NCBI GenBank assembly: GCA_902385625.1
Contig: CABMGE010000001.1
Span: forward strand, 18,765 to 82,764
From: an uncultured archaeon
GTDB taxonomy: Archaea > Nanobdellota > Nanobdellia > Pacearchaeales > GW2011-AR1
DNA length: 64,000 nt
Direction of reading: 5' to 3'
Both the position numbers and the translations under genes were made by a program. This document shows positions 1 through 64,000 of this stretch, piece after piece. Numbering within the stretch: position 1 is the stretch's first letter; the number at the start of each line of letters is the position of its first letter. The notes beneath the pieces are model-generated. The model made no database searches. It was given only the letters and a program-made list of their open reading frames with translations, and had not been told where the DNA came from.

Positions 1-1284
1 TTAAAATCTATTCCAGATCTACTTTTAGGTAAAGATCTAATTGGCATTGCTCAAACAGGTACTGGAAAAACTGCCGCATTTGTACTTCCTATTCTTCAAA
101 GAATGAAAGAAAGTTATCCAAGGGTTCCAAGAACTCTTGTACTTGCACCAACCAGGGAACTTGCAGCACAAATAGGAGAAAGTTTTAGGGCATATGGCGA
201 ATTTCTTAATTTTAAACATGCTGTTATTTTTGGAGGAGTAAGTCAGGTTCCTCAAATAAATCAAATATCAAAAGGAGTTGATATTATTGTTGCAACACCA
301 GGAAGACTACTTGATTTAATGAATCAAGGTAAGATTAGTCTAAGAACTATTGAATTCTTTGTTTTGGATGAAGCAGATAGAATGCTTGATATGGGTTTTA
401 TTCATGATATAAAAAGAATAATATTAAAATTACCTGAAAAACGTCAATCACTTTTCTTTTCAGCAACAATGTCAAGAGAAATAAATGAACTTGCAAAAAG
501 TCTTCTAAAGGGCCCAGTGCATGTAGAGGCTGCAGCACAAGCAACTACTGTAGAAAAAATAAAACAGCATATCTTCTTTGTAGATCAGGATTCAAAAGAA
601 AAATTATTACTTGAACTTTTAAATCAAAAACATTTAACCAAAGTTCTTGTATTTACTGGCATGAAATATAAGGCAAATAGGATTGCATTATTTCTTGAAA
701 AAAATAGAATTGGTGCTGATGCTATTCATGGAAATAAATCACAAAGTGCCAGAGTTAAAGCTTTAAATGATTTTAAAACAGGAAGAATAAAAGTACTTGT
801 GGCAACTGATATTGCTGCACGTGGAATTGATATTGATGATATCTCTCATGTAATAAATTTTGATCTTCCAAATGAACCTGAAACTTATGTTCATAGAATA
901 GGAAGAACAGCAAGAGCAGGAGAAGAAGGGACTTCATACTCTTTTTGTGCAGCAGATGAAAGAGATTATTTAAGAGACATTGAAAAATTAATTCGTATGC
1001 AAATTGATGTAATGGATCATGAGTTTCATTCTGAAACTGCAAAAAATGCAGAAGGTGAAGCAGCAAGGCCTATTCCAAGAAATCAGAGAGGTAGATCTAG
1101 ATATAATAACCGGTCAAATAATAGGCCCAATCATCGTAGATCCGAGGGAAGACACAGTTATCATTCAGGCAGGTCTGAAAGGTCAAATAATAGCGATAGA
1201 GATGGGGACAGACCAAGATCCAGAGGATTTAGATCAAGAAGTTTTAGTTCTAGAAGTGGAAGATCTAGTTTTAGAAGAAGATAA
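1..1284 (+). CDS. DEAD-box ATP-dependent RNA helicase, 5' end outside window; RS/RG-rich basic C-terminal tail
   Basis: Frame of ORF 103..1284 stays open back to base 1 and reads AQTGTGKTAAF (motif I). Downstream motifs PTRELA, VLDEADRM, SAT, HRIGRTARAG. Confidence 0.9.
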   Translation, partial: LKSIPDLLLGKDLIGIAQTGTGKTAAFVLPILQRMKESYPRVPRTLVLAPTRELAAQIGESFRAYGEFLNFKHAVIFGGVSQVPQINQISKGVDIIVATPGRLLDLMNQGKISLRTIEFFVLDEADRMLDMGFIHDIKRIILKLPEKRQSLFFSATMSREINELAKSLLKGPVHVEAAAQATTVEKIKQHIFFVDQDSKEKLLLELLNQKHLTKVLVFTGMKYKANRIALFLEKNRIGADAIHGNKSQSARVKALNDFKTGRIKVLVATDIAARGIDIDDISHVINFDLPNEPETYVHRIGRTARAGEEGTSYSFCAADERDYLRDIEKLIRMQIDVMDHEFHSETAKNAEGEAARPIPRNQRGRSRYNNRSNNRPNHRRSEGRHSYHSGRSERSNNSDRDGDRPRSRGFRSRSFSSRSGRSSFRRR

Positions 1285-1296
1285 GGCCCTTATTTT

Positions 1297-1800
1297 TTAA
1301 AAAGCACTACTTGGGTTCTCATTTAATTGGTCTATAATTTTCTCATCACATTGGAATATCCATAAGCTTTCTTTTATGATAGTAGGAACAGCTTCAATAT
1401 ACCATCTCCAGTCTTTATGAAAATAATTTGAGTCTACATAGACTCTTCCGTCTCTTGTTGTAAATGATCTTTGTGCATCAAAAATCCAGTCAACATTGTT
1501 AATTAAATTTTCAAGTGGAAATCCTCCACTAATTTTTTCTTTTTCTTCATAACTGTTGAAAATAGGATTGTTTATTGTAATAAAATCTCCTGTAAAGTTA
1601 GTTTTACAATAGAGAAGATATTTTCTTCTTTCCTTGATCCTCAAAACCAAAGCATTTTCTGGGATTTGCTCCTCAACTCCTGCATACATTAGTTTCCTTG
1701 GAGTATCAGGAAAACATCCTTCTATATTTGTGTTTATTCTGTCAATTGACATGTCTATTAAAAAAAGATCTTGTTTAAAATCATTATTATCCTTAGTCAT
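1297..1800 (-). CDS. hypothetical protein
   Basis: 167-aa ORF filling the space between neighbours; no motif recognised. Confidence 0.45.
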   Translation of the reverse strand: MTKDNNDFKQDLFLIDMSIDRINTNIEGCFPDTPRKLMYAGVEEQIPENALVLRIKERRKYLLYCKTNFTGDFITINNPIFNSYEEKEKISGGFPLENLINNVDWIFDAQRSFTTRDGRVYVDSNYFHKDWRWYIEAVPTIIKESLWIFQCDEKIIDQLNENPSSAF

Positions 1801-1859
1801 ATATCCTGGAGATTTTATATAGAACGAAGATTTAAATAATTTCTTTCTAGATTAACAAT

Positions 1860-2501
1860 ATGATAAAATCATTTATTTTTGATTTTGATGGAGTAATAAT
1901 TGATTCAGAAACAAAAAAGTTTAATGATCTAAAAAATCTATTAAAAGAAAAAGGTTATGCCTTAAAGGATAGTTCTTTCATAGATATGATTGGGAAAAAA
2001 ACAGGATTTTTCTTAAAGGAACAATTTAAAAATATCTCTGAAAAAGAGATTAAAGAAATATCTCAAAACAGAAGAAATATTCAATTAACTGACTCGAATT
2101 ACAAACTAATTTCAGGAATAAAAGAATTACTTGAATTTATCAAGTCAAAAAAGTTAAAGCTTGCAATAACCTCAGGTACAAAAAAGGAAATTATTACTAA
2201 AATATTGGAAAAAAATAATCTTTTGGATTTATTTGATTTAATCATTGGAGGAGAAGATTTTAATGAATCAAAACCATCTCCAGAAGGATTTTTAGTTACA
2301 TTAAAAAAGTTAGCACTAAAACCTTCAGAAGTAATAGTTGTTGAAGATTCTGTTTCAGGCATAATTTCATCAAAAAAAGCAGGTTGCAAGGTTTTTGCAG
2401 TTAAAACTTACTTTGAAGAAAAAGACCTTAAAGAAGCAGATAAAATATTTGAAAATCATCATTATCTATTAAGTTATATTGAGTCAAGCACTTTACTTTA
2501 A
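1860..2501 (+). CDS. HAD-superfamily hydrolase (beta-phosphoglucomutase-like)
   Basis: FDFDGVIIDSE nucleophile motif, ITSGT, EDSVSG. Confidence 0.8.
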   Translation: MIKSFIFDFDGVIIDSETKKFNDLKNLLKEKGYALKDSSFIDMIGKKTGFFLKEQFKNISEKEIKEISQNRRNIQLTDSNYKLISGIKELLEFIKSKKLKLAITSGTKKEIITKILEKNNLLDLFDLIIGGEDFNESKPSPEGFLVTLKKLALKPSEVIVVEDSVSGIISSKKAGCKVFAVKTYFEEKDLKEADKIFENHHYLLSYIESSTLL

Positions 2502-2562
2502 TCAATTTAGTTATTTTATTATAATTTGTTTAAAGATTACAACACACTTATTTAATCTAGTG

Positions 2563-2754
2563 ATGCTTGTAATATCCATGGAAACTTCATTATTATTTTG
2601 GTCTGTAGTATTTTTAGTGCTTGCACTAATTTCAGGATTGTTAGGATTTGGAATTATTTCAGGAGTCTCATATGTAATTGCAAAATGGCTATTTTTAATA
2701 TTTATAGTTCTATTCATAATAGCAATAATTGCTCATTTTTTAAGAAGGATTTAA
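2563..2754 (+). CDS. UPF0391/DUF1328-type small membrane protein
   Basis: About 60 aa, two TM segments, LISGLLGFGIISG...AKWLFLIFIVLF pattern. Start placed at an internal ATG (2563, or 2578) of ORF 2479..2754. Confidence 0.55.
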   Translation: MLVISMETSLLFWSVVFLVLALISGLLGFGIISGVSYVIAKWLFLIFIVLFIIAIIAHFLRRI

Positions 2755-2786
2755 TTCTATAAAATCGTTATTTTTCCTTTAAAATA

Positions 2787-3059
2787 TCATCTGCTTTGTT
2801 TATCTTTAACTTCATCTTTATTATTTGGAAGTTTAAGAGACAGGGAATTCTCAATTCTCTGTATCATCTCTGATTTGAGTCCAATAAAAACTCCGCCCTC
2901 TTTTCCTTGGACATAGGTTGCTTCTCCAGGTTTTATTATTTTATTTAGTTCATCAAGTTCAATATCAATATGGGTTATTCTCGCATTGCTTTTGCCTTTT
3001 TCATGTATATAGACATTGGCTTTTCCGAGTAGCTTTTTACCAAATCCAGGTCCTGACAT
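2787..3059 (-). CDS. hypothetical protein
   Basis: 90-aa ORF, no motif recognised. Confidence 0.4.
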   Translation of the reverse strand: MSGPGFGKKLLGKANVYIHEKGKSNARITHIDIELDELNKIIKPGEATYVQGKEGGVFIGLKSEMIQRIENSLSLKLPNNKDEVKDKQSR

Positions 3060-3141
3060 ATTAAGCTAAAGAATTAATTCTTAATAAATATTAGTATATA
3101 TTTTATATTAATGACCTAAAAACTCGCAGAAACAATATCTT

Positions 3142-3786
3142 TTAACTTAAACTATATTTTAAATAATCAAAGCCAGCAACCACTCCTGAAATACAAGTAA
3201 GTATTGCTAAATAAATTGCCCAATTAACTTGAAGAATTATAGCAGCAAATGCAATGCTTTGTATAAATGTAGTAACTTTTCCAATATATCTTACTTGGTA
3301 AGGATCTTTATTTCTAATTATTGCAATTATAAATCCAGGTAGTCCAATTATCTCTCTTGAAACTGACAAGAATAAAAGTAGGAAAATATTTGTTGGAGAT
3401 AACTTGAATATATCTTGTGTAGTAACATTGCTATTTAGGATTATAAAAATAAGCAATGCAAGGAATATTGATCCTGTAAATACTCTGTCAATAACCTGAT
3501 CAAGTCTTGCTCCGAGTTGGGTTTTCTGATTAAGTTTTCTTGCAAAAAATCCATCAAACCAGTCTGATACAGCAGCAATAGCAAATACAATGAACAATGC
3601 AATTCTTGAATAGTTCATAAATAGCATATATACAAAAACAAATACTAATAAAAGTCTTAAAAGAGTTATTGAGTTTGGAACATTTAAGATAATTTCATCT
3701 TTTATTTCTTTTTCTGCTTTTTTAATTTCAGAGCCTACTTTCTTCATTCCACTTTTAACTTTTGCTCTGTTTTTGCCATTTGCCAT
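3142..3786 (-). CDS. CDP-alcohol phosphatidyltransferase
   Basis: DWFDGFFARKLNQKTQLGARLDQVIDR matches D-x2-DG-x2-AR-x8-G-x3-D-x3-D; multi-TM. Confidence 0.85.
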   Translation of the reverse strand: MANGKNRAKVKSGMKKVGSEIKKAEKEIKDEIILNVPNSITLLRLLLVFVFVYMLFMNYSRIALFIVFAIAAVSDWFDGFFARKLNQKTQLGARLDQVIDRVFTGSIFLALLIFIILNSNVTTQDIFKLSPTNIFLLLFLSVSREIIGLPGFIIAIIRNKDPYQVRYIGKVTTFIQSIAFAAIILQVNWAIYLAILTCISGVVAGFDYLKYSLS

Positions 3787-3866
3787 ATATAATCATAAGA
3801 ATAATTATTTATTAAGCTTTCTATTACTGTATTTACCAAAGAATATGATGAATTATATAGCTTAGT

Positions 3867-4172
3867 CTACTTTTTTGTAACCTTTTCTTCCTTAAATAAA
3901 TATTTTGCAATTAAAAATACTACAAAAGCAATTATTATAAAATTTATCAATGCTCCAAGAAATGCTCCCCATCCTATTACTGCCGGGCCAAGATTAAATG
4001 TTGCCTTTTGCCATTCACCCTTTGGAATAAATGGAGTGATAAGAGGCATTATTATATTATTAACCAGCGACTGGATAAGAGTTGTAGATGCCGCACCTAT
4101 TATAAATGCAACAGCAAGTCCAATTACCTTATATTCTTTTAAAAAATCTCTGAATTCAGATATTAATGTCAT
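3867..4172 (-). CDS. mscL: large-conductance mechanosensitive channel
   Basis: SEFRDFLKEYKVIGLAVAFIIGAA...NNIIMP resembles the MscL N-terminus and TM1; about 100 aa, two TM. Confidence 0.8.
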   Translation of the reverse strand: MTLISEFRDFLKEYKVIGLAVAFIIGAASTTLIQSLVNNIIMPLITPFIPKGEWQKATFNLGPAVIGWGAFLGALINFIIIAFVVFLIAKYLFKEEKVTKK

Positions 4173-4223
4173 AGATAAAAACCTCTTGTATATTATATCT
4201 TTTAAACTATATAAATCCTGCGA

Positions 4224-5570
4224 TTAATTTTCATATCTTCCACAACATAGAACAACACTTCTTCCTCCAAAACCAAAAGAAGATGAAATAAAATTATTTA
4301 TTTTTCTATCTCTTGCTTTGTTTGGAACATAGTCAAGGTCACAAGGTACAAAATATTTTTGCAGTCTTTCATCATGATAGTCTTTTTGAGTATCTGGATT
4401 ATCAAGATTTATAGTGGGAGGAATTACGCTATTCTTCATGGACATAATAGATATTATTAGTTCAAGTCCGCCTGATGCGTTTAATGTATGTCCTAGTCTG
4501 GATTTGTCTGAAGATATTGTAATGTTTTTGGCATACTCTCCAAATGACTGTTTTATTGCAAGTGTCTCCTGCCAATCATTAAATTTTGTTGAGGTTCCAT
4601 GTGCATTTATATGATTAATATCTTCAGGATTTAGTCTCGCCATTTCAAGCGATTGTTTTATTGCAAGAGTTGCATATTTTGCATCAGACCTTGGACTAGT
4701 AGGATGATCTCCATCAAGTTTTGCACCATATCCCTTTATTTCAGCATAAATATTTGCTCCTCTTTTTTTCGCATGTTCAAGTTCTTCGAGAATTACAACT
4801 CCTGCACCATCGCCAATAACAAATCCATTTCTATCACGGTCAAATGGTCTTGATGCATGAGAAGGATCATCATTTCTATATGATGTTGCTCTGAGTTTTG
4901 AAAATCCTCCGTGAGTTAAAAAAGAAAATGCATCTCCTGTTCCTCCACAAATCATTGTATCAGCAAGACCAAGTTGAATATTCATGCAACCATTCATTAT
5001 ATTTGAATTTCCTGAACTACATTCTGTGCAAACCGAAGGCCCATCTCCTGCATGTAACTGATGATTAGCAGCAATGTATGCTGCAGGTGCTCCTGGAAGA
5101 GTTTTGAATGCAATAAAATCATCTATCTCTAAAAGTCCTTCTCTGCAAACTTTAATCACTGCCTTTTCAATATCACTAATTCCTCCAAAACCACTTCCTA
5201 TTGAAACTCCTGTTCTTTCTTTTATTTGTTCAGTAGTAGCAGGATTATAAAAAATCCCAGAATCTTCAATAGCTTCTTTTGCAGCAGCAGATGCAATTCT
5301 TGTGTCATGACACATTCTTCTTTTTGATTCTTTTCCAAATCGCTCATGATTGATTTGTTCTGGATAAAATAAAGAGCCAATATAAGATCCATTCGTTTTA
5401 AGTATTGGAATTTCATTATCTCCATTTATCCTAACCATCACTGGAATTTCACTTGAGACATCTCGAATGACACTTTTCCCTGCCCTTGAATTTTCAAATA
5501 AATCTTTTACATTAAGTCCAAGTGGAGTAAATGCCCCCATTCCTGTAACAACAACTCTTTTGCCTTCCAT
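4224..5570 (-). CDS. beta-ketoacyl synthase, elongating KAS I/II (FabF/FabB-like) type
   Basis: KRVVVTGMG N-terminus; active-site Cys in CTECSSGNS; HGTSTKFND and GHTLNASGGLE His motifs (Cys-His-His triad). Confidence 0.85.
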   Translation of the reverse strand: MEGKRVVVTGMGAFTPLGLNVKDLFENSRAGKSVIRDVSSEIPVMVRINGDNEIPILKTNGSYIGSLFYPEQINHERFGKESKRRMCHDTRIASAAAKEAIEDSGIFYNPATTEQIKERTGVSIGSGFGGISDIEKAVIKVCREGLLEIDDFIAFKTLPGAPAAYIAANHQLHAGDGPSVCTECSSGNSNIMNGCMNIQLGLADTMICGGTGDAFSFLTHGGFSKLRATSYRNDDPSHASRPFDRDRNGFVIGDGAGVVILEELEHAKKRGANIYAEIKGYGAKLDGDHPTSPRSDAKYATLAIKQSLEMARLNPEDINHINAHGTSTKFNDWQETLAIKQSFGEYAKNITISSDKSRLGHTLNASGGLELIISIMSMKNSVIPPTINLDNPDTQKDYHDERLQKYFVPCDLDYVPNKARDRKINNFISSSFGFGGRSVVLCCGRYEN

Positions 5571-6731
5571 TTAATCACTCCGAGTATTTTCTGCATACTC
5601 CCTATCTAGAGATTCAAATACCTCTTTAACTGAAATTATTTTATCGCATCTCCATGCATTTGCACCTGCGAATACATATCCATTTCCAAACTCTCCTTTC
5701 TGAGCTTCAACTAAAGCTCTTGCAATACAATAAGGAGATTCTTCAGGTTTACAGGTTTTAAGGCAATGATAAGGGCATGCAATCGGAATTGTTTCTCCTT
5801 TTTCAACCCTATTTAAAAAATCATTAACAATTGCTCTTCCAGGCATTCCAACAGGACTATTGATAATTCTTAAATCCTCTTTTTTGCAATTGATATAAGC
5901 TTGTTTGAATTTCAAGTCTGCATCACATTCATGAGTTGTTACAAATCTTGTTGCCATCTGAACTCCAGAGGCTCCAAGTTCATGGAATTTTCGAATATCT
6001 CCTCCATAAAATATTCCTCCTGCAGCAATTACCGGAATATTTCCATATTCTTTTACAGCAAGAATTACTTCAGGAATTATTTTTTCAAGTCCATTAGAAA
6101 CATAATCTGGATTATCTAATTGTTCCCTAGAATAACCTAGATGTCCGCCGGCTTTTGGTCCTTCAACAATTACTGCGTCTGGAATATGGCCTAGCTTTGC
6201 CCATGCCTTACACATCATTCCTGCAAGTTTTCCAGAAGAAACAATTGGTGTAAGTTTTATATCTTTTCCATTCAAATAACTAGGAAGATCTCTTGGAATT
6301 CCAGCTCCTGAAACAATCATATCAATATTTTCTTCAACCGCAGTTTGAACAAGTCCTGAATAATCAGAAAGAGCATGCATAATATTTACTCCAACAATTC
6401 CATTAGTAAGACTCCTTGCTTTTCTAATTTGATCCCTTAGTGCATTTTGATTTGCAAAAGAATATAATTCTCCCATAATTATTTTTTTATCATCTTCACT
6501 AGATGCATTTCTTAGCCTATTTTTGTTTCTGTTCATTTCATCCTTGAAATGTCCATTGAGAACTCCAAGTCCAACACTTGCGATCATTGGAATTCCTTCT
6601 TCATTTGAAACTTCAGAAACAATTCCCGATTGAGTAACTCCAACTCCCATTCCACCAAGAATCAATTTACCTTCTAAATATCTTCCACTTCCATTACCTA
6701 TTTTTATTTTAGGTATATTATTGATACCCAT
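5571..6731 (-). CDS. nitronate monooxygenase / FabK-like FMN enoyl reductase family protein with C-terminal Cys cluster
   Basis: GGMGVG, IVEGPKAGGHLG and AAGGI motifs; CPYHCLKTCKPEESPYC near the C-terminus; stop codon directly abuts the KAS start codon. Confidence 0.7.
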   Translation of the reverse strand: MGINNIPKIKIGNGSGRYLEGKLILGGMGVGVTQSGIVSEVSNEEGIPMIASVGLGVLNGHFKDEMNRNKNRLRNASSEDDKKIIMGELYSFANQNALRDQIRKARSLTNGIVGVNIMHALSDYSGLVQTAVEENIDMIVSGAGIPRDLPSYLNGKDIKLTPIVSSGKLAGMMCKAWAKLGHIPDAVIVEGPKAGGHLGYSREQLDNPDYVSNGLEKIIPEVILAVKEYGNIPVIAAGGIFYGGDIRKFHELGASGVQMATRFVTTHECDADLKFKQAYINCKKEDLRIINSPVGMPGRAIVNDFLNRVEKGETIPIACPYHCLKTCKPEESPYCIARALVEAQKGEFGNGYVFAGANAWRCDKIISVKEVFESLDREYAENTRSD

Positions 6732-6801
6732 AAAAAATCTAGTATAAATTGGCTTTTAAAGATTTATATGCATTATTTATTACTGTATTAAAATAAAACC
6801 A

Positions 6802-8313
6802 TTAAAGACTTTCCAGATATTTTACATGCTCTATTGATTGCGGACTATGGAGTACTTTTCTTCCTGAAAATTTTGTATATGCAAGAAGGCCTGTTGCAAT
6901 CATTTTATGCCCCCAGGGACGAGAAAAAGCAACTCTTTTAATCCCATTGGTCCAGGAATAAAAATTTTCATACATCTCATATAATATTTTCTGAAGTTCA
7001 AGAGGATTTTTGAAATTTTTAGGTTTGAATAAAACATGATCTCCTTCATAAAGATGGTAATGAGGATCAGATTCAGGATAAATTAGTCTGTCTTCTGATT
7101 TAAATTGTTTTTCAATATCGCTTCCAGGTAATGGGATTAATGCAAAGAACTGTGCACTATCCACATTTCTCGGAGCCCATCCACATAATTCTTTTGCTTT
7201 TGTAGAATTATCATTATCTTCTCCAACAATAAACATTCCATGAGTCCAAAAACCATAATCTCTTATTTTCTTAACAGAATCTATTACTCTTTGTGCGCTG
7301 TATCCCTTATTCATTCCATTTAAAATTTCATCATCAATAGACTCAATTCCAAGACATACTGCTCTTGCTCCAGCTTTCCATAAAAGATCCATAAGTTCAG
7401 AATCATCTGCAAGTTGAATTGTAGACTGAAATACAAATGGTTTATCATTTAGATCATTTTCAACCATGTACTCAAGCAGTCTCTTTGCTCTTTTTCTGTT
7501 AGCAATAAAATTGTCTCCTGTCATAAATATATATTGTCCATGACTTTTTGTTCTTGTAAGTTCATCGCCCATCCATATGTCTGATTTCTCCCTGAAACTC
7601 CTGCCATATGCTTTTGTAACAGTACAAAAATTGCAATCTTTCGGGCAGCCTCTGGAATCTTCAATAGGAAATGTTTTCACCCCTTCAAGTGTTGTCTGAT
7701 CATAATCAGGATGTATAATGCTTAATTTTTCAGGAGAGAGTCTTGCCCTGGGATTTGTATAAATAACTTCATTATTTTTTTCAAAAGCAATTCCATTGAC
7801 ATCTTCTACACTTCCTCTTTCTCCTGCAAGAGTTAGAAGAAGTTCAGGAAAAGTTTCTTCTGCTTCTCCAATAACCACAAAATCAGAATGTTTTGCAAAT
7901 TCCTCTGATCTAAATGAGGGTCCAAATCCTCCAGAGATTGTAATTTTATCCCTATACTGATCAAGTAGTTTTGTTGCCTGCGGATCAGTTCTTGTAATTG
8001 AAGAAACTCCAACTATTGCTGCTTCTTGTAATAATTTTCTATTTTCAAAACTGTTTATATTTCCATGATGTTGGCTAAGATAATCAATATTTGTAAAACC
8101 AGCTTGTTTTGCAGCAGCACCAACATAATGTATTCCTCTTGCAGCAAGTTTATATGAAGTATAAATATCATAACTAGGATCTCCCCCAAGTTTTCCAAAT
8201 TGGGTTGGTCCTGGTTCAACAAGTACTATTAAATCTTTTCTTGAAATTTTTCTTATCATGTTTTTATAACCTATGTTATTGATTTTAAATTTTTTTCTTT
8301 TAAGTGTTATCAC
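6802..8313 (-). CDS. B12-binding-domain radical SAM protein
   Basis: DSRGCPKDCNFCTV (CxxxCxxC) after a Rossmann-like N-domain. The longest ORF starts at GTG 8313; the first ATG is at 8259. Confidence 0.8.
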   Translation of the reverse strand: MITLKRKKFKINNIGYKNMIRKISRKDLIVLVEPGPTQFGKLGGDPSYDIYTSYKLAARGIHYVGAAAKQAGFTNIDYLSQHHGNINSFENRKLLQEAAIVGVSSITRTDPQATKLLDQYRDKITISGGFGPSFRSEEFAKHSDFVVIGEAEETFPELLLTLAGERGSVEDVNGIAFEKNNEVIYTNPRARLSPEKLSIIHPDYDQTTLEGVKTFPIEDSRGCPKDCNFCTVTKAYGRSFREKSDIWMGDELTRTKSHGQYIFMTGDNFIANRKRAKRLLEYMVENDLNDKPFVFQSTIQLADDSELMDLLWKAGARAVCLGIESIDDEILNGMNKGYSAQRVIDSVKKIRDYGFWTHGMFIVGEDNDNSTKAKELCGWAPRNVDSAQFFALIPLPGSDIEKQFKSEDRLIYPESDPHYHLYEGDHVLFKPKNFKNPLELQKILYEMYENFYSWTNGIKRVAFSRPWGHKMIATGLLAYTKFSGRKVLHSPQSIEHVKYLESL

Positions 8314-8330
8314 AGAACTCTTCTTCTTTA

Positions 8331-8420
8331 AAAAAATAGCGCGCGAGCATATTTAAATTAGTATCTAAACCAATTTGTTTAATTTGGATATGCGAGTAAG
8401 GATTTGAACATTCAAATCCT
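8331..8420 (-). repeat. degenerate partial copy of the adjacent tRNA 3' end, including a perfect 10-bp hairpin (8399..8420)
   Basis: aaaaaatagcgcg occurs at 8331-8343 and 8431-8443. aggatttgaac occurs at 8399-8409 and 8447-8457. aggatttgaa-ca-ttcaaatcct is a perfect inverted repeat. Confidence 0.5.
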
Positions 8421-8436
8421 ACTTATTTTTAAAAAA

Positions 8437-8512
8437 TAGCGCGGGCAGGATTTGAACCATGCGACTTCCGGGTTATGGGCCCGGCGAGAACTCCAGGCTT
8501 CTCTACCGCGCT
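8437..8512 (-). tRNA. tRNA-Met (CAT), initiator-type
   Basis: Hand-folded cloverleaf: AGCGCGG/CCGCGCT acceptor with A1:U72, GAGA/TCTC D stem, CCGGG-CCCATAA-CCCGG anticodon arm with three G:C pairs, GGTTCAAATCC T-loop. The T stem needs one bulged U. Confidence 0.8.
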
Positions 8513-8572
8513 ATTGCTCTATAATTAATATAGATATAAACACGAGCTTTAAAACCCTTATAAAGTTAACGT

Positions 8573-9271
8573 TTAAGAAGCAATTTCATGAATTTTTAAT
8601 CCTTTATCTTCAATAAAATTCATCGCCAAACTTATATTTTTTGATAAACAATAAGCAGGGATTATATCTGAATGAAAATCAGTTCCGATTGTCATCTTAA
8701 TATTATATTTTTTGATTAGATCGATTACATCTTTATTAAAAAGAAAGTGATAGTTAGAATTTTCTGAAAGATTTATTTCAACGAAAATATCATTATCTCC
8801 TAGAAGTTTTATATAATCTTTGTTATCTGGAAGTGCCATTGAAATATCAGTATGAGCAAGTCCAACAGGAATTTTAATATCCTTTTTAGCATTAACAACT
8901 GATTCAATATTTCTATAAACTTTTTTTAATCCCTTATCAACTCGGATATATTCAAATAAAACATAATCCAGTTTATTAATTAAGTCAAATGGAACATTAC
9001 AAGGATCAATGCCCTGATTATAACAAGTATCAATTTCAAGACCAATTTTGAGTTCAATTCCAGAGCCAGAATTTTTTTCTTTTAATAATTTTAAATCATT
9101 AATATATCCAGGAAGAGTTACCTCATTTAAGCTTTTAATTTTTGTTGTAAATGCATGATCTGTTATTCCAATTACTTCAAGTTTTTCATTTTTTGCCATA
9201 TTGACAAGCTTTTCAGCTGAAAAACTTCCATCAGAATAAGTTGTATGAATATGAATGTTATGTCTTTTCAT
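8573..9271 (-). CDS. PHP-domain phosphoesterase (histidinol-phosphatase family)
   Basis: N-terminal HNIHIHTTYSDGS; internal ITDH and GTDFH metal-ligand motifs. Confidence 0.75.
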   Translation of the reverse strand: MKRHNIHIHTTYSDGSFSAEKLVNMAKNEKLEVIGITDHAFTTKIKSLNEVTLPGYINDLKLLKEKNSGSGIELKIGLEIDTCYNQGIDPCNVPFDLINKLDYVLFEYIRVDKGLKKVYRNIESVVNAKKDIKIPVGLAHTDISMALPDNKDYIKLLGDNDIFVEINLSENSNYHFLFNKDVIDLIKKYNIKMTIGTDFHSDIIPAYCLSKNISLAMNFIEDKGLKIHEIAS

Positions 9272-9327
9272 TTCACACTTGAGTGATTATATACTTTTAT
9301 AAATACTATTGTGATAATAAAAATAAA

Positions 9328-9978
9328 ATGACAAAGGTTCTTGGTATTGATGAAGCAGGAAGAGGTCCTGTAATTGGTCCAATGGTCATTGCAGGAGTAA
9401 TGATTTCAGATGGAAAAGAAGCAGAACTCGGGAGCGTGAAGGATTCTAAATTATTAAAACATAAAGACCGAGTTATTTTAAACGAAATAATTCAAAAAAA
9501 TTCTCAGTTTAAAATAATTGAAGTTTCTCCAAAAGAAATTGACGAAGCAGTGGAATGTATTGATAACACAATGAACTTGAATTGGCTTGAAGCAAAACAT
9601 CAGGCAGAAATTATTAATTATTTTAATCCTGACGTTGTAATCATTGACTGTCCGCACCCAATTCCTAAAAAATATGAAGATCACATAAAAAAATTAGTTA
9701 ATAAAAAAGATATAAAATATATTGTAGAACATAAGGCAGATGTTAACTATCCTGTGTGTTCAGCTGCTTCAATAATTGCAAAGGTTCGTCGTGAAGAAGA
9801 AATGGATAAAATAAAGGAAAAATATGGGGATACAGGTCCGGGTTATCCAGCAAATCCAGTAACTCAAAAATTTATAAAAGAAAATTATAAAAAATATCCT
9901 GAAATATTCAGGCATAGTTGGTCAACATTCAAAAATGTTGCAAAAGCAAATGATGCAAAGCAAAAGAAGTTGTTTTGA
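9328..9978 (+). CDS. rnhB: ribonuclease HII
   Basis: VLGIDEAGRGPVIGPMVIAG catalytic N-terminus, SAASIIAK. Start set at the ATG (9328) just before this motif within ORF 9283..9978. Confidence 0.9.
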   Translation: MTKVLGIDEAGRGPVIGPMVIAGVMISDGKEAELGSVKDSKLLKHKDRVILNEIIQKNSQFKIIEVSPKEIDEAVECIDNTMNLNWLEAKHQAEIINYFNPDVVIIDCPHPIPKKYEDHIKKLVNKKDIKYIVEHKADVNYPVCSAASIIAKVRREEEMDKIKEKYGDTGPGYPANPVTQKFIKENYKKYPEIFRHSWSTFKNVAKANDAKQKKLF

Positions 9979-10008
9979 ATGTAAATTTATAAGATTATTT
10001 TATTAATC

Positions 10009-10299
10009 TTATAAATGGTTTGAATTCTGCTCTTGTTTTTCTGCAAAATAACTTTCTATTGGCTTTCCATTGACTTGTGTATATGCCTTTTGCCCATTTA
10101 TCATAAAATATTTTTCAGGGTTTGGATTTCCAAATAGATTTTCTGACTTTTCTTCTAGAACAACTGGTACTTTTTTAATCATTCTTTCGAGTTTACTATC
10201 TAAATCATTTATTTTATTGCAACCGCCGATTACAAGAGAGCAACCAATCATAGAAGCAATAACCGTTCCAAAAAATCCAGGTGAATCACAATTTGACAT
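10009..10299 (-). CDS. small putative lipoprotein/secreted protein
   Basis: Hydrophobic N-terminus ending in GGC; 96 aa. Confidence 0.45.
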   Translation of the reverse strand: MSNCDSPGFFGTVIASMIGCSLVIGGCNKINDLDSKLERMIKKVPVVLEEKSENLFGNPNPEKYFMINGQKAYTQVNGKPIESYFAEKQEQNSNHL

Positions 10300-10302
10300 T
10301 TT

Positions 10303-10611
10303 TTATTTGTGACCTCCATAGTATTCTCCAAGTTCTATTCTATGGTAATCTTCTTTGCTTACTTCAACTAGGTTTCTTCCAGTCTTATTATTATTTTTTT
10401 CTAAGCCTAATACAAATCTTTCAGGGTTATGTTCAAATCTTTCAATATACATTATTCCATTACCTGCAGGAATTGCAACAAGCTCAGTTGAAATTGATCT
10501 TGGATAATACGCCTTTAGAACAACTCTTCCATCTCGAATTTCATCTTTAGGCAAGGATAGTAATTCAGCACCTGCTGAAATTAAAGCATCTAATTTTTGT
10601 CCAAGTGTCAT
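10303..10611 (-). CDS. hypothetical protein
   Basis: ORF 10303..10704. The internal ATG at 10611 lies 1 nt after the upstream gene's stop and avoids a 92-nt overlap. Confidence 0.45.
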   Translation of the reverse strand: MTLGQKLDALISAGAELLSLPKDEIRDGRVVLKAYYPRSISTELVAIPAGNGIMYIERFEHNPERFVLGLEKNNNKTGRNLVEVSKEDYHRIELGEYYGGHK

Positions 10612-10612
10612 T

Positions 10613-11011
10613 TTATTCTTTGGCCTCCAGGTCAATTGAATTCCTCTTATAATGTCTGGGATTTTTTCCACCTGAGGAATCATCTCCTCCAGAGATTCTA
10701 TCATTTTTCCTAATATGTATAACTACTTCATAACTGTCTCCAGAAAATTTATTCCTAAACTCTTTAACTTCAGCATGTCTTTCAGAGTTGTCAGATAGAT
10801 CTCGGATTACTTTTACAGAGCTTCCATTATAATGGCTAAATCTTTCTTCTTTGACTTCTCCTAATTTATCTGTATAAAAGATACTCCATCCATTATAATT
10901 AGAAACAAGATCCTCAACAGGATAATTTCTTTCAATAACTTGAGTGCTGCAACCAGGTAGAGCCAAAGCAAGCCCAAGAATCCCTGTTCCTATAATTTTT
11001 TGTAGTGTCAT
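10613..11011 (-). CDS. putative lipoprotein
   Basis: MTLQKIIGTGILGLALALPGCSTQ, a signal peptide with a lipobox-like LPGC. Confidence 0.55.
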   Translation of the reverse strand: MTLQKIIGTGILGLALALPGCSTQVIERNYPVEDLVSNYNGWSIFYTDKLGEVKEERFSHYNGSSVKVIRDLSDNSERHAEVKEFRNKFSGDSYEVVIHIRKNDRISGGDDSSGGKNPRHYKRNSIDLEAKE

Positions 11012-11020
11012 TTTTTTCTC

Positions 11021-11419
11021 CTATCTTGTTAGATACCCAGTTACATATCCAGCTCCATATCCAACTAATGTAACAACTCCTGTATATGCTGCTGCGAGTG
11101 TTCCGCATAAAGCTCCAAGTCCAACTGCTCCAATTGCACTTCCAGCTGCACCTGTTGCAAGTTTTGAACTTGTTTTATAAGAACTATTTTCTGTTATTCC
11201 AAGGACTCCTCCGATAATTCCTCCTCCAATAGCTCCGCTTACAGCCCCGATTGTTCCACTAAGTATTGCAGGCCCGTAAGTAAGTATAGACTCTAAATTT
11301 TCTTTTTGAAAAGCTATTCCTTGGCTATCACAGAATCCGTGATATGCACCAGCACCAAAGCCTATTAAAGTAGTAAGCGAACTACCACTGCATCCCACTG
11401 TTGTTTTATTTTCTGTCAT
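11021..11419 (-). CDS. glycine-zipper membrane protein
   Basis: Repeated GxxxG runs (GAVSGAIGGGIIGGVLG, GAAGSAIGAVGLGALCG). Confidence 0.5.
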   Translation of the reverse strand: MTENKTTVGCSGSSLTTLIGFGAGAYHGFCDSQGIAFQKENLESILTYGPAILSGTIGAVSGAIGGGIIGGVLGITENSSYKTSSKLATGAAGSAIGAVGLGALCGTLAAAYTGVVTLVGYGAGYVTGYLTR

Positions 11420-11705
11420 TTTATTTTTCCTTTAATTTAACTTGATTAGGTTAAGATTATAATATAATTAGAACTTTGTAGTTTTATTTTTGTCAAAATG
11501 ATAATATTTAAATACTATTTATCATTAATATTTAAGTATCTAGAGAATAATTTTAATATAGCAGATATAGTATATATTATCCTGGAGGACAAAAGAAAAA
11601 TGCCAAAAAAATCATATAAAAATCTCTATTTATTATCAAATTTACTTTGTAATAAAATAGCTAAATTATCTAATTTTCTAGGTGAATAGAAAATTAATTT
11701 TAAAA

Positions 11706-12683
11706 ATGCCAAAAAAATCCAAAATAATTGATGAAAAAGACAGGAAAATTTTAGAAGAGCTAGATAATAACGCAAGACAAACTGATTCTCAAATCGCAAA
11801 AAAAGTTGGACTTTCAAAACAAGTTGTTAATTATAGAATACAAAATATGATAAAAAATAAAATAATTCTTAATTTTTATACTATCCTTAATACTGGACTT
11901 TTTGGGCTTGATTCGTTTTATGTTTTTTTAAATTTAGAATATATTAATAAAGACCAGGAAAAAAAACTCCTGGAAAAAATTAATTCATTAAACTTTGTTG
12001 GATGGCTGGTTTCAGGAACTGGAAGATGGGATGTAGTTTTGTTAATTAATGCACCAAGTATTTCTGTTTTTGAAAGTTATCTTGATAAGATCAAATCAAT
12101 CTGCGGAAAACATCTTCATACCTATATTTTTACAGCCCTTGTTAATGCAGAACATATTGGATATAAAATGATTGGAGATAGGCCTTATCTAATAGGAATT
12201 AAAAGAAATGAAAGAATAAGAAAAGATGATTTAACTAAAGAAGATCTCTCAATACTAAAAGTAATCTCGCAAAATTCACGTATGCCTTTGACTGAAATTT
12301 CAGAAAAAGAAAATATTCCAGTCCACGTGGCGAGTTATAGATTAAAGTCAATGATAAAAAATAAGATAATTTCAGGGTTCAAACCTCAATTAAATGTTTC
12401 AGGATTAGGATATCAATGGCATTTGCTACTTTTGCAATTAAAAATAGTTGAAGAAAAAAGAAAAGAAGAATTCATGAAATTTTGCAAGGCCCATCCAAGA
12501 ATCTATTATATAACCAACACAATAGGAAACTATAATATAATGCTTGACATTCATGTAAATAACATAGAAGAATACAGAGAAACACTCTTGGATATTAAAG
12601 ATAAGTTTTCAGATATTATAAGGGATTATGAATCTGTAATCGTGTTTGAAGAATATAAAATTAGTTATCTGCCAGAGTTTTAA
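11706..12683 (+). CDS. tandem-duplicated Lrp/AsnC-type winged-helix regulator
   Basis: Two HTH modules: DRKILEELDNNARQTDSQIAKKVGLSKQVVNYRIQNM and LSILKVISQNSRMPLTEISEKENIPVHVASYRLKSM. ATG 11706 chosen inside ORF 11682..12683. Confidence 0.75.
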   Translation: MPKKSKIIDEKDRKILEELDNNARQTDSQIAKKVGLSKQVVNYRIQNMIKNKIILNFYTILNTGLFGLDSFYVFLNLEYINKDQEKKLLEKINSLNFVGWLVSGTGRWDVVLLINAPSISVFESYLDKIKSICGKHLHTYIFTALVNAEHIGYKMIGDRPYLIGIKRNERIRKDDLTKEDLSILKVISQNSRMPLTEISEKENIPVHVASYRLKSMIKNKIISGFKPQLNVSGLGYQWHLLLLQLKIVEEKRKEEFMKFCKAHPRIYYITNTIGNYNIMLDIHVNNIEEYRETLLDIKDKFSDIIRDYESVIVFEEYKISYLPEF

Positions 12684-12729
12684 TTAATTTAAAAATCCTC
12701 AAAAATAACCATCAAAAGCGAATTATTCT

Positions 12730-13254
12730 TTAAAGTCCCTGTCTTCTTCCTTTCTTGGTTATCTTCTTCATGATAAATTCCCTGATATGCTCTGCTTCCT
12801 GTACTGATAAAGCAGGAATATAACCTTCAGCCATCATATTTCGATTAGGAGCTGAATAACCTGCAGTTTGTATCATAACCGTTGAAAATCCGCATATTCT
12901 TGCAATAATTCCTCTTGTTATATCTACATTCTGTATTCTTTCATAAGGAATATTTGAATATCTTTTCCAGATAATTCCTCTTTCAAGCCTTAATTGTTCA
13001 TCTGTAAATTCATAAAACCATCTGCTATAAGACATTCTTGAATATATCTCTCCAAGAGCTATTATCATGACAATAATAAAAATTACAGCATATGAGATAT
13101 ATTTTAAAAAAGGGGATTTGTCTCCAGAAGTTAAAAAACCAATTGAAAAAAATATCAAGAATATAAATATAAAAACAAATAACCTATAAAAAGCAAATCT
13201 AAAATACCATGTTGCTCCAGGATCTAGCTGTTTTTTCATATAAAAAGGAATCAA
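12730..13254 (-). CDS. bPH_2 (YdbS/DUF304-like) membrane protein
   Basis: Two N-terminal TM segments, then YERIQNVDITRGIIARICGFSTVMIQTAG. Confidence 0.65.
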   Translation of the reverse strand: MIPFYMKKQLDPGATWYFRFAFYRLFVFIFIFLIFFSIGFLTSGDKSPFLKYISYAVIFIIVMIIALGEIYSRMSYSRWFYEFTDEQLRLERGIIWKRYSNIPYERIQNVDITRGIIARICGFSTVMIQTAGYSAPNRNMMAEGYIPALSVQEAEHIREFIMKKITKKGRRQGL

Positions 13255-13375
13255 ATCTCCTTTAAAAATCTTATCTATCTTTCTTATAACATTTTTTAAA
13301 ATCTTTAAAACATAAGTTTTGAATGAGTTTAAGTGTTATAAAAATACTTAAAAACGTGGTTTATCTTGATATTTC

Positions 13376-16240
13376 ATGACCTATATCAAAAAATTGGTGA
13401 TAAAAGGGTTTAAATCTTTTGCACGTGAAACTGAAATAAATATGGATCCGCATATGAATGTAATTGTAGGTCCAAATGGTTCTGGAAAATCCAATGTCAC
13501 AGATGCATTATGCTTTGTTCTTGGAAGACTTTCTATAAAAAGTATGCGTGCAGCAAAAGCATCCCACTTAATTTTCTCTGGAAACAAGCAATATAAAGGT
13601 GCAAATGAAGCATTTGTTGAAATTTCTTTTGATAATGCTGATAAGACTTTTGCTCTAGATCACGCTGAGATATCAGTCAGAAGAATAGTAAGGAAAAATG
13701 GCCAGAGCATATATAGAATAAATAATGAAACAAAAACAAGACAAGAAGTACTTGAATTGCTTGCACAGGCAGGAATTGACCCTCATGGATTTAATATTGT
13801 TTTACAGGGAGAAATTGAAAAATTTGTTAAAATGCCTCCTGAAGAAAGAAGAAAAGTCTTAGAAGAAGTTGCAGGAATTTCAGTTTATGAAATGAGAAAG
13901 GAAAAATCATTAAAAGAACTTGAAAAAACAGAAGAAAACATAAAACAGACAAATTCAGTCTTAAGGGAGAGAACAACCTATCTGAGAAATCTTGAAAATG
14001 AAAGAGAGCAAGCACTAAAATTTAAAAAACTCCAGGAAACAGTTAAGAGATGTAAAGCTTCAATAATAAACCGAAACCTGCAGGAAAAAGAAAAAGAACT
14101 AAGTTCTAATCTTGGAGATATTGACTCCAAAAATAAGGAGATAAAAAAAAGAGAAGAGCAAATTGTAAAAGTAGGTCAGGAAATAAATGCCTTAAATGAA
14201 AAAATAAATAATATTTCTCAAACTATCCAAAATTCATCAGGCCTTGAACAAGATGCACTTTTACTTGAAATATCTACACTAAAGCAGGAAGTAGCAGGGC
14301 TAATTGCAAAAAAGGAAAACTTTGAAAATCAGGTTCTTGAACTCAAAAGAAGAAAACAATCACTTGAAGATTCTGTCAAAGTAATGGAGGAAGAAATAAG
14401 TGAAATATCAAAAGAAAAAGGAAAAGACAAGAAAAAAGAACTAGAGACAAAAAAAGCAAGGCTAGAAGAACTTGACGAAGCAAAAAGACAATACTTTGTA
14501 ATTAAGTCAAGCTTGTCATCAACCCTCTCTCAATTGGATGATAAAAAAAGACAGGTCCAAAGATTCAAAAACGAGTCCAATTTTATAATGGATCAGATTG
14601 AACAAATAGAAAAAGAAATAAGAATAAAAGAAGATTTGGAAAGACACCAAGAAGCAATAATAAATCTAAAAAATTTAATTGAGGAAAATAAGACTGCTGT
14701 TGTAAAGTTTGAAGAAGAAATGCTTGAAAAACAAAAGATCTCCGCTGCGCAAAGCCATGTAATTCTTGAAGCAGAAAAAGTAAAATCACAGGTTTCAAAA
14801 CTTGATATCTGTCCCTTATGTAAAACAAAGATCACAAAAGAACACATTGATGAGGTAATAAGTAAATCTAATTCAGATATAACTAACTCCAAAAACCTGG
14901 TTCAACAATTAGAAAAGGAAATTAAAGAAATGAAAACTGCCTTGACTGAATTAAAGGATAAAATTGCAAAAGAAGCACTTGAAATAAATCAGAGAAATGT
15001 GGATATAGTAAAATTACACTCAATAGATGATAAAAAACAGCAGTTAAGAAGAAATAACGAGCAAATAACTATTTTTGAATCTGAAATTGCAGGTCTTGAA
15101 ACAAAGAAAAAAGGTTTTGAAGGAAAAATTTCAATAACAAAGATAAGCGAAGAACAGTATGAAGCATTAAAACTCGAAGTAAATGAGCTTCAAAGAACAG
15201 AAGAGAGAAATTTAGGAGTTGAAATAACTTCTAAACAAAGGGAACTTGAAAGGATAAGGCTTGCAATAAAACAAAACATCAGGGATTTTGATGATATTAC
15301 AGAGCAGTTAAAGGATATAAAACAAAGTTTGGATGATAAACAACATATAGTAAAAGAAAAAGAAGAGCAAGCTGAAATTTTGAAAAGAAAATATCAGAAA
15401 ATGTTTGAACAGAAAAATGAACTTCAGGATAAAGTAAGGATGTTTGAGTCAAACTTAATGCATAAGCAAAATGAGAAAAGACTTCTTGAAAACGAAAATA
15501 ATAATCTTATGATCACAAAAGCACAGATTTCAGCAAGAAAAGAAACTTTAATGCAGGAAATAAGAGAATATGAAGGAATTGAATTTATTTCTTTATCTGT
15601 GGATAAACTAGCTGAAAAACTAAAAGAAACTGAAGATATTCTTTCAAGAATTGGAAGTGTTAATATGAGGGCTCTTGAAGTCTATGATGAAATAAAACTT
15701 GAGTATGATAAAATAAGGGAAAAAGTTGAACAGTTGGAAAAAGAAAAGCAGGAAATACTGGGTGTAATAGATCAGATTGACAAGAAAAAGAAAAAGGCTT
15801 TCATGCATACCCTTGAAAAAATAAATGAATTATTCTCTAGAAATTTCTCTCAGTTAAGTACCAAGGGAATTGTAACTCTTGAGCCAGAAGATAAAAAAGA
15901 AGTTTTCAATGCAGGACTTGATATAATTGTAAAAGTTGGAGGAGGAAAATATTTTGATGTTACTTCTCTATCAGGAGGAGAACAGACTCTTGTTGCATTA
16001 TCTTTAATTTTCTCAATACAGGAATTCAAGCCTTATTGTTTTTACATATTTGATGAAATAGATGCAGCGCTTGATAGAAGAAACTCAGAAAAGTTAGCTT
16101 ATCTTCTCAAAAAGTATATGAAAGAAGGACAATATCTAATAATTACTCACAATGATTCAATAATCTCCGAGTCTTCAAATGTTCTATATGGAGTATCAAT
16201 GCAGGAAGGTATTTCCAAGGTTCTTAGTTTGGAAGTTTAG
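13376..16240 (+). CDS. SMC-like coiled-coil ATPase with central CxxC (zinc-hook-like) instead of a hinge
   Basis: SMC-type head: KGFKSFA, GPNGSGKSNVTDALCFVLG, LSGGEQTLVALSLIFSIQEFKPYCFYIFDEIDAALD. Long K/E-rich coiled coil. CPLC at codons 479-482 of 954. Confidence 0.85.
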   Translation: MTYIKKLVIKGFKSFARETEINMDPHMNVIVGPNGSGKSNVTDALCFVLGRLSIKSMRAAKASHLIFSGNKQYKGANEAFVEISFDNADKTFALDHAEISVRRIVRKNGQSIYRINNETKTRQEVLELLAQAGIDPHGFNIVLQGEIEKFVKMPPEERRKVLEEVAGISVYEMRKEKSLKELEKTEENIKQTNSVLRERTTYLRNLENEREQALKFKKLQETVKRCKASIINRNLQEKEKELSSNLGDIDSKNKEIKKREEQIVKVGQEINALNEKINNISQTIQNSSGLEQDALLLEISTLKQEVAGLIAKKENFENQVLELKRRKQSLEDSVKVMEEEISEISKEKGKDKKKELETKKARLEELDEAKRQYFVIKSSLSSTLSQLDDKKRQVQRFKNESNFIMDQIEQIEKEIRIKEDLERHQEAIINLKNLIEENKTAVVKFEEEMLEKQKISAAQSHVILEAEKVKSQVSKLDICPLCKTKITKEHIDEVISKSNSDITNSKNLVQQLEKEIKEMKTALTELKDKIAKEALEINQRNVDIVKLHSIDDKKQQLRRNNEQITIFESEIAGLETKKKGFEGKISITKISEEQYEALKLEVNELQRTEERNLGVEITSKQRELERIRLAIKQNIRDFDDITEQLKDIKQSLDDKQHIVKEKEEQAEILKRKYQKMFEQKNELQDKVRMFESNLMHKQNEKRLLENENNNLMITKAQISARKETLMQEIREYEGIEFISLSVDKLAEKLKETEDILSRIGSVNMRALEVYDEIKLEYDKIREKVEQLEKEKQEILGVIDQIDKKKKKAFMHTLEKINELFSRNFSQLSTKGIVTLEPEDKKEVFNAGLDIIVKVGGGKYFDVTSLSGGEQTLVALSLIFSIQEFKPYCFYIFDEIDAALDRRNSEKLAYLLKKYMKEGQYLIITHNDSIISESSNVLYGVSMQEGISKVLSLEV

Positions 16241-17205
16241 AAGTATACAAATTTATGTTCTTTTGAAATTGTTAAAATATCAATGCTTTTTATTGTATCT
16301 GAGAATTTATCGCGAATATCTTTTAATATATTATCAAATTCTGCCTCAGAATTAACTTCAAATTCAGGTTCGAGTTCCCAATTACCTAACACTTGCACAT
16401 TATGAATTATATTCTTATTTGACTTAAAATAATTCAACAATTGTTCAACTCTTTCCTTTTTTGGATTTTCAAGATAAAAAAAGGTTTTATAAAAGTTAAT
16501 TCCAATTTTTGAGTAATTAATTGCAATTCTAAATCCTGAAATTATCTTATTTTTTATCAGCTGTTTAATCCTATAATTGATTACTCTTTCACTTTCTCTT
16601 AGTTTGTAGGCAATATCTACAATAGGTTTTCTTCCATTCTCACTTAATTCTTTTATTATTTTTAGATCTAGTTCATCAATTTCAACTTTTCGATTATCTT
16701 CAAAAAGAATTCTTTCCCGGTTTATTAAACTTTTATTGTTGGTTAAAAAATCACGATTATATACTTCAGACTTATAACAAATAGAGACTGCTTTTTCTCG
16801 AATATATCCCGAGAACGCGCTTATAATTTTATCTTTTAGTACATTGATCTCTTGCAAGGATTTTGCCTCTGCAGAAATTATTATATCCCAATTGCCCTTA
16901 CATGAAGCTATCCATTTTACTTCTTTATTTGATTCTAAACGTTTTATTATATTTGAAAGTTTTTCTGAATCCATATGTTGGAACGAGAGAACTATCTTGA
17001 ATTGGATAATCCCAAGTTTCGCAAGATCAAGTACAATTTGATATTGAGTTATTATTTTTTCTTCTTCAAGCCTCTTTATTCGATAGTTGACAACTTCAGT
17101 TGAGAGTCCGACTTTTTTTGCTATCGCAGAACAAGGCTGTCTTGCATTAAGGTCAAGTTCATATAAAATCTTACGGTCTTTCAAATCTAATTTATATTGA
17201 TCCAT
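16237..17205 (-). CDS. tandem-duplicated Lrp/AsnC-type winged-helix regulator (paralogue of 11706..12683)
   Basis: DRKILYELDLNARQPCSAIAKKVGLSTEVVNYRIKRL and LKIIKELSENGRKPIVDIAYKLRESERVINYRIKQL. ATG 17205 (MDQYK) preferred over the ORF maximum 17286. Confidence 0.75.
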   Translation of the reverse strand: MDQYKLDLKDRKILYELDLNARQPCSAIAKKVGLSTEVVNYRIKRLEEEKIITQYQIVLDLAKLGIIQFKIVLSFQHMDSEKLSNIIKRLESNKEVKWIASCKGNWDIIISAEAKSLQEINVLKDKIISAFSGYIREKAVSICYKSEVYNRDFLTNNKSLINRERILFEDNRKVEIDELDLKIIKELSENGRKPIVDIAYKLRESERVINYRIKQLIKNKIISGFRIAINYSKIGINFYKTFFYLENPKKERVEQLLNYFKSNKNIIHNVQVLGNWELEPEFEVNSEAEFDNILKDIRDKFSDTIKSIDILTISKEHKFVYF

Positions 17206-17298
17206 ATTTATAATAAATACAAATAGTATATAAATTTTGTCTTTTTTATAAAAAATAGAATAACAGGTTTTATTATTATATATCACTACTATTAAGTT

Positions 17299-18867
17299 AT
17301 GAAAAAAATAATATTTGTTAAACCTGCGCTTGAAACAGATGCAGTTTGGGATCCAATAAGAACCTGTTCATATTTGGGAATGTGGTATTTGGCATCTCAC
17401 TTAAAATCAAAAGGGCATGATGTAACTTATTTGGATGAAGTGGTTAGAAATAATGGTTTATCTAAAAGAACTCTCTTTAAAAGAGAAATTAAAGGAGACA
17501 ATATTACCGAAACTCATCTTGCACAATCATATGAAGAATTTTCTTCTCAAAAAATGCAGGATTATCATAATTTATCTCCTGAAAATTTTATTGAAAAATA
17601 CTCTGCATTTAGTGAAGAAGGAAAAGTTTCAAGAACCATGGTGAGAACTGGAAATTCTTTGGAAGATACTTTAGTCGAAATTGAAAAAATAAATCCTGAT
17701 GTTGTAGGTATTCCATTAATAGCAACTGCAAATTATTTGCCTGCAACTAGACTCGCAAAAGCAATAAAAACAAAATTCCCAAATATAAAAGTTATATTCG
17801 GAGGACAGCATATTTCTGCAGGTCCTGAGGCATTTATTAAAGAAAATCCTTATGTTGATCAAATCGTAACAGGTGATGCTATTTCTGTAATAGAAGATGT
17901 TATTGAAGGTAGAAGACTCGAAAAAATTGTTCACGGAGGATTTAGGGCAATGGAAGAGTTTCCTATCTTAGACCCTTCAATTATAGAAAATACTGGCTAT
18001 CCTATTGAACCGACTTATACTTATCCCACAAATGGAAGAAAATCTGTAGATTTTATGTTTTCAAAAGGATGTTTTAGAAGGTGTGAATTTTGTGTAGCTG
18101 GAAGTCAGAAAGGAAATCACATAACTGCTACAGATTATGAGAGACTTGAAGAGCAACTTTCTGAATTAAAAAAATATGGAATAGAAGAACTGGTTATACA
18201 AGATGATGCTTTTCTTCGTGACCCCAAACATAGAAAAGAAGATTTGCCAAAAATTTTAGGACTTATGAAAAAATATGGTTTTTACTGGCAAAATAATGGA
18301 GGAATAGAATTTGAAGGCCTGGATGATTTTGTAACTGAACAATTAATTAAATATAATCGCGAAGGAGAGGGAAGAGTAACTTCACTTTATGTTCCATTCA
18401 ATCCTCGTATATGGAATAAAGAACAAAGTGCTGCGAAGTCCATGTCTTCAAGATATCATGAGAATGCAGAAAATTTAAAAAAACTAAGAGAAGAAGGTGG
18501 AATCTATATTTTTACAAGTGCAATTATAGGAACTCCAGAGCAAACAGAAGAGGCATTTAATGAAGAACTTCAGACTGATAAGGAATTAATCCAACATGGT
18601 TATCTGGATTCTGCACTTTGTTTGTCTGCAACAATGCTTCCTGGAACAAGATGGTATGAAAGCAATGGGCATAATATTGTAAATAAGAAAGATTATGCAG
18701 GGTATTCCTTATTTGCTACACATCATAAAACTGAGAATCTTGAATCAAAAGATATTGAGAGGTTAATGGTAACCTGGACTAAATCACTGGATGAAATTCA
18801 AAAAACTTATCATTGGGGAACAGGTTTTCCAAACATTCAAACTAAATTATTTGAAAGGGGGCAATAA
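17299..18867 (+). CDS. B12-binding-domain radical SAM protein
   Basis: FSKGCFRRCEFCVAGSQ (CxxxCxxC) after a Rossmann-like N-domain (VVGIPLIATANY, VIFGGQH). Confidence 0.8.
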   Translation: MKKIIFVKPALETDAVWDPIRTCSYLGMWYLASHLKSKGHDVTYLDEVVRNNGLSKRTLFKREIKGDNITETHLAQSYEEFSSQKMQDYHNLSPENFIEKYSAFSEEGKVSRTMVRTGNSLEDTLVEIEKINPDVVGIPLIATANYLPATRLAKAIKTKFPNIKVIFGGQHISAGPEAFIKENPYVDQIVTGDAISVIEDVIEGRRLEKIVHGGFRAMEEFPILDPSIIENTGYPIEPTYTYPTNGRKSVDFMFSKGCFRRCEFCVAGSQKGNHITATDYERLEEQLSELKKYGIEELVIQDDAFLRDPKHRKEDLPKILGLMKKYGFYWQNNGGIEFEGLDDFVTEQLIKYNREGEGRVTSLYVPFNPRIWNKEQSAAKSMSSRYHENAENLKKLREEGGIYIFTSAIIGTPEQTEEAFNEELQTDKELIQHGYLDSALCLSATMLPGTRWYESNGHNIVNKKDYAGYSLFATHHKTENLESKDIERLMVTWTKSLDEIQKTYHWGTGFPNIQTKLFERGQ

Positions 18868-18870
18868 AAA

Positions 18871-19143
18871 ATGACAAACAAATATGATAACGGGTATGAA
18901 TCGAATAGACTTAGTCCGGTAAAAGAAGAAAGAATAAGAGAGAATCTTATTGATCTCGGAAAAACCGGGATATTTCTAGGAGCTCTTTTTCTTTCATCAA
19001 TACTTCTCGCAAAAGGATGTGTTTATTGGGATAAAAATATTCAGCCAGGTTGGGATAGACATTGTGATGAGAAAATACAAGAATTAAGACAAGGTCCAAG
19101 AAGCAGTGATTTTTATCATTCTAGGGAAATTTATAGGAGATAA
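18871..19143 (+). CDS. small membrane protein, hypothetical
   Basis: 90 aa, one TM (IFLGALFLSSILLA); starts 3 nt after the radical SAM stop. Confidence 0.45.
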   Translation: MTNKYDNGYESNRLSPVKEERIRENLIDLGKTGIFLGALFLSSILLAKGCVYWDKNIQPGWDRHCDEKIQELRQGPRSSDFYHSREIYRR

Positions 19144-19164
19144 AATAATCTTTGTTCAATAATT

Positions 19165-19749
19165 CTAATTTCTTGTATTCAAATATCCATCTCCACTTTC
19201 AATAAGTCTTCTTTCAAGTTTTGCTCTTTCAATTCTTTCTTGAGCAATAACTTTTTCACACTGGGCTTTATATGTTTCTACACCTGCTTGCAATTTAACT
19301 CTTTCCACTTCATATCCTGAAATAGCTGCATCTCTTCTTGCAAGTTCTGCTTCATGCCTAGCTTTTATTAAATCTTCTTTAGCAGAATAAGCACTTTTCT
19401 CTCCTTCTAACCGAGTTATTTTAGCTTCAAGTTCAGCATTCTTTTTTTCAAGTTCATATGGCTTCATTTCTTTTTCTTTTTTTGCCATTGCTTCTCTTTG
19501 CTCAGCCCAGGCAGTTTGGGTCTCGGCTTTTATTATATCTTTTTTAAGATCTAAAAATTCATTATCTTTTCCTTTGATTGTTTTCTCATATTCTTCACAC
19601 TGTTTTCTTAAGTTTTCAGAGTCTGAACTTACATTGAATGTTACTTGTTGCGGATAATTAATTTCGCGTATTTTATATCCTGTGTATCCGCTTCCTAATA
19701 ACGCAAGAACTAATGCTCCTCCGCCTATTGTTTTTGAAAACCAGTCCAT
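19165..19749 (-). CDS. membrane-anchored coiled-coil protein
   Basis: N-terminal TM (GGGALVLALLGSG), then E/K/A-rich heptad-like sequence. Confidence 0.5.
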   Translation of the reverse strand: MDWFSKTIGGGALVLALLGSGYTGYKIREINYPQQVTFNVSSDSENLRKQCEEYEKTIKGKDNEFLDLKKDIIKAETQTAWAEQREAMAKKEKEMKPYELEKKNAELEAKITRLEGEKSAYSAKEDLIKARHEAELARRDAAISGYEVERVKLQAGVETYKAQCEKVIAQERIERAKLERRLIESGDGYLNTRN

Positions 19750-19836
19750 AATTTTAAAAGAGAATTCAAGTTTATAACTGTTTATATGATTTTTTGTATA
19801 TTCTAGAAAATAATTATTAGTTATATCTAACTGAAA

Positions 19837-20715
19837 TTAATCAAATCTATTTAGATTGATCTTTCTTTCTTCTTCAGAGGTTATTACAGAATACAACCTT
19901 TTTGCAAGTATCTGCGCATCAGGACTTTCTCCATCAATAGCTATTCTAACTTGCGTGTTTTCAAACGCAAGTAAACCACATAAGCTCAATAAATCCTTGC
20001 AATTTGCTGTTGTTCCATCTGTAAGATTGACAAATGTTACATCCATAGGGTATTTCCTTGATTCTTCTGATATTTTTATATATGCAGGGGTGCCAAGGCC
20101 AGTTCTAATGTTAACTCTTGTTTCTACAACAGTCTTATTATCCTGATTTTTTATTATAGGAGGTTGATTTGCCCTTTCTTTTCTTTCTGCTCTTATTCTT
20201 GGGACCGCAAAGAAAAGATAATCTAAAGAATAGTTTACGTCTTTTATGTCTTTTTGAATACTTTGAGATTTTTTAATAACCCTATCTGCACCTGCATCAA
20301 TAGGAAGATAATGATAATCCTCTGGCATTCCAGTATAAACTAGAATCATTATCTCCGGATCAGTATCTTTTATTCTTGAAATAAGATCAAGGCTCTTCCC
20401 ATAGATTGAACTATAATACAGCATAGGATAAGCAATTCCGCCTCTCCAGTCATTATCTTTGTTTTTTTCATAAGGAAGATGTGTAACTAGCGCATCAATC
20501 TTTTTTTCAGGCATTGATTTTTGAATTTTTTCAAGAACTTTTTCATCAAAATTATATATCCATTCAAGGTCAAATCTTGCTCTAAGTGAGTCTCTTAAAT
20601 TTCTAAATCCCTGATATCCTTCGTTGTTATGAAGTTCTTGGATTGGCAAAGAATCAGGACATATTCCATCAAGATAATCTCTTTCAACATAAAGTATGCG
20701 TTTATTTTGTGGCAT
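19837..20715 (-). CDS. receiver-like domain fused to HPr-like domain (both apparently lacking phospho-acceptor residues)
   Basis: N-half: RILYVERD, IDALVTHL, IMILVYTG, AGADRVIKK (CheY-like layout). C-half aligns by eye to HPr: GLGTPAY versus GIHARPA, KDLLSL versus KSIMGV, IAIDGESPDA versus [10 protein letters not shown]. Confidence 0.5.
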   Translation of the reverse strand: MPQNKRILYVERDYLDGICPDSLPIQELHNNEGYQGFRNLRDSLRARFDLEWIYNFDEKVLEKIQKSMPEKKIDALVTHLPYEKNKDNDWRGGIAYPMLYYSSIYGKSLDLISRIKDTDPEIMILVYTGMPEDYHYLPIDAGADRVIKKSQSIQKDIKDVNYSLDYLFFAVPRIRAERKERANQPPIIKNQDNKTVVETRVNIRTGLGTPAYIKISEESRKYPMDVTFVNLTDGTTANCKDLLSLCGLLAFENTQVRIAIDGESPDAQILAKRLYSVITSEEERKINLNRFD

Positions 20716-20816
20716 TCTATCTTAAAATAGATATTATTCAATCATCACCTCGTTTTTTTTTTAAATATAAAAAAAGAATCGGAAAAAAAGATATAAAAAA
20801 ATAAAAAATAAAAAAA

Positions 20817-22085
20817 TTAGTAGTAACTTGTTTCTCCGAATTCTTCAGTTTCTGCAGGTCTCTTTGTTAATAGCACGATTAGCACTATTAAAAGCACTAC
20901 GAAGATAATTACAAGTATTACAGTAAGAATCAATACAGTATTGCTTCCGCTTGTAACTCCAGTAACATTGCTTGTTGAAGTACTTGTTTTTTCCACATTA
21001 ACTGTGAAATCAACTTTCTTTTCAAGCCCTGATTCAGAATTAACATTCACTGTAATCAGGTGTGTACCTTCTTGAGCGCTACTAGTTGCTTTAACTTTTA
21101 CTTGAACAGTCTTACTTGAATCAGCACCAATTGTAACAATTGGTTCTGAAGCTTGTACAGTAAGTCCCTGAACTGTTTCAGGAACAATTGAATAAACAAC
21201 CATTCTACTGTTAGGATTAACTAACACTAGATCGAATGTTGTTTCTTCTCCAACTGCAATTGCTTTTGAAGTAATAGTAGGTAAAACACCTGACTGAGTT
21301 CCTTCAATAACAAGTTTCTGTTTAACAGTTGTGCTTGCGTCATAGTTATATGCTTCTACAATTACATTGTATGTTCCTGGGATAGCGTTTCTTGGTATTG
21401 ATAAATACAATACCTTGTTATTAGCGTCTCTTATGTTGTCATAAGTTTCTTCTTCACTAGGAGATAAATCTCCGAAGTAAACTGTTCTCTCAACGCCTAA
21501 TTCAGGAATTGAAGCTTTAACATATGTGTTGTCCATTCTTGAATTTCCGTTGTTTTGTAAAACAACATCAAGAGCAACAGTACTTCCAGCACTTGTTTTG
21601 TCCGGACCATCAACTGATAAGATGTTAAGACTGTAAAGATCTCTTTGCATCTCAACAGCATAATCTGCATCAACTGAGTCAAGTTCTTTTGCGCTTATTT
21701 CAACGTGTACAGATAAACCTTCTTTAAGGTTGTCAAGGTCCATACTTGAAGGAAGTTGGATTGAAAATCTCTTCACATACTCGCTTCCATTAACTACATG
21801 GAATCTAGGAGTAGATGCAGATATATCATCTTTGTACCCTTCAATTGATACCTTAACTTTAACGTCTGAAACGTCTTGATTTGCGACAAAGAAAACTTCT
21901 ACGGGAACAGTGTCTGAAACTTCACCTGCAACAGCAGGAGTAGTTGTACTTGCACTAACTCCATTGATATTCACACCAGTGATATCAACAAAGCCAGTTG
22001 AATTAGTTGCAGCAACAACTGTGTTCAAAGTCAAAGCTATGGCTAAAATTGCTAAAAAAGAAACCAAAATTGCTTTGTTTGTCAT
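20817..22085 (-). CDS. surface (S-layer-like) protein with signal peptide and C-terminal TM anchor
   Basis: N-terminal signal-like AILVSFLAILAIALTLNTVVA; T/S/V-rich beta-type sequence; C-terminal VLILTVILVIIFVVLLIVLIVLL followed by KRP. Confidence 0.6.
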   Translation of the reverse strand: MTNKAILVSFLAILAIALTLNTVVAATNSTGFVDITGVNINGVSASTTTPAVAGEVSDTVPVEVFFVANQDVSDVKVKVSIEGYKDDISASTPRFHVVNGSEYVKRFSIQLPSSMDLDNLKEGLSVHVEISAKELDSVDADYAVEMQRDLYSLNILSVDGPDKTSAGSTVALDVVLQNNGNSRMDNTYVKASIPELGVERTVYFGDLSPSEEETYDNIRDANNKVLYLSIPRNAIPGTYNVIVEAYNYDASTTVKQKLVIEGTQSGVLPTITSKAIAVGEETTFDLVLVNPNSRMVVYSIVPETVQGLTVQASEPIVTIGADSSKTVQVKVKATSSAQEGTHLITVNVNSESGLEKKVDFTVNVEKTSTSTSNVTGVTSGSNTVLILTVILVIIFVVLLIVLIVLLTKRPAETEEFGETSYY

Positions 22086-22192
22086 GTTAAGCTTTTAAAA
22101 ATTTAATTAATATTTTGACTCTAAAATACTTTATAAACATTTCGGTATTGTAATAACTATATAATAATTACAAAAACAGAAATCTTTAAATA

Positions 22193-22209
22193 GTATACCC
22201 TGGTATACC
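22193..22209 (+). promoter_or_regulatory. candidate operator: GTATACC-ctg-GTATACC
   Basis: Two GTATAC palindromes 10 bp apart. The site ends 6 nt before ATG 22215 and follows a TTTAAATA box. Confidence 0.45.
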
Positions 22210-22214
22210 TAAGT

Positions 22215-22442
22215 ATGGCAAACATCACTACAATTAAGATATCGACGGAAACAAAGGAAAGACTTGAAAAATTAAGGGAGTATGACAGGGAGACTTTTAA
22301 TGATGTTTTAAATAAGATGTTTTATGTGTTAAATATCTGTAAAAAGGACCCTATGAAAGCCCAAAGAATCCTAAATAACATTGATAGAAGAATAAAAAGA
22401 AAGGATGTAATTAAAAAAAAGATGAAAGTTGTTGAAAAATAA
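22215..22442 (+). CDS. ribbon-helix-helix (CopG/Arc-like) DNA-binding protein
   Basis: N-terminal TTIKISTETKERLEKLREYDRETFNDVLNKM, a beta-strand plus two-helix pattern. Confidence 0.55.
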   Translation: MANITTIKISTETKERLEKLREYDRETFNDVLNKMFYVLNICKKDPMKAQRILNNIDRRIKRKDVIKKKMKVVEK

Positions 22443-22443
22443 A

Positions 22444-23052
22444 ATGAGTTTGAATAACCTTTTAACAAAGCATATTGTTGATTCTACTGCAATGATCAAT
22501 GTGCTAAATCCAGTTATGGCTGCTTTAGAGATTTCTCCAATTGTGGGGATGTCAAGTGATACTTCTTTTAATGCAAGAAAATTAGGAACTCTTGCTACTT
22601 ATGGGGGTTTAGGTTTTTTATATTCTAAAGGAAGAGGGATTTCAAAAAAATTGTTTGGAATCAATGAATCTTCAGAAAAATTACATGACACTTTATACAC
22701 TGCTGGATTCTTTTTAACTTGTAGCCCTGTTTTTTACCTTGCAGCAGGTTCAAGAGATCTAAAGGAGATTGTAATTGGAACTCTTGTCAGCGTAGGTGTG
22801 GGATTTGCTTTTGGAGGAGCTACAGGATATACAGTTGATGCATTTAGAGATTTTACAGGCATTGAAGAGTCAGAAAGACTCCCTTCCTCAATTAAAAAGC
22901 AAAATTCTAAAATGAAAAAAGGTCTTGTAGCACTTGTAACTGCAGCATCAATAGGTGCAGTATCTGGGATTTATTCACTAAACAATTATCTTCATAGGCC
23001 TCAAGATTCAACTTATTCTCAAGAAGTTTCAATAGAATCCTCTCAAAAGTAA
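22444..23052 (+). CDS. AlaE-like (L-alanine exporter family) membrane protein
   Basis: By-eye similarity to E. coli AlaE: VDSTAMINVLNPVMAALEI...GMSSDTSFNAR and HDTLYTAGFFLTCSPVFYLAAG...GGATGYTVDAFRDF. Confidence 0.45.
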   Translation: MSLNNLLTKHIVDSTAMINVLNPVMAALEISPIVGMSSDTSFNARKLGTLATYGGLGFLYSKGRGISKKLFGINESSEKLHDTLYTAGFFLTCSPVFYLAAGSRDLKEIVIGTLVSVGVGFAFGGATGYTVDAFRDFTGIEESERLPSSIKKQNSKMKKGLVALVTAASIGAVSGIYSLNNYLHRPQDSTYSQEVSIESSQK

Positions 23053-23055
23053 GGC

Positions 23056-23862
23056 CTAGGCGAGTAGTTTTTCATAGATCTTAAGTCCAGCAGCAGAGTC
23101 TGATGCAGGATCTGGACTTTCATTGATTATTACAATTTCTTTGTTTTTTGGAAGATTTGGAATTAGTTCTTTCCATTTATCTTTTCCAGTTAAAATATGC
23201 CTTTTTTCGCCTTTTTCACCATACTCTATTCCTGAAAAATGGCAGTGCCATTCATTGTGTTTTCCAAATAATTTTTTTATCTTCTCATAATCTACCTTTT
23301 TATCCCTTGCTTCCACATGTGCAAAGTCAATACAAAAAGAGCATCCTGTTTCTTCGACAAGTCTTGAAATTTCATCTATACTTCCAAAAACATTTATCTT
23401 GCCCATTGTTTCAGCAGCAATCTTTATTTTCCAATTATTTTTCTTTATCTCTTTTAAAATATCAAGAACTGCATTTTTTATGTTTTCATATGTTTTTTCC
23501 TTGTCCATTCCACCAAAATAACCTGCATGAAAAACAACTCTATATGCTCCAAGTTTTTCTCCTATCCTGCAGCAGTCAATAATCCTTTGTTTACTTTCAA
23601 GAATTTTCTTTTTTTCTTTTGAATTTAGATTTAGCCAATAAGGAGCATGAATAGATAATTTTATTCCCAGTTCCTTTGCCCTTTTCCTAATTTCCTCTGC
23701 ATCAGAATCATTATGGATATATACTCCATAAGTAAACTCAATTTCACAGGCGCGAAGTCCAAGTCTTGCAAATTCTTCCAGATTTGAAATAGCATTTTTA
23801 ACAGGCCCAAGTCCACCAGGACCAAATCTTATATCAATTTTATCACCTGACTTTATTACCAT
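23056..23862 (-). CDS. nfo: endonuclease IV / xylose-isomerase-like TIM-barrel AP endonuclease
   Basis: SIHAPYWLNLNS, VVFHAGY, AAETMGK, FCIDFAHVEA, HCHFSG, in the order of the Nfo metal-ligand motifs. Confidence 0.6.
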   Translation of the reverse strand: MVIKSGDKIDIRFGPGGLGPVKNAISNLEEFARLGLRACEIEFTYGVYIHNDSDAEEIRKRAKELGIKLSIHAPYWLNLNSKEKKKILESKQRIIDCCRIGEKLGAYRVVFHAGYFGGMDKEKTYENIKNAVLDILKEIKKNNWKIKIAAETMGKINVFGSIDEISRLVEETGCSFCIDFAHVEARDKKVDYEKIKKLFGKHNEWHCHFSGIEYGEKGEKRHILTGKDKWKELIPNLPKNKEIVIINESPDPASDSAAGLKIYEKLLA

Positions 23863-23920
23863 GCTATTATAATTCTGATTTACTATTTAATTTTTTCCTA
23901 GTTTCTTGAAGTAATGATAT

Positions 23921-23938
23921 GGTATACTTTGGTATACC
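23921..23938 (-). promoter_or_regulatory. candidate operator: GTATACC-aaa-GTATACC (minus-strand reading)
   Basis: ggtatactttggtatacc. Same heptamer pair and 10-bp register as 22193..22209; about 59 nt upstream of the nfo-like ATG. Confidence 0.4.
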
Positions 23939-23989
23939 CTGCTATCTATTTGGTAATACTAAAATATTCCAGGGTAATAAGTTCCGTCT

Positions 23990-24451
23990 TTAAATTCCAG
24001 AAAAGCCTTGCTTGACTTCTCCAATATTTTGTAGAATATAATTATGCATCCGTTGTATGATTATTTCTTGCATTCCTTCTTTAAGCATGCCATTGCAACC
24101 TGATAATGTCTGTTCTGGATAAGTTCTGCTTCCGCGATCAACAATGCAGTTCATTTCCCTTCCTTGTAATTTTTCAAGTTCCACTGTTCCTTGTTTTATT
24201 TTAACAAGTCCTACTGAAACATCGCAACTGGTTTTATCATGAGTTCCTTTAACACTGTAAAGCCAAACTGACTGTGAGTCTTCTTTGTAAAAAGAAACTC
24301 GTTTGCAATTATCAACTCCGCTAAAAAAACATTCTTCATCACCACATAATTTTGTATAAACAAATAAAAAATATCCTGCTGCAACAATAATCGCAACAAC
24401 TATTACAGCAATTATAATAATTTTAACACTAATCAAACCTCTCTTTTTCAT
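23990..24451 (-). CDS. membrane-anchored Cys-containing hypothetical protein
   Basis: N-terminal TM (IIIIAVIVVAIIVAAGYFLF), six Cys in the ectodomain. Confidence 0.45.
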   Translation of the reverse strand: MKKRGLISVKIIIIAVIVVAIIVAAGYFLFVYTKLCGDEECFFSGVDNCKRVSFYKEDSQSVWLYSVKGTHDKTSCDVSVGLVKIKQGTVELEKLQGREMNCIVDRGSRTYPEQTLSGCNGMLKEGMQEIIIQRMHNYILQNIGEVKQGFSGI

Positions 24452-24593
24452 AGATATATTAGCATAAATCCATATTTAAAACTTGCTTTTAAGACCTTCA
24501 TTATATCTCTCAAACCTCTGTGGTCCTTTCTTTAGAATCAGTTTATATTAAATTGTTTTTAGCATGATTCATTCATGATAAAAACAACTCTTG

Positions 24594-25820
24594 TTACATA
24601 CTAACTAAATTAATATTAGTATCTGCATAAACAAAGTTTGTAGCAATAAGATTGTGACATCCAATCATTTCACATGCTTCAATTATTCTTGGAGTTGCTG
24701 TACCATCAATTGCAACAACATAAGGTTCTTCTTCAAGTCTAAGTCCAATAAGTCTGCCTATTGGAATCTTCCTTATTTTTTCTAATTTTTCATTAAATAT
24801 TACAGCACCCTTTGTACCTGTTAATTCTTCAATTTCACTTTTAATTGCTTCTTTTTCTTTAGCACTCATTTTCTTTATTTCTCTATTCTTTTTTTCAGAA
24901 GGCACGGCAGCTCTTTCAACAGGAGCATGTGACCTTTCATAACTAGGCCTTTCCTCACGTCTTTCATATCTGTCGTATCTTTGAACTCCTCTTGTTCTTT
25001 GTTCTCCTGAATATTCTCTTGCAGGTACTTTTTTTCGAAGTGCTTGTAGGATTTCTTTTCCTGTAAGTTCTTCAACTTCTTTTCCTTCAGGAGCCATTGT
25101 AATAAAGTCTATTTTGGCATTCTCAGTTACATTTTTGATTATTAGGTTTCCGCCTCTATCTCCATCAACAAATAATATTACTTCAGGTTTTTGCTTGCTA
25201 AGTTCCTTTATTGTATCAGGAAGCTTTGAACCATTCATTGAAATAACATTTTTTACTCCATTTTTAAGAAGATTCACAACATCTGCTCTTCCTTCAACAA
25301 TTATTAGTTCATCTCCAGATATGTCTCCACAAGGTAAATTTTCAGTGCCATAAGTCTGCATTTTTGCAACTTTAGCAGAATCTTTTATTTCAGAAGTCAT
25401 TTCACTTATTCCATTTCCAGAGTCTCCTAGTTTTTCCATTAGTCTTTTTGCTCTTTCAAGAATATAGTCTCTTTTGCTTCCTCTTACATCTTCAACACTT
25501 TCAACTTCAATATGAGTATCACTTGGGCCAACTCTTTCAATTGTTTCAAGTGCTGCAGCAATTATTGTAGTTTCTGTTTTATCCATTGCACTTGGAACTT
25601 CTATTTCTCCCTTTGTCTTTCCACCTTCATAAGTGGCATTTACTTCAATTCTTCCTATTTTGCCTGATTTTTGCAGTTCTCTCATTTCCATATCATCGCC
25701 AAGAAGTCCTTCTGTCTGACCAAATACAGCTCCGATTATGTCTGGTTTTTCTACTGCTCCATCTGCCTCAAATTTAGCATGGATTATGTATTTTATTGAT
25801 ACTGGTGATATTTTTGCCAT
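24594..25820 (-). CDS. dnaG: archaeal DNA primase DnaG (TOPRIM)
   Basis: MAKISPVSIKYIIHAKFEADGAVEKPDIIGAVFGQTEGLLG N-terminus typical of archaeal DnaG; TOPRIM IIVEGRADV...FVDGDRGG. Confidence 0.9.
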   Translation of the reverse strand: MAKISPVSIKYIIHAKFEADGAVEKPDIIGAVFGQTEGLLGDDMEMRELQKSGKIGRIEVNATYEGGKTKGEIEVPSAMDKTETTIIAAALETIERVGPSDTHIEVESVEDVRGSKRDYILERAKRLMEKLGDSGNGISEMTSEIKDSAKVAKMQTYGTENLPCGDISGDELIIVEGRADVVNLLKNGVKNVISMNGSKLPDTIKELSKQKPEVILFVDGDRGGNLIIKNVTENAKIDFITMAPEGKEVEELTGKEILQALRKKVPAREYSGEQRTRGVQRYDRYERREERPSYERSHAPVERAAVPSEKKNREIKKMSAKEKEAIKSEIEELTGTKGAVIFNEKLEKIRKIPIGRLIGLRLEEEPYVVAIDGTATPRIIEACEMIGCHNLIATNFVYADTNINLVSM

Positions 25821-26011
25821 TTTAACTTTTCTTAAGAAATAGACTCTGTTTCCAATACCTCTTATCTTTTAATCTTCAATTTTATTAATCTTTATCTTAT
25901 CTATCTTCTAAATTGAATATGAATAACGTGATTGTAAAATTGGATAATTAATAATAATTATCTATTTCTTAATATACTATTTTGATAATATGATTCTTTA
26001 TAAAGTTTTCT

Positions 26012-26452
26012 ATGGGAATTAAATCTGAAATGAGCAAAAAAATCTATTTAATTTGCCCTGTAAGAAAGGTTTCTAAGGAAATAAAGTTGTATTTGGATGA
26101 TTATGTAGAAAATCAAGAACTTCAGGGAAATATGGTTCATTATCCGCATAGAGATGTAAATCAAAATGATCCAACAGGGATGACTATTATGCTATCACAT
26201 AGGAATGCAATGGAAAAAAGTGATGAAGTCCATGCTTATTGGGTTCCAGGAAGCGAGGGAAGTGTATGCGATCTTGGAATGGTTTTAATGGCAAAAAAAC
26301 CTTTAAAGCTTATTAATAAGGAAGAAATAGAAAATTGGCTTGTAAAAAATCCAGGAAAAAGTTATACTAATGTTGTTTATGAACTAGATGCTAATTATAG
26401 GCAAACAGAAGCCTGGATAAGAATTACCAATGCCCGAGATGCAAGAAAGTAA
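26012..26452 (+). CDS. nucleoside 2-deoxyribosyltransferase-like protein (tentative)
   Basis: KIYLICPVR start and SEGSVCDLGMVLMAKKPL resemble the NDT/DUF4406 pattern; weak. Confidence 0.35.
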   Translation: MGIKSEMSKKIYLICPVRKVSKEIKLYLDDYVENQELQGNMVHYPHRDVNQNDPTGMTIMLSHRNAMEKSDEVHAYWVPGSEGSVCDLGMVLMAKKPLKLINKEEIENWLVKNPGKSYTNVVYELDANYRQTEAWIRITNARDARK

Positions 26453-26644
26453 AGATTTTAATTGTAAAATCTAAATATATAATAGAACTCTTTTTTTAAA
26501 ATGAAAATAAAATATTTTCTGTAAAATTTCGAAAGTAATAGTTCCTTTTAAAGATTTCTTTTATCGAGAATAATGATTTTTCTAACGAAAAACTTTAAAT
26601 ACTATTTTAAACAAATAAAATTAAATAAAAAATGAGGTCAAAAA

Positions 26645-26704
26645 ATGTCTGAAGAATACGACGAAGAAGAAGATATTCTTGAGGTACTCGAAGAAGAAGA
26701 TTAG
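26645..26704 (+). CDS. 19-aa acidic mini-ORF (MSEEYDEEEDILEVLEEED)
   Basis: GAGGT 5 nt upstream of the ATG; TAG followed by a long T-run; isolated in a 285-nt intergenic gap. Confidence 0.3.
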   Translation: MSEEYDEEEDILEVLEEED

Positions 26705-26737
26705 TTTTTTTATTTTTTTATTTTTTTTAACTATCTT

Positions 26738-26923
26738 CTAATATTTTTCTTTTTGTGAAGATATAGGCATAAATCCTGAACAGTTTTTGTAATTCTTGTC
26801 CTCTGCACATTTTCTTGCATTCCCATAGGGAATATAATCTGGATTAGTTGTAATTCTATCCTTGATTATTATTCTCCATTTGCAGTTTTTGCATTCACCT
26901 ACGCTGACTTCAAGTGTTTTCAT
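26738..26923 (-). CDS. small Cys-containing protein
   Basis: 61 aa, CKNC...C...C; start overlaps the DAHP synthase stop by 4 nt. Confidence 0.45.
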   Translation of the reverse strand: MKTLEVSVGECKNCKWRIIIKDRITTNPDYIPYGNARKCAEDKNYKNCSGFMPISSQKEKY

Positions 26924-28020
26924 ATTTTTTCTTTTCTAGAGTTTTTTAACATATCATAACACTTTCTAATTACTCTTTCAGTGGTTTCTATTGAAATACA
27001 CCCATCAGTTATAGAAAGCCCCTTTTTCAAATCTCTTCTTTCTTGTAATGTTTTTGGGAATGGTTGTTTACCTTCATGATTATATGATTCAAGCATTATT
27101 CCGACTATATCCTCATTTCCATCAACAATTTGTTGTGTTACTGAGTATGCAACTTCTTCTTGTTTTTCATATTTCTTATCAGAATTTCCATGACTGCAGT
27201 CAATAACAACATTTCTTGGAATTTCTGCGTGATCAAGTAATTGTAATGTTTGAGAAACAAGTTCAGGTTTACAATTTGGAACTCCATTTCCTCCTCGGAG
27301 TACGACATGAGAATATTTATTCCCGCGGGTTTCAACAGCGCAGGCATTGCCATAAATATCTATTCCAATAAACTTATGAGAATATCTTGCAGCTTTTGCA
27401 GCGTCTACTGCAACACTAATATCTCCTGATGTTGAATTCTTAAACCCAACAGGCATTGAGAGGCCAGATGCGAGTTGCCTATGAACCTGGGATTCAGTAG
27501 TTCTCGCTCCAATAGCAGACCATGAAATCATATCTGCAATATATTGGGGAACAACAGAGCCAACAAACTCTGTTCCGCATGGAAGCCTGAGTTCAGTGAT
27601 ATTTTTTAAAAATTTTCTAGCTATTCTAAGTCCATCTGCAATTTTATAACTTTCATCTAAATTTGGATCATAAATAAGTCCTGTCCATCCAATAACTGTT
27701 CTTGGTTTTTCAAAATATGTTCGCATGACAATTAATAATTCATCTGAAACTTCTTCTGAAAGATTTTTTATCCTTTTAGCATATTCAATGCAGGTTTCAG
27801 GATCATGAATAGAACAAGGTCCAACAATTATTATCTTCCTTTTATCTTTTTTGTCCAGTATATTTTCTATTTCCTTTCTAGATCTGGCGATAAACTCTCT
27901 ATCTTTTGCATTTAGAGGTATATCTTCCATAAGCCCCCTCGGACTTGGAAGTGCTTCATATCCGACAATATTATTATCAAAGACTTCTTCCATTTTTTCT
28001 TCTAATGTTTCTGTTATCAT
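26920..28020 (-). CDS. 3-deoxy-7-phosphoheptulonate (DAHP) synthase, class I-alpha (AroG/F/H-like)
   Basis: LPSPRGL, IIIVGPCSIHD, EKPRTVIGWTGLIYDP, GARTTESQVHRQLASGLSMPVGFKN, IDCSHGNS. Confidence 0.85.
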   Translation of the reverse strand: MITETLEEKMEEVFDNNIVGYEALPSPRGLMEDIPLNAKDREFIARSRKEIENILDKKDKRKIIIVGPCSIHDPETCIEYAKRIKNLSEEVSDELLIVMRTYFEKPRTVIGWTGLIYDPNLDESYKIADGLRIARKFLKNITELRLPCGTEFVGSVVPQYIADMISWSAIGARTTESQVHRQLASGLSMPVGFKNSTSGDISVAVDAAKAARYSHKFIGIDIYGNACAVETRGNKYSHVVLRGGNGVPNCKPELVSQTLQLLDHAEIPRNVVIDCSHGNSDKKYEKQEEVAYSVTQQIVDGNEDIVGIMLESYNHEGKQPFPKTLQERRDLKKGLSITDGCISIETTERVIRKCYDMLKNSRKEKI

Positions 28021-28250
28021 CGTTTATATATTTTTATTTTATGAGCTTCAGTTCCGAGAAGAAAACCAAAAAAGTATAGAATTATCTTAAAAGATAAGTA
28101 ATACAAATCCGGTTTAAAGTATCCCGGATTTTACCAAAAGTAAAAAAAGCTAAAGCTAGAATAATTCTTATTTAGATTATTCATTGCTTTTTTCATATAA
28201 TAAGTTAGAAAAAGGAGTTTATAAATTTTATGAGTCTAAAATATACTAAA

Positions 28251-28406
28251 TCAGTTCTCATTAACTTCCTCTAAATATTGGATTCTATATTGGACTCCTC
28301 GAGAATCTCTTAAGTTAATGTCTTCTTCAGAAAGTTCTCTTGGATCGCATCTTCCATCATAATGGTAGAATTCACCTGGATTTTCATACTGTGCAAAATA
28401 ATTCAT
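28251..28406 (-). CDS. small hypothetical ORF (51 aa)
   Basis: Hand-translated MNYFAQYENPGEFYHYDGRCDPRELSEEDINLRDSRGVQYRIQYLEEVNEN; below the track's length cut-off. Confidence 0.3.
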   Translation of the reverse strand: MNYFAQYENPGEFYHYDGRCDPRELSEEDINLRDSRGVQYRIQYLEEVNEN

Positions 28407-28453
28407 ATTTATAACAAATAAATATTTTTTATAAACATTTAGATAATTTTTGA

Positions 28454-28627
28454 CTAATGACCTATGTAATAATCATCTTTCATCTGTTCCCAGGTCTCAA
28501 ATCGATTTCTAAAATTCCTAAATATCTGATTGTCATCAACAGCAGATCTAGAAAAATATGTTTTTTGATCAACTAATGCAGAGTTCTTTGCTTCAAGATT
28601 TATTTCAACTGAATATTTTTCTGTCAT
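28454..28627 (-). CDS. small hypothetical ORF (57 aa)
   Basis: Hand-translated MTEKYSVEINLEAKNSALVDQKTYFSRSAVDDNQIFRNFRNRFETWEQMKDDYYIGH; AAGGAG 8 nt upstream of the ATG. Confidence 0.4.
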   Translation of the reverse strand: MTEKYSVEINLEAKNSALVDQKTYFSRSAVDDNQIFRNFRNRFETWEQMKDDYYIGH

Positions 28628-28707
28628 TTTTTTCTCCTTAAAATTATCAGAACTCTTTTTCCTTGATTTATATTATAAACTTGGATTTAAATATCTTTTT
28701 ATCGATA

Positions 28708-29454
28708 TTAATTATTCTTTTTAATAAGATTATTTATTGGAAAAAAATCATTTCCTGCCTCTACCTTATTACAAATAGGTTTATCATTTTTATAAAAAAC
28801 TTTTTTTGCACCAACATTTTCTTTGGATCTTATAAATCTATAAGTACCATCAACAATTTCAAGAGCGCAGTTATCATCAAGTCCAATTCCAACCCCCGGA
28901 GTTGTTTTCATTATCTTAACAAGTCCTTGGTCTCTATATTCTTCCCTAATATGATGTGGGCTTAAAGTAAGGTTGACTATTCCAAGTCCATTTATTCTAA
29001 TAACTGATTTATCTTTTGGATCATTGAATCTAGGAGAATCACTACATCCATATTTGAACCAACAAATTGCACCTGCACTAAGCCCTGAGAGCACTATTCC
29101 TTTTTCATATGCCTGAGATAATAGTTTATCAACTCCATATTTTTTCCATATTTCAAGCATAGTTTTAGTGTTTCCACCGCCAACATAGATTAAATCTGAA
29201 CCTAAAATCTTGCCCTTAATTTCTTCTTTAGAAGGAGTTTCGTTTACAAGTTTTAAAACATCTATATTACATCCGAGTTTGTCTCCATAAATCTGTCTAA
29301 ATGTTTCACAGTAGCCTTCAGCATCAGAGCTAGCAGTAGGAATAAAAAGTGCTTTAGGATTTTTCTTGCCTGTGAGTTTAACTATCTCTGAATCAATAGA
29401 AAAAGTATCCAGGTCTTTTAGTTCTCCACCGCCAATTGCAATTATTTTTCCCAT
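28708..29454 (-). CDS. peptidase E / S51-family dipeptidase
   Basis: KIIAIGGGE, ALFIPTASSD, IYVGGGNT, LSGLSAGAICW (nucleophile Ser). Confidence 0.8.
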   Translation of the reverse strand: MGKIIAIGGGELKDLDTFSIDSEIVKLTGKKNPKALFIPTASSDAEGYCETFRQIYGDKLGCNIDVLKLVNETPSKEEIKGKILGSDLIYVGGGNTKTMLEIWKKYGVDKLLSQAYEKGIVLSGLSAGAICWFKYGCSDSPRFNDPKDKSVIRINGLGIVNLTLSPHHIREEYRDQGLVKIMKTTPGVGIGLDDNCALEIVDGTYRFIRSKENVGAKKVFYKNDKPICNKVEAGNDFFPINNLIKKNN

Positions 29455-29515
29455 ATGGAAATTAAAAATAACTAAGTTATAAACTTATTTAAAATATTAT
29501 TAAATCTCTTAAGAA

Positions 29516-30805
29516 TTAAGCAAACTTTTTCTCAACTATTTCCATACAAACACCAGCAGCAACTGTAGCTCCAGCATCTCTTATTGCAAATCTTGCCATA
29601 TGAGGATTAACACTTGATTTTTCAAGTACTAAGTTACCCATTGGTTTAAGTTTTACTATTGCAACATCTCCATTCTTAATAAAGTCAACTTTACCAGGCA
29701 TTGGTTGTCCTGATGTAGGATCTATTTTATGAACTATCTCAGTAAATTGACATGGAACTTGAGCTGTGTGAACATGGAATACAGGTGTATATCCTTTTGC
29801 AATTACAGTTGGGTGGTTGATTACTGCAATTTGTGCTGTGAATTCTTCAACCATTGTTGCTGGTTTTGCAGCATCGCAAATTACATCGCCTCTAGCAATA
29901 TCTTTTTTTCCAACTCCTCTAATATTTACTCCAACATTAAATCCTGCAGGTGCTTCTTGGAATTGTTCATGGTGCATTTCAATTGTTTTTATTTCTCCAT
30001 CCATTCCTCTTCCACTTCTTCCAGGTAAGATTTTAACTTTTTGACCAATCTTCATAATTCCAGTTTCAATCTTTCCAACAGGAACAGTTCCAATTCCAGT
30101 AATTTCGTAAACATCTTGGATTGGCATTCTCATAGGAAGATCAGTTGGTTTCTTTGGTTCATCAAATAAATCAAGTTGTTCAAATAGTGTTGGTCCTTTG
30201 TACCAAGGCATTTTATCTGACTTTTTGAAAATATTATCTCCCATAAGTCCGCTTACAGGCAAGAAAACTGTTTTTTCTGGATTTATTCCAACAGCTTTAA
30301 GTAAAGCAGAAACATCAGCCTTAGTTTTATTAAAAGCATCTTCTTTGTAATCTACTGTATCCATCTTGTTAATTGAAACTGCAATTTGTTGAACTCCCAT
30401 TGTTCTAAGAAGCCAAAGGTGTTCTTTTGTCTGAGGTTGAACTCCTTCTTTAGCAGCAATTGTCAAAAAAGCAGCATCAGATTGAGAAGCTCCAGTAATC
30501 ATATTCTTTACGAAGTCTTTGTGACCTGGTGCATCAATGATTGTAATCTGTCTTTTTGGTGTAATTAATTTTTGGTATGAAAGATCAATTGTAACTCCTC
30601 TTTCTCTTTCTTCTTTAACTCGATCCATAACGTAAGCAAATTCAAATCCAACTTTTCCTTGTCTAACAGCTTCTTCTTTTAATTTCTTCATTTCCTGTTC
30701 TGGAATAACTCCGCTGTCATACATAAGTCTACCTACACATGTTGATTTTCCATGGTCAACATGACCTACAAATACAACATTCATTGTTGGTTTAATTTGT
30801 GCCAT
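29516..30805 (-). CDS. tuf: translation elongation factor EF-1alpha
   Basis: [25 protein letters not shown]. Confidence 0.95.
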
Positions 30806-30926
30806 TTTTTTCTTTTGTATTAAATAAAATGTTTAATGTTATATGATAAAAATATAGGTTTATAAATGTTTCTATATTTTAGCAAATATTTCGGAATTAT
30901 CGAGGAGAAAAAATTATCTGAATTTT

Positions 30927-31751
30927 TTATCTGTTGATAACATAGAAAACCTCTCCTGGAATTTTTAGCACTTTAAATTTTAGATTAACTCTTTCAAGCA
31001 TAAGTTCAAATCCTTTTCTCCTCGGAAGATTCATTGGTTTCCCTGAAATTGTATTTGTTGAAAAACTTACAACAATATATTTTGTTTTGAGGCTTAGATT
31101 TTTTATAAGTTCCTCTCCGGGCTTATGATTGTTTGTATTAATCAAGTCTATAAGTTTGAACATAAATATTATATCTGATGAGGGTAAGTTCGAGATCTCT
31201 TCTAAATTTCGAACATTCAAGATCTGTGCTTTTCCATTGAGTCCTTGAGTTTTCATAATTTGAAAATAATCATTAAGAAAATTAATATCTGAGATATCAA
31301 TATCATATGAATAGTAACTCAGGGAATTAATTCCAACTTCTTTCATATAAATATATGAGACTGGATTAATGCCTGCTCCCAAATCAATTATTGTTTTGGG
31401 TTTCCCTGTTATTTCAAATATTTCTTTATAGATCTCATTATAATATTGAAGTCTTTCTTTAGTTGAAACAGCAGTCGAGAGAATTTTTTCAATTATTTCA
31501 ACATTCCCAGGACTTTTTTTCAATTCTTCAAGAAGTTTTACTCTGCGGTTCTTTTTTCCTCTTAAATAACTCGAATATAATCTGTGAAGCTTGGATCTTA
31601 TTTCTTTAACTGATTGTTTGTCTATTTTTATGACTCTATTGTTTTTCCTCAAATACTCCTTTATCTCTTCAACAATTATTTCATCTGAAAGAGTTGAATA
31701 TTTCTTGCCCTTTTTTATTTCTATCAAAAATTCATTTATCAGTTTTTCCAT
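30927..31751 (-). CDS. ArmA/Rmt (FmrO)-family 16S rRNA methyltransferase-like protein
   Basis: Collinear by-eye match to ArmA: KKYSTLSDEIIVEEI, SKLHRLYSSY, STKERLQYYNEIYKEIF, IIDLGAGINP, YYSYDID, FMFKLIDL, VVSFSTNTISGK, GEVFYVI. Confidence 0.6.
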   Translation of the reverse strand: MEKLINEFLIEIKKGKKYSTLSDEIIVEEIKEYLRKNNRVIKIDKQSVKEIRSKLHRLYSSYLRGKKNRRVKLLEELKKSPGNVEIIEKILSTAVSTKERLQYYNEIYKEIFEITGKPKTIIDLGAGINPVSYIYMKEVGINSLSYYSYDIDISDINFLNDYFQIMKTQGLNGKAQILNVRNLEEISNLPSSDIIFMFKLIDLINTNNHKPGEELIKNLSLKTKYIVVSFSTNTISGKPMNLPRRKGFELMLERVNLKFKVLKIPGEVFYVINR

Positions 31752-31797
31752 TAACTAAATAGAATTATGGAATATAAAAGTTCTTTTGTTTTTAAAA

Positions 31798-31874
31798 TTT
31801 TTAGCAAGATTTACTCTTGATAAAAATTAGCATGTATCTGATAAGATACAAATGTCATGCCCAAATGGCATTTA
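31798..31874 (+). repeat. multi-hairpin intergenic repeat, copy A
   Basis: TTTT-AGC, HP1 caaga-tttac-tcttg, AAAAAT linker, HP2 tgtatct-gata-agataca, HP3 atgcc-caaat-ggcat. Ends 3 nt before the stop of the minus-strand gene 31878..32447. Confidence 0.7.
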
Positions 31875-31877
31875 AAA

Positions 31878-32447
31878 CTAAATCCAAAAAAATTGCTGCA
31901 CCATACTTGCAACTCCGAGCCATGGTTGAGCCTGTCGAGGTGAATATGCTGATGCAATTCCAAGACCATAATCAAATGCGTTTGGAGAGTATCCATAACC
32001 TGAATAACCATAATAGTCATATCCTGGAGGATATCCATATCCATCATAACCATATCCCCCATAACTTCCATATCCATCATAGCCATAATAATTGTCATAG
32101 TATTGGTTATATCCAGCTGTTCCGCCTGTAAAATAAGGCATCGAACCTGTATTTGAAGGGTAAGATGGAGAATAATAAGCATTATAATCTACTGAGTTAG
32201 AATTTCTTGTAACACTATTGAACTGATATACTTCTGAGTTAGGTCCTCTAAATGAACTTGATGAGGAAGAACTTGGAGTTGTACTTGTTTGATATCTATA
32301 AGGATCATCACTACAATCTCCATAATAACCAGTAACTCCTCTGCAAAGTCCACTAGCTGAAACAGAACTAACTACCATTAAACTTGTTAGTATAACAACC
32401 AATGCTACGAGTGCAATACGAAGTTCCATTGATAATGTTTTTTTCAT
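31878..32447 (-). CDS. secreted Tyr/Gly-rich low-complexity protein
   Basis: Signal peptide, CRGVTGYYGDCS motif, S-run, YGYDGYGSYGGYGYDGYGYPPGYDYYGYSGYGYS. Confidence 0.65.
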   Translation of the reverse strand: MKKTLSMELRIALVALVVILTSLMVVSSVSASGLCRGVTGYYGDCSDDPYRYQTSTTPSSSSSSSFRGPNSEVYQFNSVTRNSNSVDYNAYYSPSYPSNTGSMPYFTGGTAGYNQYYDNYYGYDGYGSYGGYGYDGYGYPPGYDYYGYSGYGYSPNAFDYGLGIASAYSPRQAQPWLGVASMVQQFFWI

Positions 32448-32550
32448 ATTTTTCCTAATACTTCCAACTATTTAAATCTTTTGTTTTGTATACACCTTAT
32501 AGTAGTAACAAAATAGGCTATTAAAATAAGTTTGTGATAGATAAAAAGAA

Positions 32551-33249
32551 TTAGTTTTGTTTCTCTAGCTCTTTTGCGAGGATCTTACTTACTTTTCCTG
32601 GATTTTTCCTACAATATAATTCAATCTTGCTTGATCTATAATGCGCTTTTTCATAAGTAAACCCCTTTTTCATAAGTCTTCTTTCATGAGCTTCGTGTAA
32701 AAGAACATATTCTAGCTCTTTTGGACTTAGTGCATCATCAATCCATATTTCTCCAGGAGGTATAAAGTGATAGATCATATCATGTCCACCCTCTGTAAAA
32801 TCAATAAAAAAAAGAGAACGAACTAAAAAGCCATCTGCAACATATACCTTTATTTTTTCATTACTATATTTTTTAAGAAGTTTCCTTCGAATTTTTATTA
32901 TTATCTCAGAGTTATCCAATTTTTTAAATTTTTTAATAATGGGACTTTTATTTCTTTTATCTTTTTCAGCAATGGTTCCATGATCCCTTGCTTCTAAAAT
33001 GCTTTTTCCTCTTTTTATCCATTTGTCTCTTGTTAAAAGAAAAGTTGTAAAATATTTCCATTCTTTTGTTTTTCCAAATTCACAATCAATCCAAAACTCG
33101 TTTTTAGGTATAAAATTAAATAAGTAATTTGCTGAAAAATTTGTAAACTCTTCATCGATATTTTCGCGTATGTATTTGCCGTCAACATACCAAACATCAA
33201 ATCCTCCAATTTTTCCAATCTTTTTTATATATGGTTTTTTCATCAGCAA
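32551..33249 (-). CDS. hypothetical protein with internal tandem duplication
   Basis: FDVWYVDGKYIR...FIPKNEFWID repeated as IKVYVADGFLVR...FIPPGEIWID. Confidence 0.55.
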   Translation of the reverse strand: MLMKKPYIKKIGKIGGFDVWYVDGKYIRENIDEEFTNFSANYLFNFIPKNEFWIDCEFGKTKEWKYFTTFLLTRDKWIKRGKSILEARDHGTIAEKDKRNKSPIIKKFKKLDNSEIIIKIRRKLLKKYSNEKIKVYVADGFLVRSLFFIDFTEGGHDMIYHFIPPGEIWIDDALSPKELEYVLLHEAHERRLMKKGFTYEKAHYRSSKIELYCRKNPGKVSKILAKELEKQN

Positions 33250-33324
33250 TTAGAAAATAAATATTTACAGAATTAAATAACAACATTGGTTAATAAATTT
33301 GTTGATAGATAAAATAGAAATAAT

Positions 33325-33798
33325 CTAGTAAACATAAACTGCAACTGGTTTGGTATATCCATTTCTTGAATTTGATTCTACCTGATCTTGCACATAATAA
33401 GGATTATTTATTTCATCACAAGAATTATAATAATATCTTTCATCACAGTCATTTCTTGTAACTCTTATTATATTTCCATAATTATCTGTGTATTCTTTTT
33501 GGCAAGTTCTATAATAGTAATTATAATATTCATCGTAGCTCGGTTGATAGTTGTTATACTGTTTATAGCAAATATAAGATTCTCCGCGGCTATTTCTGCA
33601 ATAGTCAAATTTACCATAATCATAATGTCCAAAGTCAGAATAACTTCCAATGTCACCCAAATTTCTGTAAGTTATTCCACAATTACTCGAGTCAGAAGGA
33701 TAATCTCCATAAAATGTAATTGATGCAGAGATTATTCCAGCAGCAACTACTATAACTAATAAAAATGCAATAACTAATAGTCTAAAACCTTTTTTCAC
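33325..33798 (-). CDS. secreted Tyr/Asn/Cys-rich protein
   Basis: Signal/anchor LLVIAFLLVIVVAAGIISA, then Y-rich sequence with 8 Cys. Confidence 0.55.
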   Translation of the reverse strand: MKKGFRLLVIAFLLVIVVAAGIISASITFYGDYPSDSSNCGITYRNLGDIGSYSDFGHYDYGKFDYCRNSRGESYICYKQYNNYQPSYDEYYNYYYRTCQKEYTDNYGNIIRVTRNDCDERYYYNSCDEINNPYYVQDQVESNSRNGYTKPVAVYVY

Positions 33799-33852
33799 AA
33801 ATTAAAGTAAAAATACAAATATATAAGCATTATTGTTAGAAATCTATACTAA

Positions 33853-34455
33853 TTAATAACCATATCCATAACCAGAATCTCCATATCCACTATATCCACC
33901 ATAACTTCCATAACCATAACTTGGATAACCATATCCATAATCACTATATCCACTTCCATATCCATAATCTCCATAATCTGAATAACCATAATCATAAGGA
34001 GATTGTTGAGAACAATAATAGTATTGTCCATAATCATCTCTGCAATAACTTAATTGTCCAGAAAATCCATAACCATAATCATATCCATAATCTTCACCAT
34101 AACCATAACCTTGGTCATAAGCAGAATATTGTTCATTTCGATTATAGCTGCTTGATATATCATGACTATCATAGTTATAGGTGTTGTAGGTATTATAACT
34201 ATCCTGAACATTATAGCTATCTTTTGTATTGTAACTGTTTAAAGGATAATTTCCATTTTTATATGAAGAATAACTGCTAGAAGGAGCATATGCATAACCA
34301 CCTCCCCCTCCATTGTTATTACCATATAACATGCTGCAATCGTCGTAATATCCATTTGGACCCATGCAAAGTGCAGGACTTGCTGCAGAAATAAAACTAA
34401 TTAAAATAATAACTAAGAATGTTCCAAGTCCTGTTAACAGTATGCTTTTTCTCAT
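33853..34455 (-). CDS. secreted Tyr/Gly-rich low-complexity protein
   Basis: Signal peptide, CMGPNGYYDDCS motif (as in 31878..32447), long YGYG/DYGY tail. Confidence 0.65.
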   Translation of the reverse strand: MRKSILLTGLGTFLVIILISFISAASPALCMGPNGYYDDCSMLYGNNNGGGGGYAYAPSSSYSSYKNGNYPLNSYNTKDSYNVQDSYNTYNTYNYDSHDISSSYNRNEQYSAYDQGYGYGEDYGYDYGYGFSGQLSYCRDDYGQYYYCSQQSPYDYGYSDYGDYGYGSGYSDYGYGYPSYGYGSYGGYSGYGDSGYGYGY

Positions 34456-34549
34456 AGTATAAAGCTTTACCTCTTGACTTTTTTATGAATAATTTATGTC
34501 TAACTACTATTTAAGGATTAGTATAGAAAAAAATACAACTTTTAAGTAT

Positions 34550-34819
34550 CTATTTCTTCCTAAAAATTAAATATAAAATAAAAATCATAATGCAAACAAT
34601 AATATTAATTGCATAGTTGAATAATAATGGCCATCTAAATGCAGTATAAACAATATAGAATAAAGTTAAAACTTCTCCAAAAAACCACCATACAATAAAT
34701 GTTAATGAAAGACCAGAAAAATCTTTGGTCTTAAGAGTTTTGAATAATTGCGGAAGTCCACAGGTTGCAAGAAGAACTGCTCCAATCCAGCCAATTAATT
34801 CAATTGTATTTATTCCCAT
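34550..34819 (-). CDS. PQ-loop / SemiSWEET-like 3-TM transporter
   Basis: 89 aa, three TM, LPQ in TM1 (LATCGLPQLFKTLKTK). Confidence 0.6.
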   Translation of the reverse strand: MGINTIELIGWIGAVLLATCGLPQLFKTLKTKDFSGLSLTFIVWWFFGEVLTLFYIVYTAFRWPLLFNYAINIIVCIMIFILYLIFRKK

Positions 34820-34877
34820 CTTTTATTAATTCATTTAAATTTAATAAGGTTAAAAATATTTCTAAATGACTTGCTAG

Positions 34878-34988
34878 TTGTTTTTGCCTTAAGTGAATTA
34901 AGTCAAAAACAATTTTAAGCAAGATTTACTCTTGATTAAAATTGCTAACTGTCTGCCTAAGACTAATAGGTCATGCCAGCAGGCATTA
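34878..34988 (+). repeat. multi-hairpin intergenic repeat, copy B (with upstream extension hairpin)
   Basis: ttgtttttg...caaaaacaa 9-bp outer stem, then TTTTAAGC, HP1 caaga-tttac-tcttg, AAAATTGCTAACT, HP3 atgcc-agca-ggcat. Confidence 0.7.
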
Positions 34989-35099
34989 TTTAGATGTATA
35001 AAATAGACAACGTCTTATCACAACTTTATTAAACATTAAATGCCTAATAATAGTGTATATTTCATATAATGAAATATATAAAATAAATATAATAGTTAT

Positions 35100-35176
35100 T
35101 TTTAAGCTAAATTCATTTTAGATTAAAAATGCTAACTATTGCAATAACTTTATTGGGTAATGCCAGGAGGGCATTA
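35100..35176 (+). repeat. multi-hairpin intergenic repeat, copy C
   Basis: TTTTAAGC, HP1 ctaaa-ttcat-tttag, AAAAATGCTAACT, HP3 taatgcc-aggag-ggcatta; ends just before the 35179/35185 start. Confidence 0.7.
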
Positions 35177-35178
35177 AC

Positions 35179-35823
35179 TTGTATATGAGAAAATTAAATA
35201 TTGCTTCGTTTATTGTAATATTATTATCTTTTTTAATTGGAATCCTTTCTTATGGTTATTTTCCAGATAAGATGGCTACACACTGGGATGCTTTAGGACA
35301 ATGTAATGGATATATGCCAAAATTCTGGGGAACTTTTTCAATACCTCTAATATCTCTGGGTTTGTTTTTATTATTTCTTTTAATTCCGATTATAGACCCT
35401 TTAAAAAAGAACATAGAAAAATTTAGAAAATATTATGACACTTTTATTTTAATTACTCTGCTCTTTTTATTTTATGTTTATATCTTAACAATATTCTGGA
35501 ATTTTGGGATTGTATTTAACATGAATGTAGCGTTTATTCCTGCTCTTGGATTTTTGTTTTTTTATATGGGTGTAATTTTACAAAAGATAAAACGGAATTG
35601 GTTTATTGGAATAAGAACTCCCTGGACCCTTTCGAGTGAAACAGTCTGGGATAAAACTCATAAGCTAGGAAGCATTTTATTTAAGGTCTCAGGGGTAATA
35701 ACCTTGATTGGAATTTTCTTTCCAAGATACGTTCTTTGGTTTGTGTTAGGTCCTGTAGTTATAAGTGGAATTTGGCTAATTATCTATTCCTATCTAATGC
35801 ATAGAAAAGAGGAAAAAGATTAA
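35179..35823 (+). CDS. SdpI/YfhL-family membrane protein (DUF1648 + SdpI domains)
   Basis: PDKMATHWDALGQCNGYMPKFWG and RNWFIGIRTPWTLSSETVWDKTHK. TTG at 35179 lies 8 nt after AGGAGG; the first ATG is at 35185. Confidence 0.7.
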   Translation: MYMRKLNIASFIVILLSFLIGILSYGYFPDKMATHWDALGQCNGYMPKFWGTFSIPLISLGLFLLFLLIPIIDPLKKNIEKFRKYYDTFILITLLFLFYVYILTIFWNFGIVFNMNVAFIPALGFLFFYMGVILQKIKRNWFIGIRTPWTLSSETVWDKTHKLGSILFKVSGVITLIGIFFPRYVLWFVLGPVVISGIWLIIYSYLMHRKEEKD

Positions 35824-36152
35824 ACAATAACTGCATCTATTTGTTTTTCAAGCCTAAAAATTCTTTCATAAGAAAAATTCATACTAACTCCATTAATAGG
35901 ACTAGACTCATAGTTTTCTCCCTGCCAATTAAATTCAATTCCTCTTTTTGCAGGTATATATGTAGTAGCTTCATTTTCGATAAAATGTTTTACTCCTGGA
36001 ATTGTTGCAACAACAATCTTTTCTTCAAGTATTCCTTTACAATCTTGAGTACTATGATCAAATTTATACATAGTAACCCTATATAAATCAAATTCATGTC
36101 CTATAATTGAATTATCTCTAAAAACTATTTTTGGGCTATCTTCTTTTTCCAT
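35820..36152 (-). CDS. hypothetical protein
   Basis: 110-aa ORF, last gene of a three-gene minus-strand block. Confidence 0.45.
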   Translation of the reverse strand: MEKEDSPKIVFRDNSIIGHEFDLYRVTMYKFDHSTQDCKGILEEKIVVATIPGVKHFIENEATTYIPAKRGIEFNWQGENYESSPINGVSMNFSYERIFRLEKQIDAVIV

Positions 36153-36186
36153 ATTATTTTTTTACAAGTTTCCAAGTTTTTATATT

Positions 36187-36501
36187 TTATTCTGCAAGCA
36201 TAAACTCATAAACTGCTTTTGCTAAACGATGTGTTTTTCTTATTGGCTGAGGTTTTTCTTCATTAAGTTTCTGATTTAACCATTCAGGACAGCTTCTGCA
36301 ATAAGGATATTCGCAATGATTTGCAGCAAAAGCGAGTCCTTGAACAAGAATTGGTCTATTCAAAAGAGCAACACATTCTTCCATATATGCACAATCTGTT
36401 CCCCATCTACGAAATCCTCTTATTTGATTTATGTCTGCTTCGACTATTCTTGATCTTTCTTTTTCACTAATATCTCTGCCAATATATTTTGAATATGTCA
36501 T
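36187..36501 (-). CDS. hypothetical Cys-containing protein
   Basis: 104 aa; ATG 2 nt after the upstream stop. Confidence 0.45.
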   Translation of the reverse strand: MTYSKYIGRDISEKERSRIVEADINQIRGFRRWGTDCAYMEECVALLNRPILVQGLAFAANHCEYPYCRSCPEWLNQKLNEEKPQPIRKTHRLAKAVYEFMLAE

Positions 36502-36503
36502 TT

Positions 36504-37742
36504 TTAATTTTGTGCTCTTGAAAGCATATCATCAACAAATTTACCTGTTGCCATTTTCATTATTCCTTTTGGAACAATAAGGCAAGGTGGACGATCATAT
36601 CCCCTTCTTTCAAGTAAATCATAAATTTTGTTTCTCCAGATGCTTTTTTCACCATATCCATCTAAATTTGGAATTTCAGTAGATTCATGATTTTGAGAAA
36701 CTCCAACTTTTAATCCTTCCATCATCATTATTTCTTCTGCTTCTCCAAGTAAAAAATGTCCCCCATCCATTAGAATTGCATCAATTTGTCCTGTTCCACA
36801 AACTTCAAGACAATCACAAATATTAAACGTAGAAAAAATATTAGTTCCTTCATACCCTCCTATTTCTGAAAGTTCTTTTGCAACCTTTTCACCAAGTAAA
36901 TCAATAGTTCCAAATCTATCTTGAAATGGATCTCCAAAATCTTCTACAACAAGAACATTATATTTTTTTGAAGAATTATTCCCTGGAACTGTAAATGGAC
37001 GTAAAAAATCAATTTTTTCAATTAAAGGAACTGATCTATCAAGATATAGTTTTCTTCTAAATGCAAATCTTTTTATTTCATCTGCTTCAAGTTCTGAATG
37101 TTTGAGCATATTTTGCCCGTATTGTTCTGAAACTTTTTCAAGTTCTTCATTTAAGATAAAATCAAGAGTTTCTGTATCCCCTCGGTACATAGCCTCTCTT
37201 ATATTTTCACTTTTACAAAGTATTGGTGGAAGATTAATTCCTCTTTCCTTTAAAGAACACATTATTGCAAGGTAAACTGATCTAAAATAGCTATCATCTC
37301 CTTTTAATGATTCAAGAGTATAAGATTCATAATCCATAAAAGCAGGAGATTCTACATCCATTCCTTTAATTTCTTTAAGTAAAAATGCAGTTCTTATTCT
37401 ATGAATTGATTTTGAATCTTCGACTAATGCTTCTTCTGAATATGATTCCGAAGAACTATAGCTATTTCTGCTTATAACTTTACCATCTCCATTTACAAGT
37501 TTATTTCCTGCATTATCAACGCCCCAAAAAGTGTCTCCCATATAAGATTCTTTTTTTAAAATTTGCCATAAATTTACTTTATATTCATCACCAAAATTAA
37601 GATGACAATCAAATCTAATCTCCGGAGTAATTACTCCATTAAATCCTTCTAATCTTTGAAACAAAGTAATAGGTTTTCCAATTACTGCAGAGAGAACTTG
37701 CAGGTTTGCATTTAATTTTTCTTCAAGTGTTTGTTCTTCCAT
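36504..37742 (-). CDS. hypothetical protein with possible receiver-like C-terminal region
   Basis: 412 aa. VLVVEDFGD ... IDAILMDG is reminiscent of the CheY beta1/beta3 strands; otherwise unrecognised. Confidence 0.5.
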   Translation of the reverse strand: MEEQTLEEKLNANLQVLSAVIGKPITLFQRLEGFNGVITPEIRFDCHLNFGDEYKVNLWQILKKESYMGDTFWGVDNAGNKLVNGDGKVISRNSYSSSESYSEEALVEDSKSIHRIRTAFLLKEIKGMDVESPAFMDYESYTLESLKGDDSYFRSVYLAIMCSLKERGINLPPILCKSENIREAMYRGDTETLDFILNEELEKVSEQYGQNMLKHSELEADEIKRFAFRRKLYLDRSVPLIEKIDFLRPFTVPGNNSSKKYNVLVVEDFGDPFQDRFGTIDLLGEKVAKELSEIGGYEGTNIFSTFNICDCLEVCGTGQIDAILMDGGHFLLGEAEEIMMMEGLKVGVSQNHESTEIPNLDGYGEKSIWRNKIYDLLERRGYDRPPCLIVPKGIMKMATGKFVDDMLSRAQN

Positions 37743-37833
37743 TTATATTAATATTCTGAAATTTCAATAAATAGTTTGATATAGGGAGGGTATATAAATG
37801 TTTTTATATTTGTAACTAGTAAGTAGTTATAAA

Positions 37834-38484
37834 TTAGTGAAATATTCTTTCAATTAAATTATAATTTATTTCAGAAAAATTATTTATAACTAAATCAGCA
37901 TTGCAAACATCCTCAAATTCATTATGTCCGTTAACATATCCAATTGATTTCATTCTACCTCTTCTCGCAGCTTCTATTCCACTGGCAGCATCTTCAATTA
38001 CAACGCATTTTTCAGGTTCAAATTTTAATTTTTCTGCTGCTTTTAAAAAAACATCTGGACTCGGTTTATGCAACTCCACATCATTTGCAGAAATGACAAC
38101 TGGAAAATATTTTGTGAGATCCAAATAATCGAGAATAATGTCTGCCCTGAATTTTTGAGAAGAAGTGCCTACTGCAAGCTGAACCTCTTTAGAATTCAAA
38201 TCATCAAGAAGTTTTACAAGTCCGCGATCAGGTTTCATTGATTTTAAAAATTTAAGTTCAAGATCCCATATTTCCTCCCTAAATGATTCTAATTCCAGAT
38301 TAAGGCCATATGTCAAGTTCCAGTCCACTATAACATCCTTAAAAGACCTTCCAACATATTTTTTTATATCTTCTTCAGATAAATGAACTCCTTGTCTTCC
38401 AAGAATTTTATTCGCCGAATCCCAAATCATTTCATAAGAGTCTACTAAAACTCCATCCATATCAAATATGACTGAATATTCCAT
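37834..38484 (-). CDS. HAD-superfamily hydrolase (beta-phosphoglucomutase-like)
   Basis: VIFDMDGVLVDS, VGTSS, IEDAASGIEAA. Confidence 0.8.
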   Translation of the reverse strand: MEYSVIFDMDGVLVDSYEMIWDSANKILGRQGVHLSEEDIKKYVGRSFKDVIVDWNLTYGLNLELESFREEIWDLELKFLKSMKPDRGLVKLLDDLNSKEVQLAVGTSSQKFRADIILDYLDLTKYFPVVISANDVELHKPSPDVFLKAAEKLKFEPEKCVVIEDAASGIEAARRGRMKSIGYVNGHNEFEDVCNADLVINNFSEINYNLIERIFH

Positions 38485-38543
38485 TATTTTTAATTAAAAA
38501 ATACTTATTTAAATTATTATGCAATGAAAAATAATATTATAAT

Positions 38544-38957
38544 TCACCACATATGTTCCAAATGAAATTCTTTTAATTCAGGCACTGATTTTTCATTTAA
38601 TTCCAAGGGCGAGCCTGTAATAATCCCTCGAGGATCATAGACAATTGTTGCCCTTGAAAAATCAATATTAACCCTATTAATATATCTTGCAGGAACATGC
38701 CACATTCTTCTTACAAATTCAGTTTCAGGCAAACCTGAAACTCTAATAATAATATCTCTTGGCATATCGTATGCACTATTAACTCCTTCTTTCCAACCTC
38801 CCACATCAACGGTTTTTTTAATATATAGAAATCTAAATCCTCCTTCTTTTTCTAAGCCAAGTTCAACCCATTCTCTTTCACTAAAAACAAATCCATTTTC
38901 TTTATAATTTCTATATTCAGGTAAACCAATGCCTCTATAAAAATTTAAATTATCCAT
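38544..38957 (-). CDS. hypothetical protein
   Basis: 137-aa ORF, no motif recognised. Confidence 0.45.
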   Translation of the reverse strand: MDNLNFYRGIGLPEYRNYKENGFVFSEREWVELGLEKEGGFRFLYIKKTVDVGGWKEGVNSAYDMPRDIIIRVSGLPETEFVRRMWHVPARYINRVNIDFSRATIVYDPRGIITGSPLELNEKSVPELKEFHLEHMW

Positions 38958-38997
38958 TTAGAGATATTAAAACAAACAGTTTAAAAATATTTGGACC

Positions 38998-41196
38998 TTA
39001 TTCGTTTTCAGCAAGTCCTTTTCTAGTTCTTATCTTTCTGATAATTTCTGGCTGTATTGAAGCAGGAACTTTTTCAAAAGTCTGGTCAACCATTGAGAAT
39101 GTTCCACGTCCTTCTGTTGCTGATCTAAGTTGCGATGCAATTCCAATCATTTCTGCAACAGGAAGTTTAACTTTAACTATAACATGACCTGCTCCTTGTT
39201 CAATATCAAGTATTTGTCCCCTTTTACTTTGAGCAAGTTTTGTAAGTTCTCCCATAAATTCAATCGGACCTTCAATAAGTAGAGTTTGAACAGGTTCAAA
39301 TAAACAAGCCCCAGCTGTTCCAATTGTCATTCTAAGTGAATCTCTTACAGCAGGGTAAACCTGTGCAGGACCTCTGTGAATTGCATCCTCATGAAGTTTA
39401 ACATCAGTTAAATTAATTTTAAGTTTTGTACAAGGTTCTCTTGCAAGTGTTCCAGCATCAATTACTTGTTCAATACCATCCATTACCAGTTCAATTACTT
39501 CTCCAAGATTAACTTCTCCTTTAATTTTGCTAACAATTGCACATTCTTTGTAAATCTCAATATACTGTCTTGCTTCTTCATTTGGAATTCCAAGTTCATT
39601 TAGTTTTTTCCAAACTTCTTCTTCTCTTTTTTTAAATCTTCTTTCAGGAAGTTCTCCTGCTTTTATTGCCTTGTAAACATCATCTTCAAGAGGTTCAACT
39701 TGCATAAAGAATAAATTGTGTTTGTTTGGAGATTTTCCTTCTCCTTCATTTCCTTTTTTAGAAACTGTTTCTCTGTAAACAACAATAGGTTCAGAAGTTT
39801 TAACTTCAACACCTTTTTCAGTTTTAATTCTATTTTCAATAATTTCTAAATGGAGTTCTCCCATTCCAGACATTAAGTTTTCTCCTGTTTCCTCGTTAAT
39901 TTCAATTTTTAAAGTTGGATCTTCTTTTGCTACTTTTTTCAAAACTTCAATTAATTTTGGAAGATCTTGAGGTTTTGGAACAGTAATTGACTTTGTAATA
40001 ACTGGATCAAAAATATGCTTTATGTTTTCAAATGGTTCTTGAGGATTAACTGTGATAGTTTCTCCAGGTTGTGAAACAAGCCCTGTAATCGCCAAAACAT
40101 TTCCAGCAGGAACTTCACTCATTTGTTCGGGTTTTATTCCATTATAAACTAAAACCTGTTGAATTTTCTGTTTCTTTTTATCATTATTCAAATAAACTTC
40201 CATTCCTTCTTTAAGTGTTCCTGAGAATAATCTTCCTGCATTAATTTCTTTTCCTGATCTTGATTCAATAATTGTATTTGTAATTACGAATGCAACTTCT
40301 GCATTTCTATCGCAGCTCATAAGTCCTTTTCCAAATTCACTTTGAAGGTCTCCAGATGACCAGATTTTAGGAATTCTGTATTTTTGAGCATCAACTGGTG
40401 ATGGTAAGTGTTTAACTACTGCATCAAGTAAAACTTCGAATAGCGGAGCTTTTTCCCAAACCCATTTTTTTCTTTCTTCTTCAGTCATAGTTCCATCATA
40501 TAATGAAATTACATCCTTGAAGCTAACTCCTTTCTTTTTCATATAAGCAACTGAAAGTGCCCAGTTGTCTCTTGCACTTCCAAAAATAACACTTCCGTCC
40601 ATAACATTAACTTTCCATTTTTGTCTAAATTCTGGTTCTGCAATTTGTTCGATTAGTAAATTAAAATGATCAATTATTTTCATAAATCTTTCCTGCATTC
40701 CCTCAGGAGTTAGTTTTAATTCTTTTATCATTCTGTCAACTTTATTAATAAAAAGAATTGGTTTTACTCTTTCACGAAGAGCTTGTTTCATAACAGTTTC
40801 AGTTTGAGGCATTATTCCTTCTGAAGCACAAACAAGAACTATTGTTCCGTCAATTGCTCTCATTGCTCTTGTAACATTTCCAGAGAAATCAACGTGTCCA
40901 GGAGTATCAATAAGATTTACAAGATATTCTTTTCCTTCTAGTTCGTGAGCCATTGATACATTCGCAGCGTCAACAGTTAAAAGTCTCTCTTGTTCATCAG
41001 AGTGCTGCCATGTCTGCATTCCACCGTCAAGATCTCCAGCAAGTTTTTCGCTCATCATACCTGCAGCAGCAAGTAAATTGTCTGTAAGCGCTGTTTTCCC
41101 ATGGTGAATATGTGCAGAAGTAGCGATGTTTCTAATTGTATCTTGTGTTGAAACAAGTCTTTTAATTTTCTCAAACGGTGTTTCTTTTTTTGCCAT
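38998..41196 (-). CDS. fusA: translation elongation factor aEF-2
   Basis: IRNIATSAHIHHGKTALTD, DTPGHVDF, NKVDR; 732 aa. Confidence 0.95.
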   Translation of the reverse strand: MAKKETPFEKIKRLVSTQDTIRNIATSAHIHHGKTALTDNLLAAAGMMSEKLAGDLDGGMQTWQHSDEQERLLTVDAANVSMAHELEGKEYLVNLIDTPGHVDFSGNVTRAMRAIDGTIVLVCASEGIMPQTETVMKQALRERVKPILFINKVDRMIKELKLTPEGMQERFMKIIDHFNLLIEQIAEPEFRQKWKVNVMDGSVIFGSARDNWALSVAYMKKKGVSFKDVISLYDGTMTEEERKKWVWEKAPLFEVLLDAVVKHLPSPVDAQKYRIPKIWSSGDLQSEFGKGLMSCDRNAEVAFVITNTIIESRSGKEINAGRLFSGTLKEGMEVYLNNDKKKQKIQQVLVYNGIKPEQMSEVPAGNVLAITGLVSQPGETITVNPQEPFENIKHIFDPVITKSITVPKPQDLPKLIEVLKKVAKEDPTLKIEINEETGENLMSGMGELHLEIIENRIKTEKGVEVKTSEPIVVYRETVSKKGNEGEGKSPNKHNLFFMQVEPLEDDVYKAIKAGELPERRFKKREEEVWKKLNELGIPNEEARQYIEIYKECAIVSKIKGEVNLGEVIELVMDGIEQVIDAGTLAREPCTKLKINLTDVKLHEDAIHRGPAQVYPAVRDSLRMTIGTAGACLFEPVQTLLIEGPIEFMGELTKLAQSKRGQILDIEQGAGHVIVKVKLPVAEMIGIASQLRSATEGRGTFSMVDQTFEKVPASIQPEIIRKIRTRKGLAENE

Positions 41197-41382
41197 TTTA
41201 TTTTTTATATTTCTTTCTTAATGCGAGTATTATAGAAGTTGCAAAAACAACTTAATAATTTAAGATAAATAATGATATAAAACACGCTTTAAAAACCTTA
41301 CTAAAACTTTGCGAGGATTAGTTGACTAATTTAGGAGTTTAGCACCGAATACATTTATATATCCTAAAATATATATTTAACT

Positions 41383-41565
41383 ATGGCAAAAAAAGAGACA
41401 AGAAATGAAAAGAAAAAAAGCCCAGGTGGACTATTTGTTCCAGCAGGAGTTCTAATTGGTCTAGGTTTAGGATTCTTAATGAACAATGTTACAGCCTATT
41501 TGTTTTTAGGACTTGGAGCAGGATTTTTGGTCTGGGCAATTTACGAAATAGCAAGGAAAAAATAA
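41383..41565 (+). CDS. small membrane protein
   Basis: 60 aa, basic N-terminus plus two hydrophobic segments. Confidence 0.4.
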   Translation: MAKKETRNEKKKSPGGLFVPAGVLIGLGLGFLMNNVTAYLFLGLGAGFLVWAIYEIARKK

Positions 41566-41592
41566 ATTTATTTTTTATTTATTTCTTTATCT

Positions 41593-41844
41593 TCATCTAT
41601 AAATAACCGTCTGCAATAATAGGATATACCAAAGCGTAGCAGAAGCAAGTGTTGCAACTGTTGAAAAATATAAATTAAGAGTAAGAAATGTTACAGCAAG
41701 TACATAAAGGCCTAAAAATGTAATCATCGGAGTTTGGATTGTCATGAGTTTCTTTTTGATTTTAAATCCATGATATATTTGTGGAATTAATGCAAATATG
41801 AAAAGCGCATTTACAATCGGAATTACTAAATCTTGCCATACCAT
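41593..41844 (-). CDS. PQ-loop-like 3-TM membrane protein
   Basis: 83 aa, ALIPQIYHGFKIKK in TM1. Confidence 0.45.
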   Translation of the reverse strand: MVWQDLVIPIVNALFIFALIPQIYHGFKIKKKLMTIQTPMITFLGLYVLAVTFLTLNLYFSTVATLASATLWYILLLQTVIYR

Positions 41845-41967
41845 TACAAAGATTAGAACTTAAAATACTTTAATTTCTGTGGTGGCGAGAGACACCTCTG
41901 TTATTTATATATTACATAGTCTAAATTCTTATATAGGATTCTAAACTATTAGGTAGGTTATAAAAAA

Positions 41968-43422
41968 ATGGTAAAAAAAAGAATTCCTCAGGGAACTTTT
42001 GATAATGATTTTTTAAAAGGCACAGTTAGAAATTACCCTTCTTTAGAATGTTTAACTCAGCATCAAAGAGAAGAATTAGATAAAAGAATAACACACCTTA
42101 TAGACTTTGAGAGTACTGCCAAGGTTCCATTTCAGGTAGTTGATTATATTTCAAAGTGGATATCCTCAAAACCTGAGTTTGAAGAAAGACATATTTCAGA
42201 TGATCCTGAAAAAGACAGGAAAAGAAAATATTTTTTTAAAGACCCCTGGGGAGGAGGAAGTATGGCAATTGTTCGAGAAGGAAATGAAAATTCAAATAGT
42301 TCAATATCAAAGGGTTTTAACTTAATAATTTGTCATTCTGATTCACCATGTCTCAGACTAAAACCCAGACCAATAAAACTTGAATGGGATCCTGAGCAAA
42401 GGTACAATTTTTTAGGAGTAAGGCTATCTGCAATTGCCCAAGGAGGTCTTTCAGTTCATCAATGGTTAGGACAGCCAGTAAAAATCATAGGTTATAAAGA
42501 ATCCAGGGATGGAGGAAGAAGACTAATTGAAATACCGGGTTTTGTTCCAGATACTTCAGCCCATATTGATTATCGAGGAGAGCAAGAAGTAAATGAGGCA
42601 TTTCCTCCTGAAAAGTCTTTGGAAATAATAACAGGCCATACAGGCCAGGAAGAAACTTTAAAAAAATTCGGATTCAAATCTCCTGATGATTTTGCACAAT
42701 CCAAGTTTTTTGCTGTTCCAATAAATAATCCAACTCCAATTGATGAATATAGCTGGAGGCTGCTTGCAGGATATGGTCATGATGACCGGTCTTGTATTTA
42801 TTCAGCTGTTGATGCAATTGTAAAAACAAGAGATCCAAAAAGAACTTCAATTTTATTAATTACTGATAGAGAAGAACTAGGGGATGATGCTCCATCAGGA
42901 GCGCAAGGTCCTTTTTTTGACAGGGTTTTAGACTATATCCTCGAAAAAGAAGAACACGATAAAGATACAGAATTTTCAGAAAAAGACAGAAGAAGAATAT
43001 TATACGAGTCGTGTATGTTAATCGGAGATGTCAGTATTGCTCCCTCAGGTCATGATTACGAGCAAATGGATGTTTCTAATTCTCCTAAACTCGGATTTGG
43101 AGTATACATTGCAGCCGATGATTCCTCTTCTTCAAATACTGGATTTATCTCAAAATTAAAATATCTTGCACAAAGAGGTTCATCCAGAGGATATAATCTG
43201 TATCATCAGATATCTGGAACGTTTTATAATCAAGACAAAGAAGAAGTCTGGTTCAGGTCTCCAGAAGGTAAAGATAGCTTATATAATCGAATTGGTCAAT
43301 GGACTTGGGTAGGAATTCCTTGTGCATCTGCACATAGTCCAAGTGAAATTATTTGTCCGGCAGATGAACTCTGGACATCAAAACTCTACAGAAGATTTTT
43401 AGAATCAGATCTAAGCATGTAA
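41968..43422 (+). CDS. M18-family (aspartyl) aminopeptidase-like protein
   Basis: ICHSDSPCLRLKP, GYGHDDRSC, ITDREELGDDAPSGAQG. Confidence 0.65.
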   Translation: MVKKRIPQGTFDNDFLKGTVRNYPSLECLTQHQREELDKRITHLIDFESTAKVPFQVVDYISKWISSKPEFEERHISDDPEKDRKRKYFFKDPWGGGSMAIVREGNENSNSSISKGFNLIICHSDSPCLRLKPRPIKLEWDPEQRYNFLGVRLSAIAQGGLSVHQWLGQPVKIIGYKESRDGGRRLIEIPGFVPDTSAHIDYRGEQEVNEAFPPEKSLEIITGHTGQEETLKKFGFKSPDDFAQSKFFAVPINNPTPIDEYSWRLLAGYGHDDRSCIYSAVDAIVKTRDPKRTSILLITDREELGDDAPSGAQGPFFDRVLDYILEKEEHDKDTEFSEKDRRRILYESCMLIGDVSIAPSGHDYEQMDVSNSPKLGFGVYIAADDSSSSNTGFISKLKYLAQRGSSRGYNLYHQISGTFYNQDKEEVWFRSPEGKDSLYNRIGQWTWVGIPCASAHSPSEIICPADELWTSKLYRRFLESDLSM

Positions 43423-43509
43423 TTAGAGATAAAAAAATGAAATGTGAAATAATTAAAATTGCAAAATGTCCAAGGACAACTAATAAACAGAGCGAATTAA
43501 TAATCTAAA

Positions 43510-44277
43510 ATGGGATGGGTACAAGAAATAGCAGATGTTTTGGGAAGATTATCTTTTTTTGATATTATCTATGAGTATCAACAAGGACTTTACTTTAGAA
43601 ATGGTACTGCAATCGAAAAAAGAATTAAATGGGGTGGAGAAGAACTTGAGGAAATTGTTGCAGAAGAAAAAAAAGTAATTGAAGATAATGGGGGCAAATT
43701 AAAATTAATAAAAGATTATTATTCTGGAGTAGATAATATGAAGCTTCCAAAGGGTTGGAAAAAGCATAGAATAACTGGACTTCCAAGACATGAAAAAAGA
43801 TATGAAAAGGACAAAATACTTAGGCCTGGATTATATTTTAATATTCCTCTTTATGATGCAATTGTTATTCATAATAAAAAACAAAAGGTTCTAAATCTGG
43901 GAAATATAAGTATTCTAACCACGGATAGTGAGCCAAAGAGATTAACTGTAAGTTGTAATATAAGATATGAACTAATGGACTTGTATAGAGCTTTTACCGA
44001 AGTAGATAACTATGAAAAATCACTTGTTGATTATGGTCTTTCAATACTTGCAATGCATTCTAGAGGTAGGAGATATAAGGAATGGGCAGATACAAATATT
44101 GTAAAAGAAGTTGAAGAACTAGTAAGGGATGATCTGAGGAATATTGCAACAAGGGACTGGGGTCTAAAAATACACCAGGTTTATGTAACTGATAATGTAG
44201 AATCAGACTTTAATCGCGTTGCTCATGAAGGAAATATTATTTCCGATGAAGGGCTTGTAATAAAACTTGCAAAATAA
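43510..44277 (+). CDS. SPFH/Band-7 domain protein
   Basis: YEYQQGLYFRNG ... RPGLYFNIPLYDAIVIHNKKQKVL ... ISILTTDSEPKRLTVSCNIRYEL. Confidence 0.55.
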   Translation: MGWVQEIADVLGRLSFFDIIYEYQQGLYFRNGTAIEKRIKWGGEELEEIVAEEKKVIEDNGGKLKLIKDYYSGVDNMKLPKGWKKHRITGLPRHEKRYEKDKILRPGLYFNIPLYDAIVIHNKKQKVLNLGNISILTTDSEPKRLTVSCNIRYELMDLYRAFTEVDNYEKSLVDYGLSILAMHSRGRRYKEWADTNIVKEVEELVRDDLRNIATRDWGLKIHQVYVTDNVESDFNRVAHEGNIISDEGLVIKLAK

Positions 44278-44305
44278 ATAAAAATATTTATTGTTTTAAT
44301 ATATC

Positions 44306-45469
44306 ATGTCAAAAAAAGAGTACTGGTCAGCATCTAGAATTGACGTAGCAAATTATTGCAGAATGAGATATTATCTAAAATATATTGAACATGAGAAGTC
44401 TGCAAGGCTTTCAGCATATGCAAAGGGTTCTTTACTTCACGAAGGAATTGAGCATTTTTGGGACAGGCTAGGAACAGAAGAGGAAGTTGCAAAAAAGAAA
44501 AATGGAAAAAAATATTATGACGGAGAAAGTTTTTCAAAATATCTTCAGGGAAAATGGTTAAGAACAGTAATAGGTTCAGAGCACACAAAAAATCCAGATC
44601 AAAAGATTGCCTGGAGATTTGAAGGAGAACAATGGGTAATTAAAAATTCGATTCCTGGTATATGCATGCCTCTTTTTGAATATATAAAAGAAGAAGGTCC
44701 TCCATTATTTAGCGAATTAGAATTTGATTTTTCACTTGATTCAATGAGATTTAAAGGTTACATCGATGAGGTGAGAATAAGAGATGGAAAAGTTGTAATA
44801 AGGGACTTTAAATCAGGTTCTCCATTTCTCGGAAATATGAAAGTGGATAATGATCCTCAGCTAACATTCTACAATGCAGGCCTTTGTGCAAAATGTTTTG
44901 TAGATCCAAATTTTTCCAAGACATTGGGTCTTGAAAAAGTAAGCAGTCAGTTTGTAGGAAATCCTTATTTTATATACCCTGAGATTGAAGAGGAATTTTT
45001 TATGATAGAAGCCCTTCCAAAAATTAGGCAAGCTGAATCAGAATCAAAAAAAGAAGCCCCAAAAAAATCAGATTTTGCAAACGAAGAAGATTATAAAGAA
45101 GCAATTAAAAGAAGAGACAGAATACTTGGAAATATTCCTTCAGTTATCCTAAAGACAAAGCGGAGAGATGAGCACTTCTACGAATTAATAAAAATGATTA
45201 AAGGAGCAAAAGAAGCAGTAAAGGTAGGAGATATTTATCCTGAAAGAGGAAGAAAATGCGATATTTGCGATATGAAATATGCATGTGAAAAAAAGCTCGA
45301 TCAGGTAACAAAGCCAGTTATGCATGATAAGAAAGGCCACATGCTCTTTGATTTTATGAAAGCTCCTTATGCAGGACCGGTTGAAGTAAATCCTCTGTCT
45401 GAAAATAGTATCAAACAAAGACAGAAGCAATTTGATTACAGAAGAAAAGAAGCCTGGAGAGGAAGATAA
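44306..45469 (+). CDS. Cas4/AddB-type PD-(D/E)XK nuclease with four-Cys cluster
   Basis: N-terminal Cys (ANYCRMRYYLKY), GYIDEV...IRDFKSG, QLTFYN, C-terminal CDICDMKYAC (C-x2-C-x5-C). Confidence 0.7.
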   Translation: MSKKEYWSASRIDVANYCRMRYYLKYIEHEKSARLSAYAKGSLLHEGIEHFWDRLGTEEEVAKKKNGKKYYDGESFSKYLQGKWLRTVIGSEHTKNPDQKIAWRFEGEQWVIKNSIPGICMPLFEYIKEEGPPLFSELEFDFSLDSMRFKGYIDEVRIRDGKVVIRDFKSGSPFLGNMKVDNDPQLTFYNAGLCAKCFVDPNFSKTLGLEKVSSQFVGNPYFIYPEIEEEFFMIEALPKIRQAESESKKEAPKKSDFANEEDYKEAIKRRDRILGNIPSVILKTKRRDEHFYELIKMIKGAKEAVKVGDIYPERGRKCDICDMKYACEKKLDQVTKPVMHDKKGHMLFDFMKAPYAGPVEVNPLSENSIKQRQKQFDYRRKEAWRGR

Positions 45470-45471
45470 TT

Positions 45472-45525
45472 ATTTTATCTTAAGTAAACGTGTGAAGCAC
45501 ATGGTTCATGTCCTACAGGGCATTA
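45472..45525 (+). repeat. multi-hairpin repeat, copy E (5'-shortened)
   Basis: gtgtgaagcaca, HP3 atgtc-ctacag-ggcat (one G-U), TTACCCAGG; about 85 percent identical to the 3' half of copy D. Confidence 0.6.
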
Positions 45526-45571
45526 CCCAGGATACTTATTTTATCTAAAGTGAATTCATATAAAATAATAT

Positions 45572-45645
45572 TTTTAAGCTAAATTTACTTTAGCTAAAAA
45601 TTACATCATGTGTGAAGCACAGGGTTCATGTTCCTCAGAACATTA
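45572..45645 (+). repeat. multi-hairpin repeat, copy D
   Basis: TTTTAAGC, HP1 gctaaa-tttac-tttagc, AAAAATTAC, tgtg-aag-caca, HP3 atgtt-cctcag-aacat; overlaps the stop codon of 45643..46059. Confidence 0.7.
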
Positions 45646-46059
45646 CCCAAGATATTTTGGAATTATTTGCTCTTTATATTCTTTAACCGTTAAAACCTCA
45701 AGACCATCTCTGTCTCCTGTTATAAGTCCTGGAAATTCATATAATCTATAGCGTGTTGAATAGTCTTCTTTCTCAAGTAAAAAATCAAAAATTTTATATC
45801 TTTCATCACTATTCTCGAGAATAGTTTTGGACTTATCTGAAATTTCCTCTTCAGTTAGCTTCCATTCAATAGATGAGTTTGGAATGAGTGGAGCAATAAT
45901 AAATATTTTATCTTGTCTTCCAAAATAAAAAGACTTGCATCCATTAAATTTTAATCTTAGTTCAGATTTATACAAATCTTCGAGTGCTTTTTCAGAAGAA
46001 ATCATGTAGTCCCTGGACTGGTAGTTTCCTACAATTTTATATCTGAATCTTTCTTCCAT
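45643..46059 (-). CDS. hypothetical protein
   Basis: 138-aa ORF. Confidence 0.45.
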   Translation of the reverse strand: MEERFRYKIVGNYQSRDYMISSEKALEDLYKSELRLKFNGCKSFYFGRQDKIFIIAPLIPNSSIEWKLTEEEISDKSKTILENSDERYKIFDFLLEKEDYSTRYRLYEFPGLITGDRDGLEVLTVKEYKEQIIPKYLG

Positions 46060-46146
46060 TATTTTAATATAAACGTTTAATTATTAATTTATTGGGGCGA
46101 ACAATAACACCACAATTATACTTAAGAATATTTGGTTGAATTAAAT

Positions 46147-46605
46147 TTAATTTCTATGAATCCAGGGATTTCCATACATCTCAGTAGGAGAATCATCAAC
46201 TGGAAATAGATTCAAGATTTTAATTATAGTATTTTGATATCCCAAAGACTCTCTTAATTCCCTTACAATGCTTTGTTCACCAGAATTTAACAACATATCA
46301 TTTTTAACAAGTTCTTCTATTCCATCCTTCCTAACAAATATCCCCATAGCCTGTCTTTTTTTGTTATATTTAACCGAGTATCTTGTGCCATCTATTTCAA
46401 GTCTTTTTATACCTCCCTCATTATCTAGTACAGGAAGAGAGACAGCTGCAACTTTCTCCTGTTCAGAACAATTTTCATCAAAATACTTTTTTATTCCTTC
46501 ATATATTCCCGGAAGTTTGGATTTCAATCTCTTCCATTCTTCAGGACTTACATTTTTAATTATATAACTCATAATGAAAATAAGTCTAAACTTATATTTA
46601 AGCAA
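46147..46605 (-). CDS. hypothetical protein
   Basis: 152-aa ORF; may start at the internal MSYIIKN. Confidence 0.45.
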   Translation of the reverse strand: MLKYKFRLIFIMSYIIKNVSPEEWKRLKSKLPGIYEGIKKYFDENCSEQEKVAAVSLPVLDNEGGIKRLEIDGTRYSVKYNKKRQAMGIFVRKDGIEELVKNDMLLNSGEQSIVRELRESLGYQNTIIKILNLFPVDDSPTEMYGNPWIHRN

Positions 46606-46630
46606 TTAGTTATAGAAATATAATAATTGA

Positions 46631-46852
46631 CTAAACTATCTTATTAACAAGATAAATTAGTTCAAGTGTGCTTACTGTAGAAGACAATACAACATATGAA
46701 GTATAATCTATTTCATTAAGCATAAATTCTCTGTTTGATATTTCATTTGCTAGAGCTCTTTCCAGATTTTTTTTCGATTCTTCACTCACTTTAAGAAAAG
46801 CATTAATTGGCCCGTATATTGGAACTAAAAAATCTGTAATACTTCTCTTCAT
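46631..46852 (-). CDS. hypothetical small protein
   Basis: 73-aa ORF directly downstream of S7. Confidence 0.35.
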   Translation of the reverse strand: MKRSITDFLVPIYGPINAFLKVSEESKKNLERALANEISNREFMLNEIDYTSYVVLSSTVSTLELIYLVNKIV

Positions 46853-46870
46853 ATTAAAAATATTTGAAAA

Positions 46871-47557
46871 TTATCTTGCAGAGTCAGCCTGTTTTTCAGA
46901 ATCTCTTTTTTTAACCATTGCATAACTATCTGCTTCATTGTTATATGCTTTGATTATTTCATCAGCCAAAGCTTCATGTATCTTTGTCTTTTTATTGAAT
47001 GATTTATCATAACTTCCCTGTACAATTATTCTAAGAGTCATTGTAACCCTTCTAAGAGGCGAAATGTCCACTGCCTGTGGATATCTTGCTCCACCATATT
47101 CAATAACAGTTATACCGTCTCTTGGAGCTGCATTTTCAATTCCAGTAACCAAAACCTGTACTGGGTTTTGCTTTGTTTTTTGTTCAATTACTTTTAAGCA
47201 ATCAAGAACAATTTTCATATTTTGTGAATATTTTCCAGTCTTCCAGAAAGTTTGTATCTTATGCTTTTTTCCTCTGTGGCCTGGAACTGCAACCAAATTT
47301 GCGAATATTTCAAGCAAATTTATTTTTGATTTAGAATATTTTTCCCTGATTCTTCCATAACTTTTTACAACAAGTTTTGGTTCAAGATTAATGTATCTTT
47401 TCATTCCAGGATCTTTTATAACAATATTTGAAACATCATATAATCCGAATAACTTGAATCCTTCTTCTTTTTGTTTCCCATCATCAATCAATTCTTTTTT
47501 TAATTCTTCTATCTGTTCTTCAGTCATATCTTGATCATAATCTTGTTCGTGTCTCAT
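46871..47557 (-). CDS. rps7: 30S ribosomal protein S7 (uS7)
   Basis: Position after S12; NLVAVPGHRGKKHK, GARYPQAVDISPLRRV, acidic N-terminal extension. Confidence 0.9.
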   Translation of the reverse strand: MRHEQDYDQDMTEEQIEELKKELIDDGKQKEEGFKLFGLYDVSNIVIKDPGMKRYINLEPKLVVKSYGRIREKYSKSKINLLEIFANLVAVPGHRGKKHKIQTFWKTGKYSQNMKIVLDCLKVIEQKTKQNPVQVLVTGIENAAPRDGITVIEYGGARYPQAVDISPLRRVTMTLRIIVQGSYDKSFNKKTKIHEALADEIIKAYNNEADSYAMVKKRDSEKQADSAR

Positions 47558-47558
47558 T

Positions 47559-47981
47559 TTACCTTCTTCCCTTCTCTATCTTTCCTTTCCACAATAGTTT
47601 CAAAGGTTGATCATTTACTTTTATAACTTGCCATCTGACTCCGGGAATATCTCCTTTACTTCTTCCTTGTTTTCCACCAATTCTTTCAATAATAACTTCA
47701 TCATGTTCATCAATAAATTTTTGAGCTAGATTTCCAGGAATAAAAGCAGTTACAGTTCTTGAGTTTTTAATAAGCTGAACCTTGCAACATTTTCTCATTG
47801 CTGAGTTTGGCTGCTTTGCTTCTTTTTGAACTTTTTCAATAACAATTCCTTTTGCCTGGTTTTTTCCTCCAAGTGGATCTGATTTCTTGAATAGGTTTAA
47901 AGTTCTTACTTTATAGGGTCTGTCTTTCCACCTAAACTTTCTTCTGTTCTTCATAAGTTTTGTTGCGTTTCTTAGTCCCAT
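47559..47981 (-). CDS. rps12: 30S ribosomal protein S12 (uS12)
   Basis: [38 protein letters not shown]. Confidence 0.95.
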
Positions 47982-48117
47982 TATGTTAAATTTTTAGATT
48001 AATATAAATTAATCAATAATAATTAATGATAATATTGAGGGTTTAAAAAGCTATCGAAGTTATCAAATTTTTTAAGGATAATAATATTAGTTTAGAAATA
48101 TTTTATGTACGAGTTAA

Positions 48118-48543
48118 TTACTTTACTCTGACTTTTCTTATTCCAAAATACTGTCCAAGTATGTTTTCCATTTCTTGAAGTCTTGCTTTATCTCTTCCGA
48201 TTAGCGATGCCTTGCTTTGAGTATTTGCGTTTATTATCGCTTCGTCGTCTTTTACCTCGATGGATTTGAATCTAACAGGTCTTGTAATTATTGCAGCAAA
48301 ACTTTCAAGATCTTCTTTTCCATTAGGTTCAGCAACGATTTTTATTTTCTTCCCGATAATAGAACTTAATTTTTCAAGATTTTGGTTATTTGGTCCAATT
48401 GCTCTTACAACAAATTTTCTTGGAACAACAAAAATAATTGTATTATTATATTCAAAACAATGGTTGGTTCTAATTCTTGTAACATTGTTAAATATATTTG
48501 CATATCTTATAAATTTCATATCTAAAATTCTTGTTGCTTCCAT
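48118..48543 (-). CDS. nusA: archaeal NusA-like KH-domain termination factor
   Basis: 141 aa, two KH-like units, conserved position between rpoA and S12. Confidence 0.8.
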   Translation of the reverse strand: MEATRILDMKFIRYANIFNNVTRIRTNHCFEYNNTIIFVVPRKFVVRAIGPNNQNLEKLSSIIGKKIKIVAEPNGKEDLESFAAIITRPVRFKSIEVKDDEAIINANTQSKASLIGRDKARLQEMENILGQYFGIRKVRVK

Positions 48544-48794
48544 TTTGTTGATTTATCTTTTTAAAAATGGATAGCTTAAAAATTGTAAAATTTTTATTGC
48601 TTCCATTTTTTGTTATATACTATATCTAAAAAAGATTATAAAAGACAATTGTATGCAGACTTTTTAAATGTTTCGTAAGTTTTATCGAGGGAAAATCTAT
48701 TTTTTTAGAGGATTTATCTCTTCAGATCTATAAGTCTTTTCATAAATTATCAAGTTAAAAATTAATATCTATCCCAAATAAAAAATATTGAGTC

Positions 48795-51700
48795 TTATTT
48801 CTTCTTTGCCTTTTCAACAATAGGTTCAGTAGAATGTTTAGAAGAATCTTTTGTCTTTTTTGTAAGTTTTTCTACACTCTTGTCTTTCTTTGGTTCTTTG
48901 TCTGTTAGAGGTCCTGTTACTTCAACCATAAGGCCAGGAAGTCCTGTACCAACTGGAACAGGTTGATTCAAGATTATATTTTCAATTACTGAATTAAGTT
49001 CATCTTTGTTTTCTTTAAGTGTTGCATTTACAAACTGTTTAACTGGTGTTTCGAATGAAGCTCTTGCAAGTATTGAACTTTTCTGTGAAATTATTCCCAT
49101 TCTTGTAATTCCTTTAACAATTCCTTCAGATGTCATTGCATCTGCAATTAATTGAGAGTGTCTTCTGTCAATATCAAGTCCCTGAGAGTTGATTACCTTC
49201 TGGATTTCCTTAATTATTGTTTCTCTTGCAACTTCAATTCCAAATACATCTGAAACTTCATGAATATCATTTGAAATTGTCTTTGACTTGTTAATTCCCT
49301 TAAATGCTATTATGTCTTTAAGGTTTGTTCCTGCAGTAAGAATAACATATCCATCTTCTCTTTTAACAACAAGAACCTGTTCAATTCCTTTAACACCTGA
49401 AATTATAGATTCTTTTACTTTTTCTTTTAACTTGTAAATGTCCTTGAAATTAAGCTCTTTCTCATTAAACACAATCATGTTTCCATTTGCCTTGCAGTTT
49501 TTTCCAAGTTTTAATTCCTTTAGTCTGTTTGCAATAGTTTCAACTGAAGAATGAACTCTTTTAACAGCATCAGCATCAATAACTGCTTCTATTTTTTTAT
49601 CTGCAAAGTTAATTTTAATTTCTTTTACAATATCTTTAAGTGTTACTTCTTGTATTTTTTCTGCAATAATCTTTGCATCTTTTTCATTATTATGGTCTTT
49701 ATCCAGATAAATTTCCATTGTTGGAGTTGAAGGTGTTCTTCTTGCATCAAAGATTTCAATCAGTCTTGGAAGTCCTGATGTTACCTGGAACTCAGAAACT
49801 CCTGCAAAGTGGAATGATGAAAGTGCCATCTGTGTTGATGGTTCTCCAAATGATTGAGCAGTAACAATACCAATTGCCTCTCCAGGACATACGTCTTGAT
49901 TTTTATGAAGTCCAGAAACATCTTTTCCATCTTCTCCATATTTAAACTGTATTATAGCTCCGCTTCCATCTCTTACTGTTTTATCATATTCAACTCTTAT
50001 ATCTTGAAGTGCATTTGCAAGTCTTCTGTATAAGTAACCTGATTTTGGAGTTCTAAGAGCAGTATCCATCAGAGCATCTCTTCCTGTTATTGCTCCAAAG
50101 AAGAATTCATAAGGTTCAAGTCCTTTCAAGAATGAATTGTAAATAAATCCTCTTGACTTTGGAGACAAATCTCCTTCTTTGAAAAATGATAGGGTTCTGT
50201 TATTATAACCAATTCCAATTCTCTTTGCCCAAAGTGCCTGCTGACCTACACAACATGCCATCTGTGTGATATTAAGTACATTTCCTCCAGCACCTGCATT
50301 TATCATAAAGCTTACTGGATTTGTTTTGGCAACTTCTTTCTCAACTATTTTTCCTATTTTTGTTCTGATTCCGTTAAGTGTCTGAAGAATCTTTATCTCT
50401 CTTGTTTCTTCAGGAGTTTTTCCTGGAATTATTTCAAGAGTATTTTTTCTATAACTTTCAATAATTTCATCTGTTTCTTTTTCAGCATCTTTGATTATAT
50501 CTTCAGTAGATTTTTTTATTTTTTCATTAACATTAAGATCATTTACAGAGATTGTAAATCCATGTCCTGAAAGATAATGAGTACCAAGTCTGAATGCTTT
50601 TTCTAAAACATCTATTGTTTTTGTTCTTCCAACTTGCCCATCTAAAAATTTCAAAAGTTCTCCTGCTTCAACTCCAAATACATTCTTATCCACAACACCT
50701 GATTCTATTTCTCCACTCTTGATTACAAATGGATCTCCAGATTTTGTCTTGCCTTTATAGTCTATTTTTGGAATTATTTGAGATATTATTTCCTTTCCAT
50801 TAATCATACTTTTAGAAACTCTTGCGTCTATTCCAGTCTGGAATAATAACTGTGAAGAATCTGCCTTTGAGATCATATTGCTACTAAGTAAATAATTTCC
50901 AGTAACAGCATCAGATACACATCCAAGCATATTACTATTATCTTTGCAGGAAATTAAATTTTGATTTACATCCATAAGTATCTTTGCTTCTGCTCTTGCT
51001 TCTTCTGTTTGTGGAACATGAATATTCATTTCATCTCCATCAAAATCTGCATTGTAAGGAGGAGCAGTTGCTGGATGTATTCTAAATGTTTTGTATGGAA
51101 GAACTTTTACAAAGTGAGCCATCAAGCTTGCTTTATGAAGTGATGGGTGTCTATTAAAGAGTACAACATCTCCATCAATTAATTGTCTTTCGACAACATA
51201 TCCAGGTTGAAGTTCATCAAGAATTTCTTGCTTTAAGTCCTGAGTAACTCTTTTTCTTCTTCCATCAGGCCTTATTATATAATTTGCAGTAGGATAGTGT
51301 TCGTGTTTTATTACTTCTTTTAAGTTTTCAATATTTTTTGTTGTAACCTTTTCATTAACTGTAAGTATTTCAGCTATTTCAAAAGGAACTCCAACTTCAT
51401 TTATTTTAAGTGCAGGATCAGGAGAGATAACTGTTCTTGAAGAGAAATTAACTCTCTTTCCAGCAAGATTATGTCTGATTCTTCCTTCTTTTCCTTTTAT
51501 TCTTTCAGTAATAGTTTTAAGAGGTTGTCCGCTTCTGTGTCTTGCAGGTGGAATCTTTGTAATTGAGTTATCAAAGAATGTTGTAACATGATATTGAAGT
51601 AAATCCCATAAATCCTCGATAATAACTTCAGGAGCTCCTGCATTAAGGTTTTCCCATAATCTTTGGTTTGCTCTGATTATATCTGATAATTTGTGTGTAA

Positions 51701-52352
51701 GGTCATCTTCTGATCTTTCTCCACTTTCAAGTGTGATCGATGGTCTAACAGTTACAGGAGGAACTAATAGTAATGTAAGTACTCCCCATTCAGATCTGAA
51801 TATTTTTGGATCAATTCCAGCAAGTCTTGCTTCTTCATCTGAAATTCTTGCAAGTCTTTCTCTTATTTCTCCGGGAAATAATCTTCTTTTTCCAATTCTG
51901 AATGTTGATGGTTTTTCAAGTTTTATCTTTTCTTGTTCACATGAACAATGAGGGCATTTTTTTGCATCTCTAGATCTTCTAAGTCTGTCTTTTACAGACT
52001 TGTATTTTTCACGATCTTTGTCTTTGAGCATTAGTCTATGACATTCAGAACAATAACATCTTAAGAATAATTCAATTATTTGCACATATTTTATATGAAT
52101 AACAGGTCTTGCAAGTTCAATACTTCCTGGATGACCTAAACACTCCTTAAGTCTTCCTCCGCAAGTTCTACATCTTACTCCTGGATCAATTGCTCCAAGT
52201 CTCAAATCCATTAGGCCTCCATCAACAGGATAACCATCTACATCATAAAGTTCAGGAGTGATAATTTTTGCTTTTGATATTTTCTTAATCTCGTCAGGAC
52301 TAAGTAAAGAAAATTGCAAACTTTCAACTTGTTTTCGAACTGGTTTTGCCAT
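48795..52352 (-). CDS. rpoA: DNA-directed RNA polymerase subunit A, unsplit (A' and A'' regions in one ORF)
   Basis: Zn motifs CRTCGG.../CPHC, NADFDGDEMN active site, bridge-helix region, then trigger-loop AQSFGEPSTQMALSSFHFAGV in the same 1185-aa ORF. Confidence 0.95.
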   Translation of the reverse strand: MAKPVRKQVESLQFSLLSPDEIKKISKAKIITPELYDVDGYPVDGGLMDLRLGAIDPGVRCRTCGGRLKECLGHPGSIELARPVIHIKYVQIIELFLRCYCSECHRLMLKDKDREKYKSVKDRLRRSRDAKKCPHCSCEQEKIKLEKPSTFRIGKRRLFPGEIRERLARISDEEARLAGIDPKIFRSEWGVLTLLLVPPVTVRPSITLESGERSEDDLTHKLSDIIRANQRLWENLNAGAPEVIIEDLWDLLQYHVTTFFDNSITKIPPARHRSGQPLKTITERIKGKEGRIRHNLAGKRVNFSSRTVISPDPALKINEVGVPFEIAEILTVNEKVTTKNIENLKEVIKHEHYPTANYIIRPDGRRKRVTQDLKQEILDELQPGYVVERQLIDGDVVLFNRHPSLHKASLMAHFVKVLPYKTFRIHPATAPPYNADFDGDEMNIHVPQTEEARAEAKILMDVNQNLISCKDNSNMLGCVSDAVTGNYLLSSNMISKADSSQLLFQTGIDARVSKSMINGKEIISQIIPKIDYKGKTKSGDPFVIKSGEIESGVVDKNVFGVEAGELLKFLDGQVGRTKTIDVLEKAFRLGTHYLSGHGFTISVNDLNVNEKIKKSTEDIIKDAEKETDEIIESYRKNTLEIIPGKTPEETREIKILQTLNGIRTKIGKIVEKEVAKTNPVSFMINAGAGGNVLNITQMACCVGQQALWAKRIGIGYNNRTLSFFKEGDLSPKSRGFIYNSFLKGLEPYEFFFGAITGRDALMDTALRTPKSGYLYRRLANALQDIRVEYDKTVRDGSGAIIQFKYGEDGKDVSGLHKNQDVCPGEAIGIVTAQSFGEPSTQMALSSFHFAGVSEFQVTSGLPRLIEIFDARRTPSTPTMEIYLDKDHNNEKDAKIIAEKIQEVTLKDIVKEIKINFADKKIEAVIDADAVKRVHSSVETIANRLKELKLGKNCKANGNMIVFNEKELNFKDIYKLKEKVKESIISGVKGIEQVLVVKREDGYVILTAGTNLKDIIAFKGINKSKTISNDIHEVSDVFGIEVARETIIKEIQKVINSQGLDIDRRHSQLIADAMTSEGIVKGITRMGIISQKSSILARASFETPVKQFVNATLKENKDELNSVIENIILNQPVPVGTGLPGLMVEVTGPLTDKEPKKDKSVEKLTKKTKDSSKHSTEPIVEKAKKK

Positions 52353-52354
52353 TT

Positions 52355-55300
52355 TTATTCGTATTTGTTTTTTAAATTAAATTTAGTTCTAATATGAAGT
52401 GATTGTATCTCATCAACAAGTAGCTTGAATGCATAAGATATTTCAACAGGTTCAATTTCTTGTGAACCGCAAAGTGCACAAAGCATTTTGTTTCTGATAT
52501 TATCTTCAATCGCAATAGCTCCGCATTTTATACAAATAGGAAGTACAACTTTATCAGAATCATATCTTTCTTTAAGTAGTAATGATGCTCCATGAGCAAC
52601 AAGTGCTTGCTGCTCCATTTCTCCAAGTCTAAGTGCTCCACCCTTTGCTCTTCCTTCAATTGGCTGTCTTGTAAGAAGTGTAACTTTACCATAAGCTCTT
52701 GCATGAAGTTTATTTGAAACCATGTATTTAAGTTTTAAGTAGTACATATTTCCAATATAGATTTTAACCTGCATCATTCTTCCTGTAATTCCATTGTACA
52801 TTGTTTCTTTTCCATCTTCTCTAAATCCTGCTTCTCTTAGTTGATCTTCTAAATCTTCAACTTTTTGTCCGGAAAATCCAGTTCCATCCATTATCTTTCC
52901 ACTTGTACATCCAACTTTTCCAGCAAGTAACTCAATTAAATATCCAACAGTCATTCTTCCAGGAATTGAATGCGGATTGAAAATTAAATCTGGTCTTACT
53001 CCTTTTGATGTAAATGGAACATCATTTTCAGGGATTATAGCTCCAATAATTCCTTTCTGTCCGTGATAAGTTGCGAATTTATCTCCAAGTTCAGGAATTC
53101 TCAGGTCTCTTGTTCTAACTCTTACTACTTTGTTGCCCTGTTCATCTTCAGTGATAAATACAGAATCAACAATTCCTTGTTCTTCTTGTCTTATTACAGA
53201 AGAAGATTCTTTTTTTGCTTTGATTGAAATTTCTCTTACTTCAGATAAGAATTTTGGAGGAGATATTTTTCCAATTGCAACATTTCCAGAAGTAAGTTTT
53301 GCTTCAACATAAGCAATACCATCATCTTCAAGATATTTGTAACTGTCTTCTGTTCTGTAACCAGAAACATCTTTTTCAGGAATACAAACTTCATCTTTAA
53401 GTCCGCCAGCATAATTAAGTTCAACAGAAGTATATGGTCTAAAATAAGTACTTCTTCCAAGTCCACGATCAAGACTTCCTTTATTTAGGATTAATGCATC
53501 CTCAATATTATAACCTTCATGAGTCATTACAGCAACAATCACATTTTGTCCTGCAGGGTGAACATTTAAAGTATCATAAACAAAGCTTCTAACAATTGGT
53601 CTTTGTGGATAATGCAAGATATTTACATCAGTATCTATTCTGCAATGGAAATTTGCAGAGTAAAGTCCTAATGCCTGTTTCTGGGTTTTACTTCCTCTAT
53701 TAAGTCTTGAACTCTGATCGTAATTTGCATAAGGAACAAGTGAAGTTACAACTCCAAGCAAATCAATTCTATCAATTTCTAAGTGTGTACTTTCTGAAGT
53801 AAGGTCTCTTGGTTCAAGTGCAACAAGAGCATTTTCCTCTTCAGCAGTATCTAAGTATTCGATTATTCCATTCTTGATTAAATCCATCCATTTAAGTGAA
53901 TTTTCTCTAAGGAGTCTAGTATGTTCTTCAGTTAGTCTTGATTTTCCAGTATCTGTAATTATAAGTGGTCTCATTACTCTTCCCACTTCTGTTGAAAGTA
54001 AAACATTATCCAATTGTTTGTTATATCTTATTGAAAGTTCAATTGGAAATTCACCATGTCTTCTTTTTTCTCGAAGTTCTGTTACGAATTTTTGTGAGTT
54101 TCCAACGTGTCCTATGAATCTTCCATTAAAGAAAATATCACTTCCTTCACTTTCCATTTCTCTTTTCATTCCCATGCCCATGAGTGTTTTTATTAATTTT
54201 TCATCATCTAAATCAGTTCTTGTAGATATTTTTGCAAGAAGTGCAAGGTTTTTTCTAAGTCCAATTTCAGTTCCCTCAGGAGTTTCTACAGGGCAGAATC
54301 TTCCATAATGTGTTGGGTGAAGTGTTCTTGCAAGGAAATTTTCTTGTTCTCCTGGAAGCATAGAAGAAACTCTTTGAAGTCCAGATAGAATTGCAAGATA
54401 ATTTGTTTTATCCATATTCTGTGTAACTCCAGTTCTTTCTCCAATCCAGTTACCTGTTGCAATTGCGCTTTCTATTCTATGTGTAAATAAAGTAGATTTT
54501 GCAATTGTTTTTATTGAATAGAATTTTTTTCTTTTTTGAATTTTTTGAAGTGAGTGTTGTATATCTCTTAATAATATGTTCATATTAACTCTAAATAAGT
54601 CAGAAAGTAAGTCTCCTGACATTCTTACTCTTTTATTTGCATAATGATCTTTGTCTGTAAGATTATTTGGATTTTCTTTTGCAATAAAGAATTGTTTTAT
54701 AAATTTGCATAATGTAATTGCTTTTTCAATTCTGTCATCTTTTTTAAGCCCAATATGAGGTAAGAAATAAGAATCAAGTCTTTGTTTTATTCTGTCAAGT
54801 ATCTCTTTTTCAGTTCCTTGTAATGAAGTTTTTTCAGAAATAGCCATCATAGCATCTTTTTCATTTTGAATATTTGCAAATTCATATAAGTTAACAATTA
54901 AAGAATCATTTTCTTTTCCAATATACTTTGCAATATCGCTTTCTTTAGTAAGGCCAAGTGCCTTAAGCATTATAACAATTGGAATATTTTTAAATCTTGA
55001 AAATGAAACTTCAACAATTCCATCAGGAGTATCTGTAATTGTTATTGGAATTCTATAACTTCCTCTCTTTGAGAATAGTCTAAGCATTATTTTTCCTTTT
55101 GATTTTTCAATAAAAGGTTGGTTTTCTGCCAAATCTTCAGTCATAACCATGATTCTTTCATTTCCATTGATAATGAAATATCCTCCTGGTTCAAGTGGGT
55201 CAATATAATTTTCAATTAATTGTTCTTTAGTCATTCCAGACAGATTGCATACTTCACTTTTTACAATTACAGGAATTTTTCCAATCTCAACTTCATGGCT

Positions 55301-55627
55301 TTCCATTTGTTCAAATTGTTTTACAGTTATTTCAACATTAACAGGAGCAGAGTAAGTAAGTCCTCTAATTCTTGCTTCAGCAGGAGTTATCAAGTGAGAG
55401 CTTCCATCAGCTTCTACAATCTGAGGTCTTCCAATTTTTATTTTTCCAAGCTTTATTTCTATATCCTCTTTTGGCATTGTCTCATTAAGTTCATCAATTA
55501 TTTCCTGCATTCTATGATTTATGAAATTATTATAAGAAACAATATTGGATTCAACTAGGCTATGATCTTCTAGATATTTCTTGACTAGCAGGTGTTCTTC
55601 TTTCTGTTTGTTTTTTTCGATTAGCAT
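52355..55627 (-). CDS. rpoB: DNA-directed RNA polymerase subunit B (unsplit)
   Basis: GDKFATYHGQKG, RLGEMEQQAL, C-terminal Zn ribbon CIKCG...CALCG; 1090 aa. Confidence 0.95.
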   Translation of the reverse strand: MLIEKNKQKEEHLLVKKYLEDHSLVESNIVSYNNFINHRMQEIIDELNETMPKEDIEIKLGKIKIGRPQIVEADGSSHLITPAEARIRGLTYSAPVNVEITVKQFEQMESHEVEIGKIPVIVKSEVCNLSGMTKEQLIENYIDPLEPGGYFIINGNERIMVMTEDLAENQPFIEKSKGKIMLRLFSKRGSYRIPITITDTPDGIVEVSFSRFKNIPIVIMLKALGLTKESDIAKYIGKENDSLIVNLYEFANIQNEKDAMMAISEKTSLQGTEKEILDRIKQRLDSYFLPHIGLKKDDRIEKAITLCKFIKQFFIAKENPNNLTDKDHYANKRVRMSGDLLSDLFRVNMNILLRDIQHSLQKIQKRKKFYSIKTIAKSTLFTHRIESAIATGNWIGERTGVTQNMDKTNYLAILSGLQRVSSMLPGEQENFLARTLHPTHYGRFCPVETPEGTEIGLRKNLALLAKISTRTDLDDEKLIKTLMGMGMKREMESEGSDIFFNGRFIGHVGNSQKFVTELREKRRHGEFPIELSIRYNKQLDNVLLSTEVGRVMRPLIITDTGKSRLTEEHTRLLRENSLKWMDLIKNGIIEYLDTAEEENALVALEPRDLTSESTHLEIDRIDLLGVVTSLVPYANYDQSSRLNRGSKTQKQALGLYSANFHCRIDTDVNILHYPQRPIVRSFVYDTLNVHPAGQNVIVAVMTHEGYNIEDALILNKGSLDRGLGRSTYFRPYTSVELNYAGGLKDEVCIPEKDVSGYRTEDSYKYLEDDGIAYVEAKLTSGNVAIGKISPPKFLSEVREISIKAKKESSSVIRQEEQGIVDSVFITEDEQGNKVVRVRTRDLRIPELGDKFATYHGQKGIIGAIIPENDVPFTSKGVRPDLIFNPHSIPGRMTVGYLIELLAGKVGCTSGKIMDGTGFSGQKVEDLEDQLREAGFREDGKETMYNGITGRMMQVKIYIGNMYYLKLKYMVSNKLHARAYGKVTLLTRQPIEGRAKGGALRLGEMEQQALVAHGASLLLKERYDSDKVVLPICIKCGAIAIEDNIRNKMLCALCGSQEIEPVEISYAFKLLVDEIQSLHIRTKFNLKNKYE

Positions 55628-55676
55628 TTTTTATTTTCCTTGTGATAAAAGCTATCCCTAGCTTCTCTCGCGATTT

Positions 55677-55886
55677 TTAAACCGAAACTACTCTGTAGTA
55701 AAAGTATTTCTCTCCATCAACGATTCTCTCAATTTTTACTACATCAGAAATTTCGTAACCTTCTTCTAATGCAAGGTCATTTATTTTTATTTTAGGAAGT
55801 TGAGTAAGAGAAATATTTAGTTCTGCAAGTAGTTTTTCGACCTCATTAGGGCTTAGTTTAGTATGTTTAGGCTGTAAAATATGCAT
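55677..55886 (-). CDS. rpoH: RNA polymerase subunit H (Rpb5-like)
   Basis: HILQPKHTKLSPNEVEKLL...LPKI...D; immediately upstream of rpoB. Confidence 0.85.
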   Translation of the reverse strand: MHILQPKHTKLSPNEVEKLLAELNISLTQLPKIKINDLALEEGYEISDVVKIERIVDGEKYFYYRVVSV

Positions 55887-56164
55887 TTTGGGATATCTTT
55901 TATAGACCTGATAAATAATTTAGGATATTTACCTTTAACGACTTTATAATTAATAATTAAATCAAAAAGTAGATTTATAAACCTTTCGGTTAGATTTTGA
56001 GGTGGGTTTTTAAAGCTTTCGTCTTTTTATGCAGATTTAACCACAAATCAAAATCAAAAAATATTTTTATTTGATTTTTTAAATTGAAAAATCAATTTTT
56101 GTCTGTTACTCTCAAGAAGTAAATAAAAAGTAAGGTTTATAAACATATTAAAAATAAAACCTTA

Positions 56165-56800
56165 ATGGAGAATATTGGTTGGAACTATGATCATGTAAAC
56201 AAAGAAGGAAAAAATGTTTTCATATTTAGGGATACCTGTCATAAGAATCCTGATATTCAAACAAAAATTCTAGATGAATCTTGCAGACTAATGTTTGGGA
56301 ATTATTTTAAGGTTATGTTTAGTGAAGGTTTTGAAGGTCATAGTCCGATGATATTTTATGATCCATCGAATAATGGAAATAAGTGGAACGCATCAGAGGT
56401 TCTTTCCTATAGGTTTAACAGTTCTGAAAGATTTGTTTTTGGAGTAGAGCAAAAAGAGCTTCTTGAAAAACATCTTGGAATAATCAGACGCAAAGTTATC
56501 TTGGGAAAAAAGCAATTGGAAGGATCAATAACTCTTCCTGAATATTCCGAATTGTTTGGTTTGCAATATCTATTCGACGAAGTTTCAAAAGAAAGAAGTT
56601 ATTGCGCAGTAGAAGCTATCTCAACTTATATGAGATTTCTGAATTTAGATACTGCAGGTTTGGTCTATGGAGATGGCCATTTTGAAGAGATCACTGATAA
56701 ATTAAAAACAAAAGGAATTGGTTATTCTTATTTTTATCCTGGAGCAGTTGAATTGACTCCTGAAGAAGCATTTGAATATTCACTCCAATTCATGAATTAA
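56165..56800 (+). CDS. hypothetical protein
   Basis: 211-aa ORF. Confidence 0.45.
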   Translation: MENIGWNYDHVNKEGKNVFIFRDTCHKNPDIQTKILDESCRLMFGNYFKVMFSEGFEGHSPMIFYDPSNNGNKWNASEVLSYRFNSSERFVFGVEQKELLEKHLGIIRRKVILGKKQLEGSITLPEYSELFGLQYLFDEVSKERSYCAVEAISTYMRFLNLDTAGLVYGDGHFEEITDKLKTKGIGYSYFYPGAVELTPEEAFEYSLQFMN

Positions 56801-56932
56801 TTTCTTAAATAATTTTTTAGAGTTTCAGAATAAAATTAATTTTTAAAAAGTCAATTTTCCGAAGACAAATATTATTTGAAAACTTTAATTCGTAAGAATT
56901 GAATGGTGAAAATCCCCTTCATTAAATAAATC

Positions 56933-57007
56933 TGGGGGTCAGGGGATTTGAACCCCTGACACCCTGCTTAAAAGGCAGGTGCTCTAACCGGACTGAGCTA
57001 GACCCCC
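56933..57007 (-). tRNA. tRNA-Lys (TTT)
   Basis: Hand fold: GGGGGTC/GACCCCC acceptor, GCTC/GAGC D stem, CCTGC-CTTTTAA-GCAGG anticodon arm, AGGGG-TTCAAAT-CCCCT T arm; no encoded CCA. Confidence 0.9.
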
Positions 57008-57257
57008 ATGCTCCATTCGGAGCATACTAATTGAACTGGCTAGAACAACTAGTAATAAAAACCCTAAATAAAATTAGTTTAAAAATGTTATTGAAATGCT
57101 CCATCTGGAATAAACTAGTCTGAATGTTTTGAATTATAAAAAATCACTTATTTTTGTTTACTCACCACTAATTATTGAATGTGAGAAATAAAATAAAAAG
57201 ATAAATTAGTTTTTGAGAATGTTCGTCTGGCTGGAATCATATGATTACAGACAAGGA

Positions 57258-58388
57258 TTAGATAACTCTCTCGAGAGCCATGCCTGATTTCCAAACACAA
57301 CCTCCAGCACATTTCATTCTCTGGGAGCATTTTGGTTTCATCCATTCTTTTATTTCAGGTCTTGCTTTTGAATATTCTTCAGCAGTGCCAAGAGTATTTC
57401 TCATTATCTCATACTGTGCATGCCCGCATAATCTAAGTATCATTTTTGATCTAAAGTTTCGAAGGCTTCCCATTTCGCTTACGAGTAATAATTGCGCCTG
57501 TGGAAAATCCTCTCTAGATATATGTTCTAGATCCTTATGCCATTCATGAAGGAGTTCTTTATCTGATGAAATAATCTCTGGAATAAAAAATCCTTCAGCT
57601 GCACCAAGATCAATTTTTTTTGAAATATGATACTCTATTGTTCTATGTCTTTGTGCCTGTGCAAGTCCTGCAAAACTCATAAGATAGTTAGTAGAATATT
57701 TGTCTCCGAATTTTTCCTCCACAGGTTTTCCAAAAAAACTTAAATGTCTGTCAGTTTGATTTTTTAGATCTTCGATTCTAAATTCTTTTGTCTGTTCTAA
57801 GAACTCTTCCATGTTTTGCGAAAGTCTTTTATTAAACTCATTGCCATTTTGGTTTTCAAATATGAATCTTTCAAATTCATAAATAAAAAAATTAAGTTGA
57901 CGAAGATTAATTGTATGAAGCATTTTTGTTGGAGTAAATACACTTGTCATATATCTTGCATTTTCTTGAGCAAGTTTTTTTATTCCATTACTTCTTTCAT
58001 TATTATCATTAAGTGCAGGATAAACCTTGTCAATAAGTGGAATAAAAATTTCCATCCATTTGTCATACTTTTCTTTTTGTTCAGGCAAAACATCCTTCAT
58101 TTGTGTATATCTTGCAGATTTTTCAGAAGTAACATATTGTTTTTCATTATTAAGAACCATAACAAAAGCTTTTGGAGCAGTTATATAAAAATTAAGCCAA
58201 ATATGTTCATAAGGAGAATGATGGCCGCCCTTTTTTATTCTATTAGTTAAATCAGGATTTGGTGGTTCCTCAATTATTTCATCCCAGTCTTTTTCAGAAT
58301 AACATACTCTTGCTGCATCCTGGGAAAATTTAAGGAATTCTTCTCTTGTTCTGTAGTTGTTTGTCGAACCTTTCAGTTCTATTTTCAT
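57258..58388 (-). CDS. thyX: ThyX-family (flavin-dependent thymidylate synthase-like) protein, unusually long
   Basis: AARVCYSE, GHHSPYEH, and AQAQRHRTIEYHIS fitting RHR-x7-S. An N-terminal pseudo-motif NNEKQYVTSEKSARY keeps S..RY but lacks RHR. Confidence 0.6.
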   Translation of the reverse strand: MKIELKGSTNNYRTREEFLKFSQDAARVCYSEKDWDEIIEEPPNPDLTNRIKKGGHHSPYEHIWLNFYITAPKAFVMVLNNEKQYVTSEKSARYTQMKDVLPEQKEKYDKWMEIFIPLIDKVYPALNDNNERSNGIKKLAQENARYMTSVFTPTKMLHTINLRQLNFFIYEFERFIFENQNGNEFNKRLSQNMEEFLEQTKEFRIEDLKNQTDRHLSFFGKPVEEKFGDKYSTNYLMSFAGLAQAQRHRTIEYHISKKIDLGAAEGFFIPEIISSDKELLHEWHKDLEHISREDFPQAQLLLVSEMGSLRNFRSKMILRLCGHAQYEIMRNTLGTAEEYSKARPEIKEWMKPKCSQRMKCAGGCVWKSGMALERVI

Positions 58389-58495
58389 AAAATAATTCGC
58401 CCTTATTTACTTATAAATAAATATATCTTAGAAAATATAATTACTAAATACATAGATCTTTTAAACTATCATCTTATAATTAAAAAGAGATCAAA

Positions 58496-59044
58496 ATGCC
58501 AAGAGAATTTGAAGTAACTACAATTATTGGAGAACATCAGAAATATGAAGTAATTGAGGTTGAGCCAGTTACTTTTGCAAGTGGAAACCAGGGAAGTTCA
58601 TGCAGAACAATATTTAGTCCAGAAAACAAACTATGGAAGGGTGTTCTTGATAATTTTGCTTTTCATGCTTATCAGGTTTATGAAATGACAGGTCTTGACT
58701 CTGCAATAAAAGCATATCCTCCAAGATTACTAACAGAACATGATGGAGAAAGATTTACTCATGCAGAAATTGAATCAAAAGACAGATTAAGGCTTATTTA
58801 TGATGTATTTCCAAGTTCCTGTGCAATGCCTATTTTAAGAATATCTCCTTCAGAAGGACAGTTATACATTTCAGAGTATGATCCTAAATCTGCAAAACTT
58901 CCTCTTGAAAAAATGAGTTTTAGTCAGGAGTTTGAAGGAAGTTTGGATTTAAGATTTGCGAGTTTGCAGGTATTTTTGCATTTAAGGCCTTTTGAAGAAG
59001 AAAACTGTGATTATTATTCTAGAGACTTAAAAAAGAGTTTTTAA
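58496..59044 (+). CDS. hypothetical protein
   Basis: 182-aa ORF. Confidence 0.45.
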   Translation: MPREFEVTTIIGEHQKYEVIEVEPVTFASGNQGSSCRTIFSPENKLWKGVLDNFAFHAYQVYEMTGLDSAIKAYPPRLLTEHDGERFTHAEIESKDRLRLIYDVFPSSCAMPILRISPSEGQLYISEYDPKSAKLPLEKMSFSQEFEGSLDLRFASLQVFLHLRPFEEENCDYYSRDLKKSF

Positions 59045-59376
59045 TTTTTCAACTGTTCCTGTATTTTAACTTCAATCGCCTCAGCAGAATGAGCTCCAAC
59101 TATTCTACTGGCTTCTTTTCCACTTTTAAAAATAATAAGGCAGGGAATATTTGAAACTCTGTATTTTTCAGCCAAGTCAGAATTATCATCAACATTTAAC
59201 TTTACAAATTTTACCTCTTTCATAGTCTCGGCAAGTTCTTCAATAATAGGGCTTATCATAAGGCAAGGCATGCACCATTCTGCAAAAAAATCTACAACTA
59301 CTAGTTTATGAGAATTATTAATAATTTCGTTAAATTCTTCCCCTGTAAGCTCCATTTCTGATTCTTTTCCTGCCAT
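59041..59376 (-). CDS. trxA: thioredoxin
   Basis: DFFAEWCMPCLMISP (WCxPC), about 110 aa. Confidence 0.85.
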   Translation of the reverse strand: MAGKESEMELTGEEFNEIINNSHKLVVVDFFAEWCMPCLMISPIIEELAETMKEVKFVKLNVDDNSDLAEKYRVSNIPCLIIFKSGKEASRIVGAHSAEAIEVKIQEQLKN

Positions 59377-59549
59377 TTTGGACTATCACCCTCTATTTTT
59401 TCTAGATTTAATATATAATTTGACATTAAAAAGTCTAAAACCAAGGCATTAATAAATGTTTCCCATAATCTGACCTGAATTATTATAAAGTGTAATTATC
59501 TATTTTCCATAATAATAATGATTATTAAACCATAATCTGGAATCGAATA

Positions 59550-60221
59550 ATGGCAAAAAGAAAACATATTGCAAAAAAAGGAAAAAAAGCAAATCATATT
59601 CATTCATATGGCTCAAAGGCAGTTGGGCAAAATGATATGGAAGATGAATTAAGGTATCTTGCAGATTCCAAATTCTTTTATTTTGAAAATATAGAAGACT
59701 ATAAAGATAGACCCTCATGGGATGAAGCATTTATGCTTGCAGCCTATGAAGCAGCAACTCGTTCAAGTTGTCTTGATTTAAAAACAGGTGCAGTTGTTGT
59801 TAAGGATAACCGTGTAAGGGCATCAGGATATAATGGAGCTCCGCCAGGAATAAGAAATTGCCTTGAAGTTGGATGCAGAAAAAAATCCCTTGGAATAGAT
59901 TTTAATGAAAGATGTACAGGTAACTGCAGAGGAGCTCATGCAGAAAGAAATGCAATGGATCAAATAGCAAGAGAAGACCTAAAAGGAACAACATTATACA
60001 CTGTATTTTTTCCATGTTCTGATTGTGCAAAAGAGATTGTTGGAAATGGAATTTCAGAAGTAGTTTACTCAATAATCTATAAAGAACCTGATTCACTTAC
60101 AACAGAATTATTTTCAGAAGCAAAAATAAATCTAAGAGAGTATCAACCAGATATAATTGAACAATTCACAAGACTTATGAGAATATACAATCAAAGACAT
60201 AAAAGAAATCAAAATTATTAA
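59550..60221 (+). CDS. dCMP deaminase (ComEB-type)
   Basis: WDEAFM, HAERNAM, PCSDCAKEI zinc ligands; may start at the internal ATG 59637. Confidence 0.85.
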   Translation: MAKRKHIAKKGKKANHIHSYGSKAVGQNDMEDELRYLADSKFFYFENIEDYKDRPSWDEAFMLAAYEAATRSSCLDLKTGAVVVKDNRVRASGYNGAPPGIRNCLEVGCRKKSLGIDFNERCTGNCRGAHAERNAMDQIAREDLKGTTLYTVFFPCSDCAKEIVGNGISEVVYSIIYKEPDSLTTELFSEAKINLREYQPDIIEQFTRLMRIYNQRHKRNQNY

Positions 60222-60227
60222 ATATTT

Positions 60228-61427
60228 TTATCTCATCCATTCATCAGGATCATCTTGCATAAGATGTTCATGGTGTAATAACCAACTACTTTTATCAGGA
60301 GATTTATGATAAGATTCACTTACAATATTCAAATCATTAACACTCATTCCAAGAATTTTTCCAGCTTCTACTAAAGCTTCTTCAGGTTTGTAAACTCTTG
60401 CAAGTTTTGATGGATCAGGAGTCGCATCCCATGATTTAGGCCAAGAGTCCCATTCAGAAGGATATTCAAATTTATCCAAGTCATAGCCTAATTGTTTAAG
60501 TCTACTTTCAGGTTGGTTGAGTCCATGTCCACGGCTTTCTGCATCCATTTGAGCAGCAACAAGCCTCATTAAACCTTTTTTGTTTTTTCCACCAACATTC
60601 ATAAAAAAATCATTAGTTGAACAGCTTAAGTCTTCATAACCTCTACTTTTCATCTTTTCAATTTGTTTTGGAAGATTGTCACGATCAACATATAGTCCAT
60701 ACAAATGAAGTGAACTTGAATGGTCTATATAAGAACCTAGTTCTACTGGTTGCGAAATAATATTTGAAACTTTTGAAGCCAATAATTTCATCAGTTCAAT
60801 TTGTCCAATATTATTTTCATTCCATGCTTTAAGTAAGTCTCTGCTTCTCCAGTCTGTTTCATAATTCATTACAAAATTTCCCTCTTTGTTTTGGAAAAAT
60901 CTTAGTTGTCCAAGTTGCCAGCAAGGAGGATCATCTTGTTCAAGAATTATATCTTCACCAGCTCTCCAGATTGCAAACTGATAATCTCTTCCAGTAATTC
61001 TTTTTCTTGAGTCCCAGTCATGTTTAATTCTTTCAAAAATAAATGGTAGTTGTTCTACAAATCTTTCATTATATGTATATCCCCATCGGTTTGGATGTTC
61101 TGCATCTTTTTTCCAATGATTATGTATCCCATGTGTAACTTCAAGAATATATTGCATAACTCCTTCAGCACCATCATGAATTCCAGGATAACAGACCTTA
61201 GGTTCAGAATCAGGATTTTTAACAACAACAGTAATATTTGCATCATAACCAAGACTCATGCCTGGTTTTTGTTTTGGAGTTTCGATTCTTGTTCCATTAT
61301 CATAGCATGCAATAATTGTTTTATGGGTTGCTTCTGCAAGATTATCTGCTTCAACAAGAATGGCTCCTTTTTTACCATTACCTCTGAGTTCATTTTGTTC
61401 TCGATTAAAATCATTTATATCACTCAT
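60228..61427 (-). CDS. thymidylate synthase (ThyA)-fold protein, divergent and extended
   Basis: DDPPCWQ (nucleophile Cys context PPC), DWRSRDLLKAWNENN (RS-x-D...N, as in QRSxDxxLGxPFN), SSSLHLY (as in GDxHxY); 399 aa. Confidence 0.55.
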   Translation of the reverse strand: MSDINDFNREQNELRGNGKKGAILVEADNLAEATHKTIIACYDNGTRIETPKQKPGMSLGYDANITVVVKNPDSEPKVCYPGIHDGAEGVMQYILEVTHGIHNHWKKDAEHPNRWGYTYNERFVEQLPFIFERIKHDWDSRKRITGRDYQFAIWRAGEDIILEQDDPPCWQLGQLRFFQNKEGNFVMNYETDWRSRDLLKAWNENNIGQIELMKLLASKVSNIISQPVELGSYIDHSSSLHLYGLYVDRDNLPKQIEKMKSRGYEDLSCSTNDFFMNVGGKNKKGLMRLVAAQMDAESRGHGLNQPESRLKQLGYDLDKFEYPSEWDSWPKSWDATPDPSKLARVYKPEEALVEAGKILGMSVNDLNIVSESYHKSPDKSSWLLHHEHLMQDDPDEWMR

Positions 61428-61545
61428 TTTTCTTCCTCGTTTTTATTAAAGAATTTCATTCATCTTCATTTATAAACATAATGATAAGAAAAAATATATT
61501 TTAGGAACAGATGTTATTTTTAAATTCATTTATAATAATTGAATA

Positions 61546-61797
61546 ATGGATGAATTAAAAATAGGTTACTATCAGCATTCTAAATCCGGAAAATTTTATG
61601 AAGTTATTGGAGTAGCAAGAAATTCTGAGAGTCCAGATGAAGAAATGGTTGTATACAAGGCATTATATAGTGATCCTAAATTTGGAAACCATTGCTTATG
61701 GGTAAGGCCAAAGAAAATGTTTCTTGAAACAATTATACTCAATGAAAAAGAAGTTCCAAGATTCAAATTTATGGGAGATCTTTCAGACAAAAGATAA
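61546..61797 (+). CDS. DUF1653-like small protein
   Basis: YYQHSKSGKFYEVIGVARNSESPDEEMVVYKALY...LWVRP. Confidence 0.55.
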   Translation: MDELKIGYYQHSKSGKFYEVIGVARNSESPDEEMVVYKALYSDPKFGNHCLWVRPKKMFLETIILNEKEVPRFKFMGDLSDKR

Positions 61798-61897
61798 TAA
61801 TCATTTGTATTTATTATATTATATAAAATCTGAATTTACTTTAAATTTTTGTAGCTAAATTATCTTGTTTAGGTTCGAAATACCTGGGCAAATACAA

Positions 61898-62485
61898 TTA
61901 TTTCAATTCATATCCAATTTCAAATAACATTGGAATTATTTTTTCAACAGGCATTCCAAAACAAAGATTATGAAAACTTCCTTCAATTCTTCTGACAAAT
62001 GTTGCGCTATAATATTCAGGAGGAGAATATCCAAGAGCGCAGGTGGTATATTTAAAATCCTGATTTAAAAATTTTTCAATTTCTTCATCCCTTATTTCAC
62101 GTATCCATGCTTTTGTCTCAACAACGTCTGACATTTCCTTTCCATTATCAAGGTTTATCATGTGTATTCCAGTAAAAAACTCATGCATGTTGCCAGATAG
62201 TCTTTTTAGCCTTTGAAAATTCTCTTCTCTTGTTTTTGGTTTTTCGAGTATTTCAGAATCAAAATAAGAAACAGAGTCAAAACCAACAATAATTCCAGAA
62301 GAATGATTTTTTGAAACTGATTCTGCTTTTAATTTTGCAAGATATTTTACCAACTCTGCTGGATAACTGGGTCTGTCCTTTGTATACTCATCAACATCGC
62401 TTCCTTCACATAAATATTCAAGACCCAAACTATCAAATATTTTTTTTCTATGCAGAGACGTTGTTGCAAGTATTAATTTTTTCAT
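61898..62485 (-). CDS. maf: Maf-like nucleoside-triphosphate pyrophosphatase
   Basis: LILATTSLHRKKIFDSLGLEY N-terminus, about 195 aa. Confidence 0.7.
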   Translation of the reverse strand: MKKLILATTSLHRKKIFDSLGLEYLCEGSDVDEYTKDRPSYPAELVKYLAKLKAESVSKNHSSGIIVGFDSVSYFDSEILEKPKTREENFQRLKRLSGNMHEFFTGIHMINLDNGKEMSDVVETKAWIREIRDEEIEKFLNQDFKYTTCALGYSPPEYYSATFVRRIEGSFHNLCFGMPVEKIIPMLFEIGYELK

Positions 62486-63246
62486 TTTTTTCTTAAAATA
62501 AGAGGGCTAAACATTGAGGATAGATCTTTATTATCTCCTGAGTTAAATATTGATGTTGCTTCAATGTCTCGTACTAAATTTGTAAGTTTTTGATCTACTG
62601 AAAATCCTGGCGGCATTCCATTTCCTCCATGTCCATCATAAAAACAAGTCACTCTCTCAAAAAAACTGGAATCAAGATAAATTATTCCATTTGAATCCAA
62701 TTTTTTAAATAGATTTTTAAGTCCAATTTTTAAATCACCATTGTAATCCCAATCAGAGGTATTAAAACTTGATAGATAAACCTTGGAGAATTTTTCTGCC
62801 TTTTGAATTTCCTGAAAAATATCTCCCTGAATTATTTCAAGTGAGTCTAATTTTGAACTGATATTTGAAATTCTATTCTGATGAATATATTCTACGCCTA
62901 ATTTTTGGTTACTTCTATTAAAATAAGCATTTCTTCTCCTTAAATTAAATTCGCCAAATCGAGTATTATTTTCTCCTTTATACATATCATCATATATTCC
63001 ATATTCTATGATATCTAAAAATTCTTTCTTGCCCCAATTTCTTTCAAGAAGCTTTACTCTTTCTTTCATCAGTTTTATTTGTAATGGATTATTGTCTACT
63101 GCAATTACTTTTCCTGCATACTCTAGTATTGCAAATGCCTGGTCGCCTGAACCTCCGATTGCATAGACGATGTCATCAGATTTCAAATCAAGACCTACAA
63201 CAATTGCTGCGAGTGATTCATTTGTTCTTGAATATAATAATTCCAT
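62482..63246 (-). CDS. DUF3419/BtaA-like SAM-binding protein
   Basis: VYAIGGSGDQAFAIL...VIAVDNNPLQIKLMKERVKLL. Confidence 0.45.
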   Translation of the reverse strand: MELLYSRTNESLAAIVVGLDLKSDDIVYAIGGSGDQAFAILEYAGKVIAVDNNPLQIKLMKERVKLLERNWGKKEFLDIIEYGIYDDMYKGENNTRFGEFNLRRRNAYFNRSNQKLGVEYIHQNRISNISSKLDSLEIIQGDIFQEIQKAEKFSKVYLSSFNTSDWDYNGDLKIGLKNLFKKLDSNGIIYLDSSFFERVTCFYDGHGGNGMPPGFSVDQKLTNLVRDIEATSIFNSGDNKDLSSMFSPLILRKK

Positions 63247-63306
63247 CTTTAATTCGGCTCTTTTTTTAGAAACTTATAATGATTTATAAGAATTATTGTA
63301 ATTCAT

Positions 63307-64000
63307 TCACACAAGTACTCTTACAAACTCAGAGTATTTATCCATAATTTTCTTTAGTTCAAATATTTCTCTTGAAGGTTTTGGAGAGAGTTTACCATAT
63401 TGCGGATCCAAAGTTTTTTTCGGATTATATTGCTGAAGAGTATAAAGATTGACTTTTTGATATGCCTCTCTTCTTGTATTATCAGTCTCTCTTCCAAAAC
63501 AAGCCCAGGTACCTATTTTTTCAATATCCTCTGTTGTAAAATCCGGAAGAATAGTTGTCCTGAATTCGTAATTTGGAAATAATTTTACAAGCCTGATACT
63601 TTTATCTATGTTTTCAAGTTTTAAATTTCCATTTACATTAACAATATTATGATATTTTTCTCTTGGTCCTTTAATGTCCATTGCAACATAATCAATAGTT
63701 TCTTCTTTCAAAAGTTCTCTAAGCATTTCAGGATTGCTTCCATTTGTATCAAGTTTAACTGAAAGTCCCATGTCTTTAAGTCTTCTAGCAAATCCAGGAA
63801 GATCACTATAAATTGTTGGTTCTCCGCCTGAAATGCAAATCCCCTGATACCATCCAGTCTTTGCTTTTGAGTTTATATTTTTAAGAAGTGCCTCAAGATT
63901 AATTTCATTGATCTTTCCTTCAACTAATTCTGGATTATGACAAAATCCGCATTTAAAGTTGCATCCAGAGACAAATAGTATCTGTCCCATTTTTCCAGGA
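63307..64000 (-). CDS. radical SAM activating enzyme (anaerobic RNR activase NrdG-like), 5' end outside window
   Basis: Frame open to the window edge (..PGKMGQILFVSGCNFKCGFCHNPEL), ISGGEPT. Confidence 0.75.
   Translation of the reverse strand, partial: PGKMGQILFVSGCNFKCGFCHNPELVEGKINEINLEALLKNINSKAKTGWYQGICISGGEPTIYSDLPGFARRLKDMGLSVKLDTNGSNPEMLRELLKEETIDYVAMDIKGPREKYHNIVNVNGNLKLENIDKSIRLVKLFPNYEFRTTILPDFTTEDIEKIGTWACFGRETDNTRREAYQKVNLYTLQQYNPKKTLDPQYGKLSPKPSREIFELKKIMDKYSEFVRVLV

What the first reader, a model, noticed from the sequence alone, without database searches (positions are those of the whole stretch)
4224..8313. Bacterial-type KAS + FabK-like reductase abutted, behind a B12-radical SAM gene, without the rest of a FAS
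A full Cys-His-His elongating ketoacyl synthase is unusual for an archaeon. Its ATG directly follows the stop of a FabK/nitronate-monooxygenase-family flavoprotein, with a zero-nt gap that implies translational coupling. That flavoprotein carries an extra CPYHCLKTC...YC cluster. A B12-domain radical SAM enzyme lies 70 nt upstream on the same strand. A CDP-alcohol phosphatidyltransferase and mscL lie just downstream. No ACP, FabD, FabG or FabZ is nearby. Possible roles are an ACP-independent acyl-elongation module or a lipid-tail-modifying module. A secondary-metabolite function is also possible. All of these roles are inference.
Basis: partly seen in the sequence, partly recalled or inferred. 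Interest (0 to 1): 0.6.

Follow-up and report, generated by a model that had tools for sequence, protein, structure and literature searches.

The report
Archaeal FabX–FabF fatty-acid gene pair
A tiny symbiotic archaeon (Pacearchaeota, DPANN) carries a tightly coupled pair of bacterial-type fatty-acid genes: an iron-sulfur flavoenzyme of the FabX family, which in bacteria puts double bonds into fatty acids without oxygen, and a chain-extending synthase. The pair recurs in its relatives, but the neighbouring radical SAM gene is not part of the unit, and no other fatty-acid synthase gene lies within 64 kb.

Summary
On the minus strand lie a B12-radical SAM gene (6802-8259), an NMO-family flavoprotein (5571-6731), and a Cys-His-His ketoacyl synthase (4224-5570) whose ATG abuts the flavoprotein's stop. 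mscL and a CDP-alcohol phosphatidyltransferase follow. The host is an archaeon. The 64 kb window holds no ACP, FabD, FabG, FabH, PlsX or other fab-type gene.

The interpretation needs correcting. The flavoprotein is not FabK-like. It belongs to the FabX/UfaA family: 41% identity to H. pylori FabX, with all FMN residues, the catalytic His and the four [4Fe-4S] cysteines conserved.

FabX-like plus KAS is a two-gene cassette. The FabX-like gene sits directly upstream of the KAS in 5 of 7 KAS-bearing Pacearchaeota lineages, and promoter and Shine-Dalgarno features predict a bicistronic unit.

The radical SAM gene has its own promoter. It occurs without the pair in at least four relatives, one with rSAM directly followed by mscL, so the trio is not a unit.

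The window's KAS is only 38-43% identical to the KAS of close relatives (SMC 69-75%). It has lost half of the canonical ACP-docking residues.

Most likely this is a bacterial-derived module for anaerobic double-bond insertion plus elongation. Its acyl carrier is unresolved. Interest is moderate.

The parts
5571..6731 (-). FabX/UfaA-family FMN + [4Fe-4S] flavoprotein (NMO superfamily), 386 aa; first cistron of the pair
   Evidence: Pfam NMO E 3e-49. Best PDB hit is 7E1Q/9JSY, H. pylori FabX, E 6e-67 (identity of the entry confirmed in PMC8626469). 41% identity over 346 aligned positions. FMN residues N116/E190/Q258/T261, catalytic H197, S292 and Cys 319/323/327/335 are all conserved. They are invariant or nearly so in 32 close homologues, most from DPANN archaea.
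4224..5570 (-). FabF-type (KAS II-like) beta-ketoacyl synthase, 448 aa; second cistron, ATG abuts the upstream stop codon
   Evidence: Pfam and NCBIfam. Best PDB hits are FabF structures at E 2e-84. C184/H324/H361, K356, T291, T326 and the G433-F434-G435-G436 gate are kept. It carries a lineage-specific 14-17 aa insert before CDLDYVP, shared by all DPANN KAS sequences. dN 0.14 / dS 0.87 against L262.
5574..5581 (-). Shine-Dalgarno-like GGAGTGAT inside the 3' end of the FabX-like gene, 3 nt before the KAS ATG
   Evidence: Sequence. SD-like motifs precede only 5 of 53 genes in the window.
6755..6760 (-). TATA-like TTTAAA starting 29 nt upstream of the FabX-like ATG; putative promoter of the bicistronic unit
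   Evidence: TTTAWA peaks at -30..-25 across 53 gene starts (12 hits against about 3 per 6-nt bin).
6802..8259 (-). B12-binding radical SAM enzyme (class B), 485 aa; a neighbour with its own TATA-like box (8284-8289), not part of the conserved unit
   Evidence: Pfam Radical_SAM and B12-binding. The CxxxCxxC motif C205/C209/C212 is invariant. Best PDB hit is the glutamine C-methyltransferase QCMT 9CCB, E 2e-26. It occurs without the pair in the P0242 contig, L265, L095 and L097, and in the short contig L098.
3867..4172 (-). mscL, large-conductance mechanosensitive channel; a syntenic neighbour
   Evidence: Pfam MscL E 6e-23. In the P0242 contig it directly follows the rSAM gene.
3142..3786 (-). 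CDP-alcohol phosphatidyltransferase (PgsA-like), 214 aa; recurrent neighbour of the KAS
   Evidence: Pfam E 1e-27. The motif D-x2-DG-x2-AR-x8-G-x3-D-x3-D is present in the translation. It lies next to or near the KAS or the rSAM in L001, L087, L093 and L095.
8436..8513 (-). tRNA-Met bounding the island; its 3' end is repeated 100 nt downstream at 8331-8345

Best explanation
The core of the finding is a two-gene, bacterial-derived cassette in a Pacearchaeota (DPANN) chromosome. It holds a FabX/UfaA-family FMN/[4Fe-4S] acyl-thioester dehydrogenase/isomerase, followed with a 0-nt gap and a Shine-Dalgarno site by a FabF-type condensing enzyme.

In H. pylori, FabX feeds FabF; in E. coli, FabA feeds FabB. 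By that analogy the pair would form the oxygen-independent branch that inserts a double bond and then elongates. The flavoenzyme would convert a medium-chain saturated acyl thioester into a cis-3-enoyl thioester. The KAS would then add two carbons from a malonyl thioester and so fix the double bond in the growing chain.

The carrier, the malonyl donor, the ketoreductase and the dehydratase are not in the 64 kb. They must be encoded elsewhere or be supplied in some other way.

The cassette sits in a variable membrane-related island between RNase HII and a DEAD-box helicase. That island also holds a CDP-alcohol phosphatidyltransferase, mechanosensitive channels and, in some genomes, a B12-radical SAM enzyme. 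The radical SAM gene is separately transcribed and occurs independently of the pair.

Shown: the family assignments, the conserved catalytic and cofactor residues, conservation of the pair, purifying selection, and the absence of partner genes nearby. Inferred: the substrates, the direction of the flavoenzyme reaction, the nature of the carrier, and the lipid end product.
For: - FabX assignment and residue map.
- KAS assignment and catalytic residues.
- Junction and SD site. Promoter pattern predicting a bicistronic unit.
- FabX-like gene directly upstream of the KAS in the window, L087/L088/L258/L260, L093, L259/L261 and L264.
- In bacteria the same flavoprotein family sits inside fab operons in Planctomycetota (plsX-fabH-X-fabD-fabG-acpP-fabF) and in a Bacillota MAG (fabG-X-fabF).
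- Purifying selection on the KAS (dN 0.14, dS 0.87).
- DPANN MAGs with FabG, FabI, FabZ and ACP-pathway genes have been published. Bacterial fatty-acid genes in Woesearchaeota.
- The FabX-like proteins keep basic residues at two of the three ACP-docking helix positions. The K152 equivalent is R/K in 32 of 32 sequences and the R164 equivalent in 27 of 32.
Against: - No ACP, FabD, FabG, FabH or PlsX, and no hotdog or PPTase domain among the scanned ORFs, in 64 kb or in any related DPANN locus fetched.
- The window's KAS has charge-reversing or neutralising changes at FabF's ACP-docking residues: K65E, R127L, K128E, S130D, P131D (residue list from PMC7138838). K65E weakens AcpP crosslinking in E. 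coli FabF.
- The FabX-like gene is common in DPANN without any KAS next to it. It also occurs in a Methanosarcinales MAG. Its archaeal role therefore need not involve a KAS.
- H. pylori FabX uses O2 as its electron acceptor in vitro. The acceptor in anaerobes is unknown.
- The closest KAS relative (79% identity, L262/L006) has no FabX-like gene within 181 nt upstream.
Confidence: 0.5

Rival explanations
1. Carrier-protein-independent (CoA-based or non-canonical carrier) tailoring of scavenged acyl chains. The host-dependent archaeon takes up fatty acids or lipids. It desaturates or isomerises them and extends them with this pair, without a canonical acidic ACP. The products are passed to the neighbouring CDP-alcohol phosphatidyltransferase.
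For: - No ACP or ACP-loading genes in 64 kb or in related loci.
- The window-clade KAS has lost three of the six basic ACP-docking residues and gained acidic ones (K65E, K128E, S130D, P131D). It also has an insert of about 20 aa just N-terminal of docking region 1.
- The KAS is far more diverged (38-43%) than the genome background (SMC 69-75%). That fits a functional shift or an allele replacement.
- The KAS recurs next to a CDP-alcohol transferase.
Against: - No FabF-family enzyme with a CoA-only substrate was identified here.
- The second DPANN KAS subclade (L087, L093) keeps K65, R68, K69 and K128.
- The FabX-like proteins keep the basic docking helix.
- Published DPANN MAGs do carry ACP-pathway genes.
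- One condensation without a ketoreductase and a dehydratase gives a beta-keto product, not a usable chain.
Confidence: 0.22
2. The flavoprotein works in the reductive direction as the enoyl reductase of an otherwise ordinary type II FAS, with electrons arriving through the Fe-S cluster. The locus would then be simply a fragment (ER + KAS) of a FAS whose other genes are scattered.
For: - In Planctomycetota loci L219 and L245 the same family sits in the fab operon between fabH and fabD, and no separate enoyl reductase was looked for there.
- Overexpressing the F. nucleatum FabX homologue partly compensates for FabK inhibition.
Against: - The characterised members (H. pylori FabX, N. gonorrhoeae UfaA) are dehydrogenase/isomerases for unsaturated fatty acids.
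- The NAD(P)H site of FabK is replaced by the Fe-S subdomain.
- The FabK equivalog cut-off is missed by a wide margin.
Confidence: 0.15
3. A three-gene lipid-tail-modifying or secondary-metabolite module (rSAM + flavoprotein + KAS).
For: - The three genes are adjacent on one strand here, and in L093 in a different order.
- Distant (about 28% identity) bacterial relatives of the rSAM sit in ACP/FabD/FabF/FabG/NMO clusters.
Against: - The rSAM occurs without the pair in the P0242 contig (RNase HII, a 130-aa gene, rSAM, MscL), L265, L095 and L097, and in the short contig L098.
- The pair occurs without the rSAM in L087 and L264. In L259 no rSAM lies upstream, and its downstream side was not read.
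- The rSAM has its own TATA-like box at the typical distance.
- No CLF, ACP or thioesterase is nearby.
Confidence: 0.06
4. A decaying remnant of horizontal transfer with no current function.
For: - The KAS evolves fast.
- The FabX-like gene is split into two ORFs in L264.
- The partner genes are missing.
Against: - Every catalytic and cofactor residue is kept in all DPANN copies compared, five KAS and 32 FabX-like sequences.
- dN/dS is about 0.16.
- Both ORFs are intact, with a coupled junction.
Confidence: 0.05

Closest known systems
[quoted passage not shown]
   Same: The same flavoprotein family: 41% identity, FMN residues, catalytic His, and a C-terminal four-Cys [4Fe-4S] subdomain. The partner enzyme is a FabF-type KAS. 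K152 and the critical R164 (as Lys) of the ACP-docking helix are retained.
   Different: The host is an archaeon. The two genes are fused into one translationally coupled unit. R160 is replaced by Ala. No ACP or other FAS II gene lies within 64 kb. The KAS has a partly acidified ACP-docking surface. The electron acceptor is unknown.
E. coli FabA-FabB two-enzyme branch for unsaturated fatty acids
   Same: The same logic: one enzyme makes the cis-3 intermediate and a dedicated KAS elongates it.
   Different: FabA is a hotdog dehydratase/isomerase, not a flavoprotein. The KAS here is FabF-like (KAS II), not FabB.
FabK (enoyl-ACP reductase II, e.g. S. pneumoniae 2Z6I)
   Same: NMO/TIM-barrel FMN fold and the catalytic His.
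   Different: FabK has an NAD(P)H-binding part where this protein has the Fe-S subdomain. It scores 125 bits against the FabK equivalog cut-off of 453.
Bacterial-type FAS II genes reported in DPANN MAGs (PMC10936187, PMC8204110)
   Same: Bacterial fatty-acid genes in Woese-/Pacearchaeota-like archaea, with best non-DPANN hits in bacteria.
   Different: The passages read from those reports name FabG, FabI, FabZ and G3P dehydrogenase. They do not name a FabX-FabF cassette.
Class B (B12-dependent) radical SAM methylases, e.g. QCMT (PDB 9CCB), and TIGR04072 'lipid biosynthesis B12-binding/radical SAM protein'
   Same: Domain architecture and the CxxxCxxC motif. QCMT is the best solved relative.
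   Different: No NCBIfam family cut-off is reached (best 92 bits against 481). No match to the tetraether synthase at E<0.01. The substrate is unknown, and the gene is not linked to the pair.

Membership tests
FabX/UfaA (FMN + [4Fe-4S] acyl-ACP dehydrogenase/isomerase) | NMO TIM-barrel with FMN-binding residues N99, E175, Q240, T243 | tested here: met
   N116, E190, Q258, T261. Invariant or nearly so in 32 close homologues, most from DPANN.
FabX/UfaA (FMN + [4Fe-4S] acyl-ACP dehydrogenase/isomerase) | Catalytic His182, stabilised by S273 | tested here: met
   H197 and S292, both invariant.
FabX/UfaA (FMN + [4Fe-4S] acyl-ACP dehydrogenase/isomerase) | C-terminal subdomain with four Cys ligands (C300, C304, C308, C320) in place of the FabK NAD(P)H site | tested here: met
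   C319, C323, C327, C335. Present in 31-32 of 32 homologues. The feature is defined in PMC8626469.
FabX/UfaA (FMN + [4Fe-4S] acyl-ACP dehydrogenase/isomerase) | ACP-docking helix alpha7 (K152, R160, R164) and T130 | tested here: inconclusive
   K168 and K179 are kept as basic residues. R160 is Ala176 and T130 is Arg147.
FabX/UfaA (FMN + [4Fe-4S] acyl-ACP dehydrogenase/isomerase) | Dehydrogenation and isomerisation of decanoyl-ACP; required for unsaturated fatty acids | not testable with these tools
   Needs an enzyme assay or complementation.
FabK (enoyl-ACP reductase II) | Reaches the TIGR03151 equivalog cut-off; has the NAD(P)H-binding part | tested here: not met
   125 bits against a cut-off of 453. 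Solved FabK-type enoyl-ACP reductases match at only E 3e-23 or weaker, against 6e-67 for FabX.
FabF / KAS II | Cys-His-His triad, Lys335, Thr270/Thr305, and the GFGG gating loop with Phe400 | tested here: met
   C184, H324, H361, K356, T291, T326, G433-F434-G435-G436.
FabF / KAS II | NCBIfam score cut-offs | tested here: inconclusive
   The subfamily model NF005589 is passed (393.6 against 387). The equivalog TIGR03150 is not (402 against 494).
FabF / KAS II | Basic ACP-docking patches (K65, R68, K69; R127, K128, R206) and the I129-S130-P131-F132 patch | tested here: not met
   The window has E81, R84, R85; L147, E148, R227; I149-D150-D151-F152. In 29 bacterial FabF sequences K65 is Lys in 29 and position 128 is R/K in 28 (residue list).
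FabF / KAS II | Works with an ACP and the other FAS II enzymes encoded in the same genome | tested here: inconclusive
   None found in the 64 kb or in related loci. The whole genome was not available.
Class B B12-dependent radical SAM enzymes | N-terminal B12-binding domain plus a radical SAM core with CxxxCxxC | tested here: met
   Pfam 41.6 bits (cut-off 32.1) and 70.9 bits (cut-off 29.5). C205, C209 and C212 are invariant.
Known lipid radical SAM enzymes (HpnR, HpnJ, TIGR04072 'ladderane-type', Tes/GDGT-MAS) | Reaches the family cut-off, or shows significant similarity to the solved structure | tested here: not met
   HpnR 66 against 650, HpnJ 62 against 578, TIGR04072 61 against 360. No PDB hit to a tetraether synthase at E<0.01. 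GrsA/B and Mss were not tested because no sequences were at hand.
CDP-alcohol phosphatidyltransferase | Motif D-x2-DG-x2-AR-x8-G-x3-D-x3-D | tested here: met
   DWFDGFFARKLNQKTQLGARLDQVID in the translation. Pfam 97.7 bits.

The most novel reading that the evidence does not exclude
In host-dependent Pacearchaeota, a FabX-type Fe-S flavoenzyme and a FabF-derived synthase have become a self-contained cassette that no longer uses a canonical acyl carrier protein. The cassette remodels scavenged acyl chains by desaturating and extending them before a neighbouring CDP-alcohol transferase builds the phospholipid. It would be a bacterial fatty-acid tailoring route operating in an archaeon across the 'lipid divide'. 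The window-type KAS allele would have been swapped in at the same chromosomal site.
Probability: 0.2. Interest if true: 0.75.

Novelty: new variant of a known kind. Interest (0 to 1): 0.5.

Why it matters
DPANN archaea are thought to depend on their hosts for membrane lipids, and how they obtain or tailor those lipids is largely unknown.

A conserved, selected FabX-FabF cassette beside a phospholipid head-group transferase gives a concrete and testable handle on that question. It would also extend the recently defined FabX family into Archaea; that family is the anaerobic route to unsaturated fatty acids in bacteria lacking FabA.

If the KAS works without a canonical ACP, it would be an unusual departure for the FabF family.

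If the genome turns out to carry ACP and the other fab genes, the locus is an ordinary, horizontally acquired piece of a type II FAS. It would then be of interest mainly for archaeal-bacterial gene flow.

Tried and rejected
1. Looked for the source genome or close KAS relatives among GTDB species representatives. Only bacterial FabF at about 40% came back. A DNA pattern for the lineage-specific insert found two Pacearchaeota genomes and five metagenome contigs.
2. Tried to extend beyond the window through exact-protein look-ups. The window's own proteins are not on record, so ACP and the other fab genes could not be searched genome-wide.
4. Rejected 'FabK-like reductase'.
5. Rejected Tes, HpnR, HpnJ or ladderane-type identity for the rSAM.
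6. Tested whether the DPANN KAS groups with KS genes that neighbour distant rSAM relatives in bacteria. It does not. In a rough neighbour-joining tree it falls among housekeeping FabF sequences, apart from those KS genes.
7. The gene upstream of the KAS in L001 gave no Pfam or PDB hit. It shows only motif-level similarity to the NMO profile (0.9 bits), so it is left unassigned.
8. The second B12-rSAM in the window (17299-18867) is not a paralogue of the first.
9. The supplements of PMC8204110 held no fab, ACP or NMO entries.
10. The repeat at the tRNA-Met 3' end was searched for a distant partner. Only the copy 100 nt away exists.

Full report
**1. Observation**

On the minus strand, in order, lie:
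- a B12-binding radical SAM gene, 6802-8313 as an ORF;
- an NMO-family flavoprotein, 5571-6731, 386 aa;
- a beta-ketoacyl synthase, 4224-5570, 448 aa;
- mscL, 3867-4172;
- a CDP-alcohol phosphatidyltransferase, 3142-3786.

Pfam and NCBIfam confirm every family. The flavoprotein stop TAA (5573-5571) is followed at once by the KAS ATG. The rSAM stop lies 70 nt from the flavoprotein start.

The rSAM gene most likely starts at ATG 8259, giving 485 aa. All 13 close homologues are 485-489 aa.

The window is archaeal. It encodes RNA polymerase A'/A'' and B, aEF-2, and archaeal/eukaryotic-type S12 and S7. GC is about 31%. Syntenic relatives are labelled Candidatus Pacearchaeota.

**2. The flavoprotein is FabX-type, not FabK-type**

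It scores 125 bits on the FabK equivalog, whose cut-off is 453. Its best solved relatives are 7E1Q, 9JSY and 9LT5 at E 6e-67. The best FabK-type enoyl-ACP reductase structure reaches only 3e-23.

7E1Q is H. pylori FabX. It is a bifunctional decanoyl-ACP dehydrogenase/isomerase in which a C-terminal [4Fe-4S] subdomain takes the place of FabK's NAD(P)H site (PMC8626469).

Mapping the published residues onto the alignment gave 41% identity over 346 positions:

| Role in FabX | FabX residues | Window residues |
|---|---|---|
| FMN binding | N99, E175, Q240, T243 | N116, E190, Q258, T261 |
| Catalytic His | H182 | H197 |
| His support | S273 | S292 |
| [4Fe-4S] ligands | C300, C304, C308, C320 | C319, C323, C327, C335 |
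| ACP docking | K152, I156, R160, R164 | K168, M172, A176, K179 |

In 32 close homologues, most from DPANN, these residues are invariant or nearly so. The K152 and R164 equivalents are R/K in 32 and 27 of the 32 sequences.

The family is also known as UfaA in N. gonorrhoeae. [quoted passage not shown]

**3. The KAS**

It is FabF-like, with best PDB hits at E 2e-84. It passes the NF005589 subfamily cut-off but not the fabF equivalog cut-off.

To number its residues I used a bacterial FabF that aligns with E. coli FabF over its whole length. The offset shifted by one residue in the middle of the alignment, so I re-anchored the numbering on invariant motifs. On that numbering the KAS keeps:
- C163, H303, H340 as C184, H324, H361;
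- K335, T270, T305, D311, E314;
- the G-F400-G-G gate.

Only three close relatives exist among 5.8 billion clustered proteins, at 79%, 55% and 84% (the last partial). After them come bacterial FabF sequences at about 42%.

More diverged copies turned up through gene context. A DNA pattern for a lineage-specific insert found further ones. The five DPANN copies aligned share a 14-17 aa insert before CDLDYVP that bacterial FabF lacks. In a rough neighbour-joining tree they group together among housekeeping FabF sequences. They do not group with the KS genes that neighbour distant rSAM relatives in bacteria.

dN is 0.14 and dS 0.87 against the closest relative, which indicates purifying selection.

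**4. What is conserved around it**

Seven KAS-bearing lineages were seen.

| Lineage | Arrangement |
|---|---|
| Window | rSAM, FabX-like, KAS, mscL, CDP-OH transferase |
| L087/L088/L258/L260 | FabX-like, KAS ... CDP-OH transferase, MscS |
| L093/L094 | FabX-like, KAS, rSAM, CDP-OH transferase |
| L259/L261 | FabX-like, a 142-aa Gly/Tyr-rich ORF, KAS |
| L264 | FabX-like (split into two ORFs), KAS |
| L001-L005/L263 | unassigned gene, KAS, CDP-OH transferase, PGM |
| L262/L006 | no FabX-like gene within 181 nt upstream |

So the FabX-like gene lies directly upstream of the KAS in 5 of 7 lineages.

The rSAM gene behaves independently. It occurs without the pair in five contexts:
- a contig that reads RNase HII, a 130-aa gene, rSAM, MscL, which is the window's layout minus the two genes;
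- L265, beside sugar-nucleotide genes;
- L095, next to a CDP-OH transferase;
- L097;
- L098, a short contig.

The FabX-like gene by itself is common. It occurs in DPANN without a KAS. At 46-53% identity it occurs in many anaerobic bacteria and in a Methanosarcinales MAG.

In 76 of the 80 loci fetched with the FabX-like profile, no fab gene lies within the flanks. In two Planctomycetota loci it sits inside plsX-fabH-[X]-fabD-fabG-acpP-fabF. In one Bacillota MAG it sits between fabG and fabF.

**5. Transcription units (inferred)**

Across 53 gene starts in the window, TTTAWA peaks at -30..-25. That bin has 12 hits against about 3 per 6-nt bin elsewhere. SD-like motifs precede only 5 of the 53 genes.
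- The FabX-like gene has the box at -29.
- The rSAM gene has it at -30.
- The KAS has no box, but GGAGTGAT lies 3 nt before its ATG.

This predicts a bicistronic FabX-like/KAS message and a separate rSAM message.

**6. The rest of a FAS**

I built HMMs for ACP, FabD, FabG, FabH and PlsX from 80 bacterial fabF loci, 59 of which carry an ACP. They find nothing in the 64 kb or in any DPANN locus fetched.

Pfam scans of the larger window ORFs show no SDR, hotdog, acyltransferase or phosphopantetheinyl-transferase domain. Three ORFs of 110 aa or more and most of the 60-110 aa ORFs were not scanned.

The whole genome was out of reach. Published DPANN MAGs do carry FabG, FabI, FabZ and ACP-pathway genes (PMC10936187; PMC8204110). 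A scattered FAS II therefore cannot be excluded.

**7. An unexpected feature of this KAS**

The window shares a high level of identity with L087, L093 and L259 in housekeeping and neighbouring genes, but not in the KAS.

| Gene | Identity to L087 / L093 / L259 |
|---|---|
| SMC | 69-75% |
| RNase HII | 76-79% |
| DEAD helicase | 88% (L087 only) |
| FabX-like | 77%, 68%, 49% |
| KAS | 38-43% |

The window's KAS instead belongs with the L001 and L262 copies (55-79%).

At the FabF residues that dock AcpP (list from PMC7138838), this subclade reads as follows.

| FabF residue | K65 | R68 | K69 | R127 | K128 | R206 | S130 | P131 |
|---|---|---|---|---|---|---|---|---|
| Window KAS | E | R | R | L | E | R | D | D |

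In 29 bacterial FabF sequences, K65 is Lys in 29 and position 128 is R/K in 28. The other DPANN subclade keeps K65, R68, K69 and K128.

An insert of about 20 aa lies just N-terminal of the first docking region.

Two readings fit. Either the allele was replaced in situ, or it evolved fast after a change of partner. The locus abuts a tRNA-Met whose 3' end is repeated 100 nt downstream. In L088 a phage-type integrase sits directly upstream of the FabX-like gene. Both fit a recombination-prone site.

**8. Mechanism and verdict**

Best supported (about 0.5): a bacterial-derived two-enzyme branch.
- The FabX-like enzyme makes a cis-3-enoyl thioester from a saturated medium-chain acyl thioester.
- The coupled KAS elongates it. 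This mirrors FabX-FabF in H. pylori and FabA-FabB in E. coli.
- The product feeds membrane lipid synthesis.
- The carrier and the remaining cycle enzymes are encoded elsewhere or are absent.

Rivals:
- a carrier-independent tailoring cassette for scavenged acyl chains (about 0.22);
- the flavoprotein acting as an Fe-S-dependent enoyl reductase of a scattered FAS (about 0.15);
- a dead remnant (about 0.05).

The rSAM is a class B B12-radical SAM enzyme of unknown substrate. Its best solved relative is the glutamine C-methyltransferase QCMT. No lipid rSAM family cut-off is reached.

Novelty: a new variant of a known kind. Bacterial FAS II genes in DPANN and the FabX family are each known. Interest is 0.5.

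Noticed in passing
window 8331-8345 and 8395-8418 (minus strand), next to tRNA-Met 8436-8513: The last ~15 nt of the tRNA-Met (CGCGCTATTTTTT) recur 100 nt downstream. Between the two copies lies a hairpin, GGATTTGAA-TG-TTCAAATCC, that resembles the tRNA T-arm. It looks like an old integration scar. In relative L088 a phage-type integrase sits directly upstream of the FabX-like gene.
   Followed up: partly
window 48795-52352 (-): RNA polymerase subunits A' and A'' are encoded as one 1185-aa ORF. It matches A' at residues 4-819 and A'' at 816-1138. To my recollection, most archaea have two separate genes.
   Followed up: no
window 17299-18867 (+): A second B12-binding radical SAM gene (522 aa), unrelated to the first beyond the core motif (BLASTP E 3e-4). 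It lies next to an Lrp/AsnC-type regulator at 16237-17286.
   Followed up: partly
whole window, 53 gene starts: TTTAWA boxes peak 25-30 nt upstream of start codons, and SD-like motifs precede only 5 of 53 genes. This suggests mostly leaderless transcripts. The KAS is one of the few genes with an SD-like site.
   Followed up: partly
window 4224-5570, residue F128 (GSGFGG): The position equivalent to FabF Ile108 is Phe in the window subclade. From memory, I108F in B. subtilis FabF (PDB 4LS6, the top PDB hit here) confers cerulenin resistance, and in E. coli FabF it narrows the acyl pocket.
   Followed up: no
window 103-1284 (+): The DEAD-box helicase ORF starts at profile position 45 of the DEAD domain and is about 100 aa shorter than its 497-aa homologue in L087. 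An in-frame stop lies upstream, near the window edge. This may be a frameshift or a truncated N-terminus.
   Followed up: no
L219 10001-11119 and L245 10001-11119 (Planctomycetota): A FabX-like gene (46-48% identical to the window protein) sits inside a canonical fab operon, plsX-fabH-[X]-fabD-fabG-acpP-fabF. That is the position I recall fabK occupying in Firmicutes fab operons.
   Followed up: partly
L259 6299-6724 / L261 4959-5384: A 142-aa Gly/Tyr-rich protein with a signal-like N-terminus is inserted between the FabX-like gene and the KAS in one Pacearchaeota lineage. It has no Pfam match.
   Followed up: partly
L264 4234-5532 (-): The FabX-like gene upstream of the KAS is split into two ORFs, 5074-5532 and 4234-5070. 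This may be a pseudogene or an assembly error.
   Followed up: no
L001 2-967 (+): In the 55%-identity KAS lineage, the gene upstream of the KAS has no Pfam or PDB match. It carries GG...GAIGVQVGSLF and GGGHS motifs reminiscent of the NMO barrel (0.9 bits to the NMO profile). It may be a very remote flavoprotein replacing the FabX-like gene.
   Followed up: partly
L108, L129, L153, L157, L121, L132, L140 (Desulfobacterota and relatives): Distant (about 27-30% identity) bacterial relatives of the rSAM lie in clusters with ACP, FabD, FabG, FabF-like or NMO genes. So B12-radical SAM enzymes recur next to FAS-like genes in anaerobic bacteria.
   Followed up: partly

What the first reader, a model, noticed from the sequence alone, without database searches (positions are those of the whole stretch)
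31798..31874. Family of multi-hairpin intergenic repeats with compensatory stem changes (copy A; family definition)
Five clear copies share one architecture. The copies are A 31798-31874, B 34913-34988, C 35100-35176, D 45572-45645 and E 45472-45525. The architecture is TTTTAAGC, then hairpin 1 (5-6 bp stem, loop TTTAC or TTCAT), an A-rich linker AAAAWT, a variable small hairpin 2, and hairpin 3 (ATGYY N4-6 RRCAT followed by TA). The stems differ in sequence but keep their pairing. HP1 is caaga/tcttg in A and B, ctaaa/tttag in C and gctaaa/tttagc in D. HP3 is atgcc/ggcat in A-C, atgtt/aacat in D and atgtc/ggcat (one G-U) in E. In A, B, D and E the residues flanking the HP3 stem form the same C-U mismatch (tCATG...CATt). 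The G-U pairs in B and E exist only on the plus-strand reading, which weakly favours a plus-strand RNA. On the minus strand, however, A and D begin right at the stop codons of 31878..32447 and 45643..46059, so a 3'-UTR or terminator role is equally possible. I do not recognise this as a known RNA or MITE family.
Basis: seen in the sequence. Interest (0 to 1): 0.7.

Follow-up and report, generated by a model that had tools for sequence, protein, structure and literature searches.

The report
Hairpin repeat family in DPANN archaeon
The reported copies are real members of a larger family of about 85-base, multi-hairpin, non-coding repeats scattered between genes of a tiny Pacearchaeota archaeon and its relatives; they most likely behave like the small "selfish" palindromic repeats of bacteria (REP/MITE-like), a kind I could not find described for these archaea.

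Summary
The window comes from a Pacearchaeota (DPANN) archaeon with 31% GC. It carries at least 10 copies of the core hairpin (HP1) at five intergenic loci. These are A-E as reported, plus F 24553-24587, G 34878-34912, H 45535-45569 and J 11614-11701.

HP1 is a 33-37 nt imperfect palindrome. It has a T-rich 5' arm, one purine-purine mismatch, a covarying inner stem, a TTYAY loop and an A-rich 3' arm. A conserved linker (R)CTAWC follows, then subtype-specific hairpins. Units are often paired head-to-head.

Covariation is strong: 95% of cells paired, 71 double changes, and 0 of 500 shuffles reaching the observed value. A metagenome pattern scan gave 21 of 125 hits with a fully complementary unconstrained triplet, where about 2-3 are expected.

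No Rfam family matches, and no transposase or recurrent neighbouring gene was found.

Copies are missing at orthologous sites in relatives. J is absent from a close relative and is flanked by a perfect 18-bp duplication. Orientation relative to neighbouring genes looks random.

Best reading (about 0.45): a non-autonomous, structure-dependent intergenic repeat that proliferates like REP/BIME or MITE elements. The small-RNA-gene and transcript-boundary readings remain open. It is a new variant of a known kind, of moderate interest.

The parts
11614..11701 (+). Copy J, a full unit. HP1 is 11626-11660 (loop TTTAC at 11641-11645), the linker CTAAATTATCTAA is 11661-11673, and the tail hairpin TTTTCTA GGTGAA TAGAAAA is 11674-11693.
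   Evidence: Model R2 scores it 28.6 bits, E = 0.004, with filters off. The sequence was read. The DNA fold has z = -3.4. The unit is absent from the alignable upstream region of the orthologous Lrp gene in relative L162.
11596..11613 (+). Left copy of the perfect 18-bp direct repeat AAAAATGCCAAAAAAATC that flanks J. It keeps the Shine-Dalgarno GGAGG and an ATG.
   Evidence: the repeat finder. The 18-nt length was never reached in Markov shuffles.
11702..11719 (+). Right copy of the 18-bp direct repeat. It holds the real start codon (11706) of the Lrp/AsnC gene.
   Evidence: Orthologs start MPKKSK...
24553..24587 (+). Copy F, HP1 only: TTGTTTTTA-G-CATGA TTCAT TCATG-A-TAAAAACAA. It lies 6 nt after the stop codon of the DnaG gene on the minus strand.
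   Evidence: 52.2 bits. Fold z = -3.5 with RNA parameters and -5.2 with DNA parameters. It is absent after DnaG in relatives of 66-86% identity.
31796..31874 (+). Copy A. HP1 is 31796-31828, HP2 is 31833-31850, and HP3 is 31857-31871. It lies between the GY-rich gene's stop codon (31878) and the FmrO gene's own TATA box.
   Evidence: 52.7 bits.
34878..34912 (-). Copy G: an HP1 in opposite orientation (loop TTCAC on the minus strand, A.G mismatch), head-to-head with B. Its linker ACTAGC points towards the PQ-loop gene start at 34819.
   Evidence: (43.4 bits).
34910..34988 (+). Copy B: HP1 34910-34944, linker GCTAAC, HP2 GTCT..AGAC, HP3 ATGCC AGCA GGCAT.
   Evidence: 57 bits. The G/B pair is about 85% conserved in metagenome loci L130 and L080, where the flanking genes differ. 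Similarity stops right after GGCATTATYT.
35098..35176 (+). Copy C: HP1 35098-35130, linker GCTAAC, HP2 CAATAA CTT TATTG, HP3 ATGCC AGGAG GGCAT. It ends 9 nt before the SdpI gene's ATG at 35185.
   Evidence: 50.9 bits. It is absent upstream of SdpI orthologs.
45489..45534 (+). Piece E: a tail-only copy (HP2 + HP3), 83% identical to D's tail. It can also be read as the tail of H on the minus strand. It is flanked by the 24-nt direct repeats 45465-45488 and 45531-45554 (88% identical).
45535..45569 (-). Copy H: a degenerate HP1 in opposite orientation (loop TTCAC on the minus strand), head-to-head with D.
   Evidence: (41.1 bits).
45570..45657 (+). Copy D: HP1 45570-45601, HP2 GTGTG AAG CACA, HP3 GGGT..ATGTTC CTCA GAACAT..ACCC. 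The stop codon of the minus-strand gene 45643-46059 overlaps its end.
   Evidence: 49.5 bits.

Best explanation
These are copies of a non-coding, non-autonomous, structure-dependent intergenic repeat of Pacearchaeota-type DPANN archaea. They are the functional analogue of bacterial REP/BIME (REPIN), BOX or MITE elements.

The unit is about 80-90 bp. Its core, HP1, is a 33-37 nt imperfect palindrome with these parts:
- a T-rich 5' arm and an A-rich 3' arm;
- one purine-purine mismatch or small internal loop about 5-6 bp from the loop;
- a freely covarying inner stem;
- an almost invariant pentaloop TTYAY.

HP1 is followed by a conserved single-stranded linker (R)CTAWC(T). After that come one or two hairpins that differ between subfamilies.

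Proposed mechanism. HP1, folded on the strand that carries TTYAY in single-stranded nucleic acid, is the handle recognised by a trans-acting enzyme that is not encoded in this window. New copies are placed in A/T-rich intergenic DNA, often at the T-rich foot of a resident HP1, which produces the head-to-head dimers. Insertion sometimes leaves a duplication of the target.

Once in place, a copy is co-transcribed with neighbouring genes. It supplies stable hairpins, and a T5-6 run on each strand, at gene ends.

What is shown: the family itself, its structure and covariation, strand-consistent asymmetry, patchy non-syntenic distribution, one filled-versus-empty site, and boundary duplications.

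What is inferred: mobility as the cause, the single-stranded form, the enzyme, and any effect on transcripts.
For: Family and structure:
- There are 10 HP1s at 5 loci in the window.
- About 30 further units were found in metagenome contigs of 25-31% GC, next to archaeal housekeeping genes such as thermosome, SRP54, diphthamide synthase and KaiC.
- Across 39 HP1s, 95% of cells are paired, with 71 double-change cells. None of 500 shuffles reached this, and slid controls gave 34-62%.
- The 18 partner HP1s were not selected by my search pattern. They still show loop TTTAC/TTCAC, 82% pairing of the inner stem and 23 double changes, again 0 of 500 shuffles.
- Mismatches in these partners are purine-purine 20 times and pyrimidine-pyrimidine 5 times.
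- The tails are structured, with mean z = -2.2.

Independence from genes:
- Units occur in divergent, convergent and tandem gene contexts, with about 45% facing a gene start and 55% facing a gene end.
- FmrO and p153 have their own canonical TATA boxes between HP1 and the ATG.

Patchiness:
- No copy was found in 510 kb of EF-2-syntenic DNA from 36 related genomes.
- None lies upstream of SdpI orthologs or after DnaG orthologs.
- None lies after the PDDEXK ortholog, where the intergenic gap is only 12 nt.
- The 84%-identity relative L165 carries a head-to-head pair at a different locus.

Unit behaviour:
- The B/G dimer is about 85% conserved in L130 and L080 with unrelated flanks and a sharp right boundary.

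Insertion signatures:
- J is missing from the otherwise alignable upstream region of L162 (protein 87% identical) and is flanked by a perfect 18-bp repeat.
- The 87-bp L155 unit is flanked by the 11-bp repeat AAAAATAGATA, whose left copy is part of the partner HP1.
- The L137 pair is flanked by an 11-bp repeat and the L103 pair by a 10-bp repeat.
- Flanking repeats of at least 11 nt occur in 8 of 29 units, against 6.8% in shuffles (P about 5e-4).

Lack of strong constraint: between strain variants L165 and L166 the pair carries 8 uncompensated substitutions in 140 nt, while the 65 nt to its left carry none.

Recurrent CGAAG and CGAAAG hairpin loops, together with stronger z-scores under DNA folding parameters, are compatible with a single-stranded DNA form.
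Against: - No transposase, recombinase or reverse transcriptase was found in any window ORF of at least 120 aa. None was recurrent next to copies on 23 other contigs.
- There are no terminal inverted repeats and no conserved flanking tetranucleotide.
- The flanking duplications vary in length (10, 11, 11, 18 and about 24 bp), are absent around A, B, C and F, and are partly AT-rich low-complexity sequence.
- The J locus is more complicated than a clean insertion. About 146 extra nt, including a second copy of the gene start, separate it from the L162 state.
- Copies within one genome are very divergent and mosaic, with compensatory changes. This means long-term selection on structure, which would equally fit a functional RNA.
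- No base-level empty site could be shown for any copy other than J.
Confidence: 0.45

Rival explanations
1. They are genes for a family of small structured RNAs of about 50-90 nt. Each RNA consists of HP1, the linker and the tail hairpins, transcribed on the TTYAY strand.

In head-to-head pairs, the T-rich distal arm of each HP1 reads TTTTTATC on the other strand, which resembles this genome's TTTATATC TATA box. It would then act as the TATA box for the partner, so the two RNAs would be transcribed divergently from reciprocal promoters. The conserved loop and linker would be the interaction sites.
For: - Stems covary while the loop TTYAY and the linker (R)CTAWC stay conserved.
- Purine-purine mismatches and tandem G.A motifs sit on one strand.
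- Units are placed independently of neighbouring genes.
- The B/G dimer is conserved as a unit in three genomes.
- Pair spacing is tight, at 0-4 nt. This puts the partner's T-run about 26-31 nt upstream of the HP1 start, which is the archaeal TATA-to-start distance (established knowledge). The genome's canonical TATA box was seen.
Against: - There is no Rfam match.
- Solo copies have no TATA-like box at a constant distance upstream.
- Folding energies and G.T versus A.C counts show no strand preference.
- Copies are not kept at orthologous loci in relatives of 84-92% identity.
- The L165/L166 pair accumulates uncompensated stem changes faster than its flanks.
- HP1-only (F) and tail-only (E) fragments exist.
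- Flanking duplications are present.
Confidence: 0.2
2. They are host cis-acting transcript-boundary elements.

The T5-6 run at the start of HP1 on either strand would be the archaeal oligo-T termination signal. In a dimer, each hairpin is followed by the partner's T-run. The hairpins would block exonucleases and insulate neighbouring transcription units, acting as 3'-UTR stabilisers or bidirectional terminators.
For: - A, D and F begin 0-6 nt after the stop codons of minus-strand genes. A and F sit exactly between an upstream stop codon and the next gene's own TATA box.
- H and D lie between convergent genes.
- The T-run in the 5' arm and the A-run in the 3' arm are the most conserved parts of HP1 and are never swapped.
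- Archaeal RNA polymerase terminates at oligo-T tracts (established knowledge).
- REP elements in bacteria have such roles (PMC3733652, read).
Against: - G, B and C (three units) and the L070 pair lie between divergently transcribed genes, where nothing needs terminating.
- In a solo unit the T-run comes before the hairpin in both directions, so the covarying hairpin would not be in the terminated RNA.
- The bacterial-type terminator scan calls only C's HP3.
- Orthologous gene ends in relatives lack the element.
- The model explains neither the conserved asymmetric loop and linker nor the flanking duplications.
Confidence: 0.2
3. They are double-stranded DNA sites, either palindromic operators or promoter modules.

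The 5' arm TTTTTAAG would be a TATA-like box that places the transcription start at the linker. Alternatively, the palindrome is bound by a dimeric regulator or a chromatin protein.
For: - C, G, L070, L103, L125, L146b, L155p and L060 sit 85-113 nt upstream of a same-sense start codon.
- The HP1 arms are TATA-like.
- The linker begins with a purine after a pyrimidine, at the distance expected for a transcription start.
Against: - Four different inner stems coexist in one genome, each perfectly self-complementary. A protein reading double-stranded DNA would not require this.
- More than half of the copies face gene 3' ends.
- The genome's real promoters use TTTATA(A/T)A at -25 to -40 from the ATG and are present independently next to A and F.
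- The central loop is asymmetric and conserved.
Confidence: 0.07

Closest known systems
REP / BIME / REPIN elements of bacteria (repetitive extragenic palindromes mobilised by RAYT tyrosine transposases)
   Same: - Both are short imperfect palindromes (HP1 is 33-37 nt) in many extragenic copies.
- Mismatches near the loop are kept.
- Different types pair in inverted, head-to-head orientation, like the Y/Z REPs in BIMEs and like REPIN doublets.
- Copies often abut stop codons.
- Distribution between strains and species is patchy.
- They probably act as single-stranded hairpins.
The REP features are taken from PMC3733652 and PMC2817692 (abstract).
   Different: - There is no GTAG or CGTC tag at an end.
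- No RAYT or IS200-like gene was seen.
- The host is an archaeon.
- The unit is composite: HP1, a conserved linker and one or two further hairpins, about 85 bp in all.
- The stem is A/T-rich rather than G+C-rich.
- Some copies carry 10-18 bp flanking duplications, which REPs do not make.
BOX, ERIC/IRU and Correia-type modular structured repeats, and MITEs in general
   Same: - They are small (under 200 bp), non-coding and intergenic.
- They are modular or mosaic, as in boxA-B-C.
- They form stable hairpins when transcribed.
- Copies are dispersed regardless of gene orientation.
- Some show target duplications.
   Different: - No terminal inverted repeats were detected.
- Duplication length is variable rather than fixed.
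- Copies within one genome are far more divergent than typical MITE copies and show compensatory stem changes.
- No parent insertion sequence is known.
IS200/IS605-derived hairpin elements (PATE) and integron attC sites
   Same: In both, the structure of an imperfect hairpin with fixed irregularities is conserved rather than its sequence. Both act as folded single strands with strand specificity.
   Different: - PATE elements carry both end hairpins on the same strand, insert 3' of a fixed tetranucleotide and make no duplication.
- attC sites are single hairpins of 55-141 nt with RYYYAAC/GTTRRRY cores, arranged in cassette arrays next to an integrase.
- None of these features is present here.

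Membership tests
Any Rfam 15 RNA family | A covariance-model match at the gathering score, or at least a suggestive E-value | tested here: not met
   Over the whole window at gathering score, only two tRNAs were found. With the E <= 10 threshold over 31700-35300 and 45300-45800, only noise hits of 14-20 bits appeared, far below the gathering scores.
REP / BIME / REPIN | Short (20-40 nt) imperfect palindrome, multi-copy and extragenic | tested here: met
   HP1 is 33-37 nt. There are 10 copies at 5 intergenic loci in 64 kb.
REP / BIME / REPIN | Conserved GTAG (or CGTC) tetranucleotide at one end of the palindrome | tested here: not met
   The alignment of 39 HP1s shows ends of the form (A/T)TTTTTAGC ... 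GATAAAAA(T/A). No GTAG or CGTC is present.
REP / BIME / REPIN | Dimers or clusters in alternating orientation | tested here: met
   Head-to-head pairs G/B and H/D occur in the window. At least 13 metagenome loci and L165 also carry pairs.
REP / BIME / REPIN | A cognate RAYT (IS200/IS605-like Y1 transposase) in the genome, flanked by REPs | tested here: inconclusive
   No Y1_Tnp or other transposase was found among the window ORFs. None was recurrent among 108 ORFs on 23 element-bearing contigs. Whole genomes could not be searched.
MITE | Terminal inverted repeats matching those of an autonomous IS | tested here: not met
   I compared the ends of the units delimited by direct repeats (J, L155) and of A-D by eye. 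Only weak resemblance of the TTTT(T)A-type was seen, and the outer ends of pairs are unrelated.
MITE | Target-site duplication of fixed length | tested here: inconclusive
   Boundary direct repeats of 18 (J), 11 (L155), 11 (L137), 10 (L103) and about 24 nt (E) were found. None surrounds A, B, C or F. They are enriched over shuffles (8 of 29 against 6.8% at 11 nt or more), but the length is not fixed.
MITE | Small, non-coding, with presence/absence polymorphism between related genomes | tested here: met
   Units are about 80-90 bp. J is absent in L162. Other copies are absent at orthologous gene ends, and L165 has a pair at another locus.
IS200/IS605-type hairpin ends (PATE) | Two subterminal hairpins on the same strand, a conserved target tetra- or pentanucleotide at the left flank, and no duplication | tested here: not met
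   Paired HP1s are on opposite strands. The left flanks share no motif. Some copies have duplications.
Integron attC | A 55-141 nt single imperfect hairpin bounded by RYYYAAC ... GTTRRRY, in cassette arrays with intI | tested here: not met
   HP1 is 33-37 nt and its arm ends read TTGTT...AACAA or AATTTTT...AAAAATT, which is the wrong order and sequence. There is no integrase and no cassette array (Pfam calls).
Bacterial-type intrinsic terminator | A G+C-rich hairpin followed directly by a T-run | tested here: not met
   The scan calls only C's HP3 (35158-35176) and none of the HP1s. In HP1 the T-run precedes the hairpin and an A-run follows it.
Archaeal oligo-T terminator | A run of at least 5 T on the coding strand downstream of a gene | tested here: inconclusive
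   T5-6 runs occur on both strands of most HP1s. However, three units lie between divergent gene starts. No 3'-end data are available.
K-turn / box C/D, tRNA-like, guide-RNA scaffold (sgRNA or omega-RNA) | The respective motifs: a C/D box or 3-nt bulge plus tandem G.A; a cloverleaf; or an adjacent effector gene with a variable guide | tested here: not met
   - No C/D boxes are present. The tandem G.A pairs sit in symmetric 2x2 loops without a bulge.
- ARAGORN and Rfam find only two tRNAs.
- No Cas9, IscB or TnpB is encoded in the window or near other copies (Pfam calls).

The most novel reading that the evidence does not exclude
The family may be a previously unknown kind of mobile element of DPANN archaea that is recognised through a folded hairpin and inserts with long target duplications of variable length (10-24 bp).

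Such duplications are the signature of target-primed copying. One candidate would be SINE-like retroposition by one of the reverse transcriptases that, to my knowledge, are common in these lineages. Another would be an unknown single-strand DNA enzyme. Classical DDE or Y1 transposition would not give this pattern.

An equally novel alternative is an abundant class of divergently transcribed small RNAs with reciprocal promoters.
Probability: 0.12. Interest if true: 0.8.

Novelty: new variant of a known kind. Interest (0 to 1): 0.55.

Why it matters
DPANN archaea have tiny, gene-dense genomes and are known almost only from metagenomes. Their non-coding DNA is essentially uncharted.

A widespread, structurally constrained repeat family would have three uses:
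1. It would give a marker of genome plasticity. The copies sit in the variable stretches that interrupt the otherwise conserved S12-S7-EF-2-EF-1a gene cluster.
2. It points to an unidentified hairpin-recognising activity, whether a transposase, a recombinase, a reverse transcriptase or an RNA-binding protein.
3. It offers a ready-made covariance model for annotating these elements, which may also break metagenome assemblies; one related contig ends at the edge of such a variable stretch.

If the elements turn out to be RNAs or transcript-boundary signals, they would be among the first cis or trans RNA elements defined for Pacearchaeota.

Tried and rejected
- **Rfam.** Searched at gathering score and at E <= 10. 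Nothing was found.
- **tRNA-like or split tRNA.** ARAGORN finds only two ordinary tRNAs. The HP1 loop does not fit an anticodon loop or a T-loop.
- **K-turn or C/D box.** The tandem G.A pairs are in symmetric loops and there are no boxes.
- **sgRNA or omega-RNA scaffold.** HP1 resembles a GTTTTAG..CTAAAAT repeat:anti-repeat duplex. I dropped the idea because there is no effector gene, copies are dispersed, and head-to-head pairs leave no room for a guide.
- **Integron attC.** The size and the core sites are wrong.
- **Classical MITE.** No terminal inverted repeats.
- **Promoter or 5'-leader reading.** About 45% of copies precede a same-sense gene, but the rest face gene ends, and the neighbouring genes have their own TATA boxes.
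- **3'-UTR or terminator reading.** It fails for G, B and C.
- **Strand assignment.** MFE comparison and G.T versus A.C counts gave no signal.
- **Link to viruses.** Three IMG/VR pattern scans were run. One gave no hits and one gave 44 hits that all lack an upstream HP1. The first gave five hits; the only family-like one (L041, identical to L087) lies inside an ORF on L087.
- **Conserved neighbouring protein.** 108 ORFs from 23 element-bearing contigs gave no family with more than 2 members and no transposase among those listed.
- **att-type repeats.** None bounds the 5.7-kb insertion at 41.2-46.9 kb.
- **Extending beyond the window.** Four look-ups of window proteins to fetch more of the source contig found no record. 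Two earlier look-ups of the SdpI protein also failed.
- **Base-level empty sites for F, G/B/C and E/H/D.** The closest relatives (73-86% protein identity) have different neighbours or unalignable flanks.
- **** was an empty script, run by mistake.
Full report
**Source and setting.** The window has 31% GC. It encodes archaeal RNA polymerase subunits, S12, S7, EF-2 and EF-1a. Its EF-2 is 92% identical to that of a Candidatus Pacearchaeota MAG. Its DnaG is identical to an NCBI 'uncultured archaeon' protein on a 100.7-kb contig. It is therefore chromosomal DNA of a DPANN (Pacearchaeota/Nanoarchaeia) archaeon.

**Checking the observation.**
- A-D each fold into three hairpins. Energies lie well beyond dinucleotide shuffles, with z = -2.3 to -4.9 using RNA parameters and -5.1 to -6.7 using DNA parameters.
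- The 'TTTTAAGC' lead and the 'A-rich linker' pair with each other. Hairpin 1 (HP1) is therefore a 13-14 bp stem with a single mismatch 6 bp from a 5-nt loop.
- Copy A begins TTTTTAGC. The octamer TTTTAAGC by itself is not enriched.
- E lacks HP1.
- A mechanical scan for long hairpins found about 11 in 64 kb, and six of them are HP1s.
- Covariance models then gave the full list: J 11614-11701, F 24553-24587, A, G 34878-34912 (opposite orientation, abutting B), B, C, H 45535-45569 (opposite orientation, abutting D), D, and the tail-only piece E.

**The family outside the window.** I scanned metagenome contigs with a pattern that fixed only the outer stem and the loop and left three inner-stem positions free on each side.
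- In 21 of them the free triplets were perfectly complementary, where 2-3 are expected (P = 9e-16 to 4e-12).
- Most of these come from contigs of 25-31% GC with archaeal housekeeping genes.
- They share further features that the pattern did not ask for: a linker (R)CTAAC(T) or CTATCT after HP1, then a small hairpin GTnn..nnAC, then an 8-bp hairpin.
- The 8-bp hairpin is subtype-specific. The forms seen are CATGCC..GGCATTA as in the window; AAGTTTGA..TCAAACTT; a hairpin with a symmetric tandem G.A loop, TAATC-GA-GACAC..GTGTC-GA-GATTA; and GGCGAAGCC-type mini-hairpins.

**Head-to-head pairing.** In at least 13 metagenome loci a second unit lies head-to-head with the first. The HP1s are 0-4 nt apart and the tails point outward, exactly as in G/B and H/D.
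- These partner HP1s were found only by adjacency, so they are an unbiased sample.
- All have loop TTTAC, TTCAC or TTTAA, and a covarying inner stem (82% paired, 23 double-change cells, 0 of 500 shuffles).
- All have an irregularity at a fixed distance from the loop. It is purine-purine in 20 cases and pyrimidine-pyrimidine in 5.
- Over all 39 HP1s, 95% of cells pair, with 71 double-change cells. Slid controls gave 34-62%.

The structure is thus under selection, and the two strands are not equivalent. Two other tests gave no strand signal: G.T versus A.C counts (6 against 5) and tail folding energies (forward more stable in 24 of 42). The nucleic acid that folds (RNA or ssDNA) cannot be told from sequence. 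The recurrent CGAAG and CGAAAG loops and the stronger z-scores under DNA parameters are only hints towards DNA.

**What it is not.**
- No Rfam family matches, even at E <= 10.
- There is no tRNA-like fold, and there are no C/D boxes or K-turn bulges.
- No attC core sites are present, and the bacterial-type terminator scan calls only C's HP3.
- No transposase, recombinase, reverse transcriptase or RNA-guided nuclease is encoded by any window ORF of at least 120 aa.
- 108 ORFs from 23 other element-bearing contigs share no recurrent family.
- Three pattern scans of IMG/VR gave no convincing copy in viral contigs.

**Relation to genes.** Units fill intergenic DNA irrespective of gene orientation.
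- A and F lie between tandem minus-strand genes and start 3-6 nt after a stop codon.
- H, D and E lie between convergent genes.
- G, B and C lie between divergent gene starts.
- Over the metagenome set, about 45% of units face a same-sense start codon 85-113 nt away, and about 55% face the 3' end of a convergent gene.
- The genome's real promoters are canonical TTTATA(A/T)A boxes 25-40 nt before the ATG. They are present independently next to A (FmrO) and F (p153).

Neither a pure promoter/5'-leader model nor a pure 3'-UTR/terminator model covers the data.

**Distribution among relatives.**
- Neither model finds a copy in 510 kb around EF-2 from 36 related genomes. A simple hairpin scan finds at most one doubtful case.
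- SdpI orthologs lack copy C.
- DnaG orthologs of 66-86% identity lack F.
- The PDDEXK ortholog in L211 is followed by a 12-nt spacer instead of E/H/D.
- Yet the 84%-identity relative L165 has a typical head-to-head pair at another locus, between a Glug-repeat protein and an AP endonuclease.
- The G/B dimer recurs at about 85% identity in L130 and L080, between unrelated genes. Similarity ends sharply after GGCATTATYT.

**Insertion signatures.** Copy J sits in the upstream region of an Lrp/AsnC gene.
- The relative L162 (protein 87% identical, same gene order) aligns well over about 130 nt of that upstream region but has no J.
- In the window J is bracketed by a perfect 18-bp direct repeat that contains the gene's start codon.
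- The locus is not a textbook insertion. About 146 extra nt are present, including a second copy of the Shine-Dalgarno sequence and start region.

Elsewhere, similar repeats bracket whole units.
- The 87-bp L155 unit is bracketed by the 11-bp repeat AAAAATAGATA. Its left copy is part of the partner's HP1. This suggests that dimers arise by insertion at the foot of a resident HP1.
- The L137 and L103 pairs are bracketed by repeats of 11 and 10 bp.
- E is bracketed by a 24-nt repeat.
- Flanking repeats of at least 11 nt occur in 8 of 29 units, against 6.8% in Markov shuffles (P about 5e-4). A, B, C and F have none.
- Between strain variants L165 and L166 the pair carries 8 uncompensated substitutions in 140 nt, while the 65 nt to its left carry none. 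This argues against strong purifying selection on that copy.

**Interpretation.** The combination of features best fits a non-autonomous repeat that proliferates through recognition of a folded hairpin. Those features are:
- short imperfect palindromes with fixed irregularities and a conserved loop;
- mosaic units and head-to-head dimers of different types;
- placement independent of genes and patchy, non-syntenic distribution;
- a filled-versus-empty site and boundary duplications.

This is how bacterial REP/BIME/REPIN elements and some MITE-like repeats behave (REP features from PMC3733652).

It is not a member of those families. It lacks the GTAG/CGTC tag, a RAYT, terminal inverted repeats and a fixed duplication length. 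I put this reading at about 0.45.

The strong, long-lived structural constraint would equally suit a family of small RNAs, possibly transcribed divergently from reciprocal TATA-like arms in the dimers (0.2). It would also suit host transcript-boundary elements that exploit the T5-6 runs on both strands (0.2). A double-stranded DNA operator or promoter module is unlikely, because four different self-complementary inner stems coexist in one genome (0.07).

**Verdict.** It is not a described RNA family. It is a new variant of a known kind, the structured intergenic repeat, here in DPANN archaea, and its mechanism is unresolved. Interest is moderate (0.55). It would rise sharply if the variable long duplications prove to reflect a new hairpin-guided or RNA-mediated mobility mechanism, or if the units prove to be expressed RNAs.

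Noticed in passing
window 57008-57025 (minus strand), abutting tRNA-Lys 56932-57008: The tRNA-Lys gene is directly preceded by a 7-bp hairpin, ATGCTCC GAAT GGAGCAT. It has the same ATGC..GCAT style as HP3 of copies A-C. The sequence upstream (ACTAGTTGT) resembles the family's linker. No HP1 is present, and neither model scores the region.
   Followed up: partly
window 31878-32447 (-) and 33853-34455 (-): Two ORFs encode Gly/Tyr-rich low-complexity repeats (GYGYPPGYDYYGY-like). They have no Pfam hit and no homolog in the 36 related loci. They lie in the variable stretch between copies A and G.
   Followed up: no
window 48795-52352 (-): RNA polymerase subunit A is one 1185-aa ORF carrying Rpb1 domains 1-5. 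It is not split into A' and A'' as in most archaea (the comparison rests on my own knowledge).
   Followed up: no
window 41197-46870 and 30806-38997: The conserved S12-S7-EF-2-EF-1a cluster is interrupted twice.
- A 5.7-kb stretch (M18 peptidase, Band7, PD-(D/E)XK nuclease and small ORFs) lies between S7 and EF-2.
- An 8-kb stretch lies between EF-2 and EF-1a.

In L001, S7 abuts EF-2. L211 shares M18 and the nuclease. Of the repeat copies, A-E, G and H lie in these two variable stretches; F and J lie elsewhere in the window.
   Followed up: partly
window 11585-11689: The Shine-Dalgarno sequence (GGAGG) and the first five codons of the Lrp/AsnC gene are duplicated upstream of element J. This creates a 29-codon ORF that runs into J. 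The real gene starts at 11706.
   Followed up: yes
window 44306-45469 (+): The PD-(D/E)XK nuclease is 387 aa, against 401-418 aa in its closest orthologs, and it loses similarity after residue 363. Its stop codon lies inside the 24-nt direct repeat that flanks E. The repeat cluster may therefore have remodelled the gene's 3' end.
   Followed up: partly
window 9985-10016 and 35054-35080: Two other long A/T-rich palindromes are present. One is a perfect 13-bp stem just after the RNase HII stop codon. The other is a 12-bp stem between copies B and C. Neither scores with the HP1 model.
   Followed up: no
window 30927-31751 (-), compared with L165 4551-5369: The FmrO methyltransferase gene is co-oriented with EF-1a here but divergent from it in relative L165. 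Copy A sits at that junction.
   Followed up: no
window 35158-35176: The loop of C's HP3 contains AGGAGG, 14 nt before the SdpI start codon. C's HP2 contains a TATA-like CTTTATTG at -44 to -37. The unit may therefore have been co-opted into this gene's expression signals.
   Followed up: no

What the first reader, a model, noticed from the sequence alone, without database searches (positions are those of the whole stretch)
57258..64000. Pyrimidine-deoxynucleotide cluster carrying both a ThyX-like and a ThyA-fold enzyme
Within 6.7 kb lie a 376-aa ThyX-family protein, thioredoxin, dCMP deaminase, a divergent 399-aa ThyA-fold protein, DUF1653, Maf, a DUF3419-like SAM-binding protein and an NrdG-like radical SAM activase. 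The ThyA-fold protein has the PPC nucleophile context, R-S-x-D, and Asn at the position equivalent to E. coli N177. Maf is a house-cleaning NTPase known to act on modified and canonical pyrimidine NTPs. ThyA and ThyX are usually alternatives. ThyA-fold paralogues next to dCMP deaminase are also the signature of pyrimidine hydroxymethylases, which make 5-hmdU or 5-hmdC in phages. One of the two may therefore not be a thymidylate synthase but a base-modifying enzyme. The Asn points to a uracil rather than a cytosine substrate. The modification hypothesis is inference only.
Basis: partly seen in the sequence, partly recalled or inferred. Interest (0 to 1): 0.6.

Follow-up and report, generated by a model that had tools for sequence, protein, structure and literature searches.

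The report
Two thymidylate-synthase-type genes in archaeon
A tiny-genome (DPANN, Pacearchaeota-like) archaeon keeps its DNA-precursor genes together and carries two unrelated enzymes that modify carbon 5 of dUMP: an unusual long ThyX that is almost certainly the real thymidylate synthase, and a very divergent ThyA-fold enzyme that is most likely a second one, although a role as a dUMP hydroxymethylase cannot be excluded.

Summary

**ThyX-like protein (376 aa).** It belongs to a widespread, undescribed long ThyX subfamily found in more than 580 species, from DPANN archaea to gut Clostridia. Its two halves keep complementary catalytic motifs, and five cysteines are almost invariant. Elsewhere its neighbours are thymidylate kinase, FolD and SHMT, so it is a genuine thymidylate synthase.

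**ThyA-fold protein (399 aa).**
- The AF2 model has pLDDT 92 and matches thymidylate synthase (TS) and hydroxymethylase (HMase) folds.
- It has no Pfam hit, and its nearest curated family is the methanogen-type TS, far below cut-off.
- It sits in a large cellular "short-type ThyA" clade.
- Its conserved neighbours are the enzymes that make dUMP (dCMP deaminase, dCTP deaminase/dUTPase) and ribonucleotide reductase.
- It carries the phage dUMP-hydroxymethylase signature: Asp at the E. coli L143 position plus Asn at N177.
- That signature is shared by the whole cellular clade, and there are no close viral relatives.
- In related genomes it and ThyX are mostly alternatives, and 3 of 27 species show both.

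**Verdict.** This is a deoxypyrimidine supply cluster with two TS-type enzymes. The base-modification idea is unproven, not excluded, and less likely.

The parts
57258..58388 (-). Long (376 aa) flavin-dependent thymidylate synthase (ThyX) of an undescribed subfamily. It looks like a partial tandem duplication with complementary motif loss. The N-half keeps the equivalents of T. maritima H53/E58, E86-S88-R90-Y91 and R147 (all conserved) and of R165 (conserved in archaea, variable in bacteria); the N163 position is variable. The N-half reads N81-E82-K83 where RHR should be. The C-half keeps Q244, R247-H248-R249, R319, Q325 and E327 (H323 is variable). Five almost invariant Cys: C29, C321, C354, C360, C364.
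   Evidence: alignment to TM0449; AF2 pLDDT 92.1; Foldseek to ThyX and PolB; conservation in 79 species; neighbours elsewhere: thymidylate kinase, FolD, SHMT.
58496..59044 (+). 182-aa ORF of unknown function with no family hit and no homologue in any fetched locus. It sits where the close relative L166 has a dUTPase. No dUTPase remnant is present on the other strand.
59041..59376 (-). Thioredoxin (CxxC: WCMPC). A recurrent neighbour of the ThyA-like gene and of ribonucleotide reductase genes.
   Evidence: (TIGR01068 117.8 above cut-off).
59550..60221 (+). dCMP deaminase (HAE...PCxxC), which makes dUMP. One of the most conserved neighbours of the ThyA-like gene.
   Evidence: adjacent in 17 of 27 archaeal species loci and 15 of 34 metagenome loci of at least 6 kb.
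60228..61427 (-). Divergent ThyA-fold dUMP C5 one-carbon transferase of the cellular short-type ThyA clade, in a Pacearchaeota subfamily with a helical C-terminal extension. Equivalences to E. coli ThyA: C169 = C146 (nucleophile), D166 = L143, R194-S195 = R166-S167, D197 = D169, N205 = N177, H241/Y243 = H207/Y209, Y119 = Y94, W105 = W83, H102 = W80, R147 = R126.
61546..61797 (+). DUF1653 small protein of unknown function. A neighbour only in the closest relatives (L166).
61898..62485 (-). Maf-family nucleoside-triphosphate pyrophosphatase. A neighbour only in the closest relatives (L166).
   Evidence: (PF02545 125 bits; TIGR00172 114.3, just under 117.15).
62482..63246 (-). 254-aa protein with a weak SAM-methyltransferase / DUF3419-like N-terminus. 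It overlaps the Maf gene by 4 bases. It is not a conserved neighbour and its role is unknown.
63307..63990 (-). NrdG, the radical-SAM activase of anaerobic (class III) ribonucleotide reductase. In relatives NrdD and NrdR lie next to it; here they would lie beyond the window end.
   Evidence: (TIGR02495 158.4, above 131.15).

Best explanation
This is the chromosomal deoxynucleotide-supply cluster of a Pacearchaeota-like (DPANN) archaeon, located next to the RNA polymerase genes.

Proposed flow:
1. NrdG, with NrdD just outside the window and thioredoxin as likely reductant, makes dNTPs.
2. dCMP deaminase makes dUMP.
3. Two unrelated enzymes then act on C5 of dUMP.

**The 376-aa ThyX-like protein** is a genuine flavin-dependent thymidylate synthase with an unusual architecture. 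It is one chain carrying a full ThyX repeat and a truncated one. The first repeat kept the dUMP loop (E-x-S-x-R-Y) and the second kept Q...RHR and the R174 to E182 motif. A dimer of chains would therefore rebuild roughly half of the sites of a normal tetramer. Five conserved cysteines suggest a metal or Fe-S site.

**The 399-aa ThyA-fold protein** belongs to the cellular short-type ThyA clade, whose nearest curated family is the methanogen-type TS. It would bind dUMP (Asn205; phosphate-binding arginines; His/Tyr for the 3'-OH), attack C6 with Cys169, and transfer a one-carbon unit to C5. It is most likely a second, analogous thymidylate synthase, and its one-carbon donor is unknown.

Shown: gene identities, fold, motifs, conservation, neighbourhoods and distribution.
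Inferred: the product (dTMP), the donor, the oligomeric state and the metal site.
For: **ThyX-like is a TS**
- Thy1 domain and ThyX fold.
- The complementary motifs are invariant or nearly so in 79 species from archaea to Clostridia.
- Neighbours elsewhere are thymidylate kinase in 30 of 49 archaeal and 8 of 31 bacterial loci, FolD in 6-7 loci, SHMT in 9, plus NrdD and NrdR.

**ThyA-like acts on dUMP**
- High-confidence ThyA fold.
- The catalytic and nucleotide-binding residues listed under parts are invariant or at least 90% conserved across 121 homologues.
- Profile alignment to E. coli TS and MilA fixes the residue equivalences.
- The most conserved neighbours are dCMP deaminase (17 of 27 species) and dCTP-deaminase/dUTPase (17 of 27), followed by NrdG, NrdD, NrdR and thioredoxin.

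**ThyA-like is a TS rather than a modifier**
- Its best curated family is TIGR03283, and intermediate relatives score 83-142 bits to it.
- The clade is cellular and spans many phyla. Several members carry inteins.
- It shares the clade motifs EVxxGIH[DN]HW and WxYTYxxR with members that NCBI or JGI name TS.
- There are no phage relatives and one distant viral relative.
- Of 27 archaeal species with it, only 3 show a long ThyX. None of the roughly 70 archaeal species with a long ThyX had it within the fetched flanks other than those 3. This is the pattern expected for analogous enzymes.
Against: - The active-site signature (Asp at the L143 position plus Asn at N177) is the one that characterised hydroxymethylases have.
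- To my knowledge no member of the short-type clade has been shown to make dTMP. MJ0757 showed only partial reactions. This is my recollection and was not found in the paper library.
- The gene sits beside a genuine ThyX in at least five lineages with very small genomes, and with three different long ThyX types (window and L166/L226; L005/L016; L024/L184). In a CPR bacterium it lies in a ThyA-like, Tmk, ThyX operon. Plain redundancy is not expected there.
The apparent mutual exclusivity is therefore soft evidence.
- No folate-pathway or DHFR gene lies in the window (one search found no FolD or GlyA).
Confidence: 0.6

Rival explanations
1. The ThyA-fold protein is a dUMP hydroxymethylase. It would add CH2 from a folate-type donor to dUMP and let water, not hydride, quench the exocyclic methylene. 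This gives 5-hmdUMP, which is phosphorylated and built into DNA or modified further. ThyX makes the ordinary dTMP, and Maf may trim the dTTP or modified-NTP pool.
For: - Asp166 at the L143 position and His102 at the W80 position replace the two hydrophobic shields of canonical TS. Asn205 points to uracil.
- The same Asp + Asn signature occurs in the SPO1-like phi18 gp135 and the ViI-like bering gp120. Its meaning is taken from PMC13326640.
- Phage dUMP hydroxymethylases group with the short-type clade (76/100). The window protein is 29% identical to phi18 gp135 over the core, against 20% to E. coli ThyA.
- It recurs next to genuine ThyX genes in very small genomes.
- Maf lies two genes away in the window and in L166.
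Against: - The Asp is clade-wide, including in members that NCBI or JGI name TS.
- The Pacearchaeota clade is never sister to the phage hydroxymethylases (0/100), and it shares N-terminal and GIH[DN]HW motifs only with cellular members.
- No dNMP kinase, glycosyl- or aminoacyl-transferase, or dTMP/dTTP-removing set like that of hmU phages is present. In phage bering the kinase and NTP pyrophosphatase are adjacent.
- Most genomes with the gene show no ThyX in the scans. In those the gene must supply dTMP unless thymidine is salvaged.
- Maf and DUF1653 are not conserved neighbours.
Confidence: 0.15
2. The ThyA-fold protein is the working thymidylate synthase, and the long ThyX-like protein has another job, for example methylating UMP or another nucleotide, as the ThyX homologue PolB does.
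For: - TIGR02170 score (57.3) is below its cut-off of 87.9.
- RHR is lost at the canonical place.
- PolB appears among the fold matches.
- There is an extra cysteine cluster.
Against: - The dUMP and FAD motifs are all retained, split between the two halves, and conserved in 79 species.
- It is tightly linked to thymidylate kinase, FolD and SHMT.
- It is the only long ThyX type seen in many DPANN and Clostridia genomes, where NCBI names it FAD-dependent TS.
Confidence: 0.05
3. The ThyA-fold protein is a flavin-dependent C5 hydroxylase like phage HY126 AfhB / RB69 gp48, here making 5-hydroxy-dUMP.
For: The best structural matches of the model are 9iqu and 9iqc, the dCMP hydroxylase AfhB (E 6e-11, TM 0.67 on the target).
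Against: - The diagnostic D169N change of 5-hydroxylases is absent. D197 is kept in at least 90% of homologues.
- Those enzymes use dCMP and have Asp at the N177 position. Here it is an invariant Asn.
- The organism carries an anaerobic RNR activase, whereas the hydroxylase needs O2.
- The high TM score mainly reflects the small size of AfhB.
Confidence: 0.03
4. The pair is a transient redundancy. One TS gene was recently acquired and the other is on its way out, with no functional differentiation.
For: - The two enzyme types are distributed patchily and mostly as alternatives.
- ThyX types differ at the same syntenic position: window type against L005 type, 25% identity.
Against: - Both genes are intact and strongly conserved. 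The ThyA-like protein is 73% identical between the window and L005, against 65% for dCMP deaminase.
- The pairing recurs in at least five lineages and in one CPR operon.
Confidence: 0.1

Closest known systems
Methanogen-type thymidylate synthase (NCBIfam TIGR03283, e.g. M. jannaschii MJ0757)
   Same: It is the best-scoring curated family. A continuum of relatives links the window protein to it, scoring 83-142 bits. The two share the DPPC(L/W/F)Q nucleophile context, WRSRD...N, and SLH(L/I)Y.
   Different: The score is 45.2 against a cut-off of 174.55. The window protein is 350-400 aa instead of about 200-220 aa, with a helical C-terminal extension and its own motifs (KAWNENN; R127-equivalent replaced by Asp148). 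I could not fetch a bona fide methanogen sequence, so residue-level comparison with true members was not done.
Canonical ThyA (Pfam PF00303, E. coli ThyA)
   Same: Same fold. The nucleophilic Cys, R166/S167/D169/N177, H207/Y209, Y94 and W83 equivalents are all kept.
   Different: There is no Pfam hit and no PDB sequence hit. Identity over the core is 20%. L143 becomes Asp and W80 becomes His. The N-terminal region and the C-terminus differ.
Phage dUMP hydroxymethylases (SPO1/SP-10 type such as phi18 gp135; ViI type such as bering gp120)
   Same: Asp three residues before the catalytic Cys and Asn at the N177 position. Long C-terminal extensions. They group with the short-type clade in the NJ tree (76/100).
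   Different: Never sister to the Pacearchaeota clade (0/100). No tblastn hit in 50,697 phage records. The phage enzymes did not align to the cellular clade's N-terminal block and GIH[DN]HW motif. The phage genes sit next to a dNMP kinase and an NTP pyrophosphatase.
Flavin-dependent thymidylate synthase ThyX (Pfam PF02511, T. maritima TM0449, M. tuberculosis ThyX)
   Same: Thy1 domain and ThyX fold. Every dUMP and FAD motif can be found. Pathway neighbours.
   Different: A single 376-aa chain with two unequal repeats and motifs divided between them. RHR is lost in repeat 1. Five almost invariant cysteines are absent from classical ThyX. The score is below the TIGR02170 cut-off. Two further long types, of 421-435 aa and 523-544 aa, exist in related archaea.
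Organisms with both ThyA and ThyX (e.g. Mycobacterium tuberculosis, Corynebacterium; from general knowledge)
   Same: Both enzyme types occur in one genome.
   Different: Here the genome is very small, the ThyA is of the uncharacterised short type, and the two genes lie 1.8 kb apart in one nucleotide-metabolism cluster.

Membership tests
Canonical thymidylate synthase ThyA (PF00303 / TIGR03284) | Sequence matches the family model above its curated cut-off | tested here: not met
   No Pfam-A hit at E <= 0.01. No TIGR03284 hit. No PDB sequence hit.
Canonical thymidylate synthase ThyA (PF00303 / TIGR03284) | ThyA fold with catalytic Cys, R166-S167-x-D169, N177 and H207-x-Y209 | tested here: met
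   AF2 pLDDT 92.1 with Foldseek probability 1.00. Residues are invariant or at least 90% conserved. Equivalences fixed by profile alignment.
Canonical thymidylate synthase ThyA (PF00303 / TIGR03284) | Hydrophobic shield of the exocyclic methylene (L143, W80) | tested here: not met
   D166 and H102 occupy these positions.
Methanogen-type TS (TIGR03283) | Score above the equivalog cut-off of 174.55 bits | tested here: not met
   45.2 bits over residues 112-243.
Methanogen-type TS (TIGR03283) | Only TS-type gene in the genome (phylogenetic-profile argument) | tested here: not met
   A ThyX lies 1.8 kb away in the window. In other species, 24 of 27 show no long ThyX in pattern-limited scans, but whole genomes could not be read.
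dUMP hydroxymethylase (phage SPO1 / SP-10 / ViI type) | Acidic residue at the L143 position together with Asn at the N177 position | tested here: met
   D166 and N205 are invariant. The same holds in phi18 gp135 and bering gp120. The feature is also shared by the whole cellular clade, so it is not specific.
dUMP hydroxymethylase (phage SPO1 / SP-10 / ViI type) | Clusters with known hydroxymethylases | tested here: not met
   0/100 bootstraps as sister group. No tblastn hit in phages. One viral contig at 28% identity.
dUMP hydroxymethylase (phage SPO1 / SP-10 / ViI type) | Companion genes: kinase for the modified dNMP, and removal of dTTP/dUTP or later transferases | tested here: inconclusive
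   Maf is two genes away. No kinase or transferase lies in the cluster, and no Tmk lies in the window. Phage bering has the kinase and NTP pyrophosphatase adjacent.
dUMP hydroxymethylase (phage SPO1 / SP-10 / ViI type) | Product is 5-hmdUMP; hmU is present in DNA | not testable with these tools
   This needs an enzyme assay or nucleoside LC-MS.
dCMP hydroxymethylase (T4 gp42) / CMP hydroxymethylase (MilA) | Asp at the N177 position (cytosine recognition) | tested here: not met
   Asn205 is invariant. T4 gp42 has Asp there.
5-hydroxy-dCMP synthase (RB69 gp48, HY126 AfhB) | D169N substitution plus N177D | tested here: not met
   D197 and N205 are retained. The criterion comes from PMC13326640.
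Flavin-dependent thymidylate synthase ThyX (PF02511 / TIGR02170) | Thy1 domain above the Pfam cut-off; ThyX fold | tested here: met
   76.9 bits against 24.8. Foldseek to the M. tuberculosis, T. maritima and H. pylori ThyX structures. TIGR02170 is below cut-off (57.3 against 87.9).
Flavin-dependent thymidylate synthase ThyX (PF02511 / TIGR02170) | ThyX motif RHR(x)7S and the dUMP/FAD residues | tested here: met
   The residues are present but split. E89-S91-R93-Y94 is in repeat 1, and Q244, R247-H248-R249, R319, Q325 and E327 are in repeat 2. All are conserved in 79 species. The contiguous RHR(x)7S motif as such is not present in one repeat.
Flavin-dependent thymidylate synthase ThyX (PF02511 / TIGR02170) | Pathway context (dTMP use, CH2-H4folate supply) | tested here: met
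   Thymidylate kinase, FolD and SHMT are neighbours in other genomes.

The most novel reading that the evidence does not exclude
The 399-aa ThyA-fold enzyme is a cellular dUMP hydroxymethylase, or another transferase that does not make a methyl group. It would work beside a genuine ThyX, so this DPANN archaeon puts 5-hydroxymethyluracil or a derivative into its own chromosome. That trait is so far known from phages and from a few eukaryotes that reach it by other routes.

A related reading comes from the bacterial relatives. The short-type clade may not use folate hydride chemistry at all, and may take its carbon from a corrinoid protein instead.
Probability: 0.15. Interest if true: 0.85.

Novelty: new variant of a known kind. 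Interest (0 to 1): 0.45.

Why it matters
Thymidylate synthesis is one of the best-studied steps in DNA metabolism, yet both enzymes here belong to uncharacterised branches.

- **The long ThyX.** This split-motif, cysteine-bearing form occurs in hundreds of species, including gut Clostridia. It may have half the usual active sites and a metal or Fe-S centre. That matters for ThyX mechanism and for ThyX-directed inhibitors.
- **The short-type ThyA clade.** It includes the methanogen enzyme, whose one-carbon donor is, to my knowledge, still unknown. It has a hydroxymethylase-like active site, and in many bacteria its gene is translationally coupled to a corrinoid protein. Finding its product and donor would settle an old open question.
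- **The window organism.** Its two genes side by side make a natural pair for direct comparison.
- **If the minority reading is right.** A cellular archaeon with hmU in its DNA would be a new kind of genome chemistry.

Tried and rejected
1. phmmer of the ThyA-like protein against PDB gave no real hit. Only a profile of the wider clade reached TS and MilA.
2. hhalign of the family against the single sequences of E. coli ThyA and T4 gp42 was uninformative, with probability about 1%.
3. hhalign of the N-half against the C-half of the ThyX-like family was not significant. The duplication therefore rests on motifs, on the AF2 secondary-structure repeat, and on the two Thy1 stretches in the sister type.
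4. No dUTPase pseudogene was found at 58389-59040.
5. I tried to read beyond the window end, and to fetch the window's own contig, through exact-protein look-ups. Three look-ups found nothing on record.
6. Matching contig lengths between the two hit lists as a proxy for co-occurrence proved unreliable. P0113 lies on a different 15,520-bp contig.
7. The third homology search, with P0297, was meant to reach named methanogen enzymes. It returned only bacterial relatives. Whether true methanogen TS carry Asp at the L143 position therefore remains untested.
8. A first NJ run timed out, and a second had undefined distances. Only one search is used.
9. The paper library held nothing on MJ0757, on TS in DPANN, or on corrinoid-linked TS.
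11. The AfhB-type hydroxylase and dCMP hydroxymethylase readings were rejected on diagnostic residues.
12. An Rfam scan of 55-64 kb found only a tRNA.

Full report
**1. What is there**

The window has about 31% G+C. It carries the archaeal rpoH-rpoB-rpoA, S12, S7, EF-2 and EF-1alpha gene block, so it is a cellular archaeal chromosome. The closest homologues of the genes studied come from Pacearchaeota, Woesearchaeota and Nanoarchaeota (DPANN) metagenome-assembled genomes.

Family searches confirm them:
- ThyX-like: Pfam Thy1 76.9 bits, residues 23-168 only.
- Thioredoxin: TIGR01068, above cut-off.
- dCMP deaminase.
- A 399-aa protein with no Pfam hit and only a weak hit to the methanogen-type TS model TIGR03283 (45.2 bits against a cut-off of 174.55).
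- DUF1653.
- Maf.
- A weak DUF3419/methyltransferase-like protein.
- NrdG: TIGR02495, above cut-off.

One further ORF of 182 aa (58496-59044, + strand) has no family and no homologue in any fetched locus. A tRNA-Lys gene lies at 56932-57008. The genes alternate in strand, so this is a cluster and not one operon.

**2. The ThyA-fold protein**

*Fold.* It has no sequence match in the PDB. An AlphaFold2 model built on 121 homologues is confident (pLDDT 92.1). The model matches the ThyA fold with Foldseek probability 1.00. The best matches are the small phage dCMP 5-hydroxylase AfhB, then MilA, then many thymidylate synthases. Viral predicted structures match no better.

*Conservation.* The family is strongly conserved in DPANN archaea, at 55-85% identity.

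*Residue equivalences.* A profile of the wider clade aligns to E. coli TS, MilA, T4 gp42 and phage dUMP hydroxymethylases. It fixes these equivalences:

| Window residue | E. coli ThyA residue |
|---|---|
| C169 | C146 |
| D166 | L143 |
| R194-S195 | R166-S167 |
| D197 | D169 |
| N205 | N177 |
| H241 / Y243 | H207 / Y209 |
| Y119 | Y94 |
| W105 | W83 |
| H102 | W80 |
| R147 | R126 |

The protein therefore has everything needed to bind a (deoxy)uridylate and to activate C5.

**3. Which branch of the ThyA superfamily**

*Cellular relatives.* An exhaustive search found 338 clusters of relatives. The distant ones hit PF00303 weakly, and several carry inteins or an RNase H fusion. They score 83-142 bits to TIGR03283, below its cut-off. 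Genome scans place 30%-identical relatives in Aminicenantes/Acidobacteriota, Patescibacteria and other bacteria. Further relatives occur in Omnitrophica, Planctomycetes, Armatimonadota and CPR, and NCBI or JGI name several of those thymidylate synthase.

*Viral relatives.* tblastn against 50,697 phage records found nothing. IMG/VR held one relative at 28% identity.

*Tree.* I built an NJ tree on 254 core columns:
- The Pacearchaeota proteins form a clade (99/100) nested among cellular short-type proteins.
- The phage dUMP hydroxymethylases form their own pair (83/100). I used phi18 gp135, which is 48% identical to the annotated SP-10 enzyme, and the ViI-type bering gp120.
- That pair falls with the short-type clade rather than with E. 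coli ThyA and T4 gp42 (76/100).
- It is never sister to the Pacearchaeota clade (0/100).

*Clade motifs.* In an HMM alignment the cellular clade, including the window protein, shares an N-terminal block and the motifs EVxxGIH[DN]HW and WxYTYxxR. The phage enzymes and E. coli ThyA did not align to these.

**4. The hydroxymethylase signature**

A 2026 paper (PMC13326640) summarises three diagnostic positions:

| Position (E. coli) | Residue and meaning |
|---|---|
| N177 | Asn recognises uracil; Asp recognises cytosine |
| L143 | A bulky hydrophobic residue goes with a methyl product; Asp or Glu goes with a hydroxymethyl product |
| D169 | Asn marks the flavin-dependent 5-hydroxylases |

The window protein has Asn, Asp and Asp at these positions. 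That is the pattern of a dUMP hydroxymethylase, and phi18 gp135 and bering gp120 show it too.

However, the Asp three residues before the Cys (DPPCLQR) is the consensus of the whole cellular clade. It occurs in most distant relatives and in 88 of 101 relatives of P0297. It therefore cannot separate a modifier from a synthase inside this clade.

It does show that the clade's chemistry may differ from textbook ThyA. From my own knowledge, the methanogen enzyme MJ0757 has only been shown to catalyse partial reactions, and its co-substrate is listed as unknown. I could not find this in the library. [quoted passage not shown]

**5. Context of the ThyA-like gene**

In 27 archaeal species loci, the commonest neighbours are:

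| Neighbour | Loci (of 27) |
|---|---|
| dCMP deaminase | 17 |
| dCTP-deaminase/dUTPase-type protein | 17 |
| NrdG | 9 |
| NrdD or class II RNR | 15 (two clusters: 8 + 7) |
| Thioredoxin | 7 |
| NrdR | 5 |

In 34 metagenome loci of at least 6 kb the picture is the same: dCMP deaminase 15, dUTPase/DCD 19, NrdG 11, thioredoxin 12, thymidylate kinase 0. The substrate is therefore dUMP.

Maf, DUF1653 and the methyltransferase-like gene appear only in the window and, for the first two, in the close relative L166. L166 has the order NrdG, Maf, DUF1653, ThyA-like, dCMP deaminase, thioredoxin, dUTPase, ThyX..., RpoH, RpoB. These genes are not a conserved part of the system. In the window the dUTPase is replaced by the unknown 182-aa ORF.

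**6. The ThyX-like protein**

*Split motifs.* Alignment to T. maritima ThyX shows that the first half keeps the equivalents of H53, S/T55 and E58 (H56, S58, E61). It also keeps the dUMP loop E86-S88-R90-Y91 (E89, S91, R93, Y94), R147 (R145) and N163/R165 (N161, R163). It reads N81-E82-K83 where R78-H79-R80 should be. The second half supplies Q244, R247-H248-R249, R319, H323, Q325 and E327. These are the equivalents of Q75, RHR, R174, H178, Q180 and E182.

*Conservation.* These residues are invariant or nearly so in 105 homologues. In 79 species from DPANN to Bdellovibrionota and gut Clostridia/Bacilli most hold as well, but positions 61, 161 and 323 vary and R163 varies in bacteria. Five cysteines (C29, C321, C354, C360, C364) are likewise almost invariant. 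Classical ThyX has no such cysteine set.

*Structure.* The AF2 model (pLDDT 92.1) repeats the strand-helix pattern of the core and matches ThyX structures. A direct profile comparison of the two halves is not significant. The duplication is therefore inferred from motifs, from the structure, and from the two Thy1 stretches in a sister type.

*Neighbours elsewhere*:
- Thymidylate kinase: 30 of 49 archaeal and 8 of 31 bacterial loci.
- FolD: 6-7 loci.
- SHMT: 9 loci.
- NrdD and NrdR.

This is strong evidence that it is a real thymidylate synthase using methylene-tetrahydrofolate. It is not a pseudogene and not non-catalytic.

**7. Do the two go together?**

*Evidence for pairing.* In related archaea there are at least three long, cysteine-bearing ThyX types: the window type; a 421-435-aa type (L005, L003/L016); and a 523-544-aa type (L024/L223, L184). 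Each is found next to a ThyA-like gene in some lineage, and L005 has it at the same syntenic position as the window. L226 and L166 repeat the window arrangement. A CPR bacterium (L080) has the operon ThyA-like, thymidylate kinase, classical ThyX, DeoC. The pairing is therefore recurrent.

*Evidence against obligatory pairing.* Only 3 of 27 archaeal species with the ThyA-like gene show any long ThyX in the scans. None of about 70 archaeal species with a long ThyX, other than those 3, showed the ThyA-like gene in the fetched flanks. Only 5 of 34 metagenome loci have a ThyX nearby.

The genomes are MAGs, and I could not read whole genomes. With that caveat, the pattern (mostly one or the other, sometimes both) is what analogous thymidylate synthases show elsewhere.

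**8. Conclusion**

The most likely reading (about 0.6) is an ordinary deoxypyrimidine supply cluster. It contains two analogous dUMP-to-dTMP enzymes, both from uncharacterised branches. The ThyX part is close to certain. The product and one-carbon donor of the ThyA-like enzyme are inferred.

The dUMP hydroxymethylase reading keeps about 0.15.
- For it: the active-site signature, the affinity of phage dUMP hydroxymethylases for this clade, the recurrence beside real ThyX genes in very small genomes, and the nearby Maf.
- Against it: the clade-wide nature of the signature, the absence of companion genes and of viral relatives, and the mostly alternative distribution.

Readings as a dCMP hydroxymethylase or a flavin-dependent 5-hydroxylase fail on diagnostic residues. 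Nothing here is a member of a curated equivalog family except thioredoxin and NrdG.

**9. Side observation that may matter more than the finding**

In the bacterial relatives of the ThyA-like protein, 32 of 53 loci have a roughly 212-225-aa corrinoid-binding protein (PF02607 + PF02310). In 28 of them it lies immediately downstream on the same strand. In L054 the two genes overlap by 4 bases. This suggests that part of the short-type clade works with a corrinoid partner, possibly as a methyl donor. I found no literature on this. The Pacearchaeota genes lack this partner.

**10. Limits**

- Model coordinates could not be inspected, so cysteine clustering and active-site geometry are untested.
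- No bona fide methanogen TS sequence could be fetched.

Noticed in passing
Loci L032-L084, e.g. L054:9989-10951 (ThyA-like) and L054:10948-11625; L038:10971-11639: In bacterial relatives of the ThyA-like protein (about 30% identity; Aminicenantes/Acidobacteriota, Holophagae, Brocadiaceae and other MAGs), 32 of 53 loci carry a corrinoid-binding protein (B12-binding_2 + B12-binding, DxHxxG). In 28 of them it lies immediately downstream on the same strand, and in L054 the two genes overlap by 4 bases. This may be a short-type ThyA plus corrinoid pair, that is, a cobalamin-linked route to dTMP.
   Followed up: partly
window 57258-58388; loci L085-L164: The long ThyX subfamily has five almost invariant cysteines (C29, C321, C354, C360, C364) in 79 species from DPANN archaea to gut Clostridia. 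Classical ThyX has none of these. They may form a metal or Fe-S site. Two further long types keep a similar cysteine pattern: 421-435 aa (L005:14717-16024) and 523-544 aa (L223:10983-12554).
   Followed up: partly
L080:9894-12882: A CPR bacterium (Candidatus Gribaldobacteria) has the overlapping gene string short-type ThyA-like, thymidylate kinase, classical ThyX, DeoC, between ribosomal protein L11 and GatB. Both TS types therefore sit in one operon of a very small genome.
   Followed up: partly
window 58496-59044 (+): A 182-aa ORF without any family or homologue sits where the close relative L166 has a dUTPase (L166:5483-5956). No dUTPase, dCTP deaminase, thymidylate kinase, FolD or SHMT was found anywhere in the 64-kb window.
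   Followed up: partly
P0284, P0288, P0304, P0357, P0292: Distant relatives of the ThyA-like protein carry inteins with LAGLIDADG domains, inserted near the catalytic region. One relative is fused to an RNase H-like domain.
   Followed up: no
L012:8312-10093: A thioredoxin next to a ThyA-like gene appears to carry a large intein-like insertion starting right after the first active-site cysteine (FFAEWC|LAPGT...).
   Followed up: no
window 56932-57008 (-): A tRNA-Lys (UUU) gene lies between the unknown 211-aa ORF (56165-56800) and the ThyX-like gene.
   Followed up: yes
window 4224-6731 (-), 6802-8313 (-), 17299-18867 (+): A beta-ketoacyl synthase (FabF-like) lies next to a nitronate-monooxygenase/FabK-like protein. 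These are bacterial-type fatty-acid genes in an archaeon. Two B12-binding radical-SAM proteins are also present, which implies that the organism uses cobalamin.
   Followed up: no
L178:7127-11375: In one relative the ThyA-like gene follows a class II (B12-dependent) ribonucleotide reductase instead of NrdD/NrdG. The link is therefore to ribonucleotide reduction in general and not to the anaerobic enzyme.
   Followed up: no
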